NCBI GenBank assembly: GCA_031290885.1
Contig: JAISLQ010000072.1
Span: 1,790-65,789, forward strand
Origin: Acidaminococcales bacterium
GTDB lineage: Bacteria; Bacillota; Negativicutes; Acidaminococcales; JAISLQ01
Direction of reading: 5' to 3'
DNA length: 64,000 nucleotides
In this document: positions 1-64,000 of the stretch, in pieces
How positions within the stretch are numbered: the stretch's first letter is position 1
How the letters are laid out: every line of letters starts with the position of its first letter
Made by a program: the position numbers and the translations under genes
Notes under the pieces: generated by a model
The model's database searches: none
Told to the model about the DNA's origin: nothing
What the model saw: only the letters and a program-made list of their open reading frames with translations

Positions 1-141
1 ATTGACGCAACTTATGGGCGCAGGACGCGGGCGGTGATTGTAGCCGACAGCGGGCACATTATCCTTTCGGCGGTTCAGCCGGAAACGGTTGCCAACCGAT
101 TAGGCGGCAAAGACGCCGCCAAAGATGCGCCTGAATGTTGA
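1..141 (+). CDS. remA: RemA/YlzA (DUF370) family protein, C-terminal fragment cut by the window edge
   Basis: Frame 1 reads [34 protein letters not shown]... and ends at TGA 139-141. This matches the conserved C-terminal half of DUF370/RemA as I remember it. The remA-gmk-rpoZ order is typical of Firmicutes. Confidence 0.75.
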
Positions 142-174
142 TTGCGCGCCTGAGTGGGGGGAAGGATCTGGCAG

Positions 175-789
175 ATGAAGAATAAAGGCATTCTATTAAT
201 TGTTTCCGGCCCGTCAGGGGCGGGAAAGGGGACTATTTGTTCAGCCCTTTTAAATAAATATCAAAATATTTATTATTCCGTTTCGTTGACCACGAGGGCG
301 CCGCGTACGGGCGAAATGAACGGGCGCGAGTATTTTTTTATAACCGAAAGCGAATTCAAAAAAATGATCAGCAAGGATCAGTTGCTGGAATACGCCGTGG
401 TTTATGGCAATTATTACGGTACGCCGCGCGAAAATATATTGGAACAATTAGAAATGGGCAACGATGTGCTTTTGGAAATAGAAATGGACGGGGCGGAACA
501 AATACGCGCCAAATTTGCCGAAGGGGTGTTTGTTTTCATCCTGCCGCCTTCATTGGCCGATTTGGCCGCGAGGCTGAAGGGGCGGGACAAAGATGACGGG
601 ACTTCCATTAAGAGTCGGCTGGAAGCCGCCAAAAGTGAAATCTGCCGAGCGACGAAATACGATTATGTCATAGTGAACAACAAAGTGGAAGAAGCCCTGG
701 AAAAACTGTCTTTTATACTGAACGCGGAAAAAAGCCGCGTTGCGCGCAATTTGCGAACGATAACGGATCTCTGCGGCAAAAATAAGTAA
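175..789 (+). CDS. gmk: guanylate kinase
   Basis: P-loop GPSGAGKGT and a guanylate kinase fold sequence (TTRAPRTGEMNGREYFF). ATG at 175 follows GGAAGGA; the ORF track start at 154 is probably too far upstream. Confidence 0.95.
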   Translation: MKNKGILLIVSGPSGAGKGTICSALLNKYQNIYYSVSLTTRAPRTGEMNGREYFFITESEFKKMISKDQLLEYAVVYGNYYGTPRENILEQLEMGNDVLLEIEMDGAEQIRAKFAEGVFVFILPPSLADLAARLKGRDKDDGTSIKSRLEAAKSEICRATKYDYVIVNNKVEEALEKLSFILNAEKSRVARNLRTITDLCGKNK

Positions 790-838
790 GGCGGGTGTTT
801 TTGGCCTGCGGACAAAACCTGAAGGGGGAAATGTTCAG

Positions 839-1045
839 ATGATTCAACCGTCTTTGGACAAATTGCTGGATCATGTTGACAGCAAATATACTTTAGTGGT
901 GCTGGCGGCCAAACGCGCCAGGGAAATAGTCGATGCGGATTTGCCGCCATCCGCCGGCAAATCGAACAAACCGGTAACAATATCGCTTTACGAGGTATTC
1001 TCCGACAAGATCACTTATGAGCGTACCAAAACCGGTATAAAGTAG
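839..1045 (+). CDS. rpoZ: DNA-directed RNA polymerase subunit omega
   Basis: 68 aa protein, SKYTLVVLAAKRAREI motif, located directly after gmk. Confidence 0.9.
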   Translation: MIQPSLDKLLDHVDSKYTLVVLAAKRAREIVDADLPPSAGKSNKPVTISLYEVFSDKITYERTKTGIK

Positions 1046-1057
1046 GGGGCCTTTATT

Positions 1058-2263
1058 GTGCTTGCCGCAAAAAAAATACTGCTGGGCGTTTGCGGGGGAA
1101 TAGCCGTTTATAAGGCGGTGGAGCTTGTCAGCAGGCTGCGCAGGGAAGGCGCGGCGGTCAAAGTCATCATGACCGAATCGGCGCTTAAATTTGTTACGCA
1201 GCTTACCTTCCGCGAGATCAGCGGCAACCCGGTGGCGGCTTCTATGTGGGCCGATATTTCGTCATATAACGTGGAACATATAGCGTTGGCGGAATGGGCG
1301 GACGTCTTCGTCATCGCGCCCGCCACCGCCAATGCGCTGGCCAAGTTGTCTTGCGGCATAGCCGACGATATGCTTACAACTACGGCTTTGGCCGTAAAAG
1401 CGCCGATAATCCTTTGCCCGGCGATGAATACCAATATGTATGAAAACCCGATAACTCAGAGCAACCTGGGAAAGCTCGCGGCTCTTGGCATGAAAGTCGT
1501 CCGGCCCGCCTCCGGGCGCCTGGCCTGCGGCAGTTATGGCACCGGGCGGCTGCCGGAGCCGGTTGATATCGTGAAAGAGATCGATGGCTGTTTGCGCGGC
1601 GAAAGCATGTCCGGCCTGAAAGTTGTAGTTACGGCCGGGGGCACGATTGAGCCGATAGATCCTGTGCGCTATATAGGCAACCGCTCCAGCGGCAAGATGG
1701 GCTATGCCATAGCCGGGGAGGCCGCGCGCCGGGGCGCGGCTGCCATACTCATTTCCGCTCCGTCCCCTTTGCCTGTCCCGCCGGGCGTTACGGCGATTAA
1801 AGTCGAGACAGCCGAAGAGATGCAAGAGGCGGCCCTGTCGGAATACGGCGACGCCGACATATTGATAAAAGCCGCCGCCGTAGCCGACTATCGGGCAAAA
1901 GATATATGCGCCGCCAAAATAAAGAAAAAAGAGAAAACATTGACGCTTGAACTGGTGAAAAACCCCGATATCCTGAAAGAACTCGGCCGGCGGAAAACAA
2001 AGCAGTATCTGGTGGGATTTGCGGCCGAGACGGATAATTTGGTGGAAAACGCCATGATTAAGATCAAAGAAAAAAATCTCGACATGATCGTGGCCAATGA
2101 CGTTTCAATGCCGGAAGCGGGGTTTAATCATGACACCAACATAGTGAAATTCATCTACCCTTCAGGGGAGATTGTAAGCATAGAGAAAGCATCCAAGCAG
2201 GAAATAGCGGGCAAACTGCTTGACCGGATCTGCGCCGGCATTTGTGCCCGCTTGGGGAACTGA
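1058..2263 (+). CDS. coaBC: bifunctional phosphopantothenoylcysteine decarboxylase / phosphopantothenate-cysteine ligase
   Basis: 401 aa. N-terminal flavoprotein domain (ILLGVCGGIAVYKA, PAMNTNMY) and C-terminal DFP ligase domain (GNRSSGKMG, AAAVADY). Confidence 0.95.
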   Translation: MLAAKKILLGVCGGIAVYKAVELVSRLRREGAAVKVIMTESALKFVTQLTFREISGNPVAASMWADISSYNVEHIALAEWADVFVIAPATANALAKLSCGIADDMLTTTALAVKAPIILCPAMNTNMYENPITQSNLGKLAALGMKVVRPASGRLACGSYGTGRLPEPVDIVKEIDGCLRGESMSGLKVVVTAGGTIEPIDPVRYIGNRSSGKMGYAIAGEAARRGAAAILISAPSPLPVPPGVTAIKVETAEEMQEAALSEYGDADILIKAAAVADYRAKDICAAKIKKKEKTLTLELVKNPDILKELGRRKTKQYLVGFAAETDNLVENAMIKIKEKNLDMIVANDVSMPEAGFNHDTNIVKFIYPSGEIVSIEKASKQEIAGKLLDRICAGICARLGN

Positions 2264-2481
2264 GCGACAAATAGGACAAAATAAGTTATTTTGGCAGGGA
2301 GAAAGCAATGACGGCGGGTCAAACATAAGGGATCATCCGTCCGCATGAAATTTTTTCGCCGCAGTATCCGCAGGCAGTTAGCCGGAGGTTCCCGCAATCG
2401 TACGATTTTGCGCTTTAACGCCGCCGCGCCTTCAAACAGGCTGTTTAAGCGTCCGGCGGCGATCGGAGGGGGATTTGCCAT

Positions 2482-2931
2482 ATGAGGAAATTTCCGGCGG
2501 TAAATGCCGGCGGCAGCCGGGCAATGCTTGACGCGCTGTGCGAGGCGGGTTTCGTTGAGGTTTTGCCGGAGGATTTTGACGGCGAGGACAGGTTTTTTTG
2601 TATTGTAACAAAAACATCCGGGGACAATGACCGCTTGTGGGTGAAATGGCGTCCCAAACTGGTTTTTGCCTATGAACGCGAAGGAAACAACAGCCATCTT
2701 TACACTTGGCGGGAGATAATCCTTAACGGCGACAGGATACATATAGGGGCGCTCTTTGATCCTTTGGACATACCGGACGATTGGCATGTTGACTACGGCG
2801 CGCGGGCGGGCGATATGTCGCTTTACGCCAAAGTGGTCGCCGATTATAGCTACAGGCGCATACTGGACGAATTGATTGAAGAAACGGCGCAGTGGTGCGG
2901 CCACATGTCTTCCGTCGTGCACAGGCTTTAG
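2482..2931 (+). CDS. hypothetical protein (no family recognised)
   Basis: 149 aa ORF with balanced composition. GGAGGGGGA RBS lies just upstream of ATG 2482. It fits the gap between coaBC and the MFS gene without overlap. Confidence 0.45.
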   Translation: MRKFPAVNAGGSRAMLDALCEAGFVEVLPEDFDGEDRFFCIVTKTSGDNDRLWVKWRPKLVFAYEREGNNSHLYTWREIILNGDRIHIGALFDPLDIPDDWHVDYGARAGDMSLYAKVVADYSYRRILDELIEETAQWCGHMSSVVHRL

Positions 2932-2959
2932 TTGGACGGCTTTTAGGGATGAGTTGTTT

Positions 2960-4177
2960 ATGCTGGAAAAATTAAAAAGAATTTTTGGGCGCAAAGAACC
3001 GCTGAAAGTCCTTTTGGCTTGCATGTTGTCCATGTCGGCGCTCGGATTTATATATATCTGGTCTGTTTTCATCATACCGTTGGAAAACGAGTTCGGTTGG
3101 ACGCGGGCAGACATTTCGCTTGTCTATACTTGCGTCATGTTCTCTTTTGCGGTAGGGATGGCGGCGGGCGGTTTTTTGAACAGTTTTTTCAGCATGGACA
3201 AAACTATTTTTGCGGCCATGCTTATAATCGCCGCGTCTTTTATGATAGCTTCTTTCAGCGGCAGCTTGCTTTTGCTATTGGTGTCTTTCGGCATATTTGC
3301 CAGCGTGTTTATGGGGGTCATTTACAATACCATGCTTTATGCGGGCAACCTTTGGTTTAACGAAGACGGGCCTTCCGTTTCCGGTCTCCTGCAAACCTGC
3401 CTGGGCATAAGCACCGTAATTTTGGGCTTTTGCGCCGCCGAATTGCTGCGGATGTATGATTGGCGTTTTGTCTTTCGGTTAATGGGTTTAATTATCGCGC
3501 TAAGCCTGTTTATCGGCTCAAGGGTCATCAAGGTCCCTTCCGCCGGCGCCGGCCGGGCGGAAAAGGCGCGGGAAGAATATGGCGGCGTCAACTGGCGGCA
3601 AATGCTGGCTACGAAAAATTTCTGGTTTTTATGGACAATACGGCTCATCATCGTCGCGGGCGGCATAGGCCTTATCGGACACGCCGTGCCGGCGGCGCTG
3701 GAGCTTGGCGTAAGTTACGATACGGCCGTGTTGTCTTTGGGCATACTGTCTTTCGCGAACGCTTTTGGGCGGATGCTTTGCGGTTTGAGCTGGGAATATA
3801 TGGGATTCAGGAAAACTATGGCCTTGAGCTGTTTGCTGTTCATCGCTTCATTTTCTATTCTGAGCGCGGCCTACAGCTTCAGCGGCGGCTTTGCGGTCGT
3901 TTTGGCCTGCGGGCTGTGCGGGCTTTCCTATGGCAGCGTGAACCTGATCGGCGTATCGTTTACGCGTGATTTTTTCGGCATGAAACATTTTTCCGAAAAC
4001 TATGGGATCGTTACAACGCCCATGCTGCTTTCATCTTTTATCGGCCCTTACCTCATGGGGGAGATTAAGATGGGCACAGGGCATTATTATTCCTCTTTTG
4101 TTATTTTTATTTTTCTCGGGCTTGTGAGCCTTGTCTTGGTGATGCTCGTTAAAAAGCCGGCGGCGCGGCAAAAATAA
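2960..4177 (+). CDS. MFS transporter (oxalate/formate antiporter-like family)
   Basis: About 12 hydrophobic segments with a central charged loop. ATG 2960 (MLEKLKRIFG) is chosen over the ORF-track start at 2876, which overlaps the previous gene. Confidence 0.85.
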   Translation: MLEKLKRIFGRKEPLKVLLACMLSMSALGFIYIWSVFIIPLENEFGWTRADISLVYTCVMFSFAVGMAAGGFLNSFFSMDKTIFAAMLIIAASFMIASFSGSLLLLLVSFGIFASVFMGVIYNTMLYAGNLWFNEDGPSVSGLLQTCLGISTVILGFCAAELLRMYDWRFVFRLMGLIIALSLFIGSRVIKVPSAGAGRAEKAREEYGGVNWRQMLATKNFWFLWTIRLIIVAGGIGLIGHAVPAALELGVSYDTAVLSLGILSFANAFGRMLCGLSWEYMGFRKTMALSCLLFIASFSILSAAYSFSGGFAVVLACGLCGLSYGSVNLIGVSFTRDFFGMKHFSENYGIVTTPMLLSSFIGPYLMGEIKMGTGHYYSSFVIFIFLGLVSLVLVMLVKKPAARQK

Positions 4178-4239
4178 ATCTGTCGAATATTTTAAAAGGG
4201 GTGTTTTCTTTGCTTAATACACTTGATCTTAGCCTGAAA

Positions 4240-5724
4240 ATGGACAAAAAAATTTTTTCCAAGGCGCGCGGCGCGCGGATGGAAAAACTGGGCGAACTGC
4301 AACGGTCTTTGCGCGCGGCGAACGTACCGGTGGTGATAACTTTTGAAGGATGGCACGGCGCCGGCAAAGGCGTCATCATCAACTCCCTGGTGCAGGCCAT
4401 GGATCCGCGCGGCTTTAAAGTTTACACAGCCTACTATCCTAACGACGAAGAACGCCGCAAACCATTTTTTTGGCAATTCTGGAAAAAACTGCCCGCCAAA
4501 GGCAGCATTTCTATTTTTGACCGTAGTTGGTACGGACAAATAGTAAATAAAGCCGTCGGCGGGGAAATCAACTCGGAAGAAACCGAACGCGCTTTCAATG
4601 ACGTCAATGCGTTTGAGCGCTTGCTGTTTGACGACAATCATGTCATCATCAAGTTTTTTGCGCATATATCCGAAAAAACGCATAAAAAGCGCATAAAGGA
4701 CAATATACAAGTTCTGGATAAAAACATGCGGACAACTACCGAAGACTGGAAAGAGATAGGCCTCTACAAGCAGCTTTTTGCGGCCTATGAGGACATGTTC
4801 AGCAAGACGGACACCGCTTACGCCCCGTGGATCGCGGTAGAGGCAGAAGATGAAAATTACGCCCAGATAAAGGTTTTGGATTATATAATAAATGTTTTGG
4901 AGAAAAAACTCGCGCAGATAGGCTTCGCCGAAGAAAACAAAGGCGAAGCGGCGGAAAAAAACGATCCGACCGCCGTTTCCCCGGCGGGTTCCGCCGGCCA
5001 GGCCTTCGTTTCATCCGTGCTTAGCAAGGTCGATTTGAGCAAAACCATGGAAAAAAACGATTACAAAGACAAATTGGAAGAATACCAGAAAGAAATCAGG
5101 CACCTGCAATACAAGCTGTTCCGGCGCGAGGTAGCGACGGTAATAGTTTTTGAAGGTTGGGACGCGGCCGGCAAAGGCGGCGTAATCAAGCGCGTTACCG
5201 CAAACATGGATCCGCGGGGCTATTATGTGACGCCGATAGCGGCGCCGGGGGCGGTTGACAATTCTTATAACTATCTTTGGCGGTTTTGGAAAGAAATGCC
5301 CGTTAAAGGCATGGTGGCCATTTTTGACCGCAGCTGGTACGGCCGCCTCATGGTTGAGCGGGTGGAGGGGTTTGCGACCGAAGGGCAATGGCGGCGCGCC
5401 TACCGCGAAATTAATGAGATGGAAGAACAATTAATTAACAGCGGCAGCATAGTGCTTAAATTCTGGTTGCAAATAGATAAAGACGAACAGCTGAAAAGGT
5501 TCGAGGAAAGGCGCGACAACCCTTTGAAAAATTGGAAAATTACCGATGAGGACTGGCGCAACCGCGAAAAATGGGATAAATATGAACCGGCGATCAACGA
5601 AATGCTTTTCCGTACGTCCACCATACATGCGCCTTGGACGATTGTCGAGGCAAACTGCAAATTTTACGGCCGGATAAAGACAATGAAAACTATTATTGAC
5701 GCAATGAATGGCCGGCTGAAGTGA
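4240..5724 (+). CDS. two-domain polyphosphate kinase 2 family protein (polyphosphate:AMP phosphotransferase-like)
   Basis: Two PPK2 repeats, each with a Walker A-like FEGW(H/D)(G/A)AGKG and an FDRSWYG motif. Confidence 0.9.
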   Translation: MDKKIFSKARGARMEKLGELQRSLRAANVPVVITFEGWHGAGKGVIINSLVQAMDPRGFKVYTAYYPNDEERRKPFFWQFWKKLPAKGSISIFDRSWYGQIVNKAVGGEINSEETERAFNDVNAFERLLFDDNHVIIKFFAHISEKTHKKRIKDNIQVLDKNMRTTTEDWKEIGLYKQLFAAYEDMFSKTDTAYAPWIAVEAEDENYAQIKVLDYIINVLEKKLAQIGFAEENKGEAAEKNDPTAVSPAGSAGQAFVSSVLSKVDLSKTMEKNDYKDKLEEYQKEIRHLQYKLFRREVATVIVFEGWDAAGKGGVIKRVTANMDPRGYYVTPIAAPGAVDNSYNYLWRFWKEMPVKGMVAIFDRSWYGRLMVERVEGFATEGQWRRAYREINEMEEQLINSGSIVLKFWLQIDKDEQLKRFEERRDNPLKNWKITDEDWRNREKWDKYEPAINEMLFRTSTIHAPWTIVEANCKFYGRIKTMKTIIDAMNGRLK

Positions 5725-5740
5725 TTTTGAGGTATGCTCT

Positions 5741-7414
5741 TTGACTTGGAACGCGCGCAAAAAAAACATCGAAATATTGGAAAAAGAAAGCGGCGCTTTT
5801 GTTTTTGCGCCGGGCGCCCGGGCCGCGTGTGCGCTTGTGTATCCCAATGCCTATAGTGTGGGCATGTCAAACTTGGGATTTCATATTATTTACCGCCAGC
5901 TCAATCAGCGCGGCGATATAGCGTGCGAGCGGTTTTTCCTGCCGGAGGGCGAAGGCGGCGCGCCGCTTTTGAGCGTAGAAACGCAAAGGGAATTGGCCGA
6001 TTTTCCGATTATCGGCGTCATGCTGTCATTTGAACTGGATTATTTTAATTTGCTGGCAATGCTTAAAGCGGGCGGCATACCGCCCGCCGCCGCCGAACGC
6101 GGCGGACAGGAGCCGCTGCTGTTTGCCGGCGGTCCTTGCGCTACTTTCAATCCCGAGCCGCTGGCGGAAGTCGTGGATGCTTTTGTCATAGGCGAAGGCG
6201 AGGAAGCGGCCGGGGCGGTTGTGGATTCCTGGCGGCAAAGCCGGGATTGGCCGGATAGGGCGGCCAGGCTGAAAGCCCTGGCGCAAATACCTGGGGTATA
6301 CGTGCCGGCCTTTTACTATCCTGCTTACGGCGAAAGCGGAAAAATCGTTTCCATGCGCCATGATCCGTCAGTTCCCGCGAAAGTCCGGCGGCAGTGGATA
6401 AAGGACATCGACCGCTACGCCGGGCATTATCAAATAATAACCCCCTTGGCGGAGTTCGCCAATATGTTTGTAATCGAGGTAGCCCGCGGCTGCGGGCGCC
6501 ACTGCCGGTTCTGCATGGCCGGATATTGTTTTCGCCGCCCGCGCAGCCGCGATCTCGAACTTATCTGGCAAGCGATAACCGAAAGGCCGCCGAGCGCCGC
6601 CAAAGTTGGACTGCTGGGCGCGGCCGTGTGCGACTATCCCTATATCAGGGAGCTGACCGGCCGGCTGGTTCAAGCTTCCATACCCTTTTCCATCGCTTCC
6701 CTGCGCGCCGACGCTTTTGACGGCGCATTGGCCAGGGCGCTGGCCGGCAGCGGCCAGAGGACTTTGACCATCGCCCCGGAGGCGGGCAGCGAAAGGCTGC
6801 GCAAAGTCATCAACAAAGGCGTAAGCGAAGACGACATACTGCGCGCCTTGTCCCTGGCGGCTGACGCGGGCATGACCGGCGGCAAGCTTTACTTTATGCT
6901 CGGGTTGCCGACCGAGACAGATCATGACGTTATAGAATTGGCAAACCTTGTTTTGAAAGCGAAAAAATATATTCCCGGCAAACTTTCTTTAAGCATCAAT
7001 TATTTTGTCCCTAAGCCTTTTACGCCTTTTCAGTGGGATGAACCGGCGCATACCGGCGCGCGCCTGAAACAGTTGCGGGAATTGTTGCAAAAGGAAAAAA
7101 ATATAGAAATAAAGGCGGAATCCCTGCGCGCCAGCATAGCGCAGCAAATTTTGTCCCGTGCCGGCCGCCGGGCGGGAGAATTTCTGCTTCATGCCACCCA
7201 AAACGGCGGGTTAAGCGAGTTTGTCCGCCGTTTTAAAAAAGAAAAACCAGAAATTTATGATCGGGCGGACTGCTTGCCATGGGATCATCTTGACATGGGT
7301 TTCAGCAAAGAATATTTGTCGGGCGAACGGGAAAAGGCCGAACGGATGGAGGACACGCCGCAGTGCTTTGCCGGTTGCGGACGCTGCGGCGTATGCGGGG
7401 GGGCAAAAGGTTGA
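5741..7414 (+). CDS. B12-binding-domain radical SAM protein (TIGR03960-like)
   Basis: CxxxCxxC radical SAM motif in VARGCGRHCRFCMAGY, N-terminal YPNAYSVGMSNLGFHIIY. Apparent TTG start. Confidence 0.85.
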   Translation: MTWNARKKNIEILEKESGAFVFAPGARAACALVYPNAYSVGMSNLGFHIIYRQLNQRGDIACERFFLPEGEGGAPLLSVETQRELADFPIIGVMLSFELDYFNLLAMLKAGGIPPAAAERGGQEPLLFAGGPCATFNPEPLAEVVDAFVIGEGEEAAGAVVDSWRQSRDWPDRAARLKALAQIPGVYVPAFYYPAYGESGKIVSMRHDPSVPAKVRRQWIKDIDRYAGHYQIITPLAEFANMFVIEVARGCGRHCRFCMAGYCFRRPRSRDLELIWQAITERPPSAAKVGLLGAAVCDYPYIRELTGRLVQASIPFSIASLRADAFDGALARALAGSGQRTLTIAPEAGSERLRKVINKGVSEDDILRALSLAADAGMTGGKLYFMLGLPTETDHDVIELANLVLKAKKYIPGKLSLSINYFVPKPFTPFQWDEPAHTGARLKQLRELLQKEKNIEIKAESLRASIAQQILSRAGRRAGEFLLHATQNGGLSEFVRRFKKEKPEIYDRADCLPWDHLDMGFSKEYLSGEREKAERMEDTPQCFAGCGRCGVCGGAKG

Positions 7415-8226
7415 AAAGTGAATTTGTTTTGAAAAACATTGACGGAATATGGTTCGGCCTCGTGCCTGCATTGTACGAACGCGGCATAAAACACGCCTTT
7501 ACTTCCAAATTTTACGGGGAAAGCGTGCTTGAGGACAAAAGATTGAACATGTCTTTTAACGTAGGCGACAGCGAGGATTGCGTACTCGCCAACAGGCGGC
7601 GCGTCTGCGCCGCCCTGGGGATTGATTTTGAGCGGCTGACTGCGGCGCGCCAGGCGCACGGCGACAACAGGGTATATGTTGATGAAGGACTTTTGGGCCG
7701 CGGCAACAAAAATTTTGCGGGCGCCATAGCCGCCGCCGACGCGTTGGTTACCGACTTGCCCGGCGTGCCGCTGCTGCTGCTTTTCGCCGATTGCGTGCCG
7801 GTCGTCTTGGCCGATCCGGCAAAAAAGTTGGTTGCCGTGGTGCATGCCGGCTGGCGCGGCACGACGGCGAATGTTTTGCGCAAAACCGCCGAGGCCTTCC
7901 GCGACGAGTTTTCATCCAGGCCAAAAGATTGCGTGGCGGTTATCGGGCCGTCGATCGGTCCTGAATGTTATAAAGTAGGCCGGGAAGTATACCGAGCGGC
8001 CAGGGACAATTTGTCTGACTATCAAAAGTTCTTTCAGCCGGCCGGAGAAAACGAATGGCAGTTTGACTTGTGGCAGGCCAACAAAGCTCAGTTGGAAATG
8101 GCGGGAGTGAAAACGGAAAACATATTTATAAGCGGCATCTGCACAAAGTGCCATCGGGAGCTTTTTTTTTCGCACCGGGCGGAAAAAGGGCGCGCCGGCC
8201 GGTTTGCCGCCATAGCATGGTTGTGA
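7411..8226 (+). CDS. pgeF: peptidoglycan editing factor PgeF / YfiH (polyphenol oxidase-laccase domain family)
   Basis: Family motifs ADCVPV, VHAGWRG and CTKCH...FFSHR. The in-frame TTG at 7411 overlaps the upstream stop (GGTTGA); the start is uncertain. Confidence 0.85.
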   Translation: MKSEFVLKNIDGIWFGLVPALYERGIKHAFTSKFYGESVLEDKRLNMSFNVGDSEDCVLANRRRVCAALGIDFERLTAARQAHGDNRVYVDEGLLGRGNKNFAGAIAAADALVTDLPGVPLLLLFADCVPVVLADPAKKLVAVVHAGWRGTTANVLRKTAEAFRDEFSSRPKDCVAVIGPSIGPECYKVGREVYRAARDNLSDYQKFFQPAGENEWQFDLWQANKAQLEMAGVKTENIFISGICTKCHRELFFSHRAEKGRAGRFAAIAWL

Positions 8227-8378
8227 CGGGGCGCGCTGCGCGCGCGGACGCAATTGCGGCGTGGCCGTAGCCGCTGTTTTAAATTATTTTGCCCATTATT
8301 TGTTGCCGGAAGATGTATTTTCCCTTGCATAGATTATATAATATAGCTATGATTAAGATAATAACAGGGGAAGCTGCC

Positions 8379-9074
8379 ATGATTGGGGAAAACATAGCGC
8401 AAGCGCGTGAGAAGATAAGCCGTGCGCTAAGAAGGCGCACGGCGGAAAAAATTACCGGCAATGACATTGCGATTGTAGCCGTTACAAAGACATATCCAGT
8501 TGCGGCGGTAAAAGAAGCGCTAAAAGCCGGCATAACTGTTTTTGGCGAAAACAAGGTGCAGGAAGCGGCGGGAAAAATACCTTGCGTCAATGGCTGCGCG
8601 TGGCATTTGATCGGGCATCTGCAGACAAACAAGGTAAAAAAGGCCGTGAATTTGTTTGATCTTATTTGTTCGGTCGACAGTCCGCGCCTTTTGGCGGCAA
8701 TTGAGCGGGAAGCCGCAGAGCGCGGCAAGCGGCAGGACGTTCTTTTGCAGGTCAACGTTGCGGAGGAGGAGAGTAAATTCGGCATTTCGTCCGCAAATTT
8801 GCCTGACATGGCAAAACAGGCAAAGACATTTTCCCATGTCCGCCTGCGTGGGCTTATGGTCATAGCGCCGGAAACCGGCGATGCGGAATCTGTCCGGCCA
8901 GTATTCAAAAAAGGCTATGAATTGTTTTGCGCTTTGAAAAATTCTTGGGCGGCTAATAATGACATAGACACTCTTTCCATGGGCATGAGCGGCGATTTTG
9001 CGGTTGCCGTCGAAGAAGGCGCCAATAACGTAAGGCTTGGGACCTTAATATTCGGCAAACGCGATTATTTGTGA
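8379..9074 (+). CDS. ylmE: YggS/YlmE family pyridoxal-phosphate homeostasis protein
   Basis: VAVTKT PLP-lysine motif, HLIGHLQTNKVK, and LSMGMSGDF. ATG 8379 is preferred over the longer ORF start. Confidence 0.9.
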   Translation: MIGENIAQAREKISRALRRRTAEKITGNDIAIVAVTKTYPVAAVKEALKAGITVFGENKVQEAAGKIPCVNGCAWHLIGHLQTNKVKKAVNLFDLICSVDSPRLLAAIEREAAERGKRQDVLLQVNVAEEESKFGISSANLPDMAKQAKTFSHVRLRGLMVIAPETGDAESVRPVFKKGYELFCALKNSWAANNDIDTLSMGMSGDFAVAVEEGANNVRLGTLIFGKRDYL

Positions 9075-9098
9075 AACGATTTTTAAGGGGGGGCGGCT

Positions 9099-9617
9099 GT
9101 GAAGCTTTTTGAAAAGATTTGTAATTTCCTCGGGCTTTATGAGGAAGTTGAGATAAACGAAAACGAAGAAGCTGGACCGGAAAGAATAAAACCCAAAAAG
9201 CCCGAAGAAACGCGCCGGCCGACGGCGAAAAGAGATTCGGCGGAAGATGCGCCGCCTTGGCTGGCCAAACCAAGGCCGACGGCAAATGTTGCGGACGCAA
9301 ATAAAGTTGTTTCTCTGCCGACGGCAAACAAGCAGATAAAAGTAATGTTAGTCGCTCCCAAAACCTTTGACGACGCGCAGATCATCGCCGATCACGTAAA
9401 AACAGGCAAGCCGGTGGTGGTCAATTTTGAGGAAACGGAAGAGAGCGTCATGAAACGCATAATGGATTTTATCAGCGGCACAGTCTACGCTTTGAACGGC
9501 AATATAAAAATGGTGGGCAGCAAAAGCAAAAGCATGGTTTGCGCGCCTAACAATGTTGACATTGACCTAAACAAGGAATTTTCATCTGGAAAAGATTTTG
9601 GCCCCTGGAGGCAATGA
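9099..9617 (+). CDS. sepF: cell division protein SepF
   Basis: C-terminal SepF domain (PKTFDDAQIIADHVKTGKPVVVNFE...DFISGTVYAL) preceded by a charged linker. Lies in the dcw-tail context. Confidence 0.9.
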   Translation: MKLFEKICNFLGLYEEVEINENEEAGPERIKPKKPEETRRPTAKRDSAEDAPPWLAKPRPTANVADANKVVSLPTANKQIKVMLVAPKTFDDAQIIADHVKTGKPVVVNFEETEESVMKRIMDFISGTVYALNGNIKMVGSKSKSMVCAPNNVDIDLNKEFSSGKDFGPWRQ

Positions 9618-9621
9618 ACCT

Positions 9622-10428
9622 ATGCGCAAGGATTTGGTTTTTATCGGCGGCGGCGTTATGGCGGAAGCCATAATAAAAGGAATATTGGCAAAAGGCCTGG
9701 CCGCGCCGGAAAAAATTGCCGTTATTGAGCCTTTGGCCGGACGCCGCCTTTATCTTGAAGAAACATACGGCGTACGGACAAGCAATGAAAGCGCCACGCT
9801 GAAAAGCGCGGAAACCGTTGTGCTGGCGGTCAAACCGCAAATACTCGAAAGTGCCCTCAATGGCGCGGCAACTGCATCGATACCGGCTGACGCTCTTGTC
9901 GTGTCGATCGTGGCGGGCAAGCGCCTTGCCGATTTGCGCGCGCTTTTGCCTTGCCAGCGCCTCGTCAGGGTCATGCCCAATACGCCCCTGGCGATAGGGG
10001 AGGGCATGGCTGTTTTTGTGTGCGACAAGAGCGCGGGCGAGCGGGACGCGGAATTTGTCCGCGATATTTTCGCCTCCTGTGGGCTGGCCATGGAATTGCC
10101 GGAAAGCCAGTTGGACGCGGTTACGGGACTGTCCGGCAGCGGCCCTGGGTATATATTCGTTGTCATTGACGCTTTGGCGGACGCGGGGGTGATGGCCGGA
10201 CTGCCGCGCGATACCGCGATAAAACTGGCCGCCCAGACGGTGGCGGGCAGCGGCCGGATGGTGTTGGAAACAGGAAAACACCCGGCGCAACTGCGCGATC
10301 AGGTAGCTTCCCCCGGCGGCACGACGATCGCCGGGATTGCCGCCATGGAAAAAGCCGGAGTGCGCGCGGGCATTATGGAAGCGGTATTGGCCGCAACGGA
10401 GAAATCGCGGAGTTTCAGCAAAAAATGA
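9622..10428 (+). CDS. proC: pyrroline-5-carboxylate reductase
   Basis: FIGGGVMAEAII Rossmann motif, RVMPNTP, and SPGGTT motif near the C-terminus. Confidence 0.92.
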   Translation: MRKDLVFIGGGVMAEAIIKGILAKGLAAPEKIAVIEPLAGRRLYLEETYGVRTSNESATLKSAETVVLAVKPQILESALNGAATASIPADALVVSIVAGKRLADLRALLPCQRLVRVMPNTPLAIGEGMAVFVCDKSAGERDAEFVRDIFASCGLAMELPESQLDAVTGLSGSGPGYIFVVIDALADAGVMAGLPRDTAIKLAAQTVAGSGRMVLETGKHPAQLRDQVASPGGTTIAGIAAMEKAGVRAGIMEAVLAATEKSRSFSKK

Positions 10429-11213
10429 ACAATGCGCGTGAAAAAATAATCAGATATTATAAAGCCGGCGGCGATGAAATGCTGGCGGCGCGCTTGTGCG
10501 ATCTGGCCGAAGCGGCGGCTAAGAACCATAAATACAAAACAAGCGGTTTTCTTGATCCATACGGATTGAGCGTAGCGGAGACGGTGGCTGCGCATTTTGC
10601 CGTGTTGCGGCTGGAGTTTGAGGGAGGGTTTGCCGGCGCGGAACGGATGAAGGCCGCTTTTATCGACAATGAATATCAGGGCGCGGCCGTTTATGATATA
10701 ATTGGCTTGGATATAAAATGGGACGGGCGTTTTTGCTCGCTCTCGCACCGCGATGTTTTAGGCGCCGTGATAGGGCTCGGCTGTGAACGCGAAGCAATCG
10801 GCGACATCGTCGTTGGCGGTGGATGGGCGCAGTTGGCGGCCAATCAAGCGGCGGCGGATTTCTTGCTCGGCAGTTTGTCCACGGTAGGCGCGGCCAGCGT
10901 TACGGTGTCGAAGATTGACCTTTCCGCGCTTAAACAAAAAGAAGAAAAAATCAAAGACATAAAGGCGACGGTCGCGGCTTTGCGGCTTGATGCCGTGGCG
11001 GCCGCCGGGTACGGCGTGTCGCGCTCATATATGGCGGAAGAAATAAAGGCGCAAAGAGTCAAAATAAACTGGAAAGCGGCGAAAAACGCGGCTCAACCGG
11101 TACGCGCCGGCGACGTGGTTTCCTTTCGCGGCCGTGGCCGGGTAGAAGTCGCCGAAATAGGCGGGACGACCAAAAAAGGCCGAATAAGCGTTTGTTTGCG
11201 CAGGTACACGTAA
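10425..11213 (+). CDS. ylmH: YlmH family RNA-binding (S4 domain) protein
   Basis: Positioned between proC/sepF and divIVA. C-terminal S4-like segment (LRLDAVAAAGYGVSRSYMAEEIKAQRVKINW). Confidence 0.8.
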   Translation: MNNAREKIIRYYKAGGDEMLAARLCDLAEAAAKNHKYKTSGFLDPYGLSVAETVAAHFAVLRLEFEGGFAGAERMKAAFIDNEYQGAAVYDIIGLDIKWDGRFCSLSHRDVLGAVIGLGCEREAIGDIVVGGGWAQLAANQAAADFLLGSLSTVGAASVTVSKIDLSALKQKEEKIKDIKATVAALRLDAVAAAGYGVSRSYMAEEIKAQRVKINWKAAKNAAQPVRAGDVVSFRGRGRVEVAEIGGTTKKGRISVCLRRYT

Positions 11214-11248
11214 AAATTCGCTTGTTTAAAATAAGGGGGAAGGGTAAA

Positions 11249-11995
11249 ATGTCGAAACCTTTTGTTGTAGTGGGCAAAAAATTTAACAAGGAATTTCGAG
11301 GGTACAGCTCGGCAGAAGTTGACAATCATTTGCAAAACGCGCAAAAATATATTGACGAACTGTATTCGGAAAATACCCGGCTGACAGAAACCGCCGCCGA
11401 TGCCCAAAGCAAACTGGAACAATACCAGCAGATGGAAAAAACCATGCAGAGCACGCTTTTTGTCGCGCAGGAGACGGCAGAGGAAATAAAGGTGAGCGCC
11501 CAGAAAGAAAAAGAACTCATTCTTGACGAAGCCAGGGAAAGCGCGCGCCAAACAGTTTCCGGGGCGGAAGCGGAAGCCGCCCGGCTCAAAGCGCGGCTGC
11601 AGGCTGATTTAGAAGAAGCGCGGGAAGAACACGCGCGGGTAAAACTGAGAACGGAGCAGATCATTGAGAAAACGCGCGGCCTCTTAGAAGATGGGCTAAA
11701 ACTCTTAAACGGCAATGCGCTTGCTCAGGAAACGGCCGAAGAAAGCGTGGCGAAGGCGGTCTTGGCAGAAGCGGCCGACAAAGAAGCAAACGGCGGCCAA
11801 ACGGCTGGGCAAGAGGCAGCTGTTCCCGGTCCCGAAACCTTGCCCGCGACTGATTTGGCGGCTTTGCCGGAAGTTGAACCGAGCAGCGAAGAATCTGGCG
11901 AACAGGCGGAAATCAGAAAAAGAATGGAAGAAGTCTTGCGGCAATCGAAAGAAATAAAGGAACTGCTCAAGAAGAAAAGCAAAGTTTCGTCTTGA
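11249..11995 (+). CDS. divIVA: DivIVA domain-containing cell division protein
   Basis: N-terminal FNKEFRGYSSAEVDNHL DivIVA motif followed by long coiled-coil/acidic sequence. ATG 11249 follows GGGGGAAGGG. Confidence 0.85.
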   Translation: MSKPFVVVGKKFNKEFRGYSSAEVDNHLQNAQKYIDELYSENTRLTETAADAQSKLEQYQQMEKTMQSTLFVAQETAEEIKVSAQKEKELILDEARESARQTVSGAEAEAARLKARLQADLEEAREEHARVKLRTEQIIEKTRGLLEDGLKLLNGNALAQETAEESVAKAVLAEAADKEANGGQTAGQEAAVPGPETLPATDLAALPEVEPSSEESGEQAEIRKRMEEVLRQSKEIKELLKKKSKVSS

Positions 11996-12003
11996 GCGCG
12001 GAG

Positions 12004-12636
12004 ATGGCCGTGATTATTTTGATACGCCACGGGGAAGCAGGGCATCACGTCGATGGCTTGACCGGCGGCTGGACGGATTCATCCCTCACGGCAAAAGGCA
12101 TAGCGCAGATTGAGCGGGCGGCCGGTTGGGTGGAGGAGCTTTGTTTTGGCCAAAAACCGCAGGTTGTAACAAGCGATCTTCTGCGGGCAAGACAATCTGC
12201 CCGGATCATCGCCGAGCGCATAGGGGCAGAAGTCGCGAGCCGCGCGTTTTTGCGCGAGAAAAACAACGGGCAGGCCGCCGGCAAAACTGTGCGGGAGGCT
12301 ACGGCCATAAGACTTCGACGGCAGGCCGAGGAGCCTGACAACAGAAATTATCCGGGCGGCGAGACCAGGCGCGAATTTTTCGACCGGGTAGCTATAGGCA
12401 TGGAAAGGCTGTCTTTGGCTGACGGACCCTTTGTTATCGTCGCGCACAAAGGCACAATCCAAAACATTTTGTTTTGGTGGCTGGGCTTTTCAATTGACGA
12501 AGTCTGCCGCCGCGCGGTGTCTTTCGCGGTCAGCGTTGCCGGCATGTCGGTGTTGACGGTCAATGCCTGGAAAGAACGGGAGATATCCGTGCTTAATTAT
12601 GGCGGGATTGTTGCCGGTTTCGGACGGACTTGTTGA
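12004..12636 (+). CDS. histidine phosphatase family protein (phosphoglycerate mutase-like)
   Basis: RHGE catalytic motif in IILIRHGEAGHH, and a later AHKGT motif. Start is either 11992 or ATG 12004. Confidence 0.8.
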   Translation: MAVIILIRHGEAGHHVDGLTGGWTDSSLTAKGIAQIERAAGWVEELCFGQKPQVVTSDLLRARQSARIIAERIGAEVASRAFLREKNNGQAAGKTVREATAIRLRRQAEEPDNRNYPGGETRREFFDRVAIGMERLSLADGPFVIVAHKGTIQNILFWWLGFSIDEVCRRAVSFAVSVAGMSVLTVNAWKEREISVLNYGGIVAGFGRTC

Positions 12637-13105
12637 AAAACATTTGCTTAAATAAAGCAGCGGCAGCCGCAAGAAGCGCAAAGGCGAGAAAGTGGCCGTC
12701 CGGCCCGGGCGGGTTGCGTTGCCGCAGTACCCGCTTGCTTGTTGGGAAAAACCGTTCAAACAAATGGCGTCCCTTGCAAGCGCGTTTGCCGTAGCGCCGA
12801 GGCTTTTTCATGTCCGGGCGCGGTAAAGACACCTGCCGTCCGCCGCTTGGACGCGGCCGTGATTTGGCCTCGAAGTATTGGAGTAGGATGAGTTTTCAAC
12901 CGGCCGGGGAAAGGATCGGCATATATGTCATTAGAAAAGACCTGGGCAAACATGAAGCAGGAAACGGCTGAAATTTTGCTGGGAACGGACGACTTGGTGT
13001 CCGCCATATCGCAATATTTTTTGCGTTATACCTGATTTTATAATTATTAGACTGAATTACTATATTTAGCCGATGCATAAAACCGGACGTTAAGCCCGAA
13101 CATTA

Positions 13106-13147
13106 AACCCGCCCCGCCAGGCTGGAAACAGTCTCGCGGGGCGGGTT
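13106..13147. terminator. GC-rich stem-loop, possible bidirectional terminator between convergent genes
   Basis: AACCCGCCCCGC (13106-13117) pairs with GCGGGGCGGGTT (13136-13147) around an 18-nt loop. It is followed by TTT on the plus strand and TTTAATGTT on the minus strand; both U-tracts are weak. Confidence 0.4.
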
Positions 13148-13351
13148 TGGCGCGCTGTGCCTTTTGGCCGCAAAGGAAGCGGCGCGTTTAGCGCAAGCTT
13201 ATGACGGAGGTTGTTCCGATGGCCGCATTTCGCGTTTGGCTGCTTGCGCTCTGTGCGCCAAGCGGTCGGCGCGCTGGCCGGTGGCGTCATTGGTTTTCAA
13301 AAAGCGGGGATTGCCGCGCCTTTGTGTTTTGCCGCAGGGGGCTGTCCGCCT

Positions 13352-15940
13352 TCAGAAGAACCATTTGAACTGCGCGGCGAAGCCCACGCCTTTGCGCTTG
13401 CCGGCGTAGCCTTCCGCTTTGAGGTTAACCAAGCTGTTCTTTCCTTTGAAGATCACCCCGATTTCCCCTATGCCGGTGCCGCCTTTCATGCCCGGCGCGT
13501 CTATCGCCATGCCGTTGCCTACGGCTTTGGCCTTGCCGTCAAATTCGTGGTCGTAGGCAAGGCCGGCGTAAAATTCTTTCTTTTCCCCTGACGCCTTGGC
13601 GTACCTTAGCCCCGCCCGCCAGCGCAGGGAGTTCACGGCGTCAAATTCCAACGGGTCGTTGCCCAGCACGGCCGTCGATTCGCTGCCGGTGCGCGTGTAG
13701 AGAATTTTGCTGTAAAGATCGAGCGAGCCGCCGCCCTTCAGTTCCTTTATCCAGCCCGCGCCGACATGCAGGCCGCAGTAGACGGATTTGGCGTCGTAGC
13801 GGGCGTTCTGGCCGGAAATTTTGAGGTCGGCGCTATTAAAGTTGGTCTTGACCTGCCCTAAGCGCAGGGAGCCTTCGGCGTAGAAGCGGCCGGAGCCGCG
13901 CTTGGCGTTTTCCCGCCGCGCCAAAAAGCCGAGGCCGCGGTAGGTGGTGTCGCCGTTGCCCCTTGCTTCGTCCGCGCCGCCGAAGTTGTTGTAGCTGTCA
14001 TAGCTGCCCCAGCCGGCTTCGAGGAAGGCGCCGTAGGTGAGGTGGGCGCCGCTCCCGGTTTCTTTGGCAAAAGACAGCCCGGCGACCAGGGAGGGGCCCT
14101 TGACGTCGACGTGGGAGCCGGTGTCGTGGCGCACGTCGCTGTAGCTTAAGGCGGCGAAGACGGCCGGGCCTTTTTCCGCCCAGGCCCTGGCGGCGGCTTC
14201 CCGGAAGCCTTCGCCGGCGAGCAGGTCCGCGCCTTGGTTGAGGAAGGCGGGGCCGGCCAGCCAACCTTCGGAGACGGCCTTGGCCTTCGGGTTGGCGCGG
14301 GCGGAGGCAACCTCGGCGACCAGCTCGTTGGAGCTTCTTTTCTTGACGTTAAAGTCGTACAGGACAAAGATGCCCTGGCTGCCGTCCATGGGCACGCCGC
14401 CATCGTATTGGCCAGCGTCCGAGAAGGTGGACGCTGCTTTAATCAGGCCTACCTCGTCGCCGACGTTTAGCTTGCCGCTGCCGGTGATTTCGATGCCCGG
14501 AAGGACCACGGCAGCGCCAAAGTCCACGGTGTTGGCTTCAAGGGCGAAGGCGTCGCCGCGGATGACTTTGAATTCATAGGTGTCGAAGCGTTCAACGGTG
14601 GCGAAAGCGCCATCTTGGTCAAGGCTGTAAAGGCGCAGGGCATTGCCAGTGCCGCCGGAGCTTTCGTAGCCGCGCAAGGAGCCTCCCCCAAAAGCAATGG
14701 CGCCGGCCAAGGTAACGGTATTGTTGTTGGCTGTGCCGCTTCTTACGTAGCCGCCAGCGATATCTCCCCCCACCGAGCCGCCGTCGATCAGTACTTCGTT
14801 GTTGGAAGCTTCACCACTGCTGCCAACATAGCCGCCGTAGACGTTGCCGACAATCTCCGAGTTTTTAATGGTTACTTTGTTGCCGGTAACGGTGCCGTTA
14901 TAGCCAATCCAGCTGCCGTAGACAATAGAGGCAACGCGGCCGCCGATTATCACTACGCGGTGGTCGGTGGCGGTGCCGCTCATATCAATTTCTCCGCCCG
15001 CAACCCGGCTGCCAATCGCGACATTCTCAAGATAGATATCCGGCCGGCGGTCGTCGCCACCGCCGACAGTTGTTCCCGCGTAGGCATAGTTAGCGTAGAC
15101 ATCGCCGTCGGTAGAAATGCTGCCGCCGCCTTTGTTGACAATGCTGATGCGGTTGCCTTGGGATGTGCCGCTGGTGCTTCTAAACCAGCCGCCGACGACA
15201 GTGCCGGCAAAGGTGAGGTGGCCGGCGCCGGTATTGACGATCGCAACCGCGTTGCCGGAGCCGACGACGCTGGCGCCGACGTCGCCCGAGGCAAGTATCA
15301 TGGCGCCGCCGGCGACGTTGCCGCCGATGGTATAGTCGGCGCCATCGTCAAGGGCGATATTGACGACGTTTCCATTGACAGTTCCGCCGCTCTCGGAGAC
15401 CGCGCCGCCGAAGATGCCTATCTTTTCGCCATCGTCGCCGCCGGGCGTCTCGTATGTTACGATGCCTGAAATGTTTCCGCCCCGGTAGTTTACGGTGTTG
15501 CCTTCGGCGATGCCGTGCTGGACGAAGCCGCCGATGATGCCGCCTGTGCCGTCGCCGCTTATGTAGTTGACTTCGTTGCCGCGGACGGCGTTGGAAAGGA
15601 CATCAGACGTGATACCGCCGAAGACGAAGTGCGGCGCCAAAGCCGTATTGCTGCCGAAGTCGATAGTCAGCCGGTTGCCGTCAGATGCGCCCGATGGGTT
15701 CCAAATGCCTTGGCTGCCGATGGGGAAGGCGCCGTCGGGGTGGGGGTAGTTGCTGTACGTTGTGTAAAACCATTCGCTGCCGGTTACAGGCGCCAGATCA
15801 ATGTAACCGGGCCCGGATGAGGCGCCGTCATAGGTGTAATCCGCCGCCCGCGCCGGCGGCACGCCGAGGAAGAGGGACGCTATTCCCGCCCCCAGCGCGA
15901 GGGTTTTCATTTTACGCGGCATTTTGCCAAGTTTTCTCAT
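13352..15940 (-). CDS. autotransporter (type Va) outer membrane protein with glycine-rich beta-helical passenger
   Basis: Signal peptide MRKLGKMPRKMKTLALGAGIASLFLGVPPARA. Long passenger of G-N-x-V / GG repeats. C-terminal beta-barrel of alternating residues ending in the OMP signature ...FAAQFKWFF. AGGGAGG RBS upstream. Confidence 0.9.
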   Translation of the reverse strand: MRKLGKMPRKMKTLALGAGIASLFLGVPPARAADYTYDGASSGPGYIDLAPVTGSEWFYTTYSNYPHPDGAFPIGSQGIWNPSGASDGNRLTIDFGSNTALAPHFVFGGITSDVLSNAVRGNEVNYISGDGTGGIIGGFVQHGIAEGNTVNYRGGNISGIVTYETPGGDDGEKIGIFGGAVSESGGTVNGNVVNIALDDGADYTIGGNVAGGAMILASGDVGASVVGSGNAVAIVNTGAGHLTFAGTVVGGWFRSTSGTSQGNRISIVNKGGGSISTDGDVYANYAYAGTTVGGGDDRRPDIYLENVAIGSRVAGGEIDMSGTATDHRVVIIGGRVASIVYGSWIGYNGTVTGNKVTIKNSEIVGNVYGGYVGSSGEASNNEVLIDGGSVGGDIAGGYVRSGTANNNTVTLAGAIAFGGGSLRGYESSGGTGNALRLYSLDQDGAFATVERFDTYEFKVIRGDAFALEANTVDFGAAVVLPGIEITGSGKLNVGDEVGLIKAASTFSDAGQYDGGVPMDGSQGIFVLYDFNVKKRSSNELVAEVASARANPKAKAVSEGWLAGPAFLNQGADLLAGEGFREAAARAWAEKGPAVFAALSYSDVRHDTGSHVDVKGPSLVAGLSFAKETGSGAHLTYGAFLEAGWGSYDSYNNFGGADEARGNGDTTYRGLGFLARRENAKRGSGRFYAEGSLRLGQVKTNFNSADLKISGQNARYDAKSVYCGLHVGAGWIKELKGGGSLDLYSKILYTRTGSESTAVLGNDPLEFDAVNSLRWRAGLRYAKASGEKKEFYAGLAYDHEFDGKAKAVGNGMAIDAPGMKGGTGIGEIGVIFKGKNSLVNLKAEGYAGKRKGVGFAAQFKWFF

Positions 15941-16025
15941 GTGATGAGTCCTCCCTTTGTTTTGCGTTTTTTGCTGTATATTTTGCTATTGTTATGGATG
16001 CGGGGAGGAGGGCCGTTCCGGCCAA

Positions 16026-16206
16026 GGTAACGGAATTGGGTAAAGTGTTACCTGCATTGGGAGCGAAATTTGGCCTGCAAAGCCGCTTGACCATTGTGGG
16101 CAGCAATGCCCGCCCGCCCCGAGGCAAAATTAAAAATGCCGGAAACCCGGCATTTGACGCGAAAACAAAAAAACGGCAGGTAACACTTCACCCAATTCTG
16201 TTACCC
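16026..16206. repeat. IR-flanked cassette 1: 29/30-bp inverted sites A (16026-16054) and B (16177-16206) around a 122-bp core
   Basis: The reverse complement of A, caggtaacactttacccaattccgttacc, matches B, caggtaacacttcacccaattctgttacc, at 27/29 positions. Each site is bounded by GGTAAC...GTTACC. Confidence 0.85.
16126..16153 (-). terminator. orientation-dependent intrinsic terminator inside cassette 1
   Basis: The minus strand reads ATGCCGG-GTTT-CCGGCAT followed by TTTTAATTTT. On the plus strand the same hairpin is followed by TTGACGCG, which has no U-tract. Confidence 0.55.
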
Positions 16207-16266
16207 ACACGGCTCATCGCCGGCCAAACCCTTTGCGGATATGGCCAAATCGGCGATAAATCCAGC

Positions 16267-16449
16267 GGGTAACACAATTGTAGAAAATGTTACCTGACGT
16301 ACGCTCGCAAGCCGCCTGTAAAGCTGTCCGGCTTCTTTCAAGGGGAAAGGGGCCCCGCGCAAACAAGCAAAATAAAAATACTGTAACGCCCGTATTTGCT
16401 GGCGAAAGGAAAAGACAGCAGGTAACATTTTCTACAATTTTGTTACCTG
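16267..16449. repeat. IR-flanked cassette 2: 30/31-bp inverted sites C (16267-16296) and D (16419-16449) around a 122-bp core
   Basis: The reverse complement of C, caggtaacattttctacaattgtgttaccc, matches D, caggtaacattttctacaattttgttacct, at 28/30 positions. The core is a diverged copy of the cassette 1 core (shared gcctg[c/t]aaagc, caaaat[t]aaaaat, atttg). Confidence 0.85.
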
Positions 16450-16516
16450 CTGCCGCCCGCCGGCCGTTTTCGTTTTGCCGTTTTACATTCACTCTATTAT
16501 CAGCGGCATTTTCACC

Positions 16517-16545
16517 ATAATACATACAAATTACGCCGTTGTCAA
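16517..16545 (-). promoter_or_regulatory. sigma-A/sigma-70 type promoter facing the autotransporter gene
   Basis: The minus strand reads TTGACA (16545-16540), a 17-nt spacer, then TATTAT (16522-16517). Confidence 0.5.
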
Positions 16546-16698
16546 GTAAAAATGGCATAGCCAATACGTCAATTGCCACGTTTTCCATAAAGCCCCCTCG
16601 CCCAATGGCCATCCGGCCTCGGACGGTCCTTTCAGCGCTTGCGGTCTTGGGCAATTAAACCGACGATTTGCGCGAACGGCGTCCAGCCAATTATTTTG

Positions 16699-16727
16699 TT
16701 GCAAATCCCGGCAAAACGGAGTATACT
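16699..16727 (+). promoter_or_regulatory. candidate promoter for rnj
   Basis: TTGCAA (16699-16704), 17 nt, TATACT (16722-16727), about 190 nt upstream of the rnj start. Confidence 0.35.
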
Positions 16728-16921
16728 TAATTTCGAAGTTTGCGAGCGGCGTATTTTTCCGTCAAGTGTAAAATTGTGCGGCGAACAAGATACTTTTTTG
16801 GTATCCTGGCTGATGTGGGCCGGGAAATTTGTGTTGATTTCATGCTTTGAATATGGGGCGCATATTTTATGTTTGCAAAATTAGGAAAGGCAAATAAAAA
16901 ATTAAAAACGGAGGTGTAATT

Positions 16922-18583
16922 TTGTCCGACAACGGAAAACTTCAGATAATTCCCTTGGGCGGCTTGGGGGAAATTGGGAAGAACATGACGGTAATAAGAT
17001 TCCAGGACAATATTCTTATTATCGACGCCGGCTTGATGTTCCCGGAAGACGATATGCTCGGCGTGGATCTGGTCATTCCCGATTTGACTTACATTTTTGA
17101 AAACAGCGATAAAATCAAAGCCGTTGTCCTCACTCACGGCCATGAGGACCATATCGGGGCTTTGCCTTATTTGCTCAAAAAGATTGACGTGCCGGTGTAC
17201 GGAACGCCCCTTACGCTCGGCATATTGGAGGGCAGGCTGAAAGAAAACGGTGTTTCTTCTTCCAAATTGAAGACTATCGAGGCTGGGCACAAATTGCGAT
17301 TGGGCTGCTTTAATCTTGAGTTTTTGCGGGTCAATCACAGCATCGCCGATTCCGTGGCGGTCGCCGTCCACACGCCGGCCGGCGTCATTGTCCATACCGG
17401 CGACTTTAAGATCGACCAGACGCCGGTGGACGGGCAGATAACCGATTTTACCAGGTTCGCGGAATTAGGCGACAAGGGCGTCCTAGTAATGATGTCCGAC
17501 AGCACGAACGCCGAGAGGCCGGGCTATACGCAAAGCGAGAAGACCGTCGGCGTAAAGTTTGACGAAGTTTTCCGTACCGTGCAAAGCAGGATAATCATCG
17601 CTACCTTTTCTTCCAATGTGCATCGCATACAGCAGGCGGTCGACAGCGCCGCCAGATACAAGCGCAAAGTCGCGGTAATCGGGCGCAGCATGGTGAATGT
17701 CGTCAGCATAGCGATGGAACTTGGGTATCTGAAAATGCCTGAGGGCACTTTAATCGATATAGAGGATATCAATAAATATCCCGCTTCCCAGCTTGTCATA
17801 ATAACCACCGGCAGCCAGGGCGAGCCGATGTCCGCCCTTACCAGGATGGCGATGGCCGATCATAAGAAGATAAGCATATTGCCAAGCGACACGGTCATAA
17901 TTTCCGCGACCCCCATCCCCGGCAACGAAAAGCTTGTGTCAAGGACGGTCGATTTGCTTTTCCGGCTGGGCGCGGACGTGATTTACGACCGCTCGTCCGG
18001 CATACATGTTTCCGGGCACGCCAGCCAGGAAGAATTGAAGCTGATGCACAATCTTATAAAACCGCAATTTTTCATTCCCGTTCACGGCGAGTACCGGCAT
18101 CTTATCCAGCACAAAAAAATCGCCATGGAACTTGGCATGCCCAAAGAAAATATTTTCGTGGCGGAAAACGGCTCGATAATCGAAATAAATAAAAACAAGG
18201 GCGCCATTACGGGCAAGGTTACGGCCGGCAAAGTTTTGGTGGACGGGCTTGGCGTAGGGGACGTCGGCAATATCGTGCTGCGCGACCGCCGGCAGCTGTC
18301 ACAGGACGGTATATTGATTGTCGTGGTTACCATCGACAAACAGGATTGGATCGTGGTAGCGGGGCCGGACATTGTTTCGCGCGGCTTTGTTTATATCCGC
18401 GAGGCGGAAGAGCTGATGGACGAGGCGAAAGATAGGGTCCAGGTGGCGCTTGACCGTTGCAAGGAAAATTGCGTTTCCGAGTGGTCGGCGATAAAGTCGG
18501 CGGTGCGCGATGCGCTGGGACGGTTTTTGTATGAGAAAACGCGCCGTCGGCCGATGATTTTGCCGATTATCATGGAAATTTGA
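16922..18583 (+). CDS. rnj: ribonuclease J
   Basis: 553 aa. Metallo-beta-lactamase motif THGHEDHIG, beta-CASP region, and conserved HVSGHASQEEL. GGAGGTG RBS, apparent TTG start. Confidence 0.95.
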   Translation: MSDNGKLQIIPLGGLGEIGKNMTVIRFQDNILIIDAGLMFPEDDMLGVDLVIPDLTYIFENSDKIKAVVLTHGHEDHIGALPYLLKKIDVPVYGTPLTLGILEGRLKENGVSSSKLKTIEAGHKLRLGCFNLEFLRVNHSIADSVAVAVHTPAGVIVHTGDFKIDQTPVDGQITDFTRFAELGDKGVLVMMSDSTNAERPGYTQSEKTVGVKFDEVFRTVQSRIIIATFSSNVHRIQQAVDSAARYKRKVAVIGRSMVNVVSIAMELGYLKMPEGTLIDIEDINKYPASQLVIITTGSQGEPMSALTRMAMADHKKISILPSDTVIISATPIPGNEKLVSRTVDLLFRLGADVIYDRSSGIHVSGHASQEELKLMHNLIKPQFFIPVHGEYRHLIQHKKIAMELGMPKENIFVAENGSIIEINKNKGAITGKVTAGKVLVDGLGVGDVGNIVLRDRRQLSQDGILIVVVTIDKQDWIVVAGPDIVSRGFVYIREAEELMDEAKDRVQVALDRCKENCVSEWSAIKSAVRDALGRFLYEKTRRRPMILPIIMEI

Positions 18584-18727
18584 AAAACTGCCCGTCAGCG
18601 TCTTTTTCTTTTGCGTTTGGCTTGGCGGAAAGGATTTTTGGCCATTAAGGTAGAATATCAACAGGCAGAGGTTTCCGATAATTCAGAGGTGATCCGTTTG
18701 TCCAATCGGCAGGTAAAAGCCGAAGGA

Positions 18728-21106
18728 ATGTTAAAAAATGAGATATACGGCGTATTGTCCATCGGCGCGGCCATACTGTGTTCTTTCAGCATAGCCGGCG
18801 TTGGCTTGGGCGTTTTGGGTGGCTTGATAGCGAAGGCGCTCGCTTACGCTTTGGGGAGAGGCGCTTTTTTGCTGCCGGCATTGCTCCTTGGCAGCGGCGT
18901 GAAACACATATTGCGGCCCGAGGGCAAGCTATGCACGCGGGAGTCTTTGGCCGTCAGCGGTTTTTTCCTTGATTTGTTGGTTATTTTCCATCATTGGGCG
19001 GCGCCCGCCGGCAGCGAGCTTATGCCGGAATATTTGCTTTCCGGCGGCGGCGCGGCCAGCGGCTTGGTTCTGTTTTTGTGCAGGAAGGCGCTAGGTTTGG
19101 CCGGCACGTGGGTTTTGCTGGTGGCCGCCGCCCTTTGCCTGGCCATACTGGCTTTTAAGCTGTCCTTGAAAAAAGTCGCCGTAAATACCGGAAAAACTGT
19201 CGGCGCGGCCGCCGCCGTGATGACGAATCCCGGCAAGCGGGCGAGGAAAGATTCTTTTTTCGATTATGAAGATGTTTTGAGCAAAGATGTTTTTTCCCAA
19301 GCGGAAGGCAAAAGCGCACGGAAGGAGCCGACCGGTACGGTTGGCGCGGAAGTAGCCGGCGAGCCGGACGATATTTATAAGGCGGAGCGCCCGGAAAGCC
19401 CGGCGCCGCTCCTTGAGGCGGATGCCGGCCGGGATGCGCCGGACGGGCGCGCCGAACGCGCCGAAATGGAAATGGGGCAAAGCGCGCCGATTTCGCAATG
19501 CCCTGCCGAAGCGGAAAACGGCGCTATGGTTTTTGCGCTGGATCTGGGCGATCCGGCGGACGCGCCGACGATCAACGCGGCCGGCGGCGGGGAAAAGGCG
19601 GCGCCGGCGGACGGGATTTTTGCTGCGGCGGATGGCGGGGAGAGCTTTTATAAATTTCCGCACCTTGGCCTTTTGCAACACACGGAAAGCGCGGGCGGGA
19701 AAAATTTCGCCGAAGAATCGGACAAGCAGGCGGCTGTTTTGGAACAGACGCTGGCCGATTTTAAAGTGGCGGCCAAAATTGTCAATATCGTTACCGGCCC
19801 TTCCGTAACCAGGTTCGAGCTGGAGCCCGCGCCCGGGGTGAAGGTAAGCAGGATTACGAGTTTGACGGATGACTTGACTTTGCGCCTTGCGGTTTCCGGG
19901 ATAAGGATCGAAACTTCCGTGCCGGGCAAATCCGTGATGGGCATCGAAGTGCCCAGGGCAACCGCCGATCCAGTGCTGTTTTATGACGTTGTCGCCTCCG
20001 GCGAATTCAAAAATGCCCATTCCAGGCTGGCAATGGCTTTGGGCAAGGATATCGCCGGCAGGACGGTTGTGGCGGATATCGGGAAAATGCCGCATCTTTT
20101 GGTGGCAGGTTCGACCGGTTCGGGCAAAAGCGTTTGCATCAATACCATCATAAATAGCATTTTGTTCAAAGCGTCGCCCACAGAAGTGAAATTTATCATG
20201 ATCGATCCCAAAGTGGTTGAACTAAACACTTATAACGGCATACCGCACCTTTTGACGCCGGTCGTTACCAACGCGAAAAAAGCGGCTTCGGCCCTTTGCT
20301 GGGCGGTCGAGGAAATGGAGAGGCGCTATGGGCTGTTTGCCGAAACCGGCGCGCGCCAAATTTCCGGCTATAACGATATCAGCGCGGAGAAGCTTCCCTA
20401 TATTGTCGTTATAATCGATGAATTGGCCGATCTTATGATGGCGGCGCCCAGCGACGTGGAAAACGCCATCTGCCGTCTGGCCCAGAAGGCCAGGGCTGCC
20501 GGGCTGCATCTTATTTTGGCTACGCAGAGGCCGTCGGTCGATGTCATAACGGGCATAATCAAGGCCAATATACCGTCGCGCATCGCTTTTGCCGTTTCCT
20601 CGCAAATTGATTCGCGGACAATATTGGACGCCGGCGGCGCGGAGAAGCTTTTGGGCAGGGGGGACATGCTGTATTACCCGTCCGGCGCCGGCAAGCCTTT
20701 GCGTTTGCAGGGGGCTTTTATTTCCGACCGGGAAATAGAAAATATTGTCAGCTGCATAAAAGAGCAGTCTATTCCCGTGGAGTACAGCGACGATGTGACG
20801 GAATTTTCCCTGCCCAGCGATAAGGCCGCCGATTCTCCCCTTAGATATCAGGACAATATGGGCGCGCAGGATGAGCTGTTGAAAGAAGCCGTGGATTTGG
20901 TCATGCAGACAGGACAGGCGTCCGCTTCTTTGTTGCAGCGGCGTCTGCGCATCGGCTACGCAAGGGCCGGGCGGCTGGTGGACATTATGGAAGAGATGGG
21001 CATAGCCGGCCCGGCTACGGGCAACAGCAAACCGCGGGACCTGCTGATGACGCATGAGGAGGCAATAAGAGCCATAGGCGCTTGCGGCGGCGATGCGGAC
21101 AAATGA
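18728..21106 (+). CDS. ftsK: DNA translocase FtsK/SpoIIIE
   Basis: N-terminal membrane helices and a low-complexity linker. Motor domain with Walker A GSTGSGKS and Walker [12 protein letters not shown]-terminal winged-helix gamma domain ([22 protein letters not shown]). Start is uncertain (18611, 18689 or 18728). Confidence 0.9.
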
Positions 21107-21117
21107 TGCGGCTTTAA

Positions 21118-21251
21118 GGTTAAAATCATAAGGCCTTCGCGGTCGGTTTATCGCCTTGCTTTCCTAAAGCCTCGCCGATGCGAGCCCGCGTTTTGCGCCG
21201 CGCCGGACGGTAAATTATCGCGCTCCTATCCGTGTTTTAATCTGAGAACAG
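21118..21251. repeat. MITE-like intergenic element, copy 1
   Basis: Aligns over its whole length with the reverse complement of 35922-36082. Shared blocks are ttaaaatcat, ttatcgcc, ctaaagcctcgccga, gcgttttgcgccgc and the terminal ttttaatctgagaacag. Confidence 0.7.
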
Positions 21252-21281
21252 TATAAATTGCGACAAGAAGGAGGGGCAGGG

Positions 21282-22163
21282 TTGCCTAAAGTTGGAGAAT
21301 TACTTCGTGACGAGCGTGAACGCCAGGGGATTACGCTGCGCGATATTGAGACGGCGACGAGCATAAGGCTGCGCTATCTTCAGGCTATCGAAGGCAGCGA
21401 TTATTCGGCTTTGCCCGGCAATGTCTATGCCAAAGGATTTGTGCGCAATTACGCGATAACTTTAGGCTTGGACGAGACGGAATTTGTAAATATGTATAAA
21501 TTGGAATTGGACGCTTCTTCGCAAAAACAGGGAGATGCCGCCGCGATAAATGAGGCGCCATCGGCCAAGAAGGCGCGCGCGGCTAAAAAGGCGCCGCCGG
21601 ACAAAGACGGGGACGGCTCGGAGTTGGAAAAGCTGTATCTTGTGCCCAAGGAACAAATACAAAGCAAAAAACCTGTTGCGGCGCAAAAAAAGAGGATTTG
21701 GCCTTTTTTGACGCTGCTGCTGCTTTTTTTCTCGCTCGCCGGCATGGTGGCTTACGTCCTTTCGACTTTTTCCGGCAGCGGCATGCCGCCCGTTGCGCGA
21801 CCTGCGCCCAATAATCAGCCTGCCGCGCCGCCGCCGGCTGAGCCGCCGCGAAGGGTGCCGGTGCGCCTTTCTTATGAAGAGAGCGGCAGGATAACGATTG
21901 TGCCCGGCGACAATGTAGTTGACGCCATTACGGCGGTCGTGGAAAGCGCCGGCAACTGCTGGGCGATGGTGGTCGCCGATCGCGCCCAAGTTTACGAGGG
22001 AATTTTAAGCGGCGGACAAAAGATGAATTGGCATGCCAAAGAAGAATTATACGTCAAGTTCGGCAATGCCGGCGTGATAAAAATGTCCGTAAACGGCATG
22101 CCGGTCGCTTTGCCCGGCGCAACCGGGCCGGTGACGGAGCTGACCGTCAGCATAGCAAGGTAA
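21282..22163 (+). CDS. rodZ: RodZ-like helix-turn-helix membrane protein (HTH + TM + DUF4115)
   Basis: N-terminal HTH (LRDERERQGITLRDIETATSIRLRYLQAIE), one TM segment (IWPFLTLLLLFFSLAGMVAYVL), and a C-terminal DUF4115-like beta domain. TTG 21282 follows AAGGAGG. Confidence 0.8.
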   Translation: MPKVGELLRDERERQGITLRDIETATSIRLRYLQAIEGSDYSALPGNVYAKGFVRNYAITLGLDETEFVNMYKLELDASSQKQGDAAAINEAPSAKKARAAKKAPPDKDGDGSELEKLYLVPKEQIQSKKPVAAQKKRIWPFLTLLLLFFSLAGMVAYVLSTFSGSGMPPVARPAPNNQPAAPPPAEPPRRVPVRLSYEESGRITIVPGDNVVDAITAVVESAGNCWAMVVADRAQVYEGILSGGQKMNWHAKEELYVKFGNAGVIKMSVNGMPVALPGATGPVTELTVSIAR

Positions 22164-22190
22164 GAAAGCAAGAGGCGCTGTCAGGATAAG

Positions 22191-24056
22191 ATGTGTCGCG
22201 ATTTTTTGGTTATGGACAAAGAGGATATGGAAAAAAGAGGCTGGCGGCAGTTGGACTTTCTTTTTGTAAGCGGGGATGCTTATGTTGACCATCCGGCTTT
22301 TTCTACTGCGGTAATCGGCCGGGTATTGGAAAGGGAAGGGTACAAGGTCGGCTTGATCTGCCAGCCCGACTGGCGCTTTGTCCAAGACTTTAAAAGTCTG
22401 GGCAGGCCGCGCCTGGGGGTACTAGTATCGGCGGGCAACCTTGATTCCATGCTGAACAAGTACACGGCGGCCAAAAAAAAGCGCGCCGCAGACGATTATT
22501 CGCCCGGCGGACAGCCTAACCGCCGCCCGGATCGGGCAACTATTGTTTATTGCAACAGGATAAGGCAAATCTGGAAAAACATCCCTTTGGTCGTTGGCGG
22601 CATAGAAGCCAGCCTGCGGCGGTTCACGCATTACGATCACTGGTCGGACAGCATCAGGCGTTCGATCCTGATTGATTGCAAGGCGGACCTTCTGGTTTAC
22701 GGCATGGGCGAAAGGCAGGTCGCCGCTATTGCCGATTGCTTGGCGGGCGGCATGGCGCCGGATCAGATCAGGCATATCGACGGGACGGCTTTTGTGGAAA
22801 GCGACATTGCGGCGCTTGACGGCGACCATGTGCAACTGCCTTCGCACGAGGCGATTGTCAATGACAAGGCCGCTTTCGCGGAAGCTTTTCGGTTGCAGGA
22901 CGGGCAGCAGGATCCCATCAGGGGGAAAATGCTGGCGCAGAAAACCGGCGGCGTTTACGTTGTGCAAAGAAAGCCGGCTTATCCGCTTAACGCCGCGGAA
23001 CTTGACGCCATATACGATCTGCCTTATCGAAGGGCTTGTCATCCTTCTTACGAAATATACGGCGGCGTTCCGGCCATACAAGAAGTTTCTTGCGGCATAG
23101 TAAGCCATCGCGGCTGTTTTGGCGGCTGCGCGTTTTGCGCCATCCACGCCCATCAGGGGCGGATAGTTCAGGCAAGGAGCCACGGCTCTATTTTGCGGGA
23201 AGCGCGGGCGATTGCCAAATTGCCTTGCTTCAAAGGCTATATCAACGATTTGGGAGGGCCGACCGCCAATTTCCGGCACGCTGCCTGCAAAAAGCAAATG
23301 CAACAGGGCAGCTGCCTCAACCGGCAATGCCTTTTCCCGAGGCCATGCGCGAACCTTGACGCCGACCATAGCGATTATCTGTCGCTTTTGCGAAAATTGA
23401 GGGAAATTGACGGGGTCAGGAAGGTATTCATCCGTTCCGGTGTCCGGTACGATTATCTTTTGGCGGATAAAAACGAGGATTTTTTGCGTGAGCTTTGTCA
23501 GCATCATATCAGCGGGCAGTTGAAAATAGCGCCTGAACATGCCAGCAAAAAGGTTTTGGCGGCCATGCGCAAGCCGGGAAGGGAAAAATATCTCCAGTTT
23601 GCCGAAAAATACGAAAAGGTGAACACAGAACTCGGCAAGCGTCAATATCTCGTGCCTTATTATATGTCCGGGCATCCCGGCGCCACTTTGGAACACGCGG
23701 TGGAATTGGCCGAATTTATCAGGGATACGGGACAATTCCCCAAACAGGTGCAAGAGTTCATTCCTACGCCGGGCAGTTGCGCGACGGCCATGTACTATGC
23801 GGAGGCGGATCCATTCACCGGTCAGGAGCTTTATGTCGCAAAAGACGCCATAGACAAGGCTATGCAGAGGGCGCTTTTGCAGTACAAAAATCCGAAAAAT
23901 TACTCTTTGGTTTTGCGGGCCTTGGAAAAAACGGGGCGGCTTGATTTGGCCGGGCCGGGCAAAAATTGTTTGATCGGTCCGCCGCCAAAGAAAACGAGGC
24001 AAAAACCGGCTTCGGCAAAAAAGAAAGCGCCATCGCGGCGGATAATGGATAAATGA
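22191..24056 (+). CDS. ygiQ: YgiQ family radical SAM protein (UPF0313)
   Basis: N-terminal GWRQLDFLFVSGDAYVDHPAF signature and a cysteine cluster HRGCFGGCAFC. 621 aa with a basic tail. Confidence 0.9.
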   Translation: MCRDFLVMDKEDMEKRGWRQLDFLFVSGDAYVDHPAFSTAVIGRVLEREGYKVGLICQPDWRFVQDFKSLGRPRLGVLVSAGNLDSMLNKYTAAKKKRAADDYSPGGQPNRRPDRATIVYCNRIRQIWKNIPLVVGGIEASLRRFTHYDHWSDSIRRSILIDCKADLLVYGMGERQVAAIADCLAGGMAPDQIRHIDGTAFVESDIAALDGDHVQLPSHEAIVNDKAAFAEAFRLQDGQQDPIRGKMLAQKTGGVYVVQRKPAYPLNAAELDAIYDLPYRRACHPSYEIYGGVPAIQEVSCGIVSHRGCFGGCAFCAIHAHQGRIVQARSHGSILREARAIAKLPCFKGYINDLGGPTANFRHAACKKQMQQGSCLNRQCLFPRPCANLDADHSDYLSLLRKLREIDGVRKVFIRSGVRYDYLLADKNEDFLRELCQHHISGQLKIAPEHASKKVLAAMRKPGREKYLQFAEKYEKVNTELGKRQYLVPYYMSGHPGATLEHAVELAEFIRDTGQFPKQVQEFIPTPGSCATAMYYAEADPFTGQELYVAKDAIDKAMQRALLQYKNPKNYSLVLRALEKTGRLDLAGPGKNCLIGPPPKKTRQKPASAKKKAPSRRIMDK

Positions 24057-24069
24057 GGTATTTTGCTCA

Positions 24070-25410
24070 ATGCGCGTAAAAGTAGGGCTGATAAGCCTTG
24101 GCTGCCCCAAAAACCTCGCCGATTCCGAGAATATGCTGGGAATACTTGAGGAGAGCGGCTTTGGCATTACAGGCAACCCGGACGAGGCCGATGTTATAAT
24201 AGTAAACACCTGCGGTTTTATTGAACAGGCCAAAGAAGAGTCGATTGAAGCGATTTTGCAGATGGCCGCCTGCAAAAAAACCGGAAAATGCCGCGCCCTT
24301 GTCGTTGCCGGCTGCTTGGGGGAACGGTACGCCGATGAGCTGTGGGCGCAAATGCCGGAAATTGACGCGATAACGCGCGCTCACGGCTGGGTAGACATAG
24401 CCGGCGTGATCGCGCGGGTTTTAAAGGGGGAAAGGGTCCTGCTCAACCCGGCGGCGGCGGTTACCGTCCGCCAGCCCAGAAAACTTACCGCGCCGGGCGT
24501 GTCGGCTTATCTTAAAATTGCCGAAGGCTGCGACAACGCTTGTTCCTATTGCGTCATCCCGCGCATACGCGGGCCTTACGCCAGCAAACGGATGGAGGCG
24601 GTACTGGCGGAAGCCCGGGATTTGGCGGCGGCCGGCGTCAAAGAGATAATTGTAGTTGCGCAGGACGTAACAAGATATGGCGAAGATTTATATGGCAAGC
24701 CGCTTTTGCCGGATCTGCTTTCGGAAATAGCGAAATTGCCGGAAATTGAATGGATACGGATATTATACGCCTATCCCCGGCATATTACCGATGATTTGCT
24801 CGACGTTATGGCTGGCGAGAAGAAGATTTGTAAATATATTGATATTCCTTTGCAGCACGCCAGCGATTCGGTACTGGCGAGAATGAACCGCAAGGACAGG
24901 AAAAGCGACATAAGGCGTATTCTGGCGAAAATGCGCGAGAAAATGCCGGAGATTGCCGTAAGGACGACTTTTATCGCCGGGTTTCCGGGCGAAACCGCCG
25001 CAGAGTACGCCGAATTAAAAGATTTTCTGCTGGAACAGAGGTTTGACAGAGTGGGAATATTTGCTTATTCGCGGGAAGAGGGAACCGCCGCCGCCGCGAT
25101 GCCGCAGGTGAAGAAGAAGGTCATGGGCAGGCGCTATGATGAATTAATGTCTTTGCAGGCGGAAATATCCGAAAAAATTAATAAAGGCGCGGAAGGCAGG
25201 GAGTTGACTGTATTGGTGGAAACCGCCGGGCAAGCCGGCGGACAAAGGGTGGCTGAAGGGCGCTCTTACCGTGAGGCGCCGGAAATAGACGGGGTGGTTT
25301 ATTTGGAAAAAGCCGGCGGATGCCAGCCGGGAACGTTTGTCAGGGCAAAAATAACGCAGGGATTTGCCTATGACGTTTTGGCGGAAGTTGTTCGCGGTGC
25401 CCCCGGCTAA
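24070..25410 (+). CDS. rimO: ribosomal protein S12 methylthiotransferase RimO
   Basis: MTTase N-domain (LISLGCPKNLADSE), radical SAM motif EGCDNACSYCVIP, and a C-terminal TRAM domain. Confidence 0.93.
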   Translation: MRVKVGLISLGCPKNLADSENMLGILEESGFGITGNPDEADVIIVNTCGFIEQAKEESIEAILQMAACKKTGKCRALVVAGCLGERYADELWAQMPEIDAITRAHGWVDIAGVIARVLKGERVLLNPAAAVTVRQPRKLTAPGVSAYLKIAEGCDNACSYCVIPRIRGPYASKRMEAVLAEARDLAAAGVKEIIVVAQDVTRYGEDLYGKPLLPDLLSEIAKLPEIEWIRILYAYPRHITDDLLDVMAGEKKICKYIDIPLQHASDSVLARMNRKDRKSDIRRILAKMREKMPEIAVRTTFIAGFPGETAAEYAELKDFLLEQRFDRVGIFAYSREEGTAAAAMPQVKKKVMGRRYDELMSLQAEISEKINKGAEGRELTVLVETAGQAGGQRVAEGRSYREAPEIDGVVYLEKAGGCQPGTFVRAKITQGFAYDVLAEVVRGAPG

Positions 25411-25499
25411 AACACGGATAATGTTCAAGGGCCGATTGGCCGCAAGGTCGGGGGGGCTTTGACCGGGGAGGGTAGAGTCTTGGATAGAAAGGATTGTTT

Positions 25500-26753
25500 A
25501 TGCGAGTAGAAATCGTAAGTACGGGCACGGAGCTCTTGCTGGGGGAAATAGTCAACGCTAACTTTCGATATCTGGCTGAACGCTTAAACGCGCTGGGCTT
25601 TGACGTGCTTTATGAAACCACGGTCGGCGACAATTGGGAAAGGATGAAGGAGGTCATAAGCCGCGCCGCAGAACGGGCCGACATAGTTGTAACCACCGGC
25701 GGATTAGGCCCTACGCCGGGAGATATTACCAAAGAAGTTACGGCGGAAGTGCTGCAAAAAAAACTTGTTCTCAATAAAGGGGTTGAGGATAAAATCAGGG
25801 GCATATTTGCCGCCCGACAAATGGAAATGACCGCCAACAACATTAAGCAGGCCATGGTTCCCGAAGGTTGCGAGGTCATTGACAATGAGCGGGGGACCGC
25901 GCCGGGAATTTTCGCGGCGGACGGTGCGCGTGTTATAATAAATTTGCCGGGGCCGCCGGGCGAGTTGGCTTATATGTTTGAAAACAAGGCCGCGCCTTTA
26001 TTGCTGGAGAAATATGGGGCGCAGGGCGTCAACTATTCGCGTGTCCTGCGGCTGGCGGGCATGGGGGAGTCTATGGCCGCGGAAAAGCTCCATGACCTGA
26101 TAACGGGCCAGAGCAACCCGACGATAGCTTTGTACGCGCGCCAGGGCGAATTGATAGTAAGGCTTACCGCTAAAGCCGCCGATACCGCTAAGGCCGATCT
26201 GCTGCTTGACGGCATGGAACGGGAGGTGCGCAAAAGGGTAGATGCTGTTTACGGCGTAAACGATGAAAGCCTGCCTGCCGTTTTGGGCAAATGGCTGAGT
26301 GAGCGCCGCCTGACAATCGCTTTGGCCGAATCTTGCACCGGCGGGCTCGCCAGCAGCATGTTGACGGACATACCGGGCAGTTCGGGGTATTTCCTGGGGT
26401 CGGTAGTCAGTTACAGCAACCAGGCGAAAACCGGCGTAATTGACGTAGACGGCGGCGCCATAGCCGCAGAAGGCGCGGTGAGCGAAATTGTGGCCAAGCA
26501 GATGGCCGAAGGCGCCGCCCGTTTGTTTGCCGCCGACGTTGGCGTGGGAATAACGGGCATAGCCGGACCTGGCGGCGCCAGCGCGGAAAAGCCGGTGGGA
26601 ACCGTGTATGTGTCCGTGTTTTTTCAGGGGACTGCCGCCGCGAAGAAATTTTTGTTTGGCGGCGGCCGCTTGGAGATAAAATTAAGGACAGCAAAATCCG
26701 CTATTTTTTATGTATTGGCTGAATTAAAAAAATATAATTTTGAAAGGAAATGA
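25500..26753 (+). CDS. cinA: competence/damage-inducible protein CinA (MoCF-binding + nicotinamide-nucleotide amidase domains)
   Basis: MRVEIVSTGTELLLGEIVNAN N-terminus, TGGLGPT motif, and a C-terminal PncC-like LAESCTGG. Confidence 0.9.
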   Translation: MRVEIVSTGTELLLGEIVNANFRYLAERLNALGFDVLYETTVGDNWERMKEVISRAAERADIVVTTGGLGPTPGDITKEVTAEVLQKKLVLNKGVEDKIRGIFAARQMEMTANNIKQAMVPEGCEVIDNERGTAPGIFAADGARVIINLPGPPGELAYMFENKAAPLLLEKYGAQGVNYSRVLRLAGMGESMAAEKLHDLITGQSNPTIALYARQGELIVRLTAKAADTAKADLLLDGMEREVRKRVDAVYGVNDESLPAVLGKWLSERRLTIALAESCTGGLASSMLTDIPGSSGYFLGSVVSYSNQAKTGVIDVDGGAIAAEGAVSEIVAKQMAEGAARLFAADVGVGITGIAGPGGASAEKPVGTVYVSVFFQGTAAAKKFLFGGGRLEIKLRTAKSAIFYVLAELKKYNFERK

Positions 26754-26761
26754 ATAAATAA

Positions 26762-28342
26762 ATGTCTACAAATCAAACCGGGGTTTTTGGGGATATTACC
26801 CTTGACCGCAAAATTGTGGCGGCTTTGACCGAAATGGGTTTCGAGGAGCCCTCGCCCATACAGACGCAAACGATACCGCTGGTCCTGTCAGGGGTCGACG
26901 TGATCGGCCAGGCGCAGACCGGCACAGGGAAAACTGCGGCCTTTGGCATACCAATAATCCAAAATCTTATTGATACGCGCAAGATACAGGCTTTGATCAT
27001 GACGCCTACCCGTGAGCTGGCCATCCAAGTAGCGGAAGAATTGGGGAAAATAGGGCGCTTGCGCCGAGTCAAGGTTTTGCCGGTTTACGGCGGGCAGCCG
27101 ATTGAGCGGCAAATACGTGCGCTGCGCCTGGGAGTGCAGATAGTCATCGGTACGCCGGGCCGTCTGCTGGATCACATCCGGCGGGATACGATAAAAATTG
27201 ACAGCATAAGGCATCTCGTGCTGGACGAAGCCGACGAGATGCTGGACATGGGTTTTATCGACGACATTGAGTCAATCATCAAAAATACGCCCGAAGACAG
27301 GCAGACCCTGCTTTTTTCCGCCACCATGCCAAAACCTATCGTGCGCCTAGCGGAAAAGTACATGCACAAGCCCCAGCTTGTTACGGTAAGCAAGGAGGAA
27401 CTTACCGTTCCTTTAATTGATCAATTTTATTATGAGACCAATGACAAGCTGGACGGGCTTTGCCGGGTTCTGGACGTTGAAAACACGGTAAAAACAATTA
27501 TTTTCTGCCGCACGAAAAAAGGCGTGGATGAATTGGCGGTCGCGCTTGGCAACAGGGGATACTTGGCGGAAGCGCTGCACGGCGATCTTAGCCAGAACCA
27601 GCGCGACCGGGTAATGAAAAAATTTCGCGAAGGCCGTTCGGATATCCTGATTGCCACCGACGTCGCCGCCCGCGGCTTGGACATAGACAACATAACTCAT
27701 TCCATTAATTATGACATACCGCAGGACCCGGAAAGTTACGTGCACCGGATCGGCCGGACCGGGCGCGCCGGCAACAAGGGCACTGCCCTGACTTTTATCA
27801 CGTCGCGCGAGTTTCGCCAGTTGAAAATAATCGAAAAGGTCATCAATACCCGCATTACGCGGAAAAACCTTCCTACGGCCGTAAATGTGCTGGAACGGCA
27901 GCGGGAGACGATCTTGTCGCGTATGTTCGCCGTCCTGGAACAGGGCAAATTGGAAAACTATAAACCCATACTCGAGGAACTGCTTGATTCGTATGCGGCC
28001 GAGGACATAGCGGCCGCCGCCCTGAAACTGATGCAGGAAGGGGCAAAGGCCCTGGTGCCGGAGGACAAGCCGTCTTTCGCCGGTACCGGCGCCCGGGGCG
28101 GGATGGTGCGCCTGTTTATGAATGTGGGGCGCCAGCAGAAAATAGCGCCGGAGGACATTGTCCGCACGATCGCGAGCGAAGCCGATATCCCGGGCAGCGT
28201 CATCGGCCTGATAAACATTTACGATAAATTCACTTTTGTCGAGATACCGGAAAACATGGCGGAAAAAGTGATAAACGTCATGCACAGGGGAAACATCAAA
28301 GGCTACAAGGTCAATGTCGAACTGGCGCGCGGACGCGATTGA
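26762..28342 (+). CDS. DEAD-box ATP-dependent RNA helicase with DbpA-type C-terminal RNA-binding domain
   Basis: Q motif, AQTGTGKT, DEAD, SAT and HRIGRTGRAG motifs. The C-terminal VRLFMNVGRQQKIAPEDIV segment resembles a DbpA RNA-binding domain. Confidence 0.92.
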   Translation: MSTNQTGVFGDITLDRKIVAALTEMGFEEPSPIQTQTIPLVLSGVDVIGQAQTGTGKTAAFGIPIIQNLIDTRKIQALIMTPTRELAIQVAEELGKIGRLRRVKVLPVYGGQPIERQIRALRLGVQIVIGTPGRLLDHIRRDTIKIDSIRHLVLDEADEMLDMGFIDDIESIIKNTPEDRQTLLFSATMPKPIVRLAEKYMHKPQLVTVSKEELTVPLIDQFYYETNDKLDGLCRVLDVENTVKTIIFCRTKKGVDELAVALGNRGYLAEALHGDLSQNQRDRVMKKFREGRSDILIATDVAARGLDIDNITHSINYDIPQDPESYVHRIGRTGRAGNKGTALTFITSREFRQLKIIEKVINTRITRKNLPTAVNVLERQRETILSRMFAVLEQGKLENYKPILEELLDSYAAEDIAAAALKLMQEGAKALVPEDKPSFAGTGARGGMVRLFMNVGRQQKIAPEDIVRTIASEADIPGSVIGLINIYDKFTFVEIPENMAEKVINVMHRGNIKGYKVNVELARGRD

Positions 28343-30135
28343 CCATGCCCGAAGTCGCCGGAAATGTCAAAGGCCTGAAAAACGGCATAATCGATGAATT
28401 GGGCAAACTGTATGAACAGCCGATAAGCGAAGGCAATTTTGCCGACAGGGCGTTGCTGGACAAACTGGCCGCGTTGACGGGAAAGATCAACCGGGAAATT
28501 GCCGTGTACGTAAACAGGCGGGGGAAAGTGGAAAGCGTTTCCGTGGGGGATTTTGCCACGGTAGAATTGCCGCCCGTCGATAAACGGCGCGCGGCTAACC
28601 GTTTAAGCGGCGTAACCTGCATACATACGCACCCGTCAGCCGACAGCGCGCTTAGTGAGCTCGATATTGCTTCTTTGAAAAAAAACCGTTATGACATGAT
28701 GATTGCCGTTGGCGTTTGCGCTTGCGCTTTCAGCGATTTCAGTATAGGCGTGATCGCCGGCATTGGCGAGGGTGGCGAATACTTGCATGAAACATTCGGC
28801 CCTTTTGCCGCTGCGGACGTTTTCGATTTCACGCAAGCGGTAAAACAGGCGGAGAAGGCCATTTCCGGCGCCGGCGCGGACAAAAATACCGATAAGAGCG
28901 AAGAAATAGCGTACATCGCCGGCATAGACCGTCCGGACGCCGACCTGCCGGCGGATGAATCTTTGGCGGAGTTGGCGCGGCTGGTTGAGTCCGCCGGCGC
29001 TGCCGTTGCCGGGAGCGTTACGCAAAAGCGCGGCAAGGCGGATGCCGGCTGGTACCTGGGCAGCGGGCGGATAATGGAGATGGCTATGGCCTGCCAGGAG
29101 AAAGCCGCCACAATGGCAGTCTTTGACGATGAGCTTTCACCCGCCCAACAAAGGAACATAGAAGAAGCCCTGGGGATAAAAGTCATTGACCGCGCCGCGC
29201 TTATATTGGATATTTTCGCGCAAAGGGCCAATACTTACGAGGGAAAGCTGCAAGTGGAGCTTGCGCAGTTGAAATATACCCTGCCGCGGCTGGCCGGGCA
29301 GGGGCTTGTCCTTTCGCGTACCGGCGGAGGGATTGGGACAAGAGGGCCGGGGGAGACCAAGCTGGAAACTGACCGGCGGCATGTACGAAACAGGATTGCC
29401 GAAATAGAAAAAAGCCTCATAAAAGTGAAAAATGTGCGTCAATTGCATATAAAAAACCGAGTTGCGGGCGGCCAGCGGCTGGTTGCCCTTATCGGCTATA
29501 CCAACGCCGGAAAGTCAACCTTGCTCAATGCCCTGACCAACGCCGGCGCATACGTGGAGGACAAACTTTTTGCCACGCTTGATACTGCTACCCGCAGGTT
29601 GTCCCTGCCCTCGGGCAGGGAGGCGCTGCTGACGGATACGGTCGGGTTTATCCGCAAACTACCGCATCAATTGGTCGCGGCTTTCCGGGCTACCTTGGAA
29701 GAGGTTGTCCAGGCCGACTTGCTCCTTCACGTGGTCGATGCCGCCAATCCTTTTTATCGGGAACAGAGCGACGCTGTTTATAAAGTGCTTGAAGAGCTTG
29801 GCGCGCACGGAAAAAAAATCATTACCGTATTCAATAAAGCGGACAAGCTGACGGACGGCAACGTGTCCGCCCGACTGGCGAGGGAAGAGGCGAGCGTTGC
29901 CGTTTCGGCCGTCAACGGGGACGGCCTGGCGGAATTGTCGTGCCTTATTGACAAAACCTTGGAAAATTTCGCCGTGGAAGCGGAGTTTCTTGTTCCCTAC
30001 GACCAAAGCGCCGTAGCCGCACATTTGCATGAATGTGCGCAAGTGCTGGCGAAAAAATATACGGTGGGCGGCGTTTTGCTCAAAGTTTCCGGCGCGCCGG
30101 AAATATTGGACGCTTTTATAGAGTACAGGAGATAA
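28339..30135 (+). CDS. hflX: GTPase HflX with about 187-aa N-terminal extension carrying a JAB/JAMM motif
   Basis: HflX N-domain (LAELARLVESAGA...GSGRIMEM), coiled region, and G domain (GYTNAGKSTL, DTVGF, NKAD). The extension contains IHTHPSADSALSELD. Start is 28339 or ATG 28345. Confidence 0.9.
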   Translation: MTMPEVAGNVKGLKNGIIDELGKLYEQPISEGNFADRALLDKLAALTGKINREIAVYVNRRGKVESVSVGDFATVELPPVDKRRAANRLSGVTCIHTHPSADSALSELDIASLKKNRYDMMIAVGVCACAFSDFSIGVIAGIGEGGEYLHETFGPFAAADVFDFTQAVKQAEKAISGAGADKNTDKSEEIAYIAGIDRPDADLPADESLAELARLVESAGAAVAGSVTQKRGKADAGWYLGSGRIMEMAMACQEKAATMAVFDDELSPAQQRNIEEALGIKVIDRAALILDIFAQRANTYEGKLQVELAQLKYTLPRLAGQGLVLSRTGGGIGTRGPGETKLETDRRHVRNRIAEIEKSLIKVKNVRQLHIKNRVAGGQRLVALIGYTNAGKSTLLNALTNAGAYVEDKLFATLDTATRRLSLPSGREALLTDTVGFIRKLPHQLVAAFRATLEEVVQADLLLHVVDAANPFYREQSDAVYKVLEELGAHGKKIITVFNKADKLTDGNVSARLAREEASVAVSAVNGDGLAELSCLIDKTLENFAVEAEFLVPYDQSAVAAHLHECAQVLAKKYTVGGVLLKVSGAPEILDAFIEYRR

Positions 30136-30141
30136 AATTAT

Positions 30142-31374
30142 TTGGATCTGGAAAAATTGGACAGGCAAATACGGGACGGCCTTTCTGAGACTTTCGCCGG
30201 GCAGGAAAAAAAGAGCATCGCAAATACCCGCAAAATATTGCGGGAGTTCAAAAAAAATCGAGTTTCCGCCCATTGTTTTCATCCGGCCGGCGGTTATGGA
30301 TACTCTGATTTGGGACGCGACCTGCTTGACAATATCTACGCCGGCGTTTTCGGGGCGCAAAAAGCGATCGCGCGCGCCCAGTTTGTTTCCGGCACACACG
30401 CTTTGTCTACCGTGTTGTTCGGCGTGCTGCGCCCGGGCGACGAAATGCTGTCGGTAACCGGGGATCCCTACGACACTTTGCGCACGGTAATTGGCGCTCG
30501 CGTACCGCAAAAAGGTTCGCTTGCCGAACATGGGATAATTTATCGGCAAGTGGATTTTAAGGAAAACGGCGAGGTTGACTTTGAGCAGATAAAGCGCGCG
30601 GTCGGCGCCAAGACAAAAATAGCGCACATACAGCGCTCCTGCGGCTATTCCCTGCGCAAAACTTTGCTGGTGGAAGAAATTGGCCGTATTTGCGAGACGG
30701 TGAAAAAAGCAAAGCCTGACTGTATTTGTTTTGTGGACAATTGCTATGGCGAATTCGTGGAAGAAACGGAGCCGACCGAAGCCGGCGCCGACATAATGGC
30801 CGGTTCGCTGATAAAAAATCCAGGCGGCGGTCTTGCGCCTTCCGGCGGCTATATAGCGGGGCGGGAAGAACTGGTGGAAATGGCCGGCTACCACTATACG
30901 GCGCCCGGCCTTGGCAGCGCGATGGGGTCGGTGGGCGGCGACGCCCAAAAACTCTTGTACCAGGGACTTTTCCTTGCCCCGCATATAACTTTGCAGGCTC
31001 TTAAAACAGCCGTATACGCGGCGGCCCTTTTTTCGCGGCTGGGCTACGATGTGTCGCCGGGCGAGCGCGCGGCGCGCGGGGACATAATACAAAGAATCAG
31101 CTTGAAGACGCGCGCGGCGCTTATAGCTTTTTGCCAGGCCGTACAGGAAAATTCCCCCGTCGATTCTTACGTGTTGCCGATGCCGGGGAGGATGCCGGGC
31201 TATCAGGACGACGTGATAATGGCGGCAGGGACGTTTGTGCAGGGCGCTTCGATCGAACTTAGCGCCGACGGGCCGTTGCGCCCGCCCTATACCGTCTATT
31301 TTCAGGGCGGCCTGACTTTTGAACACGGCGTTCTGGCTCTTTTGGCCTGCGCAAAAAATATTGCTGAATCTTAA
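30142..31374 (+). CDS. YnbB / aluminium-resistance family PLP-dependent protein (Cys/Met metabolism lyase-like)
   Basis: Family-typical N-terminus (KILREFKKNRVSAHCFHPAGGYGYSDLGRD...FVSGTHAL). The hflX-ynbB adjacency also occurs in Bacillus. Confidence 0.85.
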   Translation: MDLEKLDRQIRDGLSETFAGQEKKSIANTRKILREFKKNRVSAHCFHPAGGYGYSDLGRDLLDNIYAGVFGAQKAIARAQFVSGTHALSTVLFGVLRPGDEMLSVTGDPYDTLRTVIGARVPQKGSLAEHGIIYRQVDFKENGEVDFEQIKRAVGAKTKIAHIQRSCGYSLRKTLLVEEIGRICETVKKAKPDCICFVDNCYGEFVEETEPTEAGADIMAGSLIKNPGGGLAPSGGYIAGREELVEMAGYHYTAPGLGSAMGSVGGDAQKLLYQGLFLAPHITLQALKTAVYAAALFSRLGYDVSPGERAARGDIIQRISLKTRAALIAFCQAVQENSPVDSYVLPMPGRMPGYQDDVIMAAGTFVQGASIELSADGPLRPPYTVYFQGGLTFEHGVLALLACAKNIAES

Positions 31375-31444
31375 TTGAATAAAGGATATTTTACTTTTTT
31401 CGAGAAATAACAACATTATTCATGTAACGGCAGGGGAAAGGGCT

Positions 31445-33367
31445 ATGTATTTAGGATTGCCATTGACGGCTGTTATGGCGGTAATAATAATAGTATATTT
31501 TTTGATCAACAAACTTGGAATCGCGATCAAGTTCCTCCCGCTTTTGATATGCGGGGTAATGGGGCTTTTTTTGGGTCTTGTGCTGCCGAGGTTTCTTGTG
31601 CCGCAGCTGAGCATGGCGGGGACTATTTTGTTGGTTCTTTTTTCCATGTTTTTACTGTCGGTTGTTTTGGCGTGGATTTTTGGCAAGGAAGAATATTCCG
31701 GGCGGCAGGACAAATCTTGCCGCGCCGCTTATAAGCCTGATGGCGCGGACGCTGTTTTGTTGCCGGAGGAAGATAGCGCTATGCAGCCTACGGCGGCAGG
31801 GCCGGAATTGTCGGCAACGGCGGCCGTCTCTGCCTTTTTTGCGGACGCCGACGAGAAGCGGGACAAAGATGATGGCGTGGCAAATGACTGCTTTGAGCCC
31901 GCTTTGTTGAACGCGCCCAGTTTCAACGTCCTGCGGTATGCCGAACCGGCGATCGAAAAAATCGCGGCGAAAGTTTTTCCCGCCCAAGGTAAAATACGGC
32001 CTTCCGGCTTCGTCAAGAGTTTCAAGGAAGACGAAGCCGCGATTGGCGCCGTCTGTAAGTACGATCTGGCCTGCGACGGCGTGGCGGCGTCCGGCAAGGA
32101 GGCATCCGCCTATGGCGGCGGTTATGGGGATGGTTGGTTTTCGCGCGCCGGCGAAAAGATCGCAACCGTTTTGGGCGATTGGAAGTTGCCTGTGGCCGTT
32201 GGGCGTGAAATCAGCCCGGCAAGCGCAGAAGAACCGAAGCCGGCGAACGGCGGCAATCGCGGGGGAGAAAAGTTGCCCGGGCATTGTAATCTGCCGCCGC
32301 AAAGCGCTGTTATAAACAGCGGACCGTTCACGGACGAATGTTTTGCGGCTGACAACGGCGTTTGCGTATACGCCGGTTGTTTTGCCGATGTCCCTGTCCC
32401 TTCTTCCCGGGCGGCGGATGATGCAGTGGCCGTCGGCTGCCGGGAACGGTACGATATTGACGGACAGCTTGCTTTTGCCGGCTGCTCTGACGGGCAATCG
32501 GATTGTTTCGGTATCGGCGAGACGTATTTCAACCAAGATGCCGGCGCTTGGAACGATTATGCGGAAAAAACAGAGGACGCAGTTATGGGCGCTGCGCCAA
32601 TTTATCCTTGTTTGGCGGCAGACGGGGATGAACAAGGGTCAATCCCGGCGGCCGACGAGACCTGCGGCAGGGCAAGCGCCGAAGAAATTTTTGCGCAAGG
32701 CGGGCAGGAATCTTCGCCCGCCGCTGAAACACATCGGGTTTCACTTGCCGGCGAAGCGCGCCGTTTGGCGCCGGAGAAAGAACCCGGCTCTGCTTTGGCT
32801 GAAAAGGCTTTCGCGGGCGGGGCGGGACAAGAAGGCGCATTGATTTACGAACCGCGCTGCGCATATGCGCAAAAACATTGCGAGGAAGATGAATTGCCTT
32901 ACAGGCGGCAGGAGGATGAAAAAATAAAAGTGGTGGAAAAAAAGGCGCAATGGCCATTGCCGGCTGAACAAATACCCAAGTCCGATTCCTTTGACGACCT
33001 TTTGGATTTTGCCTTTACGCAGAAAGAACAGGGCAATTGGGCAAAAGCTTTACATTCTTTGCAGATGGCCTATGCTATGTATCCCATGAATGATTTCGCT
33101 TTGCTCATAATAGTGGAAACGGCGAACATATACAAGCAAATGGGCAATTATGACATGGCTATTGCCGAATTGCAAAAAGGCATCGAAAAAACGACCGTTG
33201 CCAACATGCGGCATGACTTCATTCTTAATATAGGTTATTTGCGCATAATCAAAAATATTTTAAAAACTCACAACATTGCCTTATTGCCTTATAATCAAAT
33301 ACCTGATAAAGTAAAAGAGGACATTGAAAAGGAGTATCTTGACTGGAAAAATTCATCGCAGCAATAG
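31445..33367 (+). CDS. membrane-anchored hypothetical protein with long acidic/Cys-containing low-complexity region and TPR-like C-terminus
   Basis: Three or four N-terminal hydrophobic helices, then about 430 aa rich in A/G/E/D/C. The C-terminal roughly 120 aa is helical-repeat-like (ALHSLQMAYAMYPMNDFALLIIVETANIYKQMGNYDMAIAELQKGIE). Confidence 0.6.
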   Translation: MYLGLPLTAVMAVIIIVYFLINKLGIAIKFLPLLICGVMGLFLGLVLPRFLVPQLSMAGTILLVLFSMFLLSVVLAWIFGKEEYSGRQDKSCRAAYKPDGADAVLLPEEDSAMQPTAAGPELSATAAVSAFFADADEKRDKDDGVANDCFEPALLNAPSFNVLRYAEPAIEKIAAKVFPAQGKIRPSGFVKSFKEDEAAIGAVCKYDLACDGVAASGKEASAYGGGYGDGWFSRAGEKIATVLGDWKLPVAVGREISPASAEEPKPANGGNRGGEKLPGHCNLPPQSAVINSGPFTDECFAADNGVCVYAGCFADVPVPSSRAADDAVAVGCRERYDIDGQLAFAGCSDGQSDCFGIGETYFNQDAGAWNDYAEKTEDAVMGAAPIYPCLAADGDEQGSIPAADETCGRASAEEIFAQGGQESSPAAETHRVSLAGEARRLAPEKEPGSALAEKAFAGGAGQEGALIYEPRCAYAQKHCEEDELPYRRQEDEKIKVVEKKAQWPLPAEQIPKSDSFDDLLDFAFTQKEQGNWAKALHSLQMAYAMYPMNDFALLIIVETANIYKQMGNYDMAIAELQKGIEKTTVANMRHDFILNIGYLRIIKNILKTHNIALLPYNQIPDKVKEDIEKEYLDWKNSSQQ

Positions 33368-33421
33368 CGGCCGGTATTTTATTGACAATAATATATCAAT
33401 TATGCGGGAGGGAATTTTTAA

Positions 33422-34228
33422 ATGAAAGAATCTGCTAAAATAATCGGCTTGCCGATTGTCAGCCTGGTAGACGGCAAAGAAGTCGGCACTGTAAAATCGT
33501 TGTTGATTGACGCCGCGGAAGCTGCCATTGCCGCGATTGCCGTTGAGGACGGCACATCCTACAAAGGCGCGAAACTGGTCCGTTTCGGCGATATTTTGGG
33601 TATTGGCGAAAGGGCTTTGACCATTGAGGATAAAAGCATCGTTAATGAATGGTCAAAAGTTCCCGAACTGGAAAAGTTTTTGGAAGCGAACGTCAATGTC
33701 ATCAATACAGAAGTGTTGAGCAAAAAAGGCCATATAAAAGGTAAGATCGTCGAGGTATATTTTGATCTGGAAACAGGTAAAATCGTCGAATGTCACGCTA
33801 AAACCGCAAAAGGCAATGATTTTACCATAACCGCAGATCGGATTTATACGCTCGCCGCCAAAAGAACCATCATTGCGGAAGAAGATGAGGACATTGGCAG
33901 CAAGCCCGTATCCGCGCCGGTCCCTGCGGCGAAACCGGCCGCCGCATTGTCCGCTTTTGGCGTCCCTGACGCTCCGCCCGATGTCTCGCCGGCAACGCCG
34001 CCGGCCGCTGCTGACGAGGAAAACTCCGGCGATGCCGCTGTTAAAGATGCCACAAAGAAATTTGAAGATCGCCAAAGGACGTTTATGATCGGCAAAAAGG
34101 CCAATCGGAAAATTGTAACAGATAACGGCGTTGAAATAATTAACCCGGGCGAAGAAGTTACCGACGAAGTCATTCAAAGGGCAAAAGCCGCCGGTAAATT
34201 CGTGGAGCTTTCGATGAGTTTGCAATAA
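33422..34228 (+). CDS. PRC-barrel domain-containing protein (two PRC-like segments, Pro/Ala linker)
   Basis: The segments IIGLPIVSLVDGKEVGTVKSLLID and VINTEVLSKKGHIKGKIVEVYFDLETGKIVE are PRC-barrel-like. The family call rests on motif recall only. Confidence 0.7.
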   Translation: MKESAKIIGLPIVSLVDGKEVGTVKSLLIDAAEAAIAAIAVEDGTSYKGAKLVRFGDILGIGERALTIEDKSIVNEWSKVPELEKFLEANVNVINTEVLSKKGHIKGKIVEVYFDLETGKIVECHAKTAKGNDFTITADRIYTLAAKRTIIAEEDEDIGSKPVSAPVPAAKPAAALSAFGVPDAPPDVSPATPPAAADEENSGDAAVKDATKKFEDRQRTFMIGKKANRKIVTDNGVEIINPGEEVTDEVIQRAKAAGKFVELSMSLQ

Positions 34229-34462
34229 TAAAGCGGTTTTTGCTTTTCAATATGGATAACCTCTGATAACTGTTCGCGGCACTATGCCGGATATTTTCCC
34301 CTTGGGAAAGCGGCCGGTTTTTTGCCTGTCAGGGCAAATTTGCCGCTCGCCCTCCATTGGCCGCGTTGCCGGAAGGCGCGGGCGGCATTGGTTTCTATGT
34401 CTTTGCCGTGCGAAAAATCTCCTGCCGCGTTATTCGCCGGCAATTATTAGAGGTTGCCGAGG

Positions 34463-35860
34463 ATGAGAAAATTGCCGAAGCTTGCGAAAATAAACCTCAA
34501 ATTTTTCGCCATAATATTTTTGTCTTTGTTTTTGGTAGCCGTTACAGGCATAGTTGCTTTAAACAGCAGCTATGCCTTGAGTAATTCTATATGCGGCGGC
34601 GTAAGGGCGGCCGGCGTCGAGTTGGGCGGCCTTGCGCCGCCGGAAGCGGAAACGGCCGTTGCCGCAAAAATCAAAAAAATGTATTCGCAGCCCGTCCTCA
34701 CGCTTAGATATGACGAACAAGCCTGGCCGATTATGGCGCCGGACATTGATTGCCGGGTCGATGTCAAAGGCATTGTCGGCAAAGCCTACTTGGCCGGGCG
34801 GGAAGGAACCGTCATGGAAAGGTTGCGGCAGCGTTTTTACATCTACAACAACGGCAAAGACATAGCTTTTGAATTTTTATATGACCGGGGGAAATTAAAA
34901 AAGATAATTTCCGACATTGTCAGGGCTTGCAACAAGAAGCCCCAAGACGCCGCAGTAAAGATTGTTGACGGCAAGCAGGAAATCACTCCGGAAATAAAAG
35001 GCGTTGCGATAAACGAAGCGGAGGTTTTTGCCCTGGCGGCCAAAGCTGTTTCCGAAAAAAAGCCTTTTGTTTCCTTGCCCGCCGTTGTTACGCAACCGAA
35101 CGTTACGCAAGATGACCTCGCCAATATTCGCGATGTTTTGGCTTCATATACTACCTATTTTGAACCGTCGGCCGCCGACCGCACGCATAATGTCCGTCTG
35201 GCGACCAGCTACCTTGACGGCGCGTTGGTGCGCCCGGGCGACATATATTCTTTCAATAAGGGGATAGGGCCGCGTACCCTTGAGCGGGGCTACCGTGACG
35301 CGCCTGTGTATATCGGCGAAGATATTGTGCCGGGGGTCGGCGGCGGAATATGCCAGGTAAGCAGCACTTTATATAATGCGATATTATTGGCCGATCTGGA
35401 ACTGACCGAGCGCGAGAACCATTACCGTCCGGTGCCTTATGCGCCCTTGGGACGGGACGCTACCATTGCCGGCGATATAATTGACCTCAAGTTCAAAAAC
35501 ACCTCGCCCGGCAATATTTACATTCGCGGCATTGTGGCGGATAATAACATGACGATAGAAATATTGGGGGAAAAAGCCGCCGTGGTCCCTTCAATTAAAA
35601 TAGTTACGGACAACATTCGGGTAATCAAATACAAGACGATTGTCCGGAAAAACACCAAAATGGACCCTGACGAAGTCAGGGTGGAAAGAACAGGGGCAAA
35701 TGGTTACCATGTAACGACATACCGGCTGAAGTACCGGGACAATAAAATGATTGCCCGCGAGAAACTTTATGACGATTATTACCCGGTTGTAGATGAAATT
35801 GTGCAGGTAGGCGACAAAGGGACGGACAACGATTTAATTGCCGCCAGGCCCAATCTGTGA
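34463..35860 (+). CDS. VanW family protein with C-terminal G5 domain
   Basis: N-terminal TM anchor, VanW core (GGGICQVSSTLYNAILLADLE...ERENH), and a G5-like C-terminus (VIKYKTIVRKNTKMDPDEVRVERTGANGYHVTTYR). Confidence 0.85.
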   Translation: MRKLPKLAKINLKFFAIIFLSLFLVAVTGIVALNSSYALSNSICGGVRAAGVELGGLAPPEAETAVAAKIKKMYSQPVLTLRYDEQAWPIMAPDIDCRVDVKGIVGKAYLAGREGTVMERLRQRFYIYNNGKDIAFEFLYDRGKLKKIISDIVRACNKKPQDAAVKIVDGKQEITPEIKGVAINEAEVFALAAKAVSEKKPFVSLPAVVTQPNVTQDDLANIRDVLASYTTYFEPSAADRTHNVRLATSYLDGALVRPGDIYSFNKGIGPRTLERGYRDAPVYIGEDIVPGVGGGICQVSSTLYNAILLADLELTERENHYRPVPYAPLGRDATIAGDIIDLKFKNTSPGNIYIRGIVADNNMTIEILGEKAAVVPSIKIVTDNIRVIKYKTIVRKNTKMDPDEVRVERTGANGYHVTTYRLKYRDNKMIAREKLYDDYYPVVDEIVQVGDKGTDNDLIAARPNL

Positions 35861-35921
35861 GGGTTTTGTGGCGGCTATGCGATTGTTTCAAGTGAAAAAC
35901 GGACTTGCCGGCAAAACAATA

Positions 35922-36082
35922 CTGTTCATATGATTAAAACGCCCCTTAAGATTTACGGGATGATTTGCCGCCCTTAGCGGCGCAAAACGCAGGACAACCT
36001 CTATGTTCGGCGAGGCTTTAGCGCAAATCGGGGCGATAAATCGGCCGCAAGGAAAGACAGCATGATTTTAATCTGAGAACAG
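35922..36082. repeat. MITE-like intergenic element, copy 2 (inverted relative to copy 1)
   Basis: Terminal inverted repeats: ctgttcatatgattaaaa (left) and ttttaatctgagaacag (right). The interior aligns with the reverse complement of 21118-21251. Confidence 0.7.
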
Positions 36083-36084
36083 CT

Positions 36085-36135
36085 ATGACTGCTTGAACCT
36101 TTTTCAGCCGGGAGCAAGCAGTCATATTTTTTTTT
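36085..36135 (+). terminator. rho-independent terminator downstream of the VanW gene, overlapping the 3' end of the convergent GNAT gene
   Basis: 11-bp stem ATGACTGCTTG (36085-36095) / CAAGCAGTCAT (36115-36125), a 19-nt loop, then a T9 run (36127-36135). Confidence 0.6.
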
Positions 36136-36577
36136 GCAAAACGACAAGATTGGTTTTTTGCCAGTTTGTTTTATGATAAAAGGCTAGGGCGTCCGCGTTG
36201 CCCTTGTCTGCCGCCAAGTCAAGCCTTCTGGCGCCGGCGGCCTTCGCCCAATCGCCGGCGGCGGCCAGCAGCTTGCGCCCCCATTGTTTGCCCCGATGCC
36301 CGGGCGCGACCGCGACATCTTCAACGAGCGCCTTGTAACCGCCTTCCGCAGTTGAAATTATGAGTTGGGCGGTACACATTCCGACCGGCAAATTGCTGTG
36401 CCTGAGTACGAAAACGCGGGAGTTGCTGTCCGCAAGGAGCATTTTCAGCCCTGCGGTTTGTTTTTGCCTGTCGGCGCGAAAATCCTTTTCCAAAGAAAAA
36501 ACAAGGGCGACCAAGTCCGCCAGCGCTTCTATATCGTCAGGTGCGGCCGCGTTTATGCTGTATCCGTCTTTTGGCAT
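36122..36577 (-). CDS. GNAT family N-acetyltransferase
   Basis: 151 aa with an acetyl-CoA binding motif region (VAVAPGHRGKQWGRKLL). Confidence 0.85.
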   Translation of the reverse strand: MPKDGYSINAAAPDDIEALADLVALVFSLEKDFRADRQKQTAGLKMLLADSNSRVFVLRHSNLPVGMCTAQLIISTAEGGYKALVEDVAVAPGHRGKQWGRKLLAAAGDWAKAAGARRLDLAADKGNADALAFYHKTNWQKTNLVVLQKKI

Positions 36578-36585
36578 ATTGGCAA

Positions 36586-37734
36586 TCAGATTTTAAAGTT
36601 GCGGACGAAATTTTTGTAAACTTCTATCGCGTCGAAATACTTTTCCAGTTCTATGTGTTCGTCAGGCTGATGCGCCTGTTTGTCGTCGCCCGGCCCGTAG
36701 ATGGCCAAGGGAAGGACTTTGTCGCCGAGCAGGGTGGACGCGTCGGTATAATAATTCACGCCGCGTTTAAGCAATGGTTTGCCGGCGGCCGCCTCCAGCG
36801 CCTGAATGATATGGTGCCCTTTGGCGCCTTCCACCGGCAGGGCATTGGTCAAAAACTCATACTGCGCACAGAAACCGTCGTCGCCTTCCGCCGCTTTTGA
36901 CAAGGCGGCATCAATGAAATCCCGGATATCTTTTTCCGTTTGCCCGGGAATTATCCTTATGTCAATTGTACACACGCAGGAATCGGGCACAACATTTATC
37001 GCCACGCCGCCCTGAATGGTGTTGACGCTGAGTGTCGGGACGCCCAGCAGCGGATTGGGCTGGCAGGCGAAAGTTTGCGCGTTCAGCATGTTAATGAATT
37101 TGGCCATGCCGCTGACGGCGTTAACGCCCAAATGCGGCATGGAGCCGTGGGCCGTTTTCCCGCGCGTGGTAACTTTCAGCCACATGGCGCCTTTATGGGC
37201 GAGTAAAATATCGCCGTTGCTCGGTTCTCCCACCAATATGGCGCCGATGTCGGACATGCCGCCGCTTTTGACAAAAGCTGCCGCTCCCCGGCGTGAAACC
37301 TCTTCGTCGGCCGTTCCCAGAAAAACAACGTCCTGTTTGGGGGGCAAGCCTTCCCGTCGCAAAAGTATCAGGGCGTACAGCATGGCGGCCACGGAACTTT
37401 TCATATCGGCAATGCCCCGCCCGTACACCAAGCCGTTTTCGCTTTCGCAGGCAAACGGGTCATGCTGCCATTTAACTTCGCCAACTGGAACCGTATCAAG
37501 GTGCCCGGTCAGCAAGAGGGCAGGGGAGGCCGTTTCGCCCTTGATGCGCAGTACCAAATTGGCGCGCCCGGGGGCGAATTCATCGACCGCCGCGTCTATT
37601 TTGTTTTCCGCCAAGAAAATTTGCAGTTGTTTAGCCAAGGCAACTTCGTTGCCCGGGGGATTAACCGTATTGCATTTTACTGTTTGCCTAAGCAGACCAA
37701 AAGCCTCGTTTTCATCAAATTTATAATTGCCCAT
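36586..37734 (-). CDS. M20 family metallopeptidase (ArgE/DapE/acetylornithine deacetylase-like)
   Basis: GHLDTVP, ADMKS and GTADEE metal-binding motifs. ATG 37734 follows AAAGGA; the ORF-track start is 37752. Confidence 0.85.
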   Translation of the reverse strand: MGNYKFDENEAFGLLRQTVKCNTVNPPGNEVALAKQLQIFLAENKIDAAVDEFAPGRANLVLRIKGETASPALLLTGHLDTVPVGEVKWQHDPFACESENGLVYGRGIADMKSSVAAMLYALILLRREGLPPKQDVVFLGTADEEVSRRGAAAFVKSGGMSDIGAILVGEPSNGDILLAHKGAMWLKVTTRGKTAHGSMPHLGVNAVSGMAKFINMLNAQTFACQPNPLLGVPTLSVNTIQGGVAINVVPDSCVCTIDIRIIPGQTEKDIRDFIDAALSKAAEGDDGFCAQYEFLTNALPVEGAKGHHIIQALEAAAGKPLLKRGVNYYTDASTLLGDKVLPLAIYGPGDDKQAHQPDEHIELEKYFDAIEVYKNFVRNFKI

Positions 37735-37767
37735 GCCGGTCAATCCTTTCACCTATAGATTATATAG

Positions 37768-38487
37768 CTATTGCGTTTGTTCGGTTGATTTTAAATAAAT
37801 ATCTTTTAGCCTGGCTTTGGCTTCCGGCGTATTTTCCGTACAGGAGGCCAGTACCTGGCCTTTTTGCAACAGATACGCCCTATCCGCCATAGCGAGCGCT
37901 TTGAAAGCGTTCTGCTCAATCAGCAGAATGGTAGTTCCGTCTTTGTTGATTTGTTTGATTGTCGCGAAAATATCATTTACGATCAAAGGCGCCAGTCCCA
38001 GGGACGGTTCATCCATAAGGACTATTTGCGGGTCGCTCATTAAGGCGCGGCTGATGGAAAGCATTTGCTGCTCGCCGCCGCTCAAGGTCCCGGCGTTTTG
38101 CGAGCGGCGCTCGGCGAGGCGCGGGAAGGTCGTATAAGCGCGTTCAAGGTTGCGGGCTATGCGGGTTTTGTTCTTGTTGCAGGACGCGCCTACCAAGAGA
38201 TTCTCCTCCACCGTCATTTTCGGGAACACCCGCCGTCCTTCAGGCACCACGCCAATGCCGCGGCTTACGATTGTTTCCGTCGGCAAAGCGCGGATGCTGG
38301 CATCATTAAAGAGAATGTCGCCTGCGGACGGCTTGACAAAGCCCAAAACCGTATTGATGGTTGTAGTTTTGCCGGCGCCGTTGCTGCCAAGCAGGCAGGT
38401 TATGCTGCCCTTGGGTATTTCGATGATCACGTTTTTAAGAACAGGCACGGAACCGTAAAAAGTGGAAACATCAATGAGCGTCAGCAT
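37768..38487 (-). CDS. livF: branched-chain amino acid ABC transporter ATP-binding protein LivF
   Basis: Walker A GSNGAGKTT, LSGGEQQML signature, last gene of the liv-type array. Confidence 0.9.
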   Translation of the reverse strand: MLTLIDVSTFYGSVPVLKNVIIEIPKGSITCLLGSNGAGKTTTINTVLGFVKPSAGDILFNDASIRALPTETIVSRGIGVVPEGRRVFPKMTVEENLLVGASCNKNKTRIARNLERAYTTFPRLAERRSQNAGTLSGGEQQMLSISRALMSDPQIVLMDEPSLGLAPLIVNDIFATIKQINKDGTTILLIEQNAFKALAMADRAYLLQKGQVLASCTENTPEAKARLKDIYLKSTEQTQ

Positions 38488-39266
38488 CAGCGACCGTCCT
38501 CCTGTCCCAGGTAGGCGTTGATCACCTGTTCGTTGCCGGCGATATCGGCAAAAGTGCCGTAGGCGATGTTTTCCCCGTAATTTAAAACCATTACCTTGTC
38601 TACCAGCCCTTTGATAAAGCCCATATCGTGTTCAACGACAATTATTGACAAATCCGGCAGGGATTTTTTTACTTTCAGCAAGTCGTTCATCAGGCGTTCC
38701 GTTTCCAGGCTGTCCATACCGGCGGACGGCTCGTCCAAAAGCAGCACTTTCGGCCCGGAAGCTATGGCCCGGCAGATTTCCAGCCGCCTGCGGTCGGCGT
38801 AGGGCAGATCTTTGGCCAGTTTGTCGGCCTGGCTTACCAACAGGGAGCCAAAAATGCCCATTATTTCCATAGCTTTCTGTATGGCCTGCGTTTGCAAAGC
38901 TTTTTCTCTGGCGGGAGCGAAAATCGCGCCGAAAATGGAAGCCGCCCGGGATTCTTCCAGGCCTATGATAATGTTTTCCACCACGTTTAAGTTCCAGAAC
39001 AGCCGGCCGTTTTGAAAGGTCCTGGAGATGCCGAGATTAAAAATTTTATTGGCAGGCAACCCTTGGATAGGCGCCCCGTTTAAGGCGATGGTCCCGGCGG
39101 ACGGCTGATATATGCCTGACAGCAAATTGAACAGGGTAGTCTTGCCGGAACCGTTCGGGCCAATGATGCCGAGCATTTCGCCGGCGGCAAGCGAAAAGCT
39201 GACCTTGCTGACCGCAGTTACGCCGCCGAAATTTATCGTGAGATCCTTTACTGACAAAAGTTCCAT
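38487..39266 (-). CDS. livG: branched-chain amino acid ABC transporter ATP-binding protein LivG
   Basis: Walker A GPNGSGKTT, LivG-type C-terminus, start/stop overlap with livF. Confidence 0.9.
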   Translation of the reverse strand: MELLSVKDLTINFGGVTAVSKVSFSLAAGEMLGIIGPNGSGKTTLFNLLSGIYQPSAGTIALNGAPIQGLPANKIFNLGISRTFQNGRLFWNLNVVENIIIGLEESRAASIFGAIFAPAREKALQTQAIQKAMEIMGIFGSLLVSQADKLAKDLPYADRRRLEICRAIASGPKVLLLDEPSAGMDSLETERLMNDLLKVKKSLPDLSIIVVEHDMGFIKGLVDKVMVLNYGENIAYGTFADIAGNEQVINAYLGQEDGR

Positions 39267-40418
39267 TTATCCGGCCTCCCGCGGGAAGGCTTTAAAAATG
39301 CGGCGCTTAAAGGGGACAAGGCCTTCGCGCATAAACAACAGGCACAAAACAATTATCAGGCCGTAAAAAAGCACCCGGTAATCCTCAAAAGCCCGAAATT
39401 TTTCAGGGAAAATAGAAAGGGCAAAGGCGCCGAGCAAAGCGCCTGGAATAGAATCCAGCCCTCCTAAGATGATCATGCTGATAATGATGATCGACAAAGA
39501 ATAACCAAAATTTTCCGGCGCGATGAAATTGATCATGGCGGCGTATAACCCGCCCGCCAAGCCGCCAAAAAAGGCGCTGATGGCAAAAGCGTACAATTTG
39601 TAGCTGATAAGGTTCATGCCGTAACATTGCACGGCCAATTGGTCTTCGCGCATCGCGTTCAGCGACAGCCCTAAAAAAGAGTTGCTGAGTTTATACAAAA
39701 CGACTGTGGAGAAAATCAAAACTGCCAGGCACAAATAATAGAAATTGGCCAAATAACTCATGGAAACAAACCCGAGATCCATTGCCGTACCCAGATCATA
39801 ACCGAAAATAACCGGCGACGGTATGTCGATCAAGCCGTTTGTCCCGCCGGTAACGCTTTCGGTATTCAGGATAAGTTCCTGGACGATAAGGCCGAAAGCA
39901 ATGGTTACCAAAGCCAAGTAATGGCCTTTGACCCTTAGCGCCGGCAAACCCAAGATAATGCCGAACAGACAGGCCATGACGCCGGACAGGGGCAGGGCGA
40001 GCCAAAAACTTACGCCAAGTTTCAAAGTGAGAAGGCCGACGGTATAAGCGCCTACCGCCTCAAAAGCGGCGTATCCCAAGCATATAAGCCCGGCGCGCCC
40101 GGTCATGAAGTTAAGGCCAACGGCCATTATGGCGTGCAGCATGGCAAAATTGATGACCTGCAGCCAATAGGGATCGCCATTGACTACGAAGGGAAAAGTC
40201 AGGGCGAGCAAAACGGCGGTCAGGCCAACCTGTTTGATGTTGTCGGCGTAAAGGGATGACAGGCTGCGGACGTGCAAAGGGAATTTCTTTTTATAAACAA
40301 TCGCGCCAAGGAAAAGCGCCAATAAATAACCGGCTACCGCCAAAGGATCTTCGATAACTACAAAAGCAAGAAAAAGTGCGTAAACGAAAAGTTCCGACAA
40401 TAGTATATAAACATTCAC
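39267..40418 (-). CDS. livM: branched-chain amino acid ABC transporter permease LivM
   Basis: Polytopic membrane protein of the LivM type (GRAGLICLGYAAFEAVGAY). Confidence 0.88.
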   Translation of the reverse strand: MNVYILLSELFVYALFLAFVVIEDPLAVAGYLLALFLGAIVYKKKFPLHVRSLSSLYADNIKQVGLTAVLLALTFPFVVNGDPYWLQVINFAMLHAIMAVGLNFMTGRAGLICLGYAAFEAVGAYTVGLLTLKLGVSFWLALPLSGVMACLFGIILGLPALRVKGHYLALVTIAFGLIVQELILNTESVTGGTNGLIDIPSPVIFGYDLGTAMDLGFVSMSYLANFYYLCLAVLIFSTVVLYKLSNSFLGLSLNAMREDQLAVQCYGMNLISYKLYAFAISAFFGGLAGGLYAAMINFIAPENFGYSLSIIIISMIILGGLDSIPGALLGAFALSIFPEKFRAFEDYRVLFYGLIIVLCLLFMREGLVPFKRRIFKAFPREAG

Positions 40419-40433
40419 CGCTCAATTTGCCCC

Positions 40434-41357
40434 CTACACTTTTTCATAAGCGCGTTCGCCGAACAGTCCCGCCGGACGGAAAACAAGGCAGATTATCACG
40501 ATCAGGAAACTGATGAGGTCCTGATAGCTTGAGCCGTCGGGAACGACGCTTACCACTAATATTTCCAGAAAACCCAGCAGGAGGCCGCCCACGATCGCGC
40601 CGTAAATATTGCCCAAACCGCCTACGACTGCGGAAGCGAAGCCTTTGATACTGGCGGCGAAACCCATGTTGAACTTTATAATGCCGTACGCCATGCCGTT
40701 CATCAGCCCGGCTACCGCGCCCAGCGCCGAGCCGAGAACAAGCGTTACAACGAAAACAAGCTTGACGTTGACGCCCATCATCATGGCGGCCTCCCGGTCT
40801 TGGGCGGTAGCGCGGATATATCGGCCAAACACGGTTTTTTCGATAAAATAATACATGCCGCTTATGAGCAGCGCGGACAAGAAGATGCACAGCAAGGTCT
40901 CCGCCTTGATCAATACCCCGCCGGCCGTAAAGCTGCCCATAAAAATCAATTGCGGAAAGGGCTGGGGATTTCTTCCGTTCGGAACAAAAAGCATTACCGC
41001 TTCGCGCACTACTATGGACGCGCCCAAAGTTATGAGCAAAGTCATAATGTCGGGCGTGCCGCGCATCGGCCTGACGATGAATTTTTCCAGCGCGGCGCCG
41101 AACAAGGCCCCGACGATCAGCACTACGGCCAAAACGAGCAATACAAACAAGAACGTGCCGGGGGCAAAGCCGGCGGCGGCGAAAACGCCGCCGCCGATCA
41201 TTGCCGCGAAAGCTCCCAGCATGAACACTTCGCCGTGGGCGAAGTTTACTACTTCAATGACGCCGAAAAACAACGTAAACCCGACGGCGATCAACGCGTA
41301 CATGATGCCTAAGCTCAAAGCGTTAAAAAACTGCTGGACAATTACTTCTCCCGCCAT
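40434..41357 (-). CDS. livH: branched-chain amino acid ABC transporter permease LivH
   Basis: Polytopic membrane protein of the LivH type (QQFFNALSLGIMYALIAVGFTLFFGV...NFAHGE). Confidence 0.9.
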   Translation of the reverse strand: MAGEVIVQQFFNALSLGIMYALIAVGFTLFFGVIEVVNFAHGEVFMLGAFAAMIGGGVFAAAGFAPGTFLFVLLVLAVVLIVGALFGAALEKFIVRPMRGTPDIMTLLITLGASIVVREAVMLFVPNGRNPQPFPQLIFMGSFTAGGVLIKAETLLCIFLSALLISGMYYFIEKTVFGRYIRATAQDREAAMMMGVNVKLVFVVTLVLGSALGAVAGLMNGMAYGIIKFNMGFAASIKGFASAVVGGLGNIYGAIVGGLLLGFLEILVVSVVPDGSSYQDLISFLIVIICLVFRPAGLFGERAYEKV

Positions 41358-41388
41358 TTTTACCCCCGAAAATTTTAAAAGGACCTTT

Positions 41389-42561
41389 TTATTTCTTTAT
41401 CTTTTTATCAACCACTTTAATAGTTGCCTTGTCATAAGAAACCCATTTGCCGCCATCGGAAATAAAGGTCGTGATCAATTTGGTGGTAGTTTGCCCGTTT
41501 TCGTCAAAAGTGGTGTCGCCGATTACGCCTTTGTAGTTTTTGGTCGTCCTTATGGCCTCAATTACCTTGGCGTGGTCGGTGGACTTCGCCCTGGAAATAG
41601 CGTCCATGATCACGCCCATAGTATCATAAGCGAACTGTCCGTAAGCCTCGTAAGGCTCGGCGTACTTGGCCGCTTCATAGTCGGCTTTGAACTGTTTGCC
41701 GCCGGGCAGCTCTTCCAAAGGTTTGCCGATATTGAAAGCGATCATGCCGGCGGCGGCATCGCCCGCGATTTTATTGAAAGTATCGGAAATTATGCCGGAA
41801 TCGCTTAGAAACAGGCAATCCATCTTCAGATCGGCCATCTGGCGTTTAAGCAGGGCCGCTTCCGTCGCCACGCCGCCAAAATAAACGGCATCGGGGTTTT
41901 TGGCTTTTATGTTGGTCAAAAGGGCTGAAAAATCCTGCTGCCCGACCGCTATGCCGTCTTCCGACAAAATCGTCGCGCCGTTTTTCTTGGCCGCCTCGCC
42001 GAACTGCGTGGCGTTTGTCTTGCCGTAATCGGTACGGTCGTTGATAAGGCAAATAGTCTTTACGCCCCATTCTTTGGTCGCCAGTTCGCCGGCATATTCG
42101 TTTTGCACGTTGGCGGCCGTCATGACGCGGGTGACTTCTTTGAAGCCTTTGCCGGTGATGTCGGGATGAATCGCGGCCGTGATTACTATCGGCACTTTGC
42201 TTCTGTGGAAAATAGGCACGGTGGCCAGAGCGCATCCGCTGTTAAAATGCCCGCCGACAGCGACAATATTTTTATCGGCGATCAATTTGTTCGCGGCCGA
42301 TACGGCGGTGGAAGGATCCCCTGCGTCATCGGCGAAGACCACTTCAAATTTGTAAGGATATTTGCCTGATTCGTTCGCTTTTTTAACTGCCAAGTCAGCG
42401 GAATTTTTCAGGCCGACCCCGGTTGCGGCATTGCCGCCCGTGAGCGGCGCCAGAAAGCCAATCTTGACCACCTCGGCTTTTTTCTCCCCGCCGCATCCTG
42501 CTACCAGCAGCATTGCCATAGCTAACAAAAGTAACCGCGAAAACAATTTTTTCATTTTCAT
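41389..42561 (-). CDS. livJ: branched-chain amino acid ABC transporter substrate-binding lipoprotein
   Basis: Lipobox LLVAGCGG and type I periplasmic binding fold sequence (KIGFLAPLTGGNAATG). Confidence 0.9.
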   Translation of the reverse strand: MKMKKLFSRLLLLAMAMLLVAGCGGEKKAEVVKIGFLAPLTGGNAATGVGLKNSADLAVKKANESGKYPYKFEVVFADDAGDPSTAVSAANKLIADKNIVAVGGHFNSGCALATVPIFHRSKVPIVITAAIHPDITGKGFKEVTRVMTAANVQNEYAGELATKEWGVKTICLINDRTDYGKTNATQFGEAAKKNGATILSEDGIAVGQQDFSALLTNIKAKNPDAVYFGGVATEAALLKRQMADLKMDCLFLSDSGIISDTFNKIAGDAAAGMIAFNIGKPLEELPGGKQFKADYEAAKYAEPYEAYGQFAYDTMGVIMDAISRAKSTDHAKVIEAIRTTKNYKGVIGDTTFDENGQTTTKLITTFISDGGKWVSYDKATIKVVDKKIKK

Positions 42562-42600
42562 CCTCCATGCATATTAAAATTTAACACAAATGACGAAAAT

Positions 42601-42629
42601 ATAATAGCATATAACTTTCTATTTTGCAA
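42601..42629 (-). promoter_or_regulatory. candidate liv operon promoter
   Basis: The minus strand reads TTGCAA (42629-42624), 17 nt, TATTAT (42606-42601), inside a very AT-rich region about 40 nt upstream of livJ. Confidence 0.45.
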
Positions 42630-42780
42630 CAGATTAATTATAAATAAAAATATTAAATTAATAACTATCCATTGATTAGAGGAAATATATTAGCCCGCCA
42701 CATTGATTGCGCAAAGAAAACCGCTGGCGAAGGAATGCATTGCCATGGATAATTATTCTAAACACGAACAGCTGCGGGAA

Positions 42781-42820
42781 CAAAATTTCATCCGGCGGGA
42801 GCTTTTGCTCCCGCCGGATG
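42781..42820 (-). terminator. rho-independent terminator after the PFOR gene
   Basis: Perfect hairpin CATCCGGCGGGAGC-AAAA-GCTCCCGCCGGATG followed by AAATTTTG on the minus strand. A second hairpin, CAAGGGTTGGC...GCCAACCCTTG, lies at 42852-42881. Confidence 0.7.
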
Positions 42821-42922
42821 TCGGTTGCGCATTTGTTGCAGTCATGAAGGACAAGGGTTGGCGCCTCTCAGCCAACCCTTGCGGCGAACATAGTCCGCCC
42901 AAGGCGGTCGAACAATGCCGCC

Positions 42923-45900
42923 CTATGCGTTGGCCAAACGCTTGTATGTTTCAAGGCGCAGCTTGGCATCGTTTTCCGTTTTCTGAAAAAGCGCTTCCGC
43001 CTGCATAGGATATTGCTGCAAAAGCGAGGAATATCTGACTTCGCCCATGAGAAAATCGCGGAAATTGGCGGTTGGCTCTTTGGAGTCAAGGACAAAGGGA
43101 TTTTTGCCTTCGTCCGCCAAAGCGGGATTGTATCGGTACATAGCCCAATAACCGCAGTCAACGGCCCGTTTGGCTTCCAACTGGCTTTTGCCCATGCCGT
43201 CCCTCAAGCCGTGATTGATACAAGGGGCGTAGGCGATGACAAGCGAGGGGCCGCGGTACGCCTCGGCTTCGCGGATCGCTTTCAGCGTCTGGGCTTTATC
43301 CGCGCCCATGGAAATTTGCGCTACATAGACATAGCCGTAGCTAATGGCCATCATGCCGAGATCTTTTTTGCGGGTGCGCTTGCCGCTGGCGGCAAATTTG
43401 GCGATCGCGGCGGCCGGCGTGGCTTTTGACGACTGCCCGCCGGTATTTGAATAAACTTCCGTATCGAATACAAGGACATTGACGTCCTCGCCGGAGGCAA
43501 GCACGTGATCAAGGCCGCCGTAGCCGATGTCGTAGGCCCAGCCATCGCCGCCGAATATCCATTGCGATCTCTTCACAAGATAATCACGGCCTTCGTATAT
43601 CTCGTTGAGCAGTTTGTCGCCGCCTCTTTCCTTTTCCAAAAGGCTGATCAATTTTTCGGCCCGTTCGTGCGTTCCCGCGCTCTCATCCTTTTTTTCCAGC
43701 CATTCGGCAAGGGCGGCTTTAAGTTCCCCCGCCGCGCCGGGCAGCGCTTTTTCAACTTTTAAAGTCAAGAGGCCGCGAACTTGCGTTGCGCCCGTATACA
43801 TGCCGAGGCCAAATTCGGCGTTGTCTTCAAAGAGCGAATTTGCCCAGGCCGGGCCGCGCCCGCGATGGTTGACGGTATAGGGCATGGAAGGCGCGCTGGC
43901 GCCCCAAATCGAAGAACAGCCGGTGGCGTTGCTTATAACCATACGGTCGCCGAAAAGCTGGGTAACCAGTTTGGCGTAGGGCGTTTCGCCGCAGCCGGCG
44001 CAAGCGCCGGAAAATTCCAGCAAGGGCGTTTCAAATTGCACGCCTTTGACGGTTGACGTATTCATGGGGTTTGGCTTGGGCGCAAGGCTTCTGGAATAGT
44101 TCCAGGCATCGGCCTTGTCCAATTGGCTCTCCAGCGGCTTCATGACCAGCGCCTTTTCCTTGGATGGGCAAACTTGCGCGCAATTGCCGCAGCCGGTACA
44201 ATCCAGCACTGATATTACTATGCTGAAATTAAGGCCTTTAGCGCCGACGGCCGGTTTTGAGCGGAAAACATCGGGGGCTTTGGCGGCTTCGCCGGCATCG
44301 GAAAGGGCAGGGCGCACGGCGGCGTGGGGGCAGACAAAAGCGCATTGATTGCACTGGATGCATTTGTCCGGCTGCCATTCCGGCACGTCAACGGCTATGC
44401 CGCGCTTTTCATAGGCAGAAGTCCCAACGGGGAAGGTGCCGTCTTCCGCGCCGTCAAAAATGCTGACCGGCAACAAATCGCCTTCCATCTTGTTGACGGG
44501 GACAAGCAGCCGCTCGATAAAAGCGGGGACTGCTGCCCCGCCGGCCTTTTCCTCGTCCTGCGCGCGCTTCCAGTCCGCCGGCGCGTCTACCTTTGATATG
44601 GCGTCAATGCCCCGGTCGATCGCGGCGTAGTTCATGTCAAGCACGGCTTGCCCCTTGAGGCCGTAAGATTCATCGACCGCTTCTTTCAGATACTTAACGG
44701 CGTCGCCAAGCGGTATGATGTCGGCCAGTTTGAAGAAAGCGGCCTGCATGATCATATTGATGCGCCCGCCGAGGCCCAATTGGGCGGCAATGCCTATGGC
44801 GTCAATAATGTAGAAATTAATCTCGTTTTCGGCAATATAGCGCTTCACTTTGGCCGGAAGGCGCTGGCCGGCTTCTTCCGGGCGCCAGAGGCAATTCAGG
44901 AGGAAAACCCCTTTTTTCTTCAACCCGTTCAATATGTCATACTGATTAATGTAAGATTGTTTGTGGCAGGCGATGAAGTCGGCCTTTTCAATAAGGTACG
45001 GCTGCTTGATCGGGCTGCTGCCGAATCTTAAATGCGACACGGTGATGCCGCCGGACTTTTTGGAATCGTAAAAGAAATACCCTTGGGCGTTCATGTCGGT
45101 GTGGTCGCCGATAATTTTAATGGCGCTCTTGTTGGCGCCGACCGTGCCGTCGGAGCCAAGCCCCCAGAACTTGCAGTTTTTGGTGCCGGGGGCGGTAGCG
45201 TCGATATCTTCGCCCGGGGCGAGCGACAAATGGGTAACGTCGTCAACAATGCCGACGGTGAAGCCGTTCATCGGGTCGGGCTTTTTTAGTTCGTCAAATA
45301 TGCCGAGCACATGCGACGGTAAAAATTCTTTGGAACCTAACGCATAGCGTCCTCCCACAATGACCGGGCTCAAGCCGCAATTGTAAAAAGCGGCGCGCAC
45401 GTCGGTATAAAGCGGCTCGCCCACCGCGCCCGATTCTTTGGTGCGGTCAAGCACGGCTACTTTTTGCACGCTTTTCGGGATAGCCGCGAAAAAGTGTTTG
45501 ACCGAGAAAGGACGGAAAAGATGGACGTTGACCATGCCGACCTTTTCGCCTTTGCCGTTTAGATAATCAACCGCGCTCTCAATGGTTTCGCAGCCGGAGC
45601 CAATGGCGACGACAATCCGTTCGGCGTCCGGCGCGCCGTAATAATTGAACGGTTTGTAATCTTTTCCGGTCAGCTTGTTGATCGCCCGCATGTTCTTTTC
45701 CACGATGTCCGGCAAGGCCATATAAAATTTATTGATAGACTCGCGCATCTGAAAATATATATCGGAGTTTTGCGCCGTGCCGCGCATAACCGGCCGGTTG
45801 GGGCTGAGCGCGCGGCTGCGGAAAGCCGCGAGGGCTTTGTAGTCGATGATCTTTGCCAGATCGTCGTAATCCAGCAGCTTTATTTTCTGCACTTCGTGCG

Positions 45901-46426
45901 AAGTGCGGAAACCGTCAAAAAAATTAAGAAAAGGCAAACGGCCTTCAATGGCCGACAAATGCGCCACCGCGCTCAGATCCATCACTTCCTGTACGCTGCT
46001 TTCGGCCAGAAGGGCAAAGCCTGTCTGTCGCGTGGCCATAACGTCCTGATGATCGCCGAAGATACTGAGCGCGTTCGCCGCCAAAGCGCGCGCCGAAACG
46101 TGAAATACTGCGGGCAACAATTCGCCCGCGATTTTATACATATCGGGTATCATAAGCAGCAGGCCTTGCGAGGCGGTATAAGTGGACGTCAACGCGCCTG
46201 ATTGCAAAGAACCGTGCACCGCGCCGACCGCGCCGCCTTCCGACTGCATTTCGACGACCTTCACTTTTTGCCCGAAAATATTGGTTTTTCCCTCTGCCGA
46301 CCATTCGTCGACCGCTTCCGCCATGGGCGACGACGGCGTGATCGGAAAAATGGCCGCCACTTCGGTAAAGGCATATGACGTGTATGCCGCCGCAGTATTT
46401 CCATCCATAGTTTTGGTTTTTGCCAT
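42923..46426 (-). CDS. nifJ: pyruvate:ferredoxin (flavodoxin) oxidoreductase
   Basis: 1167 aa single-chain PFOR. Two ferredoxin-type CxxCxxCxxxCP motifs (CIQCNQCAFVCP, CTGCGNCAQVCP) and a TPP-binding GDGWAYDIG motif. Confidence 0.95.
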   Translation of the reverse strand: MAKTKTMDGNTAAAYTSYAFTEVAAIFPITPSSPMAEAVDEWSAEGKTNIFGQKVKVVEMQSEGGAVGAVHGSLQSGALTSTYTASQGLLLMIPDMYKIAGELLPAVFHVSARALAANALSIFGDHQDVMATRQTGFALLAESSVQEVMDLSAVAHLSAIEGRLPFLNFFDGFRTSHEVQKIKLLDYDDLAKIIDYKALAAFRSRALSPNRPVMRGTAQNSDIYFQMRESINKFYMALPDIVEKNMRAINKLTGKDYKPFNYYGAPDAERIVVAIGSGCETIESAVDYLNGKGEKVGMVNVHLFRPFSVKHFFAAIPKSVQKVAVLDRTKESGAVGEPLYTDVRAAFYNCGLSPVIVGGRYALGSKEFLPSHVLGIFDELKKPDPMNGFTVGIVDDVTHLSLAPGEDIDATAPGTKNCKFWGLGSDGTVGANKSAIKIIGDHTDMNAQGYFFYDSKKSGGITVSHLRFGSSPIKQPYLIEKADFIACHKQSYINQYDILNGLKKKGVFLLNCLWRPEEAGQRLPAKVKRYIAENEINFYIIDAIGIAAQLGLGGRINMIMQAAFFKLADIIPLGDAVKYLKEAVDESYGLKGQAVLDMNYAAIDRGIDAISKVDAPADWKRAQDEEKAGGAAVPAFIERLLVPVNKMEGDLLPVSIFDGAEDGTFPVGTSAYEKRGIAVDVPEWQPDKCIQCNQCAFVCPHAAVRPALSDAGEAAKAPDVFRSKPAVGAKGLNFSIVISVLDCTGCGNCAQVCPSKEKALVMKPLESQLDKADAWNYSRSLAPKPNPMNTSTVKGVQFETPLLEFSGACAGCGETPYAKLVTQLFGDRMVISNATGCSSIWGASAPSMPYTVNHRGRGPAWANSLFEDNAEFGLGMYTGATQVRGLLTLKVEKALPGAAGELKAALAEWLEKKDESAGTHERAEKLISLLEKERGGDKLLNEIYEGRDYLVKRSQWIFGGDGWAYDIGYGGLDHVLASGEDVNVLVFDTEVYSNTGGQSSKATPAAAIAKFAASGKRTRKKDLGMMAISYGYVYVAQISMGADKAQTLKAIREAEAYRGPSLVIAYAPCINHGLRDGMGKSQLEAKRAVDCGYWAMYRYNPALADEGKNPFVLDSKEPTANFRDFLMGEVRYSSLLQQYPMQAEALFQKTENDAKLRLETYKRLANA

Positions 46427-46586
46427 TATAAAATCCCCCTAATAAAATTTATTTAAACTTTCTATGCAGCGCGGCAATAAATTATCCCGCAAACAAAGCA
46501 TCGCCCAACTGTTTGTCCTTGCAGGCAGTTTCCGCCGGCGGCGGCAACGCAATAACGTGAACTGACGGCAACAATTCTTATTGAAT

Positions 46587-46615
46587 ACTATACAATAAAA
46601 TCATCTTTTTGTAAA
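46587..46615 (-). promoter_or_regulatory. candidate PFOR promoter
   Basis: The minus strand reads TTTACA (46615-46610), 17 nt, TATAGT (46592-46587), about 160 nt upstream of the ATG. Confidence 0.4.
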
Positions 46616-46638
46616 ATCGCAAAAGTGCAAAAAGCAGG

Positions 46639-46672
46639 AAAAAAACGGCCGCCCCATTTTGAGGTAGCCGTT
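46639..46672 (-). terminator. probable terminator of the cysK-nitrogenase-like-ABC operon
   Basis: The minus strand shows an imperfect hairpin (AACGGCTACC...GGGCGGCCGTT) followed by T7 (the A-run 46639-46645 on the plus strand). Confidence 0.5.
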
Positions 46673-46731
46673 CGGCCCGTAAGCGTTGCCGGAAACATAA
46701 AAGTCATTGCCGGCCTTGCCAAAACAAGAAT

Positions 46732-47742
46732 TTATTTATATTTGGCGTCAATTCCGGATAAAATAAGGAAGCTGTTGTTATGCAGCGCGTCAACGTCAGT
46801 ATTTTTGTTGAGCATGCCGACGGCCTGCAGTTGCCGGGCGGTAATGCCAAAAGCATTGTAGGCGCCGGAAGACGACGGTATATAATTGAGCGTTTTGAGG
46901 ACGCCGGCGTTGGTTTGCGCGTCGCCCGGAACCCATTTGTTCTCCACCTGAATCCTGGCCGTTTCGTCCTGGTTGGCCTGTACCCAGGCGCTGGCCTTTT
47001 GCATGGCCCTTGTGTATTTGAGCGCCAGATCGGGGGAATCGGCGGCTATGCTGTCCCGCACATAGGCTACGCAGCAATACTGCGAATTGAAAGGGGCGTC
47101 TTTGGCGGAGTCAAACAGCGTTTTGTAGTTGTAAGCGTTGGCGGCGATGGTGGCAGTCGGCTCGTTCATGCCGATGGCGTCGACCGCGCCTTTGTCTAGG
47201 GCGATGGCCAGATCGGATGTGTTGTAGACGACAAATTCCACCTCGGAGTCTTCCATGCCTACGCCGACGCCGCCTGCGGCCAAGGAGCGTTTAGCAAAGA
47301 TGATCGGGCTGCTGCTCATGCTGGGCACGCCGATTTTTTTGCCTCTGAGCCCGGCGGCGCTAGTTATGCCGGAGTCGGCTTTTACCAATACTTTGTCGCA
47401 GCCCGTGTGCAATCCGGTGGTTATTTTGACGGGCAACCCGTTGGAAAGCGGCTGGATGGTACTGGCCAAAAGCGAAAAACCGGCTTCGGTCTGCCCGGAT
47501 GTTACGGCGTCAAAAGCCGTGCCGGGCGCAAGTTTGACTAATTCCACCTCAAGCCCTTCTTCTTGGAAAAACCCTTTTTCCACCGCCATGTGCAGCGGAG
47601 CTTCGCAAAGGCTGCCCGACCAGCCTATTTTCAGCGCCTTTGCGTGAACGGCGCCGACTGCGTAACCGGCGCAGAACATCGCTGTAACGGCGGCCGCGAA
47701 AACGATTTTGACGACGGAAGCACCCTTTTTGTTTTTTGTCAT
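46732..47742 (-). CDS. ABC transporter substrate-binding protein, NMT1/SsuA/TauA-like (NitT/TauT family)
   Basis: Signal peptide MTKNKKGASVVKIVFAAAVTAMFCAGYAVGAVHA. ATG 47742 follows AAGGAGGA; the longer ORF-track start was rejected. Same operon as NitT/TauT-type permease and ATPase genes. Confidence 0.85.
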   Translation of the reverse strand: MTKNKKGASVVKIVFAAAVTAMFCAGYAVGAVHAKALKIGWSGSLCEAPLHMAVEKGFFQEEGLEVELVKLAPGTAFDAVTSGQTEAGFSLLASTIQPLSNGLPVKITTGLHTGCDKVLVKADSGITSAAGLRGKKIGVPSMSSSPIIFAKRSLAAGGVGVGMEDSEVEFVVYNTSDLAIALDKGAVDAIGMNEPTATIAANAYNYKTLFDSAKDAPFNSQYCCVAYVRDSIAADSPDLALKYTRAMQKASAWVQANQDETARIQVENKWVPGDAQTNAGVLKTLNYIPSSSGAYNAFGITARQLQAVGMLNKNTDVDALHNNSFLILSGIDAKYK

Positions 47743-47758
47743 GGTAATCTCCTCCTTG

Positions 47759-48628
47759 TTATATATAGTATTGAATTTCTTCAACCTTGCCGGCAAAATC
47801 AAGCAATTGCAGTATTTTTGACCGCAACTCCAGAAAATAGGCGTGGCTGCGGGCACGCGGGCGTCCCATCTCCACTTCGATCACGCTTTCGATCCTGGCC
47901 GGGCGCGCTTTCATGACCAGTATGCGATCGCTCAGATAGATGGCCTCGTCCACGTCGTGCGTAACCATAATCATGGTAGTGCCGCGTTCCCGCCAAATCT
48001 TTATCAGTTCGTCCTGCATGTTCATGCGCGTGAAGGCGTCCAGCGCCCCAAACGGCTCGTCAAGGAGCAGCACGCTGGGGTGGTTAACCAAGGCCCTGGC
48101 CAGCGACGCCCTTTGCGCCATGCCGCCCGACAGTTGGTGGGGATAGACGTTTTCAAAACCGGCCAGCCCCACTAACCTGATGAATTCGCTTACATCTTTT
48201 TGTTTTTCTTCGTATATTTTGCGTACCCGCAAGCCGAAAGCGACATTTTCATAGACGGTAAGCCAAGGGAACAGGGTAGGGTCTTGAAAAACCAGGCCGC
48301 GTTCAAAACTCGGGCCGTCGATCGCCTCCCCGTCCAAAGAAACGCGTCCTTTGCTGGCCGGCAAAAGGCCGGCGACTATCCGCAAAAAGGTGGACTTGCC
48401 GCAGCCGGAAGGTCCGATAAGCGACACAAACTGCCCTGCTTCCACGTTTACATTGACATCGCTTAGAGCCGTTACCGTTTGCCCGTCCGGGCGGACGAAG
48501 ATTTTTTGCAGGTTTTCCGCGCTGATGCTGCCTGACCTTTTCTCCTCTGCCATTTGCCCATCCGGGCGGACAAAGATTTTTTGCAGGTCTTCCATGCTTG
48601 TGCCGCCTGACCTTTTCGCCGCTACCAT
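47759..48628 (-). CDS. ABC transporter ATP-binding protein (NitT/TauT family); start ambiguous because of a 5' tandem duplication
   Basis: Walker A GPSGCGKST, signature LSGGMAQR, Walker B LLLDEP. Possible starts are 48649, 48628 (first repeat copy) or 48553 (second copy). Confidence 0.88.
   Translation of the reverse strand: MVAAKRSGGTSMEDLQKIFVRPDGQMAEEKRSGSISAENLQKIFVRPDGQTVTALSDVNVNVEAGQFVSLIGPSGCGKSTFLRIVAGLLPASKGRVSLDGEAIDGPSFERGLVFQDPTLFPWLTVYENVAFGLRVRKIYEEKQKDVSEFIRLVGLAGFENVYPHQLSGGMAQRASLARALVNHPSVLLLDEPFGALDAFTRMNMQDELIKIWRERGTTMIMVTHDVDEAIYLSDRILVMKARPARIESVIEVEMGRPRARSHAYFLELRSKILQLLDFAGKVEEIQYYI
48478..48627. repeat. 2 x 75-bp tandem duplication covering the 5' end of the ABC ATPase gene
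   Basis: 48478-48552 and 48553-48627 match at about 64/75 positions by eye. They encode M-AEEKRSGSISAENLQKIFVRPDGQ and M-VAAKRSGGTSMEDLQKIFVRPDGQ. Confidence 0.85.
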
Positions 48629-49563
48629 TTGATTATCCCTTTCTGCCAACCCAAGGTTTTGTCGCGCACTTTGAACATGACAGTAATAATGAAGGAAAAA
48701 CTGACGGCGATGGTTATAAGCCCGGCATATACATTGGCGTAAGACATCATTTCCCTTTGCCAGTTGATGTACCAGCCTATGCCGAATTTCACCCCCATCA
48801 TTTCGGCGGTCATGAGCGTGAGGAAAGAGGCACAGGTTCCGTTGAAAATGCCTACGAAGATGCTGGGCATGGCGTCCGGCAGGGCGATCTTGAATATTTT
48901 CTGGAAGGAATTGGCGCCGAGCGTGCTGGCGACCTCAAAATAGGCGTTCTTTACATTGTAAATGCCGGAGCTGGTGAGTACGGTAGTGGGAAACCATACC
49001 GCCAAAGCGATCAGGAAGATGCTGGCCTGAAAGGAGTTGGCAAAACTGACGAGCGCGATAGGTATCCAGGCGGTGGAAGGGATGGGGCCGATCAACCGGA
49101 TCAAAGGGTGGATCCAATAACTCCATTGTTTGCTCCAACCGACCATGATGCCTGTCGCTATGCCGGTGCTGGCGCCGAGCACAAAGCCGATGAGCAAAAG
49201 CCGGAAAGAATAGGCGAGGCATTTAAGCAAAAACGCCCATTCCTCAACGAACACGCGCAATATCACGTCAATGGCCGGAAAGTAAATAGCCGGCAAAAGC
49301 ATGAGCTTGACGGTTATGACGTTGTAAAGGCAGACAAACAAGAGCGCCGCCCCGACAAATCGCGACTTGTAGGCGTATTTTTCGCCAAACTGCGGATTGA
49401 AGCGCGACAAAATTATGCTGATGACAGTTGCGGCGAGAATGACAAGCAGCAGTATTTTAAGGTATGGCAACTTGCCGTGCATGTATTTCGCGCTGTTGGG
49501 CACGCCGGCGTGTATGATTAGCGTCAGCGCCGCGCTCGCGGCGGGAATGAATTTAGCGTACAA
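48622..49563 (-). CDS. ABC transporter permease (NitT/TauT family)
   Basis: Polytopic membrane protein with a binding-protein-dependent transport signature region (FEVASTLGANSFQKIFKIALPDAMPSIF). Confidence 0.88.
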   Translation of the reverse strand: MYAKFIPAASAALTLIIHAGVPNSAKYMHGKLPYLKILLLVILAATVISIILSRFNPQFGEKYAYKSRFVGAALLFVCLYNVITVKLMLLPAIYFPAIDVILRVFVEEWAFLLKCLAYSFRLLLIGFVLGASTGIATGIMVGWSKQWSYWIHPLIRLIGPIPSTAWIPIALVSFANSFQASIFLIALAVWFPTTVLTSSGIYNVKNAYFEVASTLGANSFQKIFKIALPDAMPSIFVGIFNGTCASFLTLMTAEMMGVKFGIGWYINWQREMMSYANVYAGLITIAVSFSFIITVMFKVRDKTLGWQKGIIKW

Positions 49564-49575
49564 GCCGCTTCCTCC

Positions 49576-49941
49576 TTATTGTTGTTTGCCTGTCTGCCGC
49601 AGCGCAAGGTACTTGGCCAGCCGGCGCAGGTTTTGGTCGATCCGGCCTTCCTGCTCAAATACCAGCAGCCCGGCCGCCTCCAACATGGCCCTGGCCCCCG
49701 GGCCGACCTTTGCCGCCAGCAGGGCGCCGCAGTCGGCAAAGATGTCCATGCGCTCCGACAGGTTCTCATGTCCGCAATCGGAGCAAAATTGATTGAAGGC
49801 GCGTTCTTCGGCCAATTCGTAAGCGCCGCCGGGTTTTAAGTCAAAGATGAAAAAGGACGATGCCTGGCCAAAGTGCCTGTTTATCTCCAAACCGTTTGAA
49901 CTGGCGGCGGCGATACGCCAACTTATTTGCATATTCATCAT
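49576..49941 (-). CDS. NifX/NifB-C-terminal family (dinitrogenase iron-molybdenum cofactor-binding domain) protein
   Basis: 121 aa. RIAAASSNGLEINRHFGQASSFFIFDL ... CGALLAAKVGPGARAMLEAAGLLVFE matches the NifX/NifY/NifB-C domain pattern as recalled. Confidence 0.8.
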   Translation of the reverse strand: MMNMQISWRIAAASSNGLEINRHFGQASSFFIFDLKPGGAYELAEERAFNQFCSDCGHENLSERMDIFADCGALLAAKVGPGARAMLEAAGLLVFEQEGRIDQNLRRLAKYLALRQTGKQQ

Positions 49942-50306
49942 ATCCCCTCGCCGTCAAGCCCCGTAAAATCGGAAAATCTTTGTTTTTCAATGCGTTCTAT
50001 GCGTACAACGATGCCATTGTTTACCACTATGACGATCTGTCCGTACTCCAAACCGCGAAACTGCTGCTGTATTTTCCGGCAAATTCCGGCATGGTTGGGA
50101 AAAACTTCATTTTTGTCCTTTTCTTTGGCTTTGCTTTGCTCGCCAATGCGGATCTTTTCATTGCGTTCAATTTGAATAAGGCGAAAATTCTGGCTTATCA
50201 GCGTAATATGACCAAAATTAATCGTTTGCGCCATGTCAATTATTTGATCCATTAATTCCGGATTGACAGGCGCATCTTCGTTAACTCCCGGTTTCCCCCG
50301 ATTCAC
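49938..50306 (-). CDS. tandem YezD/DUF2292-like small-domain protein
   Basis: Two copies of the DUF2292-like motif: FGHITLISQNFRLIQIERNEKIRI and YGQIVIVVNNGIVVRIERIEKQRF. There is a 4-nt overlap with the NifX-like gene. The family call is from motif recall only. Confidence 0.6.
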   Translation of the reverse strand: MNRGKPGVNEDAPVNPELMDQIIDMAQTINFGHITLISQNFRLIQIERNEKIRIGEQSKAKEKDKNEVFPNHAGICRKIQQQFRGLEYGQIVIVVNNGIVVRIERIEKQRFSDFTGLDGEGI

Positions 50307-50327
50307 CGAAAATCCCCCTTTTAACCC

Positions 50328-51839
50328 TCATTTTCCTGCCGTGTCCTTGATATAGGCGGATGGGTCTTTTGCGTACCATTCGCTGCGATAAGGCGCGGGA
50401 CGGTATTTTTGCATGTTCCGGTTGAACTGGTTGTTGGCGATTATGCGGCGGAGACGGCGCGCAATCTCGAAAACGCCCGAATAGCCTATATAATTGTAGC
50501 CGGGCCCAAAAAGCGGCAATACCGGCAGGCCGTGTTTGGCGGTTATGTTGCCGCTGCCCGTGTGGATGACCAGCAAATCCGGTTTCAGCCTTTTGACGAT
50601 GTTTGCCTGTTCAAAAGGATGTTGGGAGGCAATATTGATGTAAATGTTCTCTATGCCGGGCAGCCCTTCCATTACCGGCCATGCGAACTCATCGATGTGG
50701 TGGCCTTTGAAGCCGGCTATTTCCATGCCGAGATCGGTCAAGACCTCGGCGGTAACGAAAATGCGGACCTCGCCGCCGCTGACATAGGCGCGCTTGCCTT
50801 TTAAAACCGCCCGGAAACCTTCCAACGCCCGCTCAAGTTCTTCTTCCTCCTTTTGAATTAAAAGCCGCGCCCGTTCGGCTACGCCAAAATGATCCGCTAT
50901 TTTCAACAGCCAGCGCGCGGTGGCTTTTTTGCCGATTGGCATGGTGTCGATGATGTAAGGTATGTTAAATTCTTTATGTATATATTTAAGGTAATAGTCG
51001 TCATGCGTCCCGCAAACGCTGATGTTAAGCGCGGCGTCAAGGGCGGCGCGAAAGTCGTCCGGCCGGGAAAAACAGGGCAGGAAGTTAACTTTTAGCTCCA
51101 AAGCGGAAAGCAGCCTTTTTATCTCCAACTCGTCCGCCCTGCTCATGGAGCCAACATTAAAGACGTTTACCGTCCTTCCTTTCTCATATTCCCACAACTT
51201 GTCGGACAGTTCGTTTTCCGTAAAGTATTTGTCGCGTTCCCGGTATTTGGTGAGTTTTTTCAATACGCCGTTATATACGGCGTCATAAGCCGTGGCCATC
51301 AGCTTGGTCTTGAAGCCCTCGCAGTTCACCGGCACAAGTTCGGCGGCGGTTTCCCGCTCAAGATTTTCCAATATGCTGTCAACGTCGTCCCCGATCAGGG
51401 CAGGCACGCAGGAACTGGCCACTATGATCGCCTCGGGGCGAAATTCCCTGTCGGCGTACAGCACGGCGGCCCGAAGTTTCTTCTCGCCGCCTTCGATGAC
51501 ATCTGATTCGTCAAGGTTGGTGCTTAACCAGACTATCCCGCCGGCGGCCGGGTCGCGCAATTTCTTGAAATTCTTGTTGGTCCCTATATTGGCCGTGCTG
51601 CAAAAACCGCAACCGACCGGACCGTGCATAATTACCACGGCATTGCGCAATGAGTTCAATATGCCGAGGCTCAAAGTAAACTGGCAGCCGTGCGCCTGCG
51701 AAAAACTGCGGTTGGCGGCGTACAGGCAGCCGTTGTCCTTTTGCCCGAGGCGGCTTTGCAACTGAGCGCAAGTGCCGCAAAAGGCGATGCCTGCTTTCAG
51801 GCGCTCTTCCCGCGCCGGGGCGGAGTTTTCTATGATCAT
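50328..51839 (-). CDS. nitrogenase component 1 alpha (NifD/NifE)-like subunit of a nitrogenase-like enzyme
   Basis: AHGCQF, MHGPVGCG and SSCVPALIGDD align with the NifD P-cluster cysteine motifs. LNISVCGTHDDYYLKYIHKEFNIPY aligns with NifD [25 protein letters not shown]. ATG 51839 follows AGGAGG. Confidence 0.85.
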   Translation of the reverse strand: MIIENSAPAREERLKAGIAFCGTCAQLQSRLGQKDNGCLYAANRSFSQAHGCQFTLSLGILNSLRNAVVIMHGPVGCGFCSTANIGTNKNFKKLRDPAAGGIVWLSTNLDESDVIEGGEKKLRAAVLYADREFRPEAIIVASSCVPALIGDDVDSILENLERETAAELVPVNCEGFKTKLMATAYDAVYNGVLKKLTKYRERDKYFTENELSDKLWEYEKGRTVNVFNVGSMSRADELEIKRLLSALELKVNFLPCFSRPDDFRAALDAALNISVCGTHDDYYLKYIHKEFNIPYIIDTMPIGKKATARWLLKIADHFGVAERARLLIQKEEEELERALEGFRAVLKGKRAYVSGGEVRIFVTAEVLTDLGMEIAGFKGHHIDEFAWPVMEGLPGIENIYINIASQHPFEQANIVKRLKPDLLVIHTGSGNITAKHGLPVLPLFGPGYNYIGYSGVFEIARRLRRIIANNQFNRNMQKYRPAPYRSEWYAKDPSAYIKDTAGK

Positions 51840-51849
51840 GATTTCCTCC

Positions 51850-53190
51850 TTACCGGCCTGCCACAAGCAAGCCGAAAGTATCTTCGGCAAACGCCAGCCC
51901 GCCGGTTGTGCCGGCGTAGCCGCGATTGAAGACTACGCGGTTGGTTACGGGAAAGGACACCGTCAGAAGCGGCGCCGACAGTTCTTCGGCAAGATCGCGC
52001 TCAAATACGCTGCCAAACACTACGGCGGGGCTGAAAGAATCGTAGTAGCGGTGATTGCGGTTCCTTTCCCAACTGCCGCTCAAATGCCGGCGCACCGAGG
52101 CGGCATTGGGGTCGTAGCGTACTTGGGGCTTTACGCCCGATGCATAATTTTCAAACCTCTTGCTTAAAAGCTCTTGCTGGCGTTCGGTCAGTTCATCGGT
52201 TACAACGGTAAGATGCGGCAGCCAGCCTAATTCGTCGGCGATAAATTCCGTGATGGCGGGCGCGTAATTGGCATCGGCAACGACCAGGCCGTAACGCTGG
52301 AAATCAATGTCGTTATAACTGTCGGAAATGCGCTCAAAATAATCAAAATATACAGCCTGTTCGCTTTTCAGGGCTTTGCCGATAAATTTCCCCTCTATGC
52401 CCAAATGCCCGCCGACAAGATGCAGGAACCTTTCCGTTTGCAGATAGCCTATCGGCAGGGGAACCCTGACACAGGGGATGTGATGTGCGCTTTCATAAGC
52501 GGCGGCCGCGAGCGGGGCATATACGTCCGACAATACTACGTTGAGTGCCGCATCGCCGGAATTTTTAATGTCGGCAAGCGTTTCCCCTTCTCCGATCAGA
52601 GTGTTGGCTTCAAGGCCGATAAGGTTCAGCAGGCGCTTTATTTCCCGGAGGTTGCCTTTGTAGAAAACGTCCCCGCCCGGCATGAGGCCGAAAACATTGA
52701 CCTTATTGGCTTTTTTTCGTTTGCGGGGCGTTACGTATTCTTTGGCCAGGGCCTCCAGCACAACGTCATAGCCGTAAGCGGAATTGCCCTTGAAGCCGGG
52801 AGTGGATACGGATATTACCGGTTTCAGGGCGTTTTTGAATTTGCCCGCGACCGATTGCGCGTCATCGCCGATCATTTCCACCATGCAGCCGGACAATACC
52901 ACATAAAGGTCGCCGTCCATGATTTCAAGGGTAGTCGCTATCTGCTCGCGCAGCCTTTCCTCGCCGCCGAACACTATCTCCTTTTCGACTACGTTGCTGC
53001 TGGGCGTCGAGGTTGCGCCGCAGTAGCCGCCGCCCAAATAGCCGGCGCCGGAGTTCATGCCCACATAAATGTTATAGGCGCAGCCGGTGGAAGCATGGAC
53101 GATCGGCACCGTGCGCGGCAGCGCCCTGATCATTCCCAATGCGCCGCCGAGCGGACAGCCAAAGCGTGGCCTGTCGATAATCGCGCTCAT
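51850..53190 (-). CDS. nitrogenase component 1 beta (NifK/NifN)-like subunit of a nitrogenase-like enzyme
   Basis: FGCPLGGALGMIRAL...VHASTGCAYN...LSGCMVEMIGDD aligns with the NifK motifs ACQPLGAV...HGSQGCVAYF...C153 region. Confidence 0.85.
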   Translation of the reverse strand: MSAIIDRPRFGCPLGGALGMIRALPRTVPIVHASTGCAYNIYVGMNSGAGYLGGGYCGATSTPSSNVVEKEIVFGGEERLREQIATTLEIMDGDLYVVLSGCMVEMIGDDAQSVAGKFKNALKPVISVSTPGFKGNSAYGYDVVLEALAKEYVTPRKRKKANKVNVFGLMPGGDVFYKGNLREIKRLLNLIGLEANTLIGEGETLADIKNSGDAALNVVLSDVYAPLAAAAYESAHHIPCVRVPLPIGYLQTERFLHLVGGHLGIEGKFIGKALKSEQAVYFDYFERISDSYNDIDFQRYGLVVADANYAPAITEFIADELGWLPHLTVVTDELTERQQELLSKRFENYASGVKPQVRYDPNAASVRRHLSGSWERNRNHRYYDSFSPAVVFGSVFERDLAEELSAPLLTVSFPVTNRVVFNRGYAGTTGGLAFAEDTFGLLVAGR

Positions 53191-53305
53191 GAAAAATACC
53201 CCCTTAACAATACTTATGCCGCTTACCGTTTAAGACATGGACAAGGCTTGCGATATAGCGTCTCGCCCTGCGAGAGGCGAAAAGCGCGCGGACACGGAAG
53301 GCGCA

Positions 53306-53325
53306 GCGCGGCCAATTGGCCGCGC
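53306..53325. other. 20-bp perfect GC-rich palindrome in the 173-nt spacer after the nifH-like gene
   Basis: GCGCGGCCAATTGGCCGCGC. A second small hairpin, TCTCGC-CCT-GCGAGA, lies at 53261-53275. Confidence 0.5.
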
Positions 53326-53363
53326 AGTCGCCGCTAATTTGGCCAGGGGACATATTGCGCCAC

Positions 53364-54224
<861 letters not shown>

Positions 54225-54331
54225 TCAAACTCATTCCTTTTCCGTTAAAATTTCGCTGCCCTAATCCGTCATGCGGTTCCCCGGTTAAAAACCAACTCGC
54301 AAAGCTGCTTTGGTTTAGCCGGGGAAAAGCG

Positions 54332-55300
54332 TCAGTACCAGATGTTGCTCTTTTCGCGCGGCAAATCTTTGAACAAGGCGGTAGACAGATAACGCTCGCC
54401 GGTGTCGGGCAAAATGGCGACGACCGTTTTGCCCGCGTTTTCCGATCTTCTGGCGACTTTAGCGGCGGCAAAAGCCGCCGCGCCCGAAGATATGCCGACA
54501 AGCAGCCCTTCTTCCCTCGCCAGCACGCGCGCCGTGTCTATAGCCTCTTCGTTGCGCACCCTGTATATCTCATCGACAGCGCCAAGATCCAAAACATCAG
54601 GCACGAAACCCGCGCCAATGCCTTGGATAACATGCGGGCCCGCTTTCCCGCCGGACAGTACGGGCGAGGCATCGGGCTCTACCGCCACAATCTTTATTGC
54701 CGGGTTTTTCCCTTTAAGTGCCTGGCTGATGCCGGTTACGGTCCCGCCCGTGCCGACGCCGGCAACGACCACGTCGACTTTGCCGCCGGTGGCCTCCCAG
54801 ATCTCCTCGCCGGTAGTCCGCCTGTGTATTTCAGGGTTGGCGGGGTTGGCGAACTGCTGCAAAATGACGCTGCCGGGAATCTGCGTGTTAAGTTCTTCCG
54901 CCTTGCTTATCGCGCCTTTCATTCCTTCCGCGCCGGGCGTCAGAACAAGCTCGGCGCCTAATGCCAAAAGCAGTGTCCGGCGCTCTATGCTCATGGAATC
55001 GGGCATCGTAACGATCAGCTTATATCCCTTGGCCGCCGCCACAAAGGCCAGCCCCACGCCGGTGTTGCCGCTGCTTGGCTCAATAAGCGCGGAATCTTTA
55101 GTCAAAATACCCCTTTTTTCCGCATCTTCGATCATCGCGTTGGCAATCCGGTCTTTTACGCTGGAGAGGGGATTGAAATACTCCAATTTCAGCAAAAGGT
55201 CGCCATCTGCGATTTTGGCCAGCCGGCGAAAAGCGTGCGGGCGCAAAATGGGCGTATTGCCGATAAGCTCCGTCAGATTGTCGACGATAATATTTGCCAT
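54332..55300 (-). CDS. cysK: cysteine synthase A (O-acetylserine sulfhydrylase)
   Basis: PLP-lysine motif NPLSSVKDR and SSGNTG. ATG 55300 ([18 protein letters not shown]) follows AAGGAGA; the ORF-track start at 55393 is too long. Confidence 0.92.
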
Positions 55301-55404
55301 TGCGACATCTCCTTGAATTGTTTTGCAAACCGTCGGGGAATGCTGCGCGAGGAAAATCGTCCGCCAGTTCGCGTCCGCTGGCAAGGGAAACAATTGCCTA
55401 ATAC

Positions 55405-55437
55405 ATATTAATCATATAGTTTATATATGATTAATAT
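55405..55437. promoter_or_regulatory. candidate operator: 14-bp perfect inverted repeat with 5-bp spacer
   Basis: ATATTAATCATATA (55405-55418), gttta, TATATGATTAATAT (55424-55437). It sits immediately downstream of the -10 box of the cysK promoter. Confidence 0.45.
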
Positions 55438-55439
55438 AG

Positions 55440-55468
55440 ACTATAATACAAAATTGTCCGCTTGTCAA
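55440..55468 (-). promoter_or_regulatory. near-consensus promoter of the cysK / nitrogenase-like operon
   Basis: The minus strand reads TTGACA (55468-55463), 17 nt, TATAGT (55445-55440). Confidence 0.55.
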
Positions 55469-55590
55469 CAAAGCATCTTAAATGGATTTTTATGCATAGG
55501 CTGTTGAGCCTGATTTTTTGTTGGATTGGCCGGATGCGCCTTTAATTTATCTAACTGCTGATTAATTGCCGCCCCTTCCACAAAATGGCA

Positions 55591-55599
55591 TGATATAAT
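55591..55599 (+). promoter_or_regulatory. possible extended -10 promoter element for hsdM
   Basis: TGATATAAT lies about 85 nt upstream of the hsdM ATG. No good -35 box was seen. Confidence 0.3.
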
Positions 55600-55681
55600 A
55601 ATCAAAAAGGGAAACGGACGCAAAACGAATGGGCGAAAGCCGCAGGCGCTCAAACTTTCAAACAAGGAGCGGGAACAATTA

Positions 55682-57253
55682 ATGGCTGACAATCGAAAAG
55701 AAGCAGAACGCACGGAACTTCACCGTGTCATATGGAGCATAGCCAACGACCTGCGCGGTTCTGTGGATGGGTGGGATTTTAAGCAATACGTCCTCGGCAT
55801 ATTGTTCTACCGATATATCTCGGAGAATTTGTCGGGGTACATCAATGCGGGGGAGCGCGAAGCGGGCAACCCCTCTTTTGAGTATGCCAAGCTGTCCGAT
55901 GGCGATGCCGAATCAGCCCGTGAGGATTTAGTCGCCACGAAAGGTTTCTTTATCCTGCCGTCTGAACTGTTTGAAAACCTGCGGGCAAAGGCGGCAAACG
56001 ACCCCGACCTCAATGTAACGCTCGAAAACATCTTCAAGCATATAGAAGCATCGGCACAGGGAACGCCGAGTGAAGCAAACTTCAAAGGCTTGTTTGATGA
56101 CATCGATGTTAACAGCAATAAACTCGGTGGCTCGGTCGCCAAACGAAACGAGCAAATCGTCAAACTATTGAATGGCATCGGTGAAATGAAGCTTGGCGAT
56201 TACAAAGAGAACACAATCGACCTTTTCGGCGACGCTTACGAGTACCTTATGGGCATGTACGCAAGCAATGCGGGCAAAAGCGGCGGCGAATATTACACGC
56301 CGCAAGAAGTTTCCGAACTGCTCACCCTCCTGACGATAGTTGGCAAAACCGTTGTGAACAAAGTATATGACCCGGCTTGCGGTTCGGGCTCGCTGCTCTT
56401 GAAATTTGCCAAAATACTCGGCAAAGATAACGTCCGCAACGGCTTTTTCGGGCAGGAAATCAATCTGACGACTTACAATCTCTGTCGTATCAATATGTTC
56501 CTGCATGACATAGACTATGACAAATTCGATATAGCGCACGGCGACACAATGCTTGAACCGCAGCATTGGGATGACGAGCCGTTTGAGGCTATCGTATCGA
56601 ATCCGCCGTACTCCCACACTTGGGCGGGCGACGGCAATCCGTTACTTATCAACGACCCGCGTTTTTCCCCTGCCGGAGTGCTTGCGCCCAAGAGCAAAGA
56701 GGACTTCGCGTTTATAATGCACGGGCTTTCGTGGCTTGCGACGAATGGCACGGCGGCGTATGTCGTGTTTCCCGGCATACTCTATCGCGGCGGCGCGGAA
56801 CAGAAAATCCGCAAATACCTCATAGACAACAACTTCGTGGACTGCGTGATTCAACTGCCGGACAACCTCTTTTTTGGCACGAGCATAGCGACGTGCATAA
56901 TGGTACTCCGAAAAGCGAAATCCGATAACTCGACCCTGTTCATTGACGCGAGCCGCGAGTTCGTAAAGGTAACGAACAGCAACAAACTGGCCGCTGACAA
57001 CATTGATAAAATCGTCGCGGCATACACGACACGCGGGAGTATGGACTACTTTACCCGCCTTGTTCCGAATGGTGAAATTGCAGAGCAGAGTTATAACCTT
57101 TCCGTATCGACTTACGTCACGCAAGAGGATAAGCGCGAGATTATCGACATAACCGAGTTGAACGCCGAAATTGAGCGTATAGTCGCCCGCGAAGACGTTC
57201 TGCGCCGTGAAATTGCTGCAATTGTCGCGGATATTGAGGGAGGCGCAAGATAA
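55682..57253 (+). CDS. hsdM: type I restriction-modification system methyltransferase subunit HsdM
   Basis: AdoMet motif DPACGSGSLL, catalytic NPPY (VSNPPYS), and an HsdM N-terminal domain. Confidence 0.93.
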   Translation: MADNRKEAERTELHRVIWSIANDLRGSVDGWDFKQYVLGILFYRYISENLSGYINAGEREAGNPSFEYAKLSDGDAESAREDLVATKGFFILPSELFENLRAKAANDPDLNVTLENIFKHIEASAQGTPSEANFKGLFDDIDVNSNKLGGSVAKRNEQIVKLLNGIGEMKLGDYKENTIDLFGDAYEYLMGMYASNAGKSGGEYYTPQEVSELLTLLTIVGKTVVNKVYDPACGSGSLLLKFAKILGKDNVRNGFFGQEINLTTYNLCRINMFLHDIDYDKFDIAHGDTMLEPQHWDDEPFEAIVSNPPYSHTWAGDGNPLLINDPRFSPAGVLAPKSKEDFAFIMHGLSWLATNGTAAYVVFPGILYRGGAEQKIRKYLIDNNFVDCVIQLPDNLFFGTSIATCIMVLRKAKSDNSTLFIDASREFVKVTNSNKLAADNIDKIVAAYTTRGSMDYFTRLVPNGEIAEQSYNLSVSTYVTQEDKREIIDITELNAEIERIVAREDVLRREIAAIVADIEGGAR

Positions 57254-58350
57254 TGGAAAACAGCTTGACGCTCTATGCGCCTTTTGTAAAAGAAATAAAA
57301 GACCTTATCTATCGCCGCCAGTATGAGGCGATGAATAAGGTCAACGCCGAACTCATACAGCTTTACTGGGAAATCGGCGAGGAAATTTACGCCCAACAGC
57401 AGGAAAAGGGTTGGGGGAAGTCTGTCGTTGAGGTTTTGTCGAAAGAACTTCAAAAAGAATTTCCGGGAGTGTCGGGATTTTCGGCGCGTAATCTCTGGCG
57501 TATGCGTAATTTCTATGTCGAATACGCGCAAACCGAAAAGCTGCCACCATTGGTTGCAGAAATTCAAAAGCCAATTCTGCCACCGTTGGTGGCAGAAATA
57601 AGCTGGTCGAAAAACTGCGCAATTATGGAAAAATGCAAAGACCATAGTGAGCGCGAGTTTTATATCAAAATGACGCGGCGTTACGGTTGGATAAAGGACG
57701 TGCTGATAAACAATATCGAGAACAAGGCGTTTGAGCGGTATCTCGCCAATCAAACGAACTTTGACGAAACCGTACCCGAAAAGTACAGGCTTCAAGCGAA
57801 ACTCGCCGTCAAGGACGATTACAACTTCGACTTCATTGAGATGGGTATCGAACACAGCGAGGCGGAGGTAGAAGCGGGGATTGTCAACAACATTCGGGCG
57901 TTCCTTGCCGAAATGGGCGGCGACTTTGCCTTTATTGGCAACCAATACCGCATTGACGTGGACGACGACGATTACTATATAGACCTGCTCCTGTTCCACA
58001 GGCGGCTGCGCTCTCTTATTGCGATTGAACTCAAAATCGGCGAGTTTATCCCCGAATGCGTCGGGAAAAATGCAGTGCTTGATGAACTCGTTAAACTGCC
58101 TGACGAGAACCCGTCTATCGGGATTATCATCTGCAAGAGCAAGAAACGGACGCGGGTGGAGTATACGCTGAAAACCGCCAACAAACCAATCGGCGTGGCG
58201 ACGTACTCATTCACCGACAGCTTGCCGGAGGATTTGCGAAACCTGTTGCCCTCTCCGGACGAGATAGCGAGCATTGTCGCAGAGTTTGACAATGCGACAA
58301 ACGAACTCACGGAGAACGCAGGGGGTAAAGAAAATGGCGAGATTAGCTGA
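57253..58350 (+). CDS. YhcG-like PDDEXK nuclease domain protein (DUF1016) embedded in the type I R-M operon
   Basis: N-terminal DUF1016 helices (LIQLYWEIGEEI...GFSARNLWRMRNFY). C-terminal nuclease core (DLLLFHRRLRSLIAIELKIGEF...PSIGIIICK...NKPIGVATY). Its start overlaps the hsdM stop (TAATG). Confidence 0.85.
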   Translation: MENSLTLYAPFVKEIKDLIYRRQYEAMNKVNAELIQLYWEIGEEIYAQQQEKGWGKSVVEVLSKELQKEFPGVSGFSARNLWRMRNFYVEYAQTEKLPPLVAEIQKPILPPLVAEISWSKNCAIMEKCKDHSEREFYIKMTRRYGWIKDVLINNIENKAFERYLANQTNFDETVPEKYRLQAKLAVKDDYNFDFIEMGIEHSEAEVEAGIVNNIRAFLAEMGGDFAFIGNQYRIDVDDDDYYIDLLLFHRRLRSLIAIELKIGEFIPECVGKNAVLDELVKLPDENPSIGIIICKSKKRTRVEYTLKTANKPIGVATYSFTDSLPEDLRNLLPSPDEIASIVAEFDNATNELTENAGGKENGEIS

Positions 58351-58659
58351 TATTCTTTCAAAGCCATCATCTGCGGAATTCGTTCAGATAGACGGCTTTA
58401 TAAAGTTGACGCCGAGTGCCATATAATACCCCGTCAATTTTCCGACGATGGTTATAGGTTGTTCAGCGAGTTAAGCGAAATTGTACACGGCGATTATGAT
58501 GAAGATGTGGCGATTCAGAAATTCGAGCCGTTGCATACGTTGGTAGTCGGTATACTTGAAAACATAAAAGCTGACGATAAGCTAAATAAAGCCATCGGCA
58601 TATTGGGTTGGAACACCCAAAACGGAGGAACAGTCCAATGTCTAAACTCGACGCGCTGA
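58334..58659 (+). pseudogene. possible frameshifted small ORF between yhcG-like gene and hsdS
   Basis: ATG 58334 gives MARLADILSKPSSAEFVQIDGFIKLTPSAI*. A second frame continues AECHIIPRQFSDDGYRLFSELSEIVHGDYDEDVAIQKFEPLH...AIGILGWN. No family was recognised. Confidence 0.25.
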
Positions 58660-59864
58660 TCAAAGAACATTGCCCGAACGGGGTAAAGTATGCTACGCTT
58701 GGTGAAATCGGCACTATAACCAGAGGAAGCGGGCTATCCAAGAGTGATTTCACTAAATCTGGGATACCATGTATTCATTACGGGCAGATTTACACCTATT
58801 ATGGTACTTTTGCAACTGCTACCAAGTCTTTCGTTTCGCCCGAACTGGCGGCGCGGTTGAAGACGGTCGGCAAGGGCGATATTATCATTGCTGTTACGAG
58901 CGAGAATATTGAAGATGTTTGCAAATGCGTAGTGTGGCTTGGTGACACGGATATTGTTACGGGCGGTCATACTGCCATCTTCAAACACAGTCAAAACCCG
59001 AAGTACGTTGCCTACTGGTTTCAAACCAAGGCGTTTTTTGAGCAGAAACGCAAAATCGCCCACGGCACAAAGGTGATTGAGGTTACGCCCAAGCATCTTG
59101 AGGGGATAAAAATCCCCCTCCCGCCGCTGCCCGTGCAGCGTAAAATTGTCGAGGTGCTCGACAATTTTACGGAGCTTGCAGCGGAGCTTGCAGCGGAGCT
59201 TGCAGCAAGAAAAAAACAATATGAATATTATCGAAATTACCTCTTGACATTCAACCCCGACGCGAACACAATCTTAACAAACAAACAACGGGCAAAGTGG
59301 GTAACGCTTGGAGAGATAGGACGGGTAGCGATGTGCAAACGGATAATGAAAGCTGAAACGTCATCCAATGGCGATGTGCCATTTTATAAAATCGGGACTT
59401 TTGGGAAAACGCCGGACGCGTATATATCTACCGAAACCTACGAGCGTTACAAGCGCGACTACTCGTACCCAAAGAAGGGCGATGTATTGATTTCAGCAGC
59501 AGGGACAATTGGCAGAGCGGTTATTTTTGACGGCGAGCCGGCCTACTATCAGGATTCAAACATCGTGTGGCTTGAACATGACGAAAGCAAAGTCCTGAAC
59601 AAGTATCTGTATTACTGCTATCAGCTTGCGCCGTGGCACGTTTCAACAGGCGGGACGATTGCGCGTCTATATAACGACAACATTACAAAGGCGAGTATCC
59701 CCGTGCCGCCGCTTGACGAGCAGGAGCGCATAGTCGCAATCCTTGACCGCTTTGACGCCCTTGCAAACGACATCGCCACAGGGCTTCCCGCCGAAATCGC
59801 GGCGCGCAAGCGGCAGTACGAATATTACCGCGACAAACTATTGGCCTTTAAGGAGTGCGCTTGA
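58638..59864 (+). CDS. hsdS: type I restriction-modification system specificity subunit HsdS
   Basis: Two target-recognition domains separated and followed by conserved helices (ELAARKKQYEYYRNYLL and EIAARKRQYEYYRDKLL). ATG 58638 follows GGAGGA. Confidence 0.9.
   Translation: MSKLDALIKEHCPNGVKYATLGEIGTITRGSGLSKSDFTKSGIPCIHYGQIYTYYGTFATATKSFVSPELAARLKTVGKGDIIIAVTSENIEDVCKCVVWLGDTDIVTGGHTAIFKHSQNPKYVAYWFQTKAFFEQKRKIAHGTKVIEVTPKHLEGIKIPLPPLPVQRKIVEVLDNFTELAAELAAELAARKKQYEYYRNYLLTFNPDANTILTNKQRAKWVTLGEIGRVAMCKRIMKAETSSNGDVPFYKIGTFGKTPDAYISTETYERYKRDYSYPKKGDVLISAAGTIGRAVIFDGEPAYYQDSNIVWLEHDESKVLNKYLYYCYQLAPWHVSTGGTIARLYNDNITKASIPVPPLDEQERIVAILDRFDALANDIATGLPAEIAARKRQYEYYRDKLLAFKECA
59172..59207 (+). 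repeat. 3 x 12-bp tandem repeat (GAGCTTGCAGCG) in the central conserved region of hsdS
   Basis: gagcttgcagcg gagcttgcagcg gagcttgcagca encodes (ELAA)x3 at the central coiled-coil spacer. Confidence 0.9.
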
Positions 59865-62800
59865 TGAGCCAAGTGAACATCGTCGCCGAAACGCCGCTTG
59901 AAACCGTCGTGGCGGAGTACGCCCCCGTTGGCAGCCGCTCGGACGCTTACCAGTCCGAGGCGGCGCTTGAGGCGGAATTTATCCGCCTGCTGGCCGCGCA
60001 GGGTTATGAGCATGTGAACATCGCGAGCGAAGCGGCGTTAATCGAAAACCTGCGCCGCCAGCTTGAGCGGCTTAACAATATGGCCTTTGCCGATGCGGAA
60101 TGGCAAAGGTTCTTTTCCTCGTGCGTCGCCAACGCCAACGAGGGCATTGTTGATAAAACGCGCCGCATTCAGGACGATTATGTGCAAATTTTGCGCCGCG
60201 ACGACGGCACGACGAAAAACGTCTATCTGCTCGACAAGAAACACATTCACAACAACCGTCTGCAAGCGATCAACCAATACGAAACCGGGGACGGGACGTA
60301 TAAGAACCGCTATGACGTTACTATTCTCGTCAACGGTATGCCGCTCGTACATATCGAGCTTAAGCGGCGCGGCGTGGCAATCCGCGAAGCGTTCAACCAA
60401 ATAAGCCGCTATCAGCGCGACAGCTTTTGGGCGGGGTCGGGTCTGTTCGAGTACGTGCAGATTTTCGTTATATCGAACGGCACGCACACGAAATATTACA
60501 GCAACACCACCCGCGAACTTTCCGTCAAAGAAGCGGCCGGCGTCCGCAAAACCAGGAAAACGTCCAACAGCTTCGAGTTTACGTCCTTTTGGGCGGACGC
60601 GAGCAACAAGGTCATCGCCGACCTCGTTGACTTCACAAAGACGTTTTTCGCCAAGCACACGATTTTGAATATCCTCACGCGCTATTGCGTGTTTACAAGC
60701 GAGGAACTGCTGCTCGTTATGCGCCCGTACCAAATTGCGGCGACGGAGCGGATTTTGAACCGTATTGAGATAGCGAACAACTATAAAAAATACGGTTCGG
60801 TTGACGGCGGCGGCTACATTTGGCACACTACGGGGAGCGGCAAGACGCTCACCAGCTTTAAGGCCGCGCAGCTTGCCGCAAGGCTTGACTATATCGATAA
60901 AGTGATATTTGTCGTTGACCGCAAAGACCTTGACTATCAGACAATGAAAGAATACGACCGCTTCCAGAAAGGCGCGGCGAACGGCAACAGTTCCACGCGG
61001 GTCCTGGCCCGTCAATTGGAGGACAGGGACGAAAAGGGCAACCCGCATATTTACAGCCTTATCGTCACGACGATTCAGAAGCTCGGCGTGTTTATCTCCA
61101 AAAACAAGGCGCACGACATTTTCAAAAAGCGCGTCGCGCTTATTTTCGACGAATGCCATCGCTCACAGTTCGGCGATATGCACACGGCAATAACCAAGAC
61201 GTTCAAAAATTACCATATATTCGGCTTTACGGGTACGCCGATTTTCGCCGCCAACTCGTCAAGCGGCGGCAATCCGCTTTTGAAAACGACGGCGCAGGCG
61301 TTTGGCGACAAGCTCCACAGCTATACGATAGTGGACGCGATCAACGATGGCAACGTCCTGCCGTTCAGGATTGATTTCATTAACACCGTCAGGGAAAAGG
61401 ACGGCGTAGCGGACAAGAAAATCAGCGCGATTGACGCGGAACGCGCCTTGCTCGACCCGCACCGCATATCGCTTGTGACGGATTATATCCTTGCCCATTT
61501 CGACCAAAAGACGAAACGGAGCGAGCATTACACGGTCAAGGGCAAACGCCTTGCCGGATTTAACTCCATATTCGCCGTGTCGGGCATACCTGCGGCGAAG
61601 CTGTACTATGAGGAGTTCAAGAACCGCAGCCACGGTTTGAAAGCGGCAACCATATTCAGCTACGCCGCCAATGAGGAGGACGCCGACGAGGAATTTGACA
61701 ACGACAGGCTTGACAAAAACAGCCGCGATTTCCTTGAAGCGGCCATCGCGGACTATAACGCGATGTTCGCCACCAACTTCGATACCTCTGCGGATAAATT
61801 TCAGAATTATTACAAAGACCTTTCGCAGAGGGTAAAAGATCGCGAAGTTGATTTGCTTGTCGTGGTCAATATGTTCCTCACGGGCTTTGACGCTACGACG
61901 CTTAACACGCTGTGGGTTGACAAAAATTTGCGTCAGCACGGCTTGCTCCAAGCGTTCAGCCGCACCAACCGCATACTGAACAGCGTCAAGACTTTCGGCA
62001 ACATCGTGTGCTTTCGCGACTTGAAACAAGCGACCGATGATGCGATTGCGCTCTTCGGCAACCGCGAGGCGGGCGGCATTGTGGTGATCCGCACGTTCCG
62101 CGAGTATATGGAAGGCTACGAAAAAGGCGGCGAGCACAAGCCGGGATATATTGAGCTTATCAAAACGCTTGCAACCGATTTCCCGCTCGACCGGCCGATT
62201 GTCGGGGAGGAAAACCAAAAGGAGTTTATCAAGCTGTTCGGCGCGATACTTAGGCTCAGGAACGTGCTTGCGGCGTTTGACGAGTTCGAGGGCAACGAAA
62301 GAATCGCCGAACGGGATTATCAGGACTATCAAGGCGTGTACCTTGACCTGAAGGACAAGTTCCGTCCCGAAGGCGGCGAGCGCGAGGAAATAAACGACGA
62401 CATTGAGTTTGAACTTGAACTTATCCGGCAAATCGAGGTCAATATCGACTATATCCTTATCCTTGTAGCCAAGTACAAGGACAGCAACTGCAAGGACAAG
62501 AGCATACTTGACAGCATTTATGCAGCTGTGCGTTCAAGCGTCCGTCTCCGCAGCAAGAAAGAACTGATTGAAGAGTTCATAAGCCGGGTAAACGTCCAGA
62601 CAGAGGTCGAGGACGACTGGCAGAAATTCGTCCGGGAAGAAGCCGAAAAGGACTTGCGAAGCCTTATCGCCGAGGAGAATCTCAAAGACGGCGAGACAAG
62701 AAAGTTCATGGAAAACGCCTTCCGCGACGGCGCGGTTAAAACGACCGGAACGGACGTCGATAAAATTTTGCCGCCGGCGTCGCGCTTCGGAGGGGGCAAC

Positions 62801-62872
62801 AGGCAGGAGAAGAAACAAGGCGTTGTCGCCAAGCTCTTGAAATTCTTTGAGAAATATTTCGGGGCAGTCTGA
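59864..62872 (+). CDS. hsdR: type I restriction endonuclease subunit HsdR
   Basis: N-terminal nuclease domain (DVTILVNGMPLVHIELKRRG). SF2 helicase motifs (TTGSGKT, DECHRSQ, GFTGTP, FSRTNR). The ATG overlaps the hsdS stop (TGATG). Confidence 0.93.
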   Translation: MSQVNIVAETPLETVVAEYAPVGSRSDAYQSEAALEAEFIRLLAAQGYEHVNIASEAALIENLRRQLERLNNMAFADAEWQRFFSSCVANANEGIVDKTRRIQDDYVQILRRDDGTTKNVYLLDKKHIHNNRLQAINQYETGDGTYKNRYDVTILVNGMPLVHIELKRRGVAIREAFNQISRYQRDSFWAGSGLFEYVQIFVISNGTHTKYYSNTTRELSVKEAAGVRKTRKTSNSFEFTSFWADASNKVIADLVDFTKTFFAKHTILNILTRYCVFTSEELLLVMRPYQIAATERILNRIEIANNYKKYGSVDGGGYIWHTTGSGKTLTSFKAAQLAARLDYIDKVIFVVDRKDLDYQTMKEYDRFQKGAANGNSSTRVLARQLEDRDEKGNPHIYSLIVTTIQKLGVFISKNKAHDIFKKRVALIFDECHRSQFGDMHTAITKTFKNYHIFGFTGTPIFAANSSSGGNPLLKTTAQAFGDKLHSYTIVDAINDGNVLPFRIDFINTVREKDGVADKKISAIDAERALLDPHRISLVTDYILAHFDQKTKRSEHYTVKGKRLAGFNSIFAVSGIPAAKLYYEEFKNRSHGLKAATIFSYAANEEDADEEFDNDRLDKNSRDFLEAAIADYNAMFATNFDTSADKFQNYYKDLSQRVKDREVDLLVVVNMFLTGFDATTLNTLWVDKNLRQHGLLQAFSRTNRILNSVKTFGNIVCFRDLKQATDDAIALFGNREAGGIVVIRTFREYMEGYEKGGEHKPGYIELIKTLATDFPLDRPIVGEENQKEFIKLFGAILRLRNVLAAFDEFEGNERIAERDYQDYQGVYLDLKDKFRPEGGEREEINDDIEFELELIRQIEVNIDYILILVAKYKDSNCKDKSILDSIYAAVRSSVRLRSKKELIEEFISRVNVQTEVEDDWQKFVREEAEKDLRSLIAEENLKDGETRKFMENAFRDGAVKTTGTDVDKILPPASRFGGGNRQEKKQGVVAKLLKFFEKYFGAV

Positions 62873-63120
62873 TTATTGTTCGGCCTTACGAGCTTTGCTT
62901 TGACGGGTTGCGGAAACAATCCGTTGCTGCGGCTGGAACTCACGGGTGCGCAAAACGCATCGATGACGGCGGCATTTCCTTGATGGCTTTATGAAGTTAC
63001 TCGAGCAAATTGAACCACAAGCAGTAATCGCGCACGGCGCGACGAACGATTGGATGCTTCCGCCACTATTCGCCATAGACGCAAATATGGTCCGCTTTGA
63101 AAGATATTTCTAAAACTCGC

Positions 63121-63894
63121 TGCGCTGCGCCGTATGCGGGACAAATACTTTTCGGGGCCAAATGCGGTTTTATTGTCGTGGTCGGAAAGATATTTGTACT
63201 TCGCGTGCTTCGTTATATCGTATTTGCTCTATAAAAACGAACGCACACCGCACAAGGATAGAATACACTTGCCCCCATCCATGACCGCTATTTCGTCCTG
63301 TGACATGAGTTCTTTTCCCAACTTTTGATAATTAAGGCCGTAGGATTGCGATTGTCCTTGGTTTTCGGAAGTATTAAAAGCGTCGATTGTTCCTTTGCCT
63401 AAAAGCTCCGAGATTTCCTTTAGAGTGCCTTTCTCTTTTCCGCCTAAAAACAAGGTTGTATGGCAATTTCCGATTATGGTATCCGCGTGGTCTTTATAAA
63501 TTGCCCGCAACTGGCTCCGTGCCTGTACTATCAAAGCGGCTGATATTTCCCTGCTGCGGAGTACGGAAATTAAATGCTGCATATCGGGAATTTTTATGTT
63601 TGCAAATTCATCAAGCAAGCAGCGAACATGAACAGGAAAACGCCCGCCGTATTCATCATCTGCCTTTGTACAAAGCGTGTTCATCATCTGCATAATTACC
63701 ATTGACGATAGAAAATCAAAAGTGCTGTCGGTGTCGCTTGTGATAACAAAAAAAGCGGCCTTGCGGTCGCCAAGCGTATCAAGCTCTAATTCGTCGTATA
63801 CCATGAGGTCGCGGAGTTCCTTTATATCGAAAGGCGAAAGTCGCGCCCCGCATAAAATTAGTATGCTTTTTGCCGTTTTTCCCGAAACAAAATG
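63121..63894 (-). pseudogene. VirD4/TraG-type type IV coupling protein, N-terminally truncated and interrupted by an in-frame TAG
   Basis: The minus strand reads GKTAKSILILCGARLSPFDIKELRDLMVYDELELDTLGDRKAAFFVI...VHVRCLLDEFANI...CILSLCGVRSFL, then TAG at 63229-63231, then SKYDITKHAKYKYLSD. Only the C-terminal third of a Firmicutes T4CP is present. A stop lies at 63895-63897 upstream. Confidence 0.8.
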
Positions 63895-63902
63895 TCAAGG
63901 AC

Positions 63903-63922
63903 TTTCTAATCGGTGAGAACAG
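63903..63922. repeat. solitary copy of the MITE terminal motif next to the T4CP truncation point
   Basis: tttctaatcggtgagaacag compared with ttttaatctgagaacag at 21235-21251 and 36066-36082. The differences are one substitution and a 2-nt insertion. Confidence 0.3.
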
Positions 63923-64000
63923 AATTTACAGTTTGTTCACACAAATTCGTATTCCACAACGTACCTTTCCCAATCACACCAACTATCTCATGGCAAATGA

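Follow-up and report, generated by a model that had tools for sequence, protein, structure and literature searches.

Tandem candidate invertible-terminator cassettes with unlike site spacers in the leader of an autotransporter-like gene of Acidaminococcales

To our knowledge, phase switches that act by flipping a transcription terminator have been documented in detail essentially only for cwpV of Clostridioides difficile, and a literature search for the phrase "invertible terminator" found no paper. The cwpV switch (Cdi1) is flipped by RecV (Emerson et al. 2009, PMC2784873) and comprises 21-bp imperfect repeats around 195 bp, present as a single copy (PMC2784873). A further C. difficile system, the flagellar (flgB) switch Cdi4, inverts 154 bp within a long 5′ UTR (PMC5386303; PMC7446863). 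It was found because identity between strains returns upon reverse-complementing the segment, and its repeat, AAGTT(A/G)CTAT(A/T)TTACAAAAAA, shares no consensus with that of cwpV (PMC5386303).

The locus described here lies in a 64-kb stretch of Acidaminococcales DNA (the window) and resembles cwpV in having an outside upstream promoter, a short leader segment, bounded by inverted repeats, ahead of a surface-protein gene, and an intrinsic terminator (here predicted) that is in the transcript in one orientation only. RecV is a tyrosine recombinase encoded elsewhere, and we infer the same arrangement for the window. With the flgB switch the locus shares a segment positioned downstream of the promoter and a predicted effect after transcription initiation, although the flgB switch works via Rho whereas the window cassettes carry predicted intrinsic terminators. 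Several properties set it apart from cwpV: its sites are 31 bp long and internally palindromic, around cores of 121–122 bp; hairpin and U tract lie wholly within the core; two cassettes with unlike spacers stand in tandem; the unit recurs before several autotransporter paralogs in a diderm Negativicute; and the repeat sequences are unrelated. The flgB repeat, for its part, is not palindromic and is unlike the window sites in sequence. Since neither the cwpV nor the flgB repeats resemble CAGGTAACA-N13-TGTTACCTG, the putative window switch is, on present evidence, an analogue and not a homologue. We consider it likely, from sequence comparison, that the cassettes are cwpV-like invertible-terminator phase switches that are self-contained, tandem and heterospecific.

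The autotransporter leader is ~576 nt long, and the locus reads as follows from promoter to gene:

16517–16545, minus strand: sigma-70-type promoter, TTGACA-17-TATTAT (11/12 matches), outside and upstream of both cassettes
16419–16449: site D, the 5′ (promoter-side) site of cassette 2, reading CAGGTAACA-AAATTGTAGAAAA-TGTTACCTG on the gene strand
16297–16418, minus strand: core 2, a candidate invertible segment of 122 bp, which aligns with the other cores
16266–16296: site C, which closes cassette 2 on the 3′ side as the inverted partner of D, with a spacer unlike that of D at 1 of 13 positions
16208–16265, minus strand: inter-cassette spacer, in which no promoter-like site was detected
16177–16207: site B, the 5′ site of cassette 1, reading TGGGTAACA-GAATTGGGTGAAG-TGTTACCTG on the gene strand, with a spacer heterospecific to cassette 2
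16055–16176, minus strand: core 1, a candidate invertible segment of 122 bp
16124–16155, minus strand: predicted intrinsic terminator in core 1, AAATGCCGG-GTTT-CCGGCATTT plus TTAATTTT at 16155–16124
16024–16054: site A, which closes cassette 1 on the 3′ side as the inverted partner of B
15941–16023, minus strand: fixed distal leader, with the ribosome-binding site GGGAGG at 15955–15950
13352–15940, minus strand: controlled gene, encoding an 862-aa autotransporter-like outer-membrane protein

The 862-aa product is identical to P0001, a protein from an Acidaminococcales MAG, and itself has no Pfam or NCBIfam match; we call it an autotransporter on the basis of its signal peptide, glycine-rich repeats, C-terminal ...KWFF and homologs with PF03797. 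Its N-terminal 155 aa returned 0 matches as a protein-search query, and no further assembly of the window locus came up in exact-protein look-ups with the autotransporter, RNase J and P0001. Site D lies 67 nt downstream of the promoter-like sequence at 16545–16517, and a comparable promoter, TTGACAgcgccgcc...TATATTAT, precedes the cassettes of the related loci L001, L002 and L003 described below.

Four 31-bp sites of the form CAGGTAACA-N13-TGTTACCTG, each laid out as a 9-bp arm, a 13-bp asymmetric spacer and a second 9-bp arm, make two inverted pairs in this leader. A scan of the 64 kb with the pattern GGTAAC-N15-GTTACC returned four occurrences (16026–16052, 16179–16205, 16268–16294 and 16421–16447), all confined to the autotransporter leader; shuffled sequence contained a mean of 0.02 such sites, and none of 100 shuffles reached four. 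The inverted repeat 16026–16055/16176–16205 spans 30 nt at 93% complementarity, and 16263–16296/16419–16452 spans 34 nt at 94%. Between the two sites of each pair lies a core whose 122-bp length is defined with 31-nt sites. The two modules are diverged direct copies of each other (79 nt at 71% identity, 242-bp period), and their repeat-flanked segments, which hold no coding sequence, sit 84 and 326 nt upstream of the ATG, between promoter and start codon.

As RNA, the core 1 terminator would form a 9-bp stem (AAAUGCCGG/CCGGCAUUU) closed by the loop GUUU and followed by UUAAUUUU, with a computed fold of -12.8 kcal/mol for the 22-nt hairpin. At the homologous position, core 2 keeps its T tract and has a weak hairpin, AAATACGGGCGTTACAGTATTT (16397–16376), of -2.5 kcal/mol. 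The terminators vanish when the cores are flipped in silico, and the core 1 signal is found on the gene strand only. A promoter inside the cores was ruled out, neither core holding a plus-strand promoter-like site, and flipping either window core in silico placed no promoter on the gene strand. An earlier note on this DNA had described a near-consensus minus-strand promoter facing the autotransporter ATG, two tandem ~241-bp modules with diverged 122-bp cores, ~30-bp inverted sites A/B and C/D that are each a pseudo-palindrome, and a window without a recombinase gene. Every sequence feature it listed was recovered, at the same position or within 1–3 nt of it. Its terminator in the gene-proximal core, present on the gene strand only and lost on flipping, likewise held, with the refinement that the corresponding hairpin of core 2 is weak.

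Related cassettes occur in both orientations. Ten were tabulated from the window, a congeneric Acidaminococcales MAG and a metagenome contig (the window plus loci L001–L004), the MAG belonging to a different species from the window source (94% amino-acid identity in PFOR). All ten cores measure 121–122 bp, and their alignment places the terminator hairpin, or a degenerate remnant of it, at a constant offset from one core end. This terminator end lies in sense in six cassettes (win_m1, win_m2, L001_g1, L002_a, L003_r and L003_up) and in antisense in the other four (L001_g2, L002_b, L003_dn and L004), the orientations of L003_up, L001_g2 and L004 having been called from the core alignment; hairpins that pass the terminator scan were present in 5/6 sense and 2/4 antisense cassettes. 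Six cassettes besides core 1 also have a terminator predicted on one strand only, that of core 2 being weak. When the leaders of L001 and L003 were compared, the collinear flanks proved 78% identical, and the core 52% identical in the forward direction and 71% as the reverse complement, an in-silico logic that is also the one behind the discovery of the flgB switch (PMC5386303). OFF-state and ON-state paralogs, with states predicted from orientation, were found together on single contigs. The k119_... names of the L002 and L003 contigs imply an assembly k-mer of ~119 nt, far above the 31-bp repeats, so that reads should span each orientation. Inversion at the window locus is something that we infer from paralogs and from a different species. 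Across all GTDB representative genomes, the site pattern matched one MAG, on 3 contigs; cassettes in the congeneric MAG are confined to three contigs.

The site spacers carry a further signature of pairing. Spacers differ at a mean of 1.1 positions between inverted partners and 3.1 between non-partners (0/20,000 permutations), and multi-base changes are mirrored across both partners in win_m1 and L003_up. Near-identity of partner spacers despite divergence of the cassettes argues for ongoing exchange or for selection for identity. Tandem cassettes of one leader, in turn, differ in spacer every time (window, L002 and L003), the two window cassettes having GAATTGGGTrAAG and mAATTGTAGAAAA. Heterospecific lox and FRT variants, which are engineered, have the same arms and recombine only with a partner of identical spacer. 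Such a rule would explain why tandem cassettes always differ in spacer, the pattern in the window being natural and read from sequence. A degenerate inner arm, TGTTTCC, travels with the non-terminator core end in both L001_g2 (predicted ON) and L002_a (predicted OFF); because this arm stays with its core end in either orientation, the crossover would lie inside the sites. Core sites of tyrosine recombinases (lox/FRT/dif type) have two inverted binding arms around a short asymmetric spacer, which has to agree between partners and within which strands are exchanged. The present sites have 9-bp arms and an asymmetric spacer, but this spacer, at 12–14 nt, exceeds the classical 6–8 bp and varies more in length. 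A strict tyrosine-recombinase core site would not ordinarily show such variation.

No recombinase gene was found in the 64-kb window, and no member of the small tyrosine recombinase family considered here was found in the window or in L001–L004. In five unrelated metagenome loci, however, window-type arms adjoin or surround genes for small (~190 aa) tyrosine recombinases. In L010/L074, L076, L033 and L039, a 190–199-aa PF00589 gene is flanked or immediately preceded by exactly the arms CAGGTAACA...TGTTACCTG, whereas L064 shows them distally and carries TGTAACA...TGTTACA at its proximal site; one site pair, 726 bp apart, encloses the entire gene of its recombinase locus. The family conserves every catalytic residue (R, K, HxxR, H and Y). 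Four further members were picked by protein similarity alone, and all four have a proximal site 28–34 nt before the ATG with the related arms (C)ATGTAACA-N12-TGTTACATGGGC. In three of them the scan found an inverted partner 138–144 bp upstream with a matching spacer; in the fourth (L132/L133) the outer arm of the partner is degenerate and was spotted only by eye. Site layout and arm sequence are thereby tied to the tyrosine recombinase family in 9 independent loci. From site start to site start, the window cassettes measure 153 bp, ~10 bp longer than the 138–144 bp of the recombinase-linked ones. Where recombinase-linked cassettes were available in duplicate assemblies (L132/133, L134/135, L136/137 and L010/L074/L073), the copies agreed in orientation in every case, so that no population polymorphism was seen at these loci. 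The family has at least 7,958 database proteins at E <= 1e-10; the best 120 profile-search matches included no Acidaminococcales member, all being closer, Clostridia-type sequences. On this evidence, an unlinked small tyrosine invertase probably serves the window cassettes.

The proposed system is also reminiscent of E. coli fim, in which FimB and FimE, small (~200 aa) tyrosine enzymes, are dedicated to inverting a short segment that regulates a surface structure; the candidate family is of equal size and likewise consists of the catalytic domain only. The fim segment, fimS, carries the promoter itself and is 314 bp long, with 9-bp inverted repeats and adjacent recombinase genes. A FimE-type model covers the candidate family over nearly its full length, with FimE and FimB scores of 48.6 and 36.4 bits; these are far below the NCBIfam cutoffs of 222 and 221 bits (PRK09871 and PRK09870), and the family accordingly does not belong to FimB/FimE. 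Bacteroides fragilis Mpi offers a likeness of another kind, one unlinked recombinase serving several dispersed switches with a common site consensus at surface-structure genes (PMC5386303), but Mpi, a serine recombinase, acts on switches that carry promoters, not terminators, and that have a different site consensus.

Could the cassettes instead stem from a non-autonomous mobile element, MITE or REP-like, that landed by chance, their orientations recording independent insertions and not switching? The element is short (~184 bp), ends in inverted repeats and is present several times per genome; moreover, the L004 cassette adjoins an unrelated LysR gene, and the L003 cassette at 3139–3316 has no gene downstream. 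The earlier note had reasoned that dispersal of the unit through intergenic regions unrelated to surface genes would favour this explanation, whereas 9/10 cassettes lie within the leaders of autotransporter paralogs, or a leader remnant, as part of a homologous promoter-cassette-leader unit, which implies that the unit was duplicated along with the gene. Copies are also few, being limited to three contigs in the congeneric MAG with none elsewhere in the 64-kb window, and no target-site duplications were seen. Insertion by chance sits poorly, too, with opposite core orientations at an identical position between common flanks in L001 and L003, with a core length held at 121–122 bp despite ~30–40% sequence divergence and with the presence of like sites next to recombinase genes, and we regard it as very improbable. 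The earlier reading of the locus as cwpV-like terminator switches, by comparison, is strengthened by the cassettes of relatives, which appear in both orientations between fixed flanks.

Equally improbable is a leader that acts only at the RNA level as an attenuator or riboregulator, in which the 31-mers would be protein-binding hairpins, or the long repeats would pair as RNase III substrates, and the terminators would be conditional and not flipped. The 31-mers do fold, each with a 9-bp stem closing a 13-nt loop (z = -4.3 and -2.7), a U-rich run follows the 5′ site, partner sites could pair as a 30-bp RNA duplex and the leader is long at ~576 nt. Yet the whole window gave 0 matches to Rfam families at gathering thresholds, and the 90-nt segments fold no more stably than their shuffles (z = -0.3 to -1.0). 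An RNA element, furthermore, should not tolerate reversal of its core, which is nevertheless reversed in 4/10 cassettes with sites and core length conserved, nor does it account for like sites upstream of or around recombinase genes, including the 726-bp pair that encloses a whole gene. It is also conceivable that the inversions are fossils, that is, rare, old RecA-dependent flips whose sites are now operator-like, bound by a transcription factor, or functionless and leave the window locus permanently OFF or leaky. Orientation differences were found only between paralogs or species, never within one population, and certain hairpins are degenerate, both in keeping with this idea. A 31-bp repeat is, however, a poor RecA substrate, partner spacers remain near-identical with mirrored multi-base changes while the cassettes diverge, and the arm-spacer-arm layout (9 bp, 12–13 nt, 9 bp) and arm sequence match recombinase-linked sites in 9 independent loci, all of which leaves fossil inversion unlikely.

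Under the preferred reading of invertible-terminator phase switches, the fixed upstream promoter would transcribe across both cassettes. In the sequenced orientation, each cassette would contribute a hairpin and U tract to the mRNA, the hairpin of cassette 1 being strong and that of cassette 2 weak; most transcripts are therefore predicted to stop before the gene, corresponding to OFF. A tyrosine recombinase encoded elsewhere, likely a member of the ~190-aa catalytic-domain-only family found beside like sites in other bacteria, would swap strands within the spacers of one pair and thereby flip that cassette. Once flipped, a cassette would have no U tract after its hairpin, and read-through (ON) is predicted. 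Because their spacers differ, sites of the two cassettes would each recombine only with their own partner, so that neither inter-cassette deletions nor larger inversions should arise. Full expression would require cassette 1 to be flipped, and perhaps cassette 2 too. A more elaborate proposal, to which we give somewhat less than an even chance, is that the locus constitutes a natural two-bit switch, with orthogonal, spacer-heterospecific terminators in series worked in trans by a member of the ~190-aa invertase family. In this proposal, family members would typically carry a cognate invertible cassette of ~143 bp ~30 nt ahead of their own ATG, enabling each enzyme to invert its leader, and the cassettes of the window would serve as orphan targets of such a master invertase, copied before each autotransporter paralog and generating combinatorial surface variation in a termite-gut-type Negativicute.

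If true, the proposed switch would extend the invertible-terminator mechanism to diderm Firmicutes (Negativicutes) and to autotransporters, in a compact form in which the whole predicted terminator fits inside a fixed 121–122-bp cassette. Tandem cassettes with mutually incompatible spacers would be like a built-in logic gate and make attractive parts for synthetic recombinase logic. The consensus (C/G)(A/G)GTAACA-N12-13-TGTTAC(C/A) is tied to a very abundant, unstudied family of small tyrosine recombinases; the pairing of site and enzyme is testable and would make invertons predictable from single assemblies. Metagenome assemblies give only one orientation per switch and may break there. Inferences about the expression of surface proteins in uncultured gut bacteria must allow for the state of the switch.

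Several minor observations accompany these results. A first metagenome scan with the specific site pattern gave 0 matches, and a scan with a looser pattern returned, among the matches listed, mostly unrelated palindromic hairpins and a few recombinase-bearing loci. L013, L109 and L059 hold GGTAAC/GTTACC-type pairs ~150 bp apart and were treated as unrelated; the two that were read, L013 and L109, are GGTAAC/GTTACC-rich arrays without recombinase or terminator context. A perfect -10-like TATAAT is present in some 3′ site spacers (L001 and L003); as a promoter it was set aside as incidental, having no acceptable -35 and being absent from the window sites. Besides core 2, three more cassettes have degenerate hairpins, and some of the cassettes with weak or degenerate hairpins may be decaying or acting differently.

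Between the autotransporter-like gene and the divergent RNase J gene, the window carries four copies of GGTAAC-N15-GTTACC (chance, 0.02; four were reached in 0 of 100 shuffles). Lengthened to 31 nt and written on the gene strand, these copies make up sites A–D, which pair in inverted orientation as D/C (94% complementary) and B/A (93%), each pair enclosing a core of exactly 122 bp. Sites A and B around core 1 form the gene-proximal cassette 1, and sites C and D around core 2 the promoter-proximal cassette 2.

Features of the leader and its flanking genes (window positions)
13352-15940, minus strand, autotransporter-like gene
16054-16024, gene strand, site A, CAGGTAACA-CTTTACCCAATTC-CGTTACCTT
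16155-16124, gene strand only, predicted canonical intrinsic terminator of core 1 (9-bp stem, -12.8 kcal/mol, then UUAAUUUU)
16207-16177, gene strand, site B, TGGGTAACA-GAATTGGGTGAAG-TGTTACCTG
16296-16266, gene strand, site C, CAGGTAACA-TTTTCTACAATTG-TGTTACCCG
16449-16419, gene strand, site D, CAGGTAACA-AAATTGTAGAAAA-TGTTACCTG
16545-16517, minus strand, promoter-like site TTGACA-17-TATTAT (11/12 matches)
16922-18583, RNase J gene, divergent from the autotransporter-like gene

One module repeats the other in tandem with a period of 242 bp, the copies having diverged to 71% identity over 79 nt, and at the position homologous to the core 1 terminator core 2 holds a weak hairpin (-2.5 kcal/mol) and a U tract. 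Reverse-complementing either core in silico abolished the terminator and created no promoter on the gene strand; no Rfam family matched across the whole window. The earlier note had described this leader as a promoter followed by four sites in two inverted pairs, with 122-bp cores and a terminator on the gene strand only, and that description proved accurate. Within the coding sequence, ~130-160 nt past the ATG, lies a perfect palindrome (15780-15810, CCGGTTACA-N13-TGTAACCGG) with the 9+13+9 geometry of the leader sites and different arms (GGTTACA vs GGTAACA); it is not kept in the L001 or L002 paralogs and may be a chance occurrence or a pseudo-site. The 862-aa product of the gene is identical to database protein P0001, labelled 'MAG: Acidaminococcales bacterium', and matched no Pfam family at E <= 0.001 and no NCBIfam model at E <= 1. 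Its features include a signal peptide, repeats rich in glycine and ...KWFF at the C-terminus, and the autotransporter beta-domain PF03797 was found in its homologs; the protein represents a divergent beta-domain clade.

Metagenome contig L001 encodes P0002, a 50%-identical homolog of the 862-aa protein, and a scan of the pattern GGYAACRNAATTNNNNNAANTGTTACCT over one genome per GTDB species matched a single genome, the MAG Acidaminococcales Iy174_bin70 (contigs L002-L004), a congener of the window source since its PFOR is 94% identical to that of the window. Together, the window and L001-L004 hold ten cassettes, in all of which the core is 121-122 bp long and a terminator hairpin or its degenerate remnant sits at a constant offset from one core end. 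Nine lie within a recognisable unit composed of a promoter (TTGACAgcgccgcc...TATATTAT), the cassette, a conserved distal leader, a ribosome-binding site and the start of an autotransporter paralog reading MR(K/R)L.K.P.KMKT...; one of these (L003 3139-3316) is a remnant, with the full promoter-cassette-leader unit, a strong sense terminator and the gene absent. The tenth (L004 3-187) stands at the very start of its contig, with a LysR-family regulator gene downstream of it. Tandem pairs share a single leader in the window, L002 and L003, and the edge of an upstream cassette is also visible in L001. The distribution matches a regulatory module that was duplicated along with its gene, and not a dispersed repeat. 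Although the ten Acidaminococcales cassettes diverge by ~30-40% in sequence, core length stays at 121-122 bp in every one, a hint of a geometric constraint such as looping or phasing. Contigs end at or close to cassettes in several cases (L001 start, L003 end, L004 start), and a GC-rich repeat (…ggattgccgcg…cggctcgcg…) is common to L002 2600-3000 and L001 4400-4560, between cassettes or paralogs.

Seen from promoter and gene, the core has its terminator end in sense in six of the ten cassettes (win_m1 and win_m2 of the window, L001_g1, L002_a, L003_r and L003_up) and in antisense in four (L001_g2, L002_b, L003_dn and L004); a hairpin passed the terminator scan in 5/6 and 2/4 of these, respectively, the orientation of L003_up, L001_g2 and L004, whose hairpins are degenerate, being taken from core alignment. 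The clearest case of inversion is the comparison of L001 with L003, whose leaders are collinear in two blocks, one spanning the upstream site and the promoter and the other running from the 3' site down to the ATG (78% identity), with a 121-bp core between that is 52% identical forward and 71% identical as the reverse complement. The C. difficile flagellar switch was discovered by the same reverse-complement reasoning (PMC5386303). Both states also occur side by side: on L001 one paralog is OFF (terminator toward the gene) and the next ON (core flipped), and in a single L002 leader cassette a is OFF and cassette b ON. The names of the L002 and L003 contigs (k119_...) suggest assembly with a k-mer of ~119 nt. 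As this length greatly exceeds that of the 31-bp repeats, each assembled orientation should have repeat-spanning reads. Homologous leaders contain the core in both orientations.

In each site a pair of inverted 9-bp arms surrounds an asymmetric 12-14-nt spacer, a layout that resembles a recombinase core site, classical tyrosine-recombinase sites having shorter and less variable spacers. Partner sites co-evolve: spacers differ at a mean of 1.1 positions between partners vs 3.1 between non-partners (0/20,000 permutations), and multi-base changes are present in both partners (GGGTG/GGGTA in win_m1; CATTATGGAAAG at both L003_up sites). The non-terminator core end comes with the degenerate inner arm TGTTTCC in both ON L001_g2 and OFF L002_a, as expected if strand exchange occurs inside the site. 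Spacers always differ between tandem cassettes of one leader; because identical spacers permit deletion between directly oriented sites, we read this difference as probable selection for orthogonality, for which heterospecific lox spacers offer an analogy.

A second metagenome scan (CAGGTAACA-N12-14-TGTTACCTG) returned irrelevant hairpins for most of the matches listed, among which five unrelated loci had sites immediately next to, or enclosing, a 190-199-aa PF00589 gene. This gene lies inside inverted sites 726 bp apart in L010/L074, with a flagellin gene adjoining, and 748 bp apart in L076, and in L033, L039 and L064 its start codon follows ~30 nt after the end of a two-site cassette; the catalytic residues R, K, HxxR, H and Y are all kept. 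In an unbiased reverse test, four family members were picked by protein similarity alone (P0150, P0191, P0183 and P0207). All four had a proximal site, (C)ATGTAACA-N12-TGTTACATGGGC, 28-34 nt before the ATG, and three had a scanned inverted partner with matching spacer 138-144 bp further upstream, the partner of P0150 (L132/L133) having a degenerate outer arm and being recognised by eye only; terminators are present in two of these cores, one per orientation. Across the recombinase-linked loci L033, L039, L064 and L132-L138, a proximal site precedes the gene's own ATG by 28-34 nt, with a scanned inverted partner 138-144 bp upstream in 6/7 loci, which suggests that the ~190-aa recombinase flips its own leader. 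Duplicate assemblies of these cassettes, few in number, showed no opposite orientations. By gene neighbourhood, sites of this type are linked to a tyrosine recombinase family of at least 7,958 members (7,958 of 8,000 scored candidates at E <= 1e-10), a family that reached no NCBIfam cutoff, the XerA, XerD, XerC and FimE-type 'tyrosine-type DNA invertase' models matching far below threshold. Sites are spaced 153 bp start to start in both window cassettes vs 138-144 bp in recombinase-linked ones, a difference of ~10 bp, or one helical turn.

The L010 element (7039-7795; also in L074, with its edge in L073) places a 192-aa tyrosine recombinase gene within inverted CAGGTAACA-N13-TGTTACCTG-type sites, with a flagellin gene (4310-6427, minus strand) on one side and a UvrA-like gene on the other. 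The element resembles a self-encoded inverton adjoining the flagellin gene, and has one and the same orientation in all three assemblies. Many ~190-aa family members lie on contigs of just 1-2 kb, as would be expected if assemblies broke at invertible DNA. GGTAAC/GTTACC-dense short-palindrome arrays on unrelated metagenome contigs (L013 2900-3400 and L109 100-420, e.g. ggtaacggtaacacc) share the hexamer alone and seem to belong to another repeat family.

That the window holds no recombinase gene, as the earlier note had stated, was borne out by a Pfam scan of 40 window ORFs, by hmmsearch of the six-frame translation with the recombinase family (best E = 0.64) and by tblastn, which found no family member encoded in the window or in L001-L004; any enzyme acting on the window cassettes must therefore be encoded at an unlinked locus. 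The leader anatomy is established and a terminator is predicted in one orientation; in the proposed mechanism the window cassettes would themselves invert, a trans-acting small tyrosine invertase of the candidate family would carry out the inversion, and spacer differences would keep the two cassettes independent. The sequenced state would be OFF, with strong termination at cassette 1 and weak termination at cassette 2. Hairpins are degenerate in several of the ten cassettes, a weak point of the switch reading, as are the long and variable spacers, the ~10-bp excess in site spacing over the recombinase-linked cassettes and the single orientation of the duplicate assemblies.

The arrangement resembles the C. 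difficile cwpV switch, the earlier note's model, in its outside promoter, inverted-repeat-flanked leader segment, terminator in one orientation and presumed unlinked tyrosine recombinase, RecV being unlinked to cwpV (PMC2784873). The window sites are not sequence homologues of RecV-dependent repeats and, unlike in cwpV, the terminator is self-contained within the cassette, cassette length is fixed, core sites are palindromic, tandem cassettes have heterospecific spacers and the unit is replicated over autotransporter paralogs of a Negativicute. Negativicutes-like genomes are known to carry invertons frequently (PMC11892184); our literature search found no account of invertible terminators in such genomes, and the phrase 'invertible terminator' gave no matching paper. 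The most valuable by-product is the link of this site type to a large uncharacterised recombinase family.

Elsewhere in the window, a type I restriction-modification locus occupies 55682-62872.

Features near the window end
55682-57253, hsdM
57253-58350, YhcG/DUF1016 nuclease gene
58608-59864, hsdS
59855-62872, hsdR
63229-63804, minus strand, TraG/TraD coupling-protein fragment, beyond hsdR

The locus and the TraG/TraD fragment together suggest a mobile-element border near the window end.

Follow-up and report, generated by a model that had tools for sequence, protein, structure and literature searches.

Among described nitrogenase-like (NFL) systems, the methylthio-alkane reductase (Mar) of Rhodospirillum rubrum, MarBHDK (Group IV-C; PDB 9FMG, 9D9U), has a three-component NifHDK-type architecture and a sulfur-assimilation context, and a Cys/His pair holds its [Fe8S9C] cofactor (ligand roles from PMC12552129). 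The MarB component belongs to the NifB type of radical SAM enzymes. Residues H194, W195, S196, and F199 of R. rubrum MarD are shared by both Mar1 and Mar2 of R. palustris, and Mar2 illustrates substrate specialisation among paralogues. The isethionate reductase (Isr) with which Rhodobacter capsulatus assimilates sulfur, IsrBHDK (Group IV-F), is an anaerobic, ATP-driven NFL enzyme whose genes are associated with those of cysteine synthesis and of an ABC importer of the NitT/TauT type. Here we compare these systems with an operon on a contig of an Acidaminococcales MAG, analyzed as a 64-kb stretch of DNA (the window), for which the original prediction had proposed a Mar-like sulfur-acquisition system.

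Nine ORFs on the minus strand form a single operon, in the order cysK, NifH-type, NifK-like, NifD-like, tandem DUF2292/OscA-like, NifX-like, permease, ATPase, and binding protein. All lie where the original prediction had placed them, and ORF coordinates, promoter scanning, and hairpin folding agree with its reading of one unit running from a promoter at 55468-55440 to a terminator at ~46672-46637; profile matches for all nine ORFs bear out the gene identities. The sigma-70-type promoter (TTGACA-17-TATAGT, 55440..55468, minus strand) has 11 of the 12 consensus letters and is the top site in 46300-55800. Just 3′ of its −10 box lies a perfect 12-bp inverted repeat, ATTAATCATATA-N5-TATATGATTAAT (55407..55435; one exact match, 0 expected in shuffles), which is a candidate repressor operator and, upon folding, doubles as the 5′ hairpin of the leader. 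The intrinsic terminator (46637..46672, minus strand; −23.8 kcal/mol, z = −2.3) consists of a hairpin at 46672-46644 followed by U7, although a simple terminator scan did not list this hairpin among its sites. The junctions are also as first described: 10 nt between K and D, 21 nt between D and the DUF2292 gene, a 4-nt overlap of the DUF2292 and NifX genes, and longer spacers of 110 nt (cysK to H) and 173 nt (H to K). What needs correcting is the view of these two spacers, which are strain-specific insertions: a hairpin-forming one of ~62 nt 3′ of the cysK stop (54268..54329, minus strand) and a GC-rich, structured one of ~141 nt 3′ of the nifH-like stop (53214..53354, minus strand), both missing in a close, 93%-identical relative (L001).

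The first gene (54332..55300, minus strand) encodes CysK, O-acetylserine sulfhydrylase A (PF00291, 9e-75; TIGR01139, 442 bits against a cut-off of 351). CysK is also able to condense thiols, such as methanethiol, with O-acetylserine, so the cysK linkage does not prove sulfide as the product. It is followed by an Fe protein, a NifH-type ATP-dependent reductase of 285 aa (53364..54221, minus strand; PF00142, 5e-127) whose translation displays the Walker A motif GKGGIGKS and both cluster cysteines. Its predicted closeness to NifH holds: it scores 456 bits with the TIGR01287 nifH profile, over the cut-off of 394, is 76% identical to Clostridium pasteurianum NifH, and gives 457 bits against that protein versus 287 against MarH. 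Judged by these comparisons, it is a member of the canonical NifH lineage. The Mar locus of Selenomonas ruminantium, moreover, has a NifH-type Fe protein that shares 82% identity with this one and pairs with a D subunit 71% identical to R. rubrum MarD; a NifH-type Fe protein thus serves a non-nitrogenase partner elsewhere.

The K subunit (NifK/MarK-like beta, 446 aa; 51850..53190, minus strand) and the D subunit (NifD/MarD-like alpha, 503 aa; 50328..51839, minus strand) both match PF00148. An alignment of metal ligands, suggested at the outset as a check, finds all six P-cluster cysteines kept: C12, C37, and C102 of K align to MarK C32/C56/C121 (E = 9e-73), and D contributes Cys52/77/144. D also has Cys276 and His426, the equivalents of the cofactor ligands MarD Cys270 and His429, and its metal ligands do not vary among the 22 aligned family members. 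The active-site helix differs. The segment FKTKLMATAYDAV, which contains 180-LMATAYD-186, aligns to MarD 194-HWSTGFD-200 and NifD 190-SQSLGHH-196 and, as had been noted, offers no equivalents of Gln191 or His195 in the alignment to NifD. Measured against every validated Mar (reference residues from the published papers), D carries M70L, C73G, Q74I, Y98N, I101T, H194L, W195M, S196A, and F199Y and a deletion of Arg428, and relative to MarD it has an insertion of ~20 residues before the cofactor Cys. MarDK is nevertheless the best solved relative of the pair by both sequence (2.6e-57 for D and 9e-73 for K, versus 4e-28 for NifD and 4e-18 for NifK) and fold (TM-score to 9FMG_A of 0.79/0.85, from an AF2 model of moderate quality with a mean pLDDT of 71 and low values near the cluster-binding loops). 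K and D make up a nitrogenase-like enzyme of Group IV, nearer MarDK than NifDK, and its assignment as something other than a dinitrogenase stands.

The remaining genes, with cysK, agree with the sulfur context first proposed. The tandem DUF2292/OscA-like small protein (49938..50306, minus strand) matches PF10055 in two stretches (1e-18) and scores 52 bits, under the cut-off of 85, with NF033785, the profile of the sulfur-starvation protein OscA. The NifX-like cofactor-binding protein (49576..49941, minus strand; PF02579, 2e-16) is without a radical SAM domain and matches the nifB profile at positions 330-439 only. The NitT/TauT-family importer comprises a permease (48622..49563, minus strand; 56-78% identical orthologues in family loci), an ATPase (47759..48649, minus strand; 5′ end with a 75-bp tandem duplication, 48468-48631), and an NMT1/SsuA-family substrate-binding lipoprotein (46732..47745, minus strand). 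The last scores 99 bits with SsuA_fam (cut-off 163.5), is under the SsuA and TauA cut-offs, and matched no close solved structure, giving no ligand clue. In keeping with the original prediction, the remaining large ORFs of the window, scanned with Pfam, included no nifEN, nifI, nifV, or regulator genes, and tblastn with a family NifB-like query found no nifB-like gene anywhere in the 64 kb (best E = 2.9). The cofactor must therefore be made in trans. A NifB-like protein (P0458) is present in Acidaminococcales MAGs; if the genome holds no nifB-like gene, the cofactor model fails for this strain.

We placed the pair in a neighbor-joining tree of 50%-identity cluster representatives (corrected p-distances); as it leaves out published IV-D/IV-E references, it cannot assign the family to a named subgroup. 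The K-D family was monophyletic in 60/60 bootstraps and grouped with sister representatives in 52/60, and Mar sensu stricto was separate in 60/60. As far as these sequences tell, the K-D family is a paralogue of Mar with a clade of its own, not a Mar orthologue. Its conserved core, cysK-(nifB-like)-K-D, was found across 80 loci of a one-genome-per-species collection, that is, in 80 species-level genomes. K lies directly 5′ of D in 78/80. In 55 of the 60 informative loci, cysK precedes K on the same strand by no more than 1.3 kb, immediately adjoining K in 29 and separated from it by a NifB-like gene in 17. A NifB-like radical SAM gene (TIGR01290, 255 bits) occurs in 35 loci. Among 28 fully flanked loci, 22 have an Fe protein, 21 a NifX-like gene, and 12 the cognate ABC importer, counted where permease and ATPase reach at least 50% identity; other sulfur genes near family loci encode a PatB C-S lyase and cystathionine lyase/synthase-like proteins. 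The family is thus widespread and almost always linked to cysK. The architecture regarded at first as unusual (cysK first, beta before alpha, dedicated transporter) does differ from the described Mar but is the norm within this family, and the neighboring PFOR, mentioned at first as a possible source of reduced ferredoxin, is not conserved in adjacency in related loci. The family is common in termite-gut bacteria, and some termite Treponema loci adjoin URO-D/RACo methyltransferase genes.

We consider it probable, at roughly 65%, that the operon encodes a sulfur-acquisition nitrogenase-like reductase of a Group IV clade differing from both Mar and Isr. Import, reduction, and transfer to CysK is the most economical reading, with substrate, product, cofactor identity, regulation, and sulfur responsiveness read from context. 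The NitT/TauT-type transporter would bring in a polar sulfur compound, and the Fe protein, reduced by a ferredoxin or flavodoxin, would deliver electrons with ATP hydrolysis. By way of a P-cluster where K and D meet, these would reach an [Fe8S9C] cofactor of the L-cluster type, bound by D-Cys276 and D-His426, at which a C-S bond, or possibly an S-O bond, of the substrate would be reductively cleaved. The sulfur product, most simply sulfide, would then be converted into cysteine by the co-transcribed CysK. The NifX-like protein may act as cofactor carrier, the cofactor-making NifB-type radical SAM enzyme would have to be encoded elsewhere in the genome, and the operon would probably be repressed through the promoter palindrome when sulfur is plentiful.

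An enzyme similar to isethionate reductase, which would turn an imported sulfonate into sulfite for a separate sulfite reductase and then CysK, is an unlikely alternative in light of the metal ligands, even though the transporter belongs to the taurine/sulfonate/nitrate family and Isr loci likewise join an NFL enzyme, SsuCAB-type transport, and cys genes. IsrD keeps one of three P-cluster cysteines and neither cofactor ligand, whereas D here keeps all, and the sequences that have a single Cys, as in Isr, fall into another large clade. A gene for the BciD-like radical SAM protein IsrB is absent, and neither the window nor the annotated recurrent gene clusters of related loci yielded a sulfite reductase gene.

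It is improbable, too, that the operon encodes a genuine Mar, releasing methanethiol and a hydrocarbon from volatile thioethers such as DMS, EMS, or methylthioethanol. MarDK is the top solved match with identical metal ligands, a review places Mar systems probably in Clostridia and Negativicutes, and the true Mar locus of S. ruminantium has similar accessories (NifX, DUF2292, and an NMT1-type ABC transporter). However, D shares only ~28-31% identity with the D subunits of Mar (28% with the S. ruminantium orthologue), while real Firmicute Mar orthologues reach ~71% with R. rubrum MarD; H194, W195, S196, and F199 are all replaced; and true Mar or Mar/Nfa-like D-K pairs adjoin the K-D pair in the same loci of some genomes. 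The linked assimilation enzyme is CysK and not a MetY-type sulfhydrylase, and freely diffusing volatile thioethers would need no dedicated ABC importer. Of the original proposal, the sulfur context and the relationship to MarDK thus stand, but orthology to Mar does not.

We regard it as very improbable that K-D is a scaffold or maturase of the NifEN kind, assembling or storing an L-type cluster for another NFL enzyme, with cysK as sulfur supply. Among NCBIfam profiles, D matches nifE best (170 bits versus 140-159 for NifD profiles), and in many loci K-D has a NifB-like gene on one side and, on the other, a second D-K pair with which it shares one Fe protein. NifN, however, keeps only one P-cluster cysteine, NifEN having a [4Fe-4S] cluster there, whereas K has all three. 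In the window, as in many loci, a second D-K pair is missing and K-D is accompanied by an importer of its own; such a family-specific importer speaks for a substrate-converting enzyme, and according to the literature Mar does not need NifEN. A working nitrogenase, canonical or of the Nfa type (Group IV-A), is scarcely conceivable: the NifH-like Fe protein, the frequency of the family in termite guts, and literature in which Nfa enzymes appear to support N2-dependent growth without the canonical residues are outweighed by D/K scores far under the NifD and NifK cut-offs, the missing Gln191 and His195 equivalents and nifEN, nifV, and nifI genes, a near-obligate link to cysK and not to nitrogen genes, and the position of the NfaD-signature representative P0145 (Cys52/59/77/80/145/256 versus NfaD 53/60/78/81/146/257) in the Mar-like clade, outside the K-D family.

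The preferred reading, a sulfur-acquisition reductase of a separate clade, can be set against each described system. Similar to the NFL enzymes called 'group IV-A' Mar/Nfa-like that lie by type I Mlp corrinoid methyltransferase clusters (PMC10418091), the family occurs in anaerobes with CysK/PatB/MetY-type sulfur genes around; in our tree, however, the Nfa/Mar-like signature falls on the second D-K pairs and not on the cysK-linked K-D pair, and the window has no methyltransferase cluster. R. capsulatus Isr shares the importer and cysteine-synthesis linkage, but its D subunit has one Cys at the P-cluster positions, no cofactor ligands, and a predicted [4Fe-4S] cluster, and its helper is not of the NifB/NifX type. 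With R. rubrum Mar, the operon shares the NifHDK-type architecture, the six P-cluster cysteines, the Cys and loop-I His for an [Fe8S9C]-type cofactor, and the sulfur context, with NifB-like and NifX-like helpers in most family loci. It differs in the helix (LMATAYD versus HWSTGFD), in C73G, Q74I, Y98N, and the missing Arg428, in its canonical-lineage Fe protein, in a window that holds a NifX-like protein only and no nifB-like gene, and in having K before D, near-obligate cysK where Mar has MetY, and a dedicated importer. R. palustris Mar2 and NflDK3, R. rubrum NflDK, and Heliophilum NflDK2-4 are also Group IV D/K paralogues with full metal ligands and sulfur-gene neighborhoods. Mar2 and NflDK3 are 52-65% identical to Mar1, and Mar2 keeps HWS..F, whereas the K-D family is far more divergent and has a conserved synteny of its own.

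The segment 46637-55468 of the window holds nine intact ORFs, all on the minus strand, and ORF calling together with profile searches upheld the nine-gene operon seen in the original prediction. The first gene encodes CysK, which passes its equivalog cut-off (TIGR01139, 442 bits against 351), and the second a NifH-type Fe protein (TIGR01287, 456 bits against 394) with a Walker A motif and two [4Fe-4S] cysteines. The beta subunit K (446 aa) and the alpha subunit D (503 aa), both PF00148 (“nitrogenase component 1”) proteins, come next, followed by a protein with two DUF2292 repeats whose match to the sulfur-starvation protein OscA is sub-threshold, a NifX-like protein (PF02579) without a radical SAM domain, and an ABC importer of the NitT/TauT type, made up of permease, ATPase, and NMT1/SsuA-family binding protein. 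The gene spacing had been described correctly, no site in the region fits the consensus better than the predicted promoter (TTGACA-17-TATAGT at 55468-55440), and the hairpin with its trailing U7 at 46672-46637 makes a credible terminator. The window matches a contig of an Acidaminococcales MAG with a 100% identical NifH (P0271), which confirms the diderm Firmicute host. The window is chromosomal, with a division/cell-wall gene cluster, RNase J, FtsK, and pyruvate:ferredoxin oxidoreductase (PFOR) present.

Based on sequence, we read this operon as a sulfur-acquisition system in which a nitrogenase-like reductase works with an importer and CysK, with a probability of roughly two in three. The enzyme would be an ATP-driven H2/(KD)2 reductase carrying a P-cluster and a NifB-derived L-type cofactor, its substrate would be the compound brought in by the ABC importer, and its sulfur product would be consumed by CysK. 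The proposal of a system similar to methylthio-alkane reductase (Mar; MarBHDK in Rhodospirillum rubrum) therefore stands as to a nitrogenase-like enzyme of sulfur acquisition but not as to its being a Mar, since D and its relatives form a clade of their own and the Mar active-site residues are replaced.

The closest solved relatives are indeed those of Mar. Against all solved structures, the best match of D was R. rubrum MarD (2.6e-57, versus 4e-28 for the best NifD) and that of K was R. rubrum MarK (9e-73, versus 4e-18 for the best NifK). A fold search with an AlphaFold model of D (pLDDT 71, pTM 0.73) ranked 9FMG_A first (TM 0.79/0.85, rmsd 3.5 Å), with NifD at about 0.70/0.73. The P-cluster of Mar is held by MarD C66/C91/C158 and MarK C32/C56/C121, and its [Fe8S9C] cofactor by MarD C270 and the loop-I H429 (PMC12552129). 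All six P-cluster cysteines are present in the aligned subunits (D C52/C77/C144 and K C12/C37/C102), C276 and H426 of D are the equivalents of the cofactor ligands, and the ligands on D do not vary across an alignment of 22 family members.

The active site and the phylogeny decide against a Mar orthologue. R. rubrum Mar and R. palustris Mar1/Mar2 all share the MarD residues H194, W195, S196, and F199, together with C73/Q74. In D, MarD 194-HWSTGFD-200 reads LMATAYD, a motif invariant in the family, so that H194, W195, S196, and F199 become L, M, A, and Y; C73/Q74 are replaced by G/I, and M70, Y98, and I101, which every validated Mar also keeps, by L, N, and T. A deletion in D removes the equivalent of Arg428, the residue just before the loop-I His that almost all Group IV enzymes are reported to share. 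The substitutions mostly bring in smaller side chains than those of Mar, which suggests a roomier pocket in D. A tree of 133 sequences (neighbor joining, 60 bootstraps) was built from 50%-identity cluster representatives of an exhaustive HMMER search, family members, and paralogues from related loci, with R. rubrum MarD rebuilt from a PDB alignment. Window D and its relatives formed their own clade in 60/60 bootstraps, were joined by a few rare sister sequences from metagenomes in 52/60, and were separate from Mar sensu stricto in 60/60. Their distance to MarD, 1.67, is as large as that to the clade resembling isethionate reductase (Isr). True Mar orthologues do exist in Firmicutes: a D paralogue in Candidatus Clostridium eludens lies 0.39 from MarD, and the D protein of Selenomonas ruminantium is 71% identical to R. 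rubrum MarD. An ad hoc “Mar plus Mar-like” grouping was a clade in no bootstrap. With the sequences in this tree, we assign the cysK-K-D family to Group IV without a subgroup letter.

Membership of Nfa (Group IV-A) was judged indirectly, from the published signature, and is not supported. Of the cysteines at NfaD positions 50/53/60/78/81/146/257, only C52, C77, C80, and C144 of D fit, the cofactor Cys lies at 276, and K precedes D, which departs from the order nfaBHDK. P0145, a representative carrying the full NfaD cysteine signature, groups among Mar-like sequences, outside the D family. An Isr (Group IV-F) is excluded because IsrD has a single P-cluster Cys and lacks both the Cys275 and His442 equivalents, and D/K have all these ligands; Isr also comes with a BciD-like IsrB, and ORF calls and profile searches found no radical SAM gene in the operon. 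In a NifEN scaffold, only one of the three P-cluster cysteines is left in the beta-like subunit, at a [4Fe-4S] site; K has all three, so that the metal ligands predicted in D/K argue against this type. A dinitrogenase of Groups I-III, with Val70, Gln191, and His195, is dismissed by failed cut-offs (D 140 bits versus 654 for nifD, K 85 versus 427 for nifK), by the lack of Gln or His at the aligned positions of D, as originally noted, and by the absence of nifE, nifN, and nifB in the window (Pfam scans of large ORFs and, for nifB, tblastn).

Relatives of the operon are widespread. A collection of 185,579 species, with one genome per species, returned 93 relatives, of which 80 loci were kept for synteny counts by tblastn and ORF clustering. 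Among them are an Acidaminococcales MAG (93% identical), Massilibacillus (70%), many termite-gut Treponema/Spirochaetaceae, Synergistaceae, Ca. Adiutrix, Lachnospiraceae (Faecalicatena contorta, Mobilisporobacter), Oscillospiraceae, Sporobacter termitidis, and Desulfitobacterium; protein searches added Clostridium kluyveri, Oxobacter pfennigii, and Anaerosinus massiliensis. K lies directly upstream of D in 78/80 loci, and a cysK gene of the same orientation lies no more than 1.3 kb upstream of K in 55 of the 60 informative ones, immediately adjacent in 29 and separated from K by a NifB-like gene in 17. A sister-clade member keeps the K-D order without cysK, so that the cysK association is specific to the cysK-K-D family. 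Among 28 fully flanked loci, a NifX-like gene was present in 21, an Fe protein gene in 22, and a cognate importer (permease and ATPase, at least 50% identity) in 12. Genes for PatB C-S lyase and cystathionine lyase/synthase-like proteins recur in related loci. The architecture that had been thought odd is thus the family norm, and the real departures of the window are its DUF2292 gene and the absence of a nifB-like gene. The former was otherwise seen in the 93%-identical relative, in a few Oscillospiraceae loci at a distance from K-D, and in the Selenomonas Mar locus. As for the latter, a NifB-like radical SAM gene (about 300 aa, without a NifX domain, 255 bits against TIGR01290) occurs somewhere in 35/80 loci, and Acidaminococcales MAGs do contain a NifB-like protein (P0458); tblastn found none in the 64-kb window, where a counterpart of MarB, the NifB-type radical SAM protein encoded with Mar, is accordingly missing.

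A second D-K pair is present in many related loci (L002, L003, L020, L026, L029, L039, L049, L060, L063, L064, L066, L070, L073, and L078), and in several loci a Mar/Nfa-like D-K pair stands directly beside the K-D pair. In these second pairs D precedes K and is 27-31% identical to window D; they adjoin their own ABC ATPase and permease, and the Fe protein is sometimes common to both pairs. Four D/K pairs crowd into 16 kb in Candidatus Clostridium eludens (L029). The second pairs retain the (I/V)W(S/T)TGFD helix and the Arg-His motif, and the putative relation to Mar is claimed for these common residues only. As P0145 groups with them, “Nfa-like” enzymes may also be sulfur-linked. In three termite Treponema loci (L007, L008, and L010), an opposite-strand cluster lies about 0.1-10 kb downstream of D, beside cysK-K-D. 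It combines three methyltransferases of the URO-D family (MtaA/MtsA-like) with a RACo corrinoid activase, an ABC permease and ATPase, and two NMT1 binding proteins, and is similar to the “type I Mlp gene clusters” for which a role in methyl-sulfur metabolism has been proposed (PMC10418091). The S. ruminantium Mar locus ends likewise, with a corrinoid protein and an MtmB-like gene.

The importer belongs to the NitT/TauT family, and its assignment stops at that level. All SsuA, TauA, SsuB, and SsuC cut-offs were missed (SsuA_fam 99 versus 163.5, for example, and TauB 231 versus 357), which does not allow an SsuABC or TauABC identity, and the “Sao” names on the best NCBIfam transporter matches, from a selenoprotein-associated system, also go with scores below cut-offs and were set aside. 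A PDB search with the binding protein gave no ligand clue, only weak matches to THI5/ThiY-type and unnamed proteins, and one with the DUF2292 protein found no solved relative. Sulfide would be the simplest product of the reductase, because the coupling is near-obligate to CysK and not to a MetY-type enzyme consuming the methanethiol of Mar; we rate it as slightly below an even chance. CysK can, however, take thiols too.

The Fe protein gene (53364-54221; 10001-10858 in locus L081) passes the curated NifH cut-off, which reflects lineage and not a role in N2 fixation. An Fe protein 82% identical to it is encoded with the Mar orthologue of S. ruminantium TAM6421. Relatives at 81-85% identity are very common in metagenomes, the named ones being mostly from rumen Selenomonas, and the Fe proteins of related loci are of two kinds, about 80% versus about 51% identical to that of the window. 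Because such genes pass the cut-off, nifH-based surveys of diazotrophs and automatic annotation would misread them as diazotrophy.

A perfect 12-bp inverted repeat, ATTAATCATATA-N5-TATATGATTAAT (55407-55435), lies just downstream of the -10 box and overlaps the transcription start. It occurs nowhere else in the window, where chance would give 0 copies, and is a candidate repressor operator. No regulator gene was found near the operon, and a search of the 80 related loci did not recover the palindrome, the contig of the closest relative beginning inside cysK. Rfam gave no match at gathering thresholds in the whole window and chance-level matches only in a permissive search of 53150-55720, which leaves an S-box, T-box, or other known leader without support. 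The 110-nt and 173-nt spacers beside the nifH-like gene stem from clean, hairpin-rich insertions of about 62 nt (54268-54329) and 141 nt (53214-53354), both absent from the 93%-identical L001, where the spacers are 52 and 35 nt. Within the longer insertion are the palindrome GCGGCCAATTGGCCGC and a direct repeat of 22 nt; each core occurs only once in the window, which speaks against a repeat-element origin. At the permease/ATPase junction, a 75-bp tandem duplication (48468-48631, 2.2 copies, 82% matches) repeats a 25-residue segment of the ATPase N-terminus (…LQKIFVRPDGQ… twice). As homologues have about 260 aa, the real start may be an internal ATG near 48553.

Directly upstream of the operon, 55682-63804 encodes a type I restriction-modification system (hsdM, a YhcG/DUF1016 nuclease gene, hsdS, and hsdR), followed by a 191-aa fragment of a TraG/VirD4-type coupling protein, which suggests a bordering defense or mobile-element island. 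Immediately downstream is the PFOR gene (42923-46426, 1167 aa), which had been proposed to supply electrons. We reject it as a dedicated supplier: it starts past the operon terminator, a promoter-like site of its own precedes it (46615-46587), and related loci do not conserve its position next to the operon. A PF06838 “Met_gamma_lyase” family gene (30142-31374, 573 bits) lies 15 kb from the operon. Two ORFs, 13352-15940 (-, 862 aa) and 31445-33367 (+, 640 aa), had no Pfam match at E≤1e-5. The first 36 kb or so have almost all genes on the plus strand, the stretch from there to about 55.5 kb on the minus strand, and the cumulative GC skew climbs and then flattens at the same point.

Reviews and preprints already associate Group IV enzymes with sulfur genes, describe several clades as functionally uncharacterised, and expect Mar-like systems in Clostridia and Negativicutes; reviews also consider gene context of little help for the remaining clades. 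In the literature searched, we found no description of the cysK-K-D family, its active-site signature, or its synteny, and no relevant sulfur-limitation expression data for Clostridia. The strict cysK synteny, the co-evolving importer, and the distinct active site offer a concrete hypothesis on the product and on the site of specificity, and cultured hosts are at hand: C. kluyveri, F. contorta, S. termitidis, O. pfennigii, Desulfitobacterium sp. Sab5, and A. massiliensis. Common among bacteria of the gut, the rumen, and termites, the family bears on anaerobic sulfur cycling; it bears also on the tuning of nitrogenase-type cofactors, one of which appears here to act on non-N2 substrates.

Finally, Mar and Isr are the only sulfur-type nitrogenase-like enzymes with known reactions, and the cysK-K-D family is a further branch. 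It is real, widespread, and mechanistically related to Mar, but probably differs from it in substrate and product. More tentatively than for sulfide as the product, the family could form a third class, in which an [Fe8S9C] cofactor would act on an imported non-volatile sulfur compound, with thiols, sulfonates, and sulfur oxyanions as candidate substrates, and a dedicated CysK would receive the sulfide directly. The family is widespread in gut and termite anaerobes, whose nifH genes would otherwise have them counted as diazotrophs. Mar turns DMS, EMS, and methylthioethanol into methanethiol and a hydrocarbon, and the chemistry and product of such a third class would differ both from Mar, with its methanethiol, and from Isr, with its sulfite.
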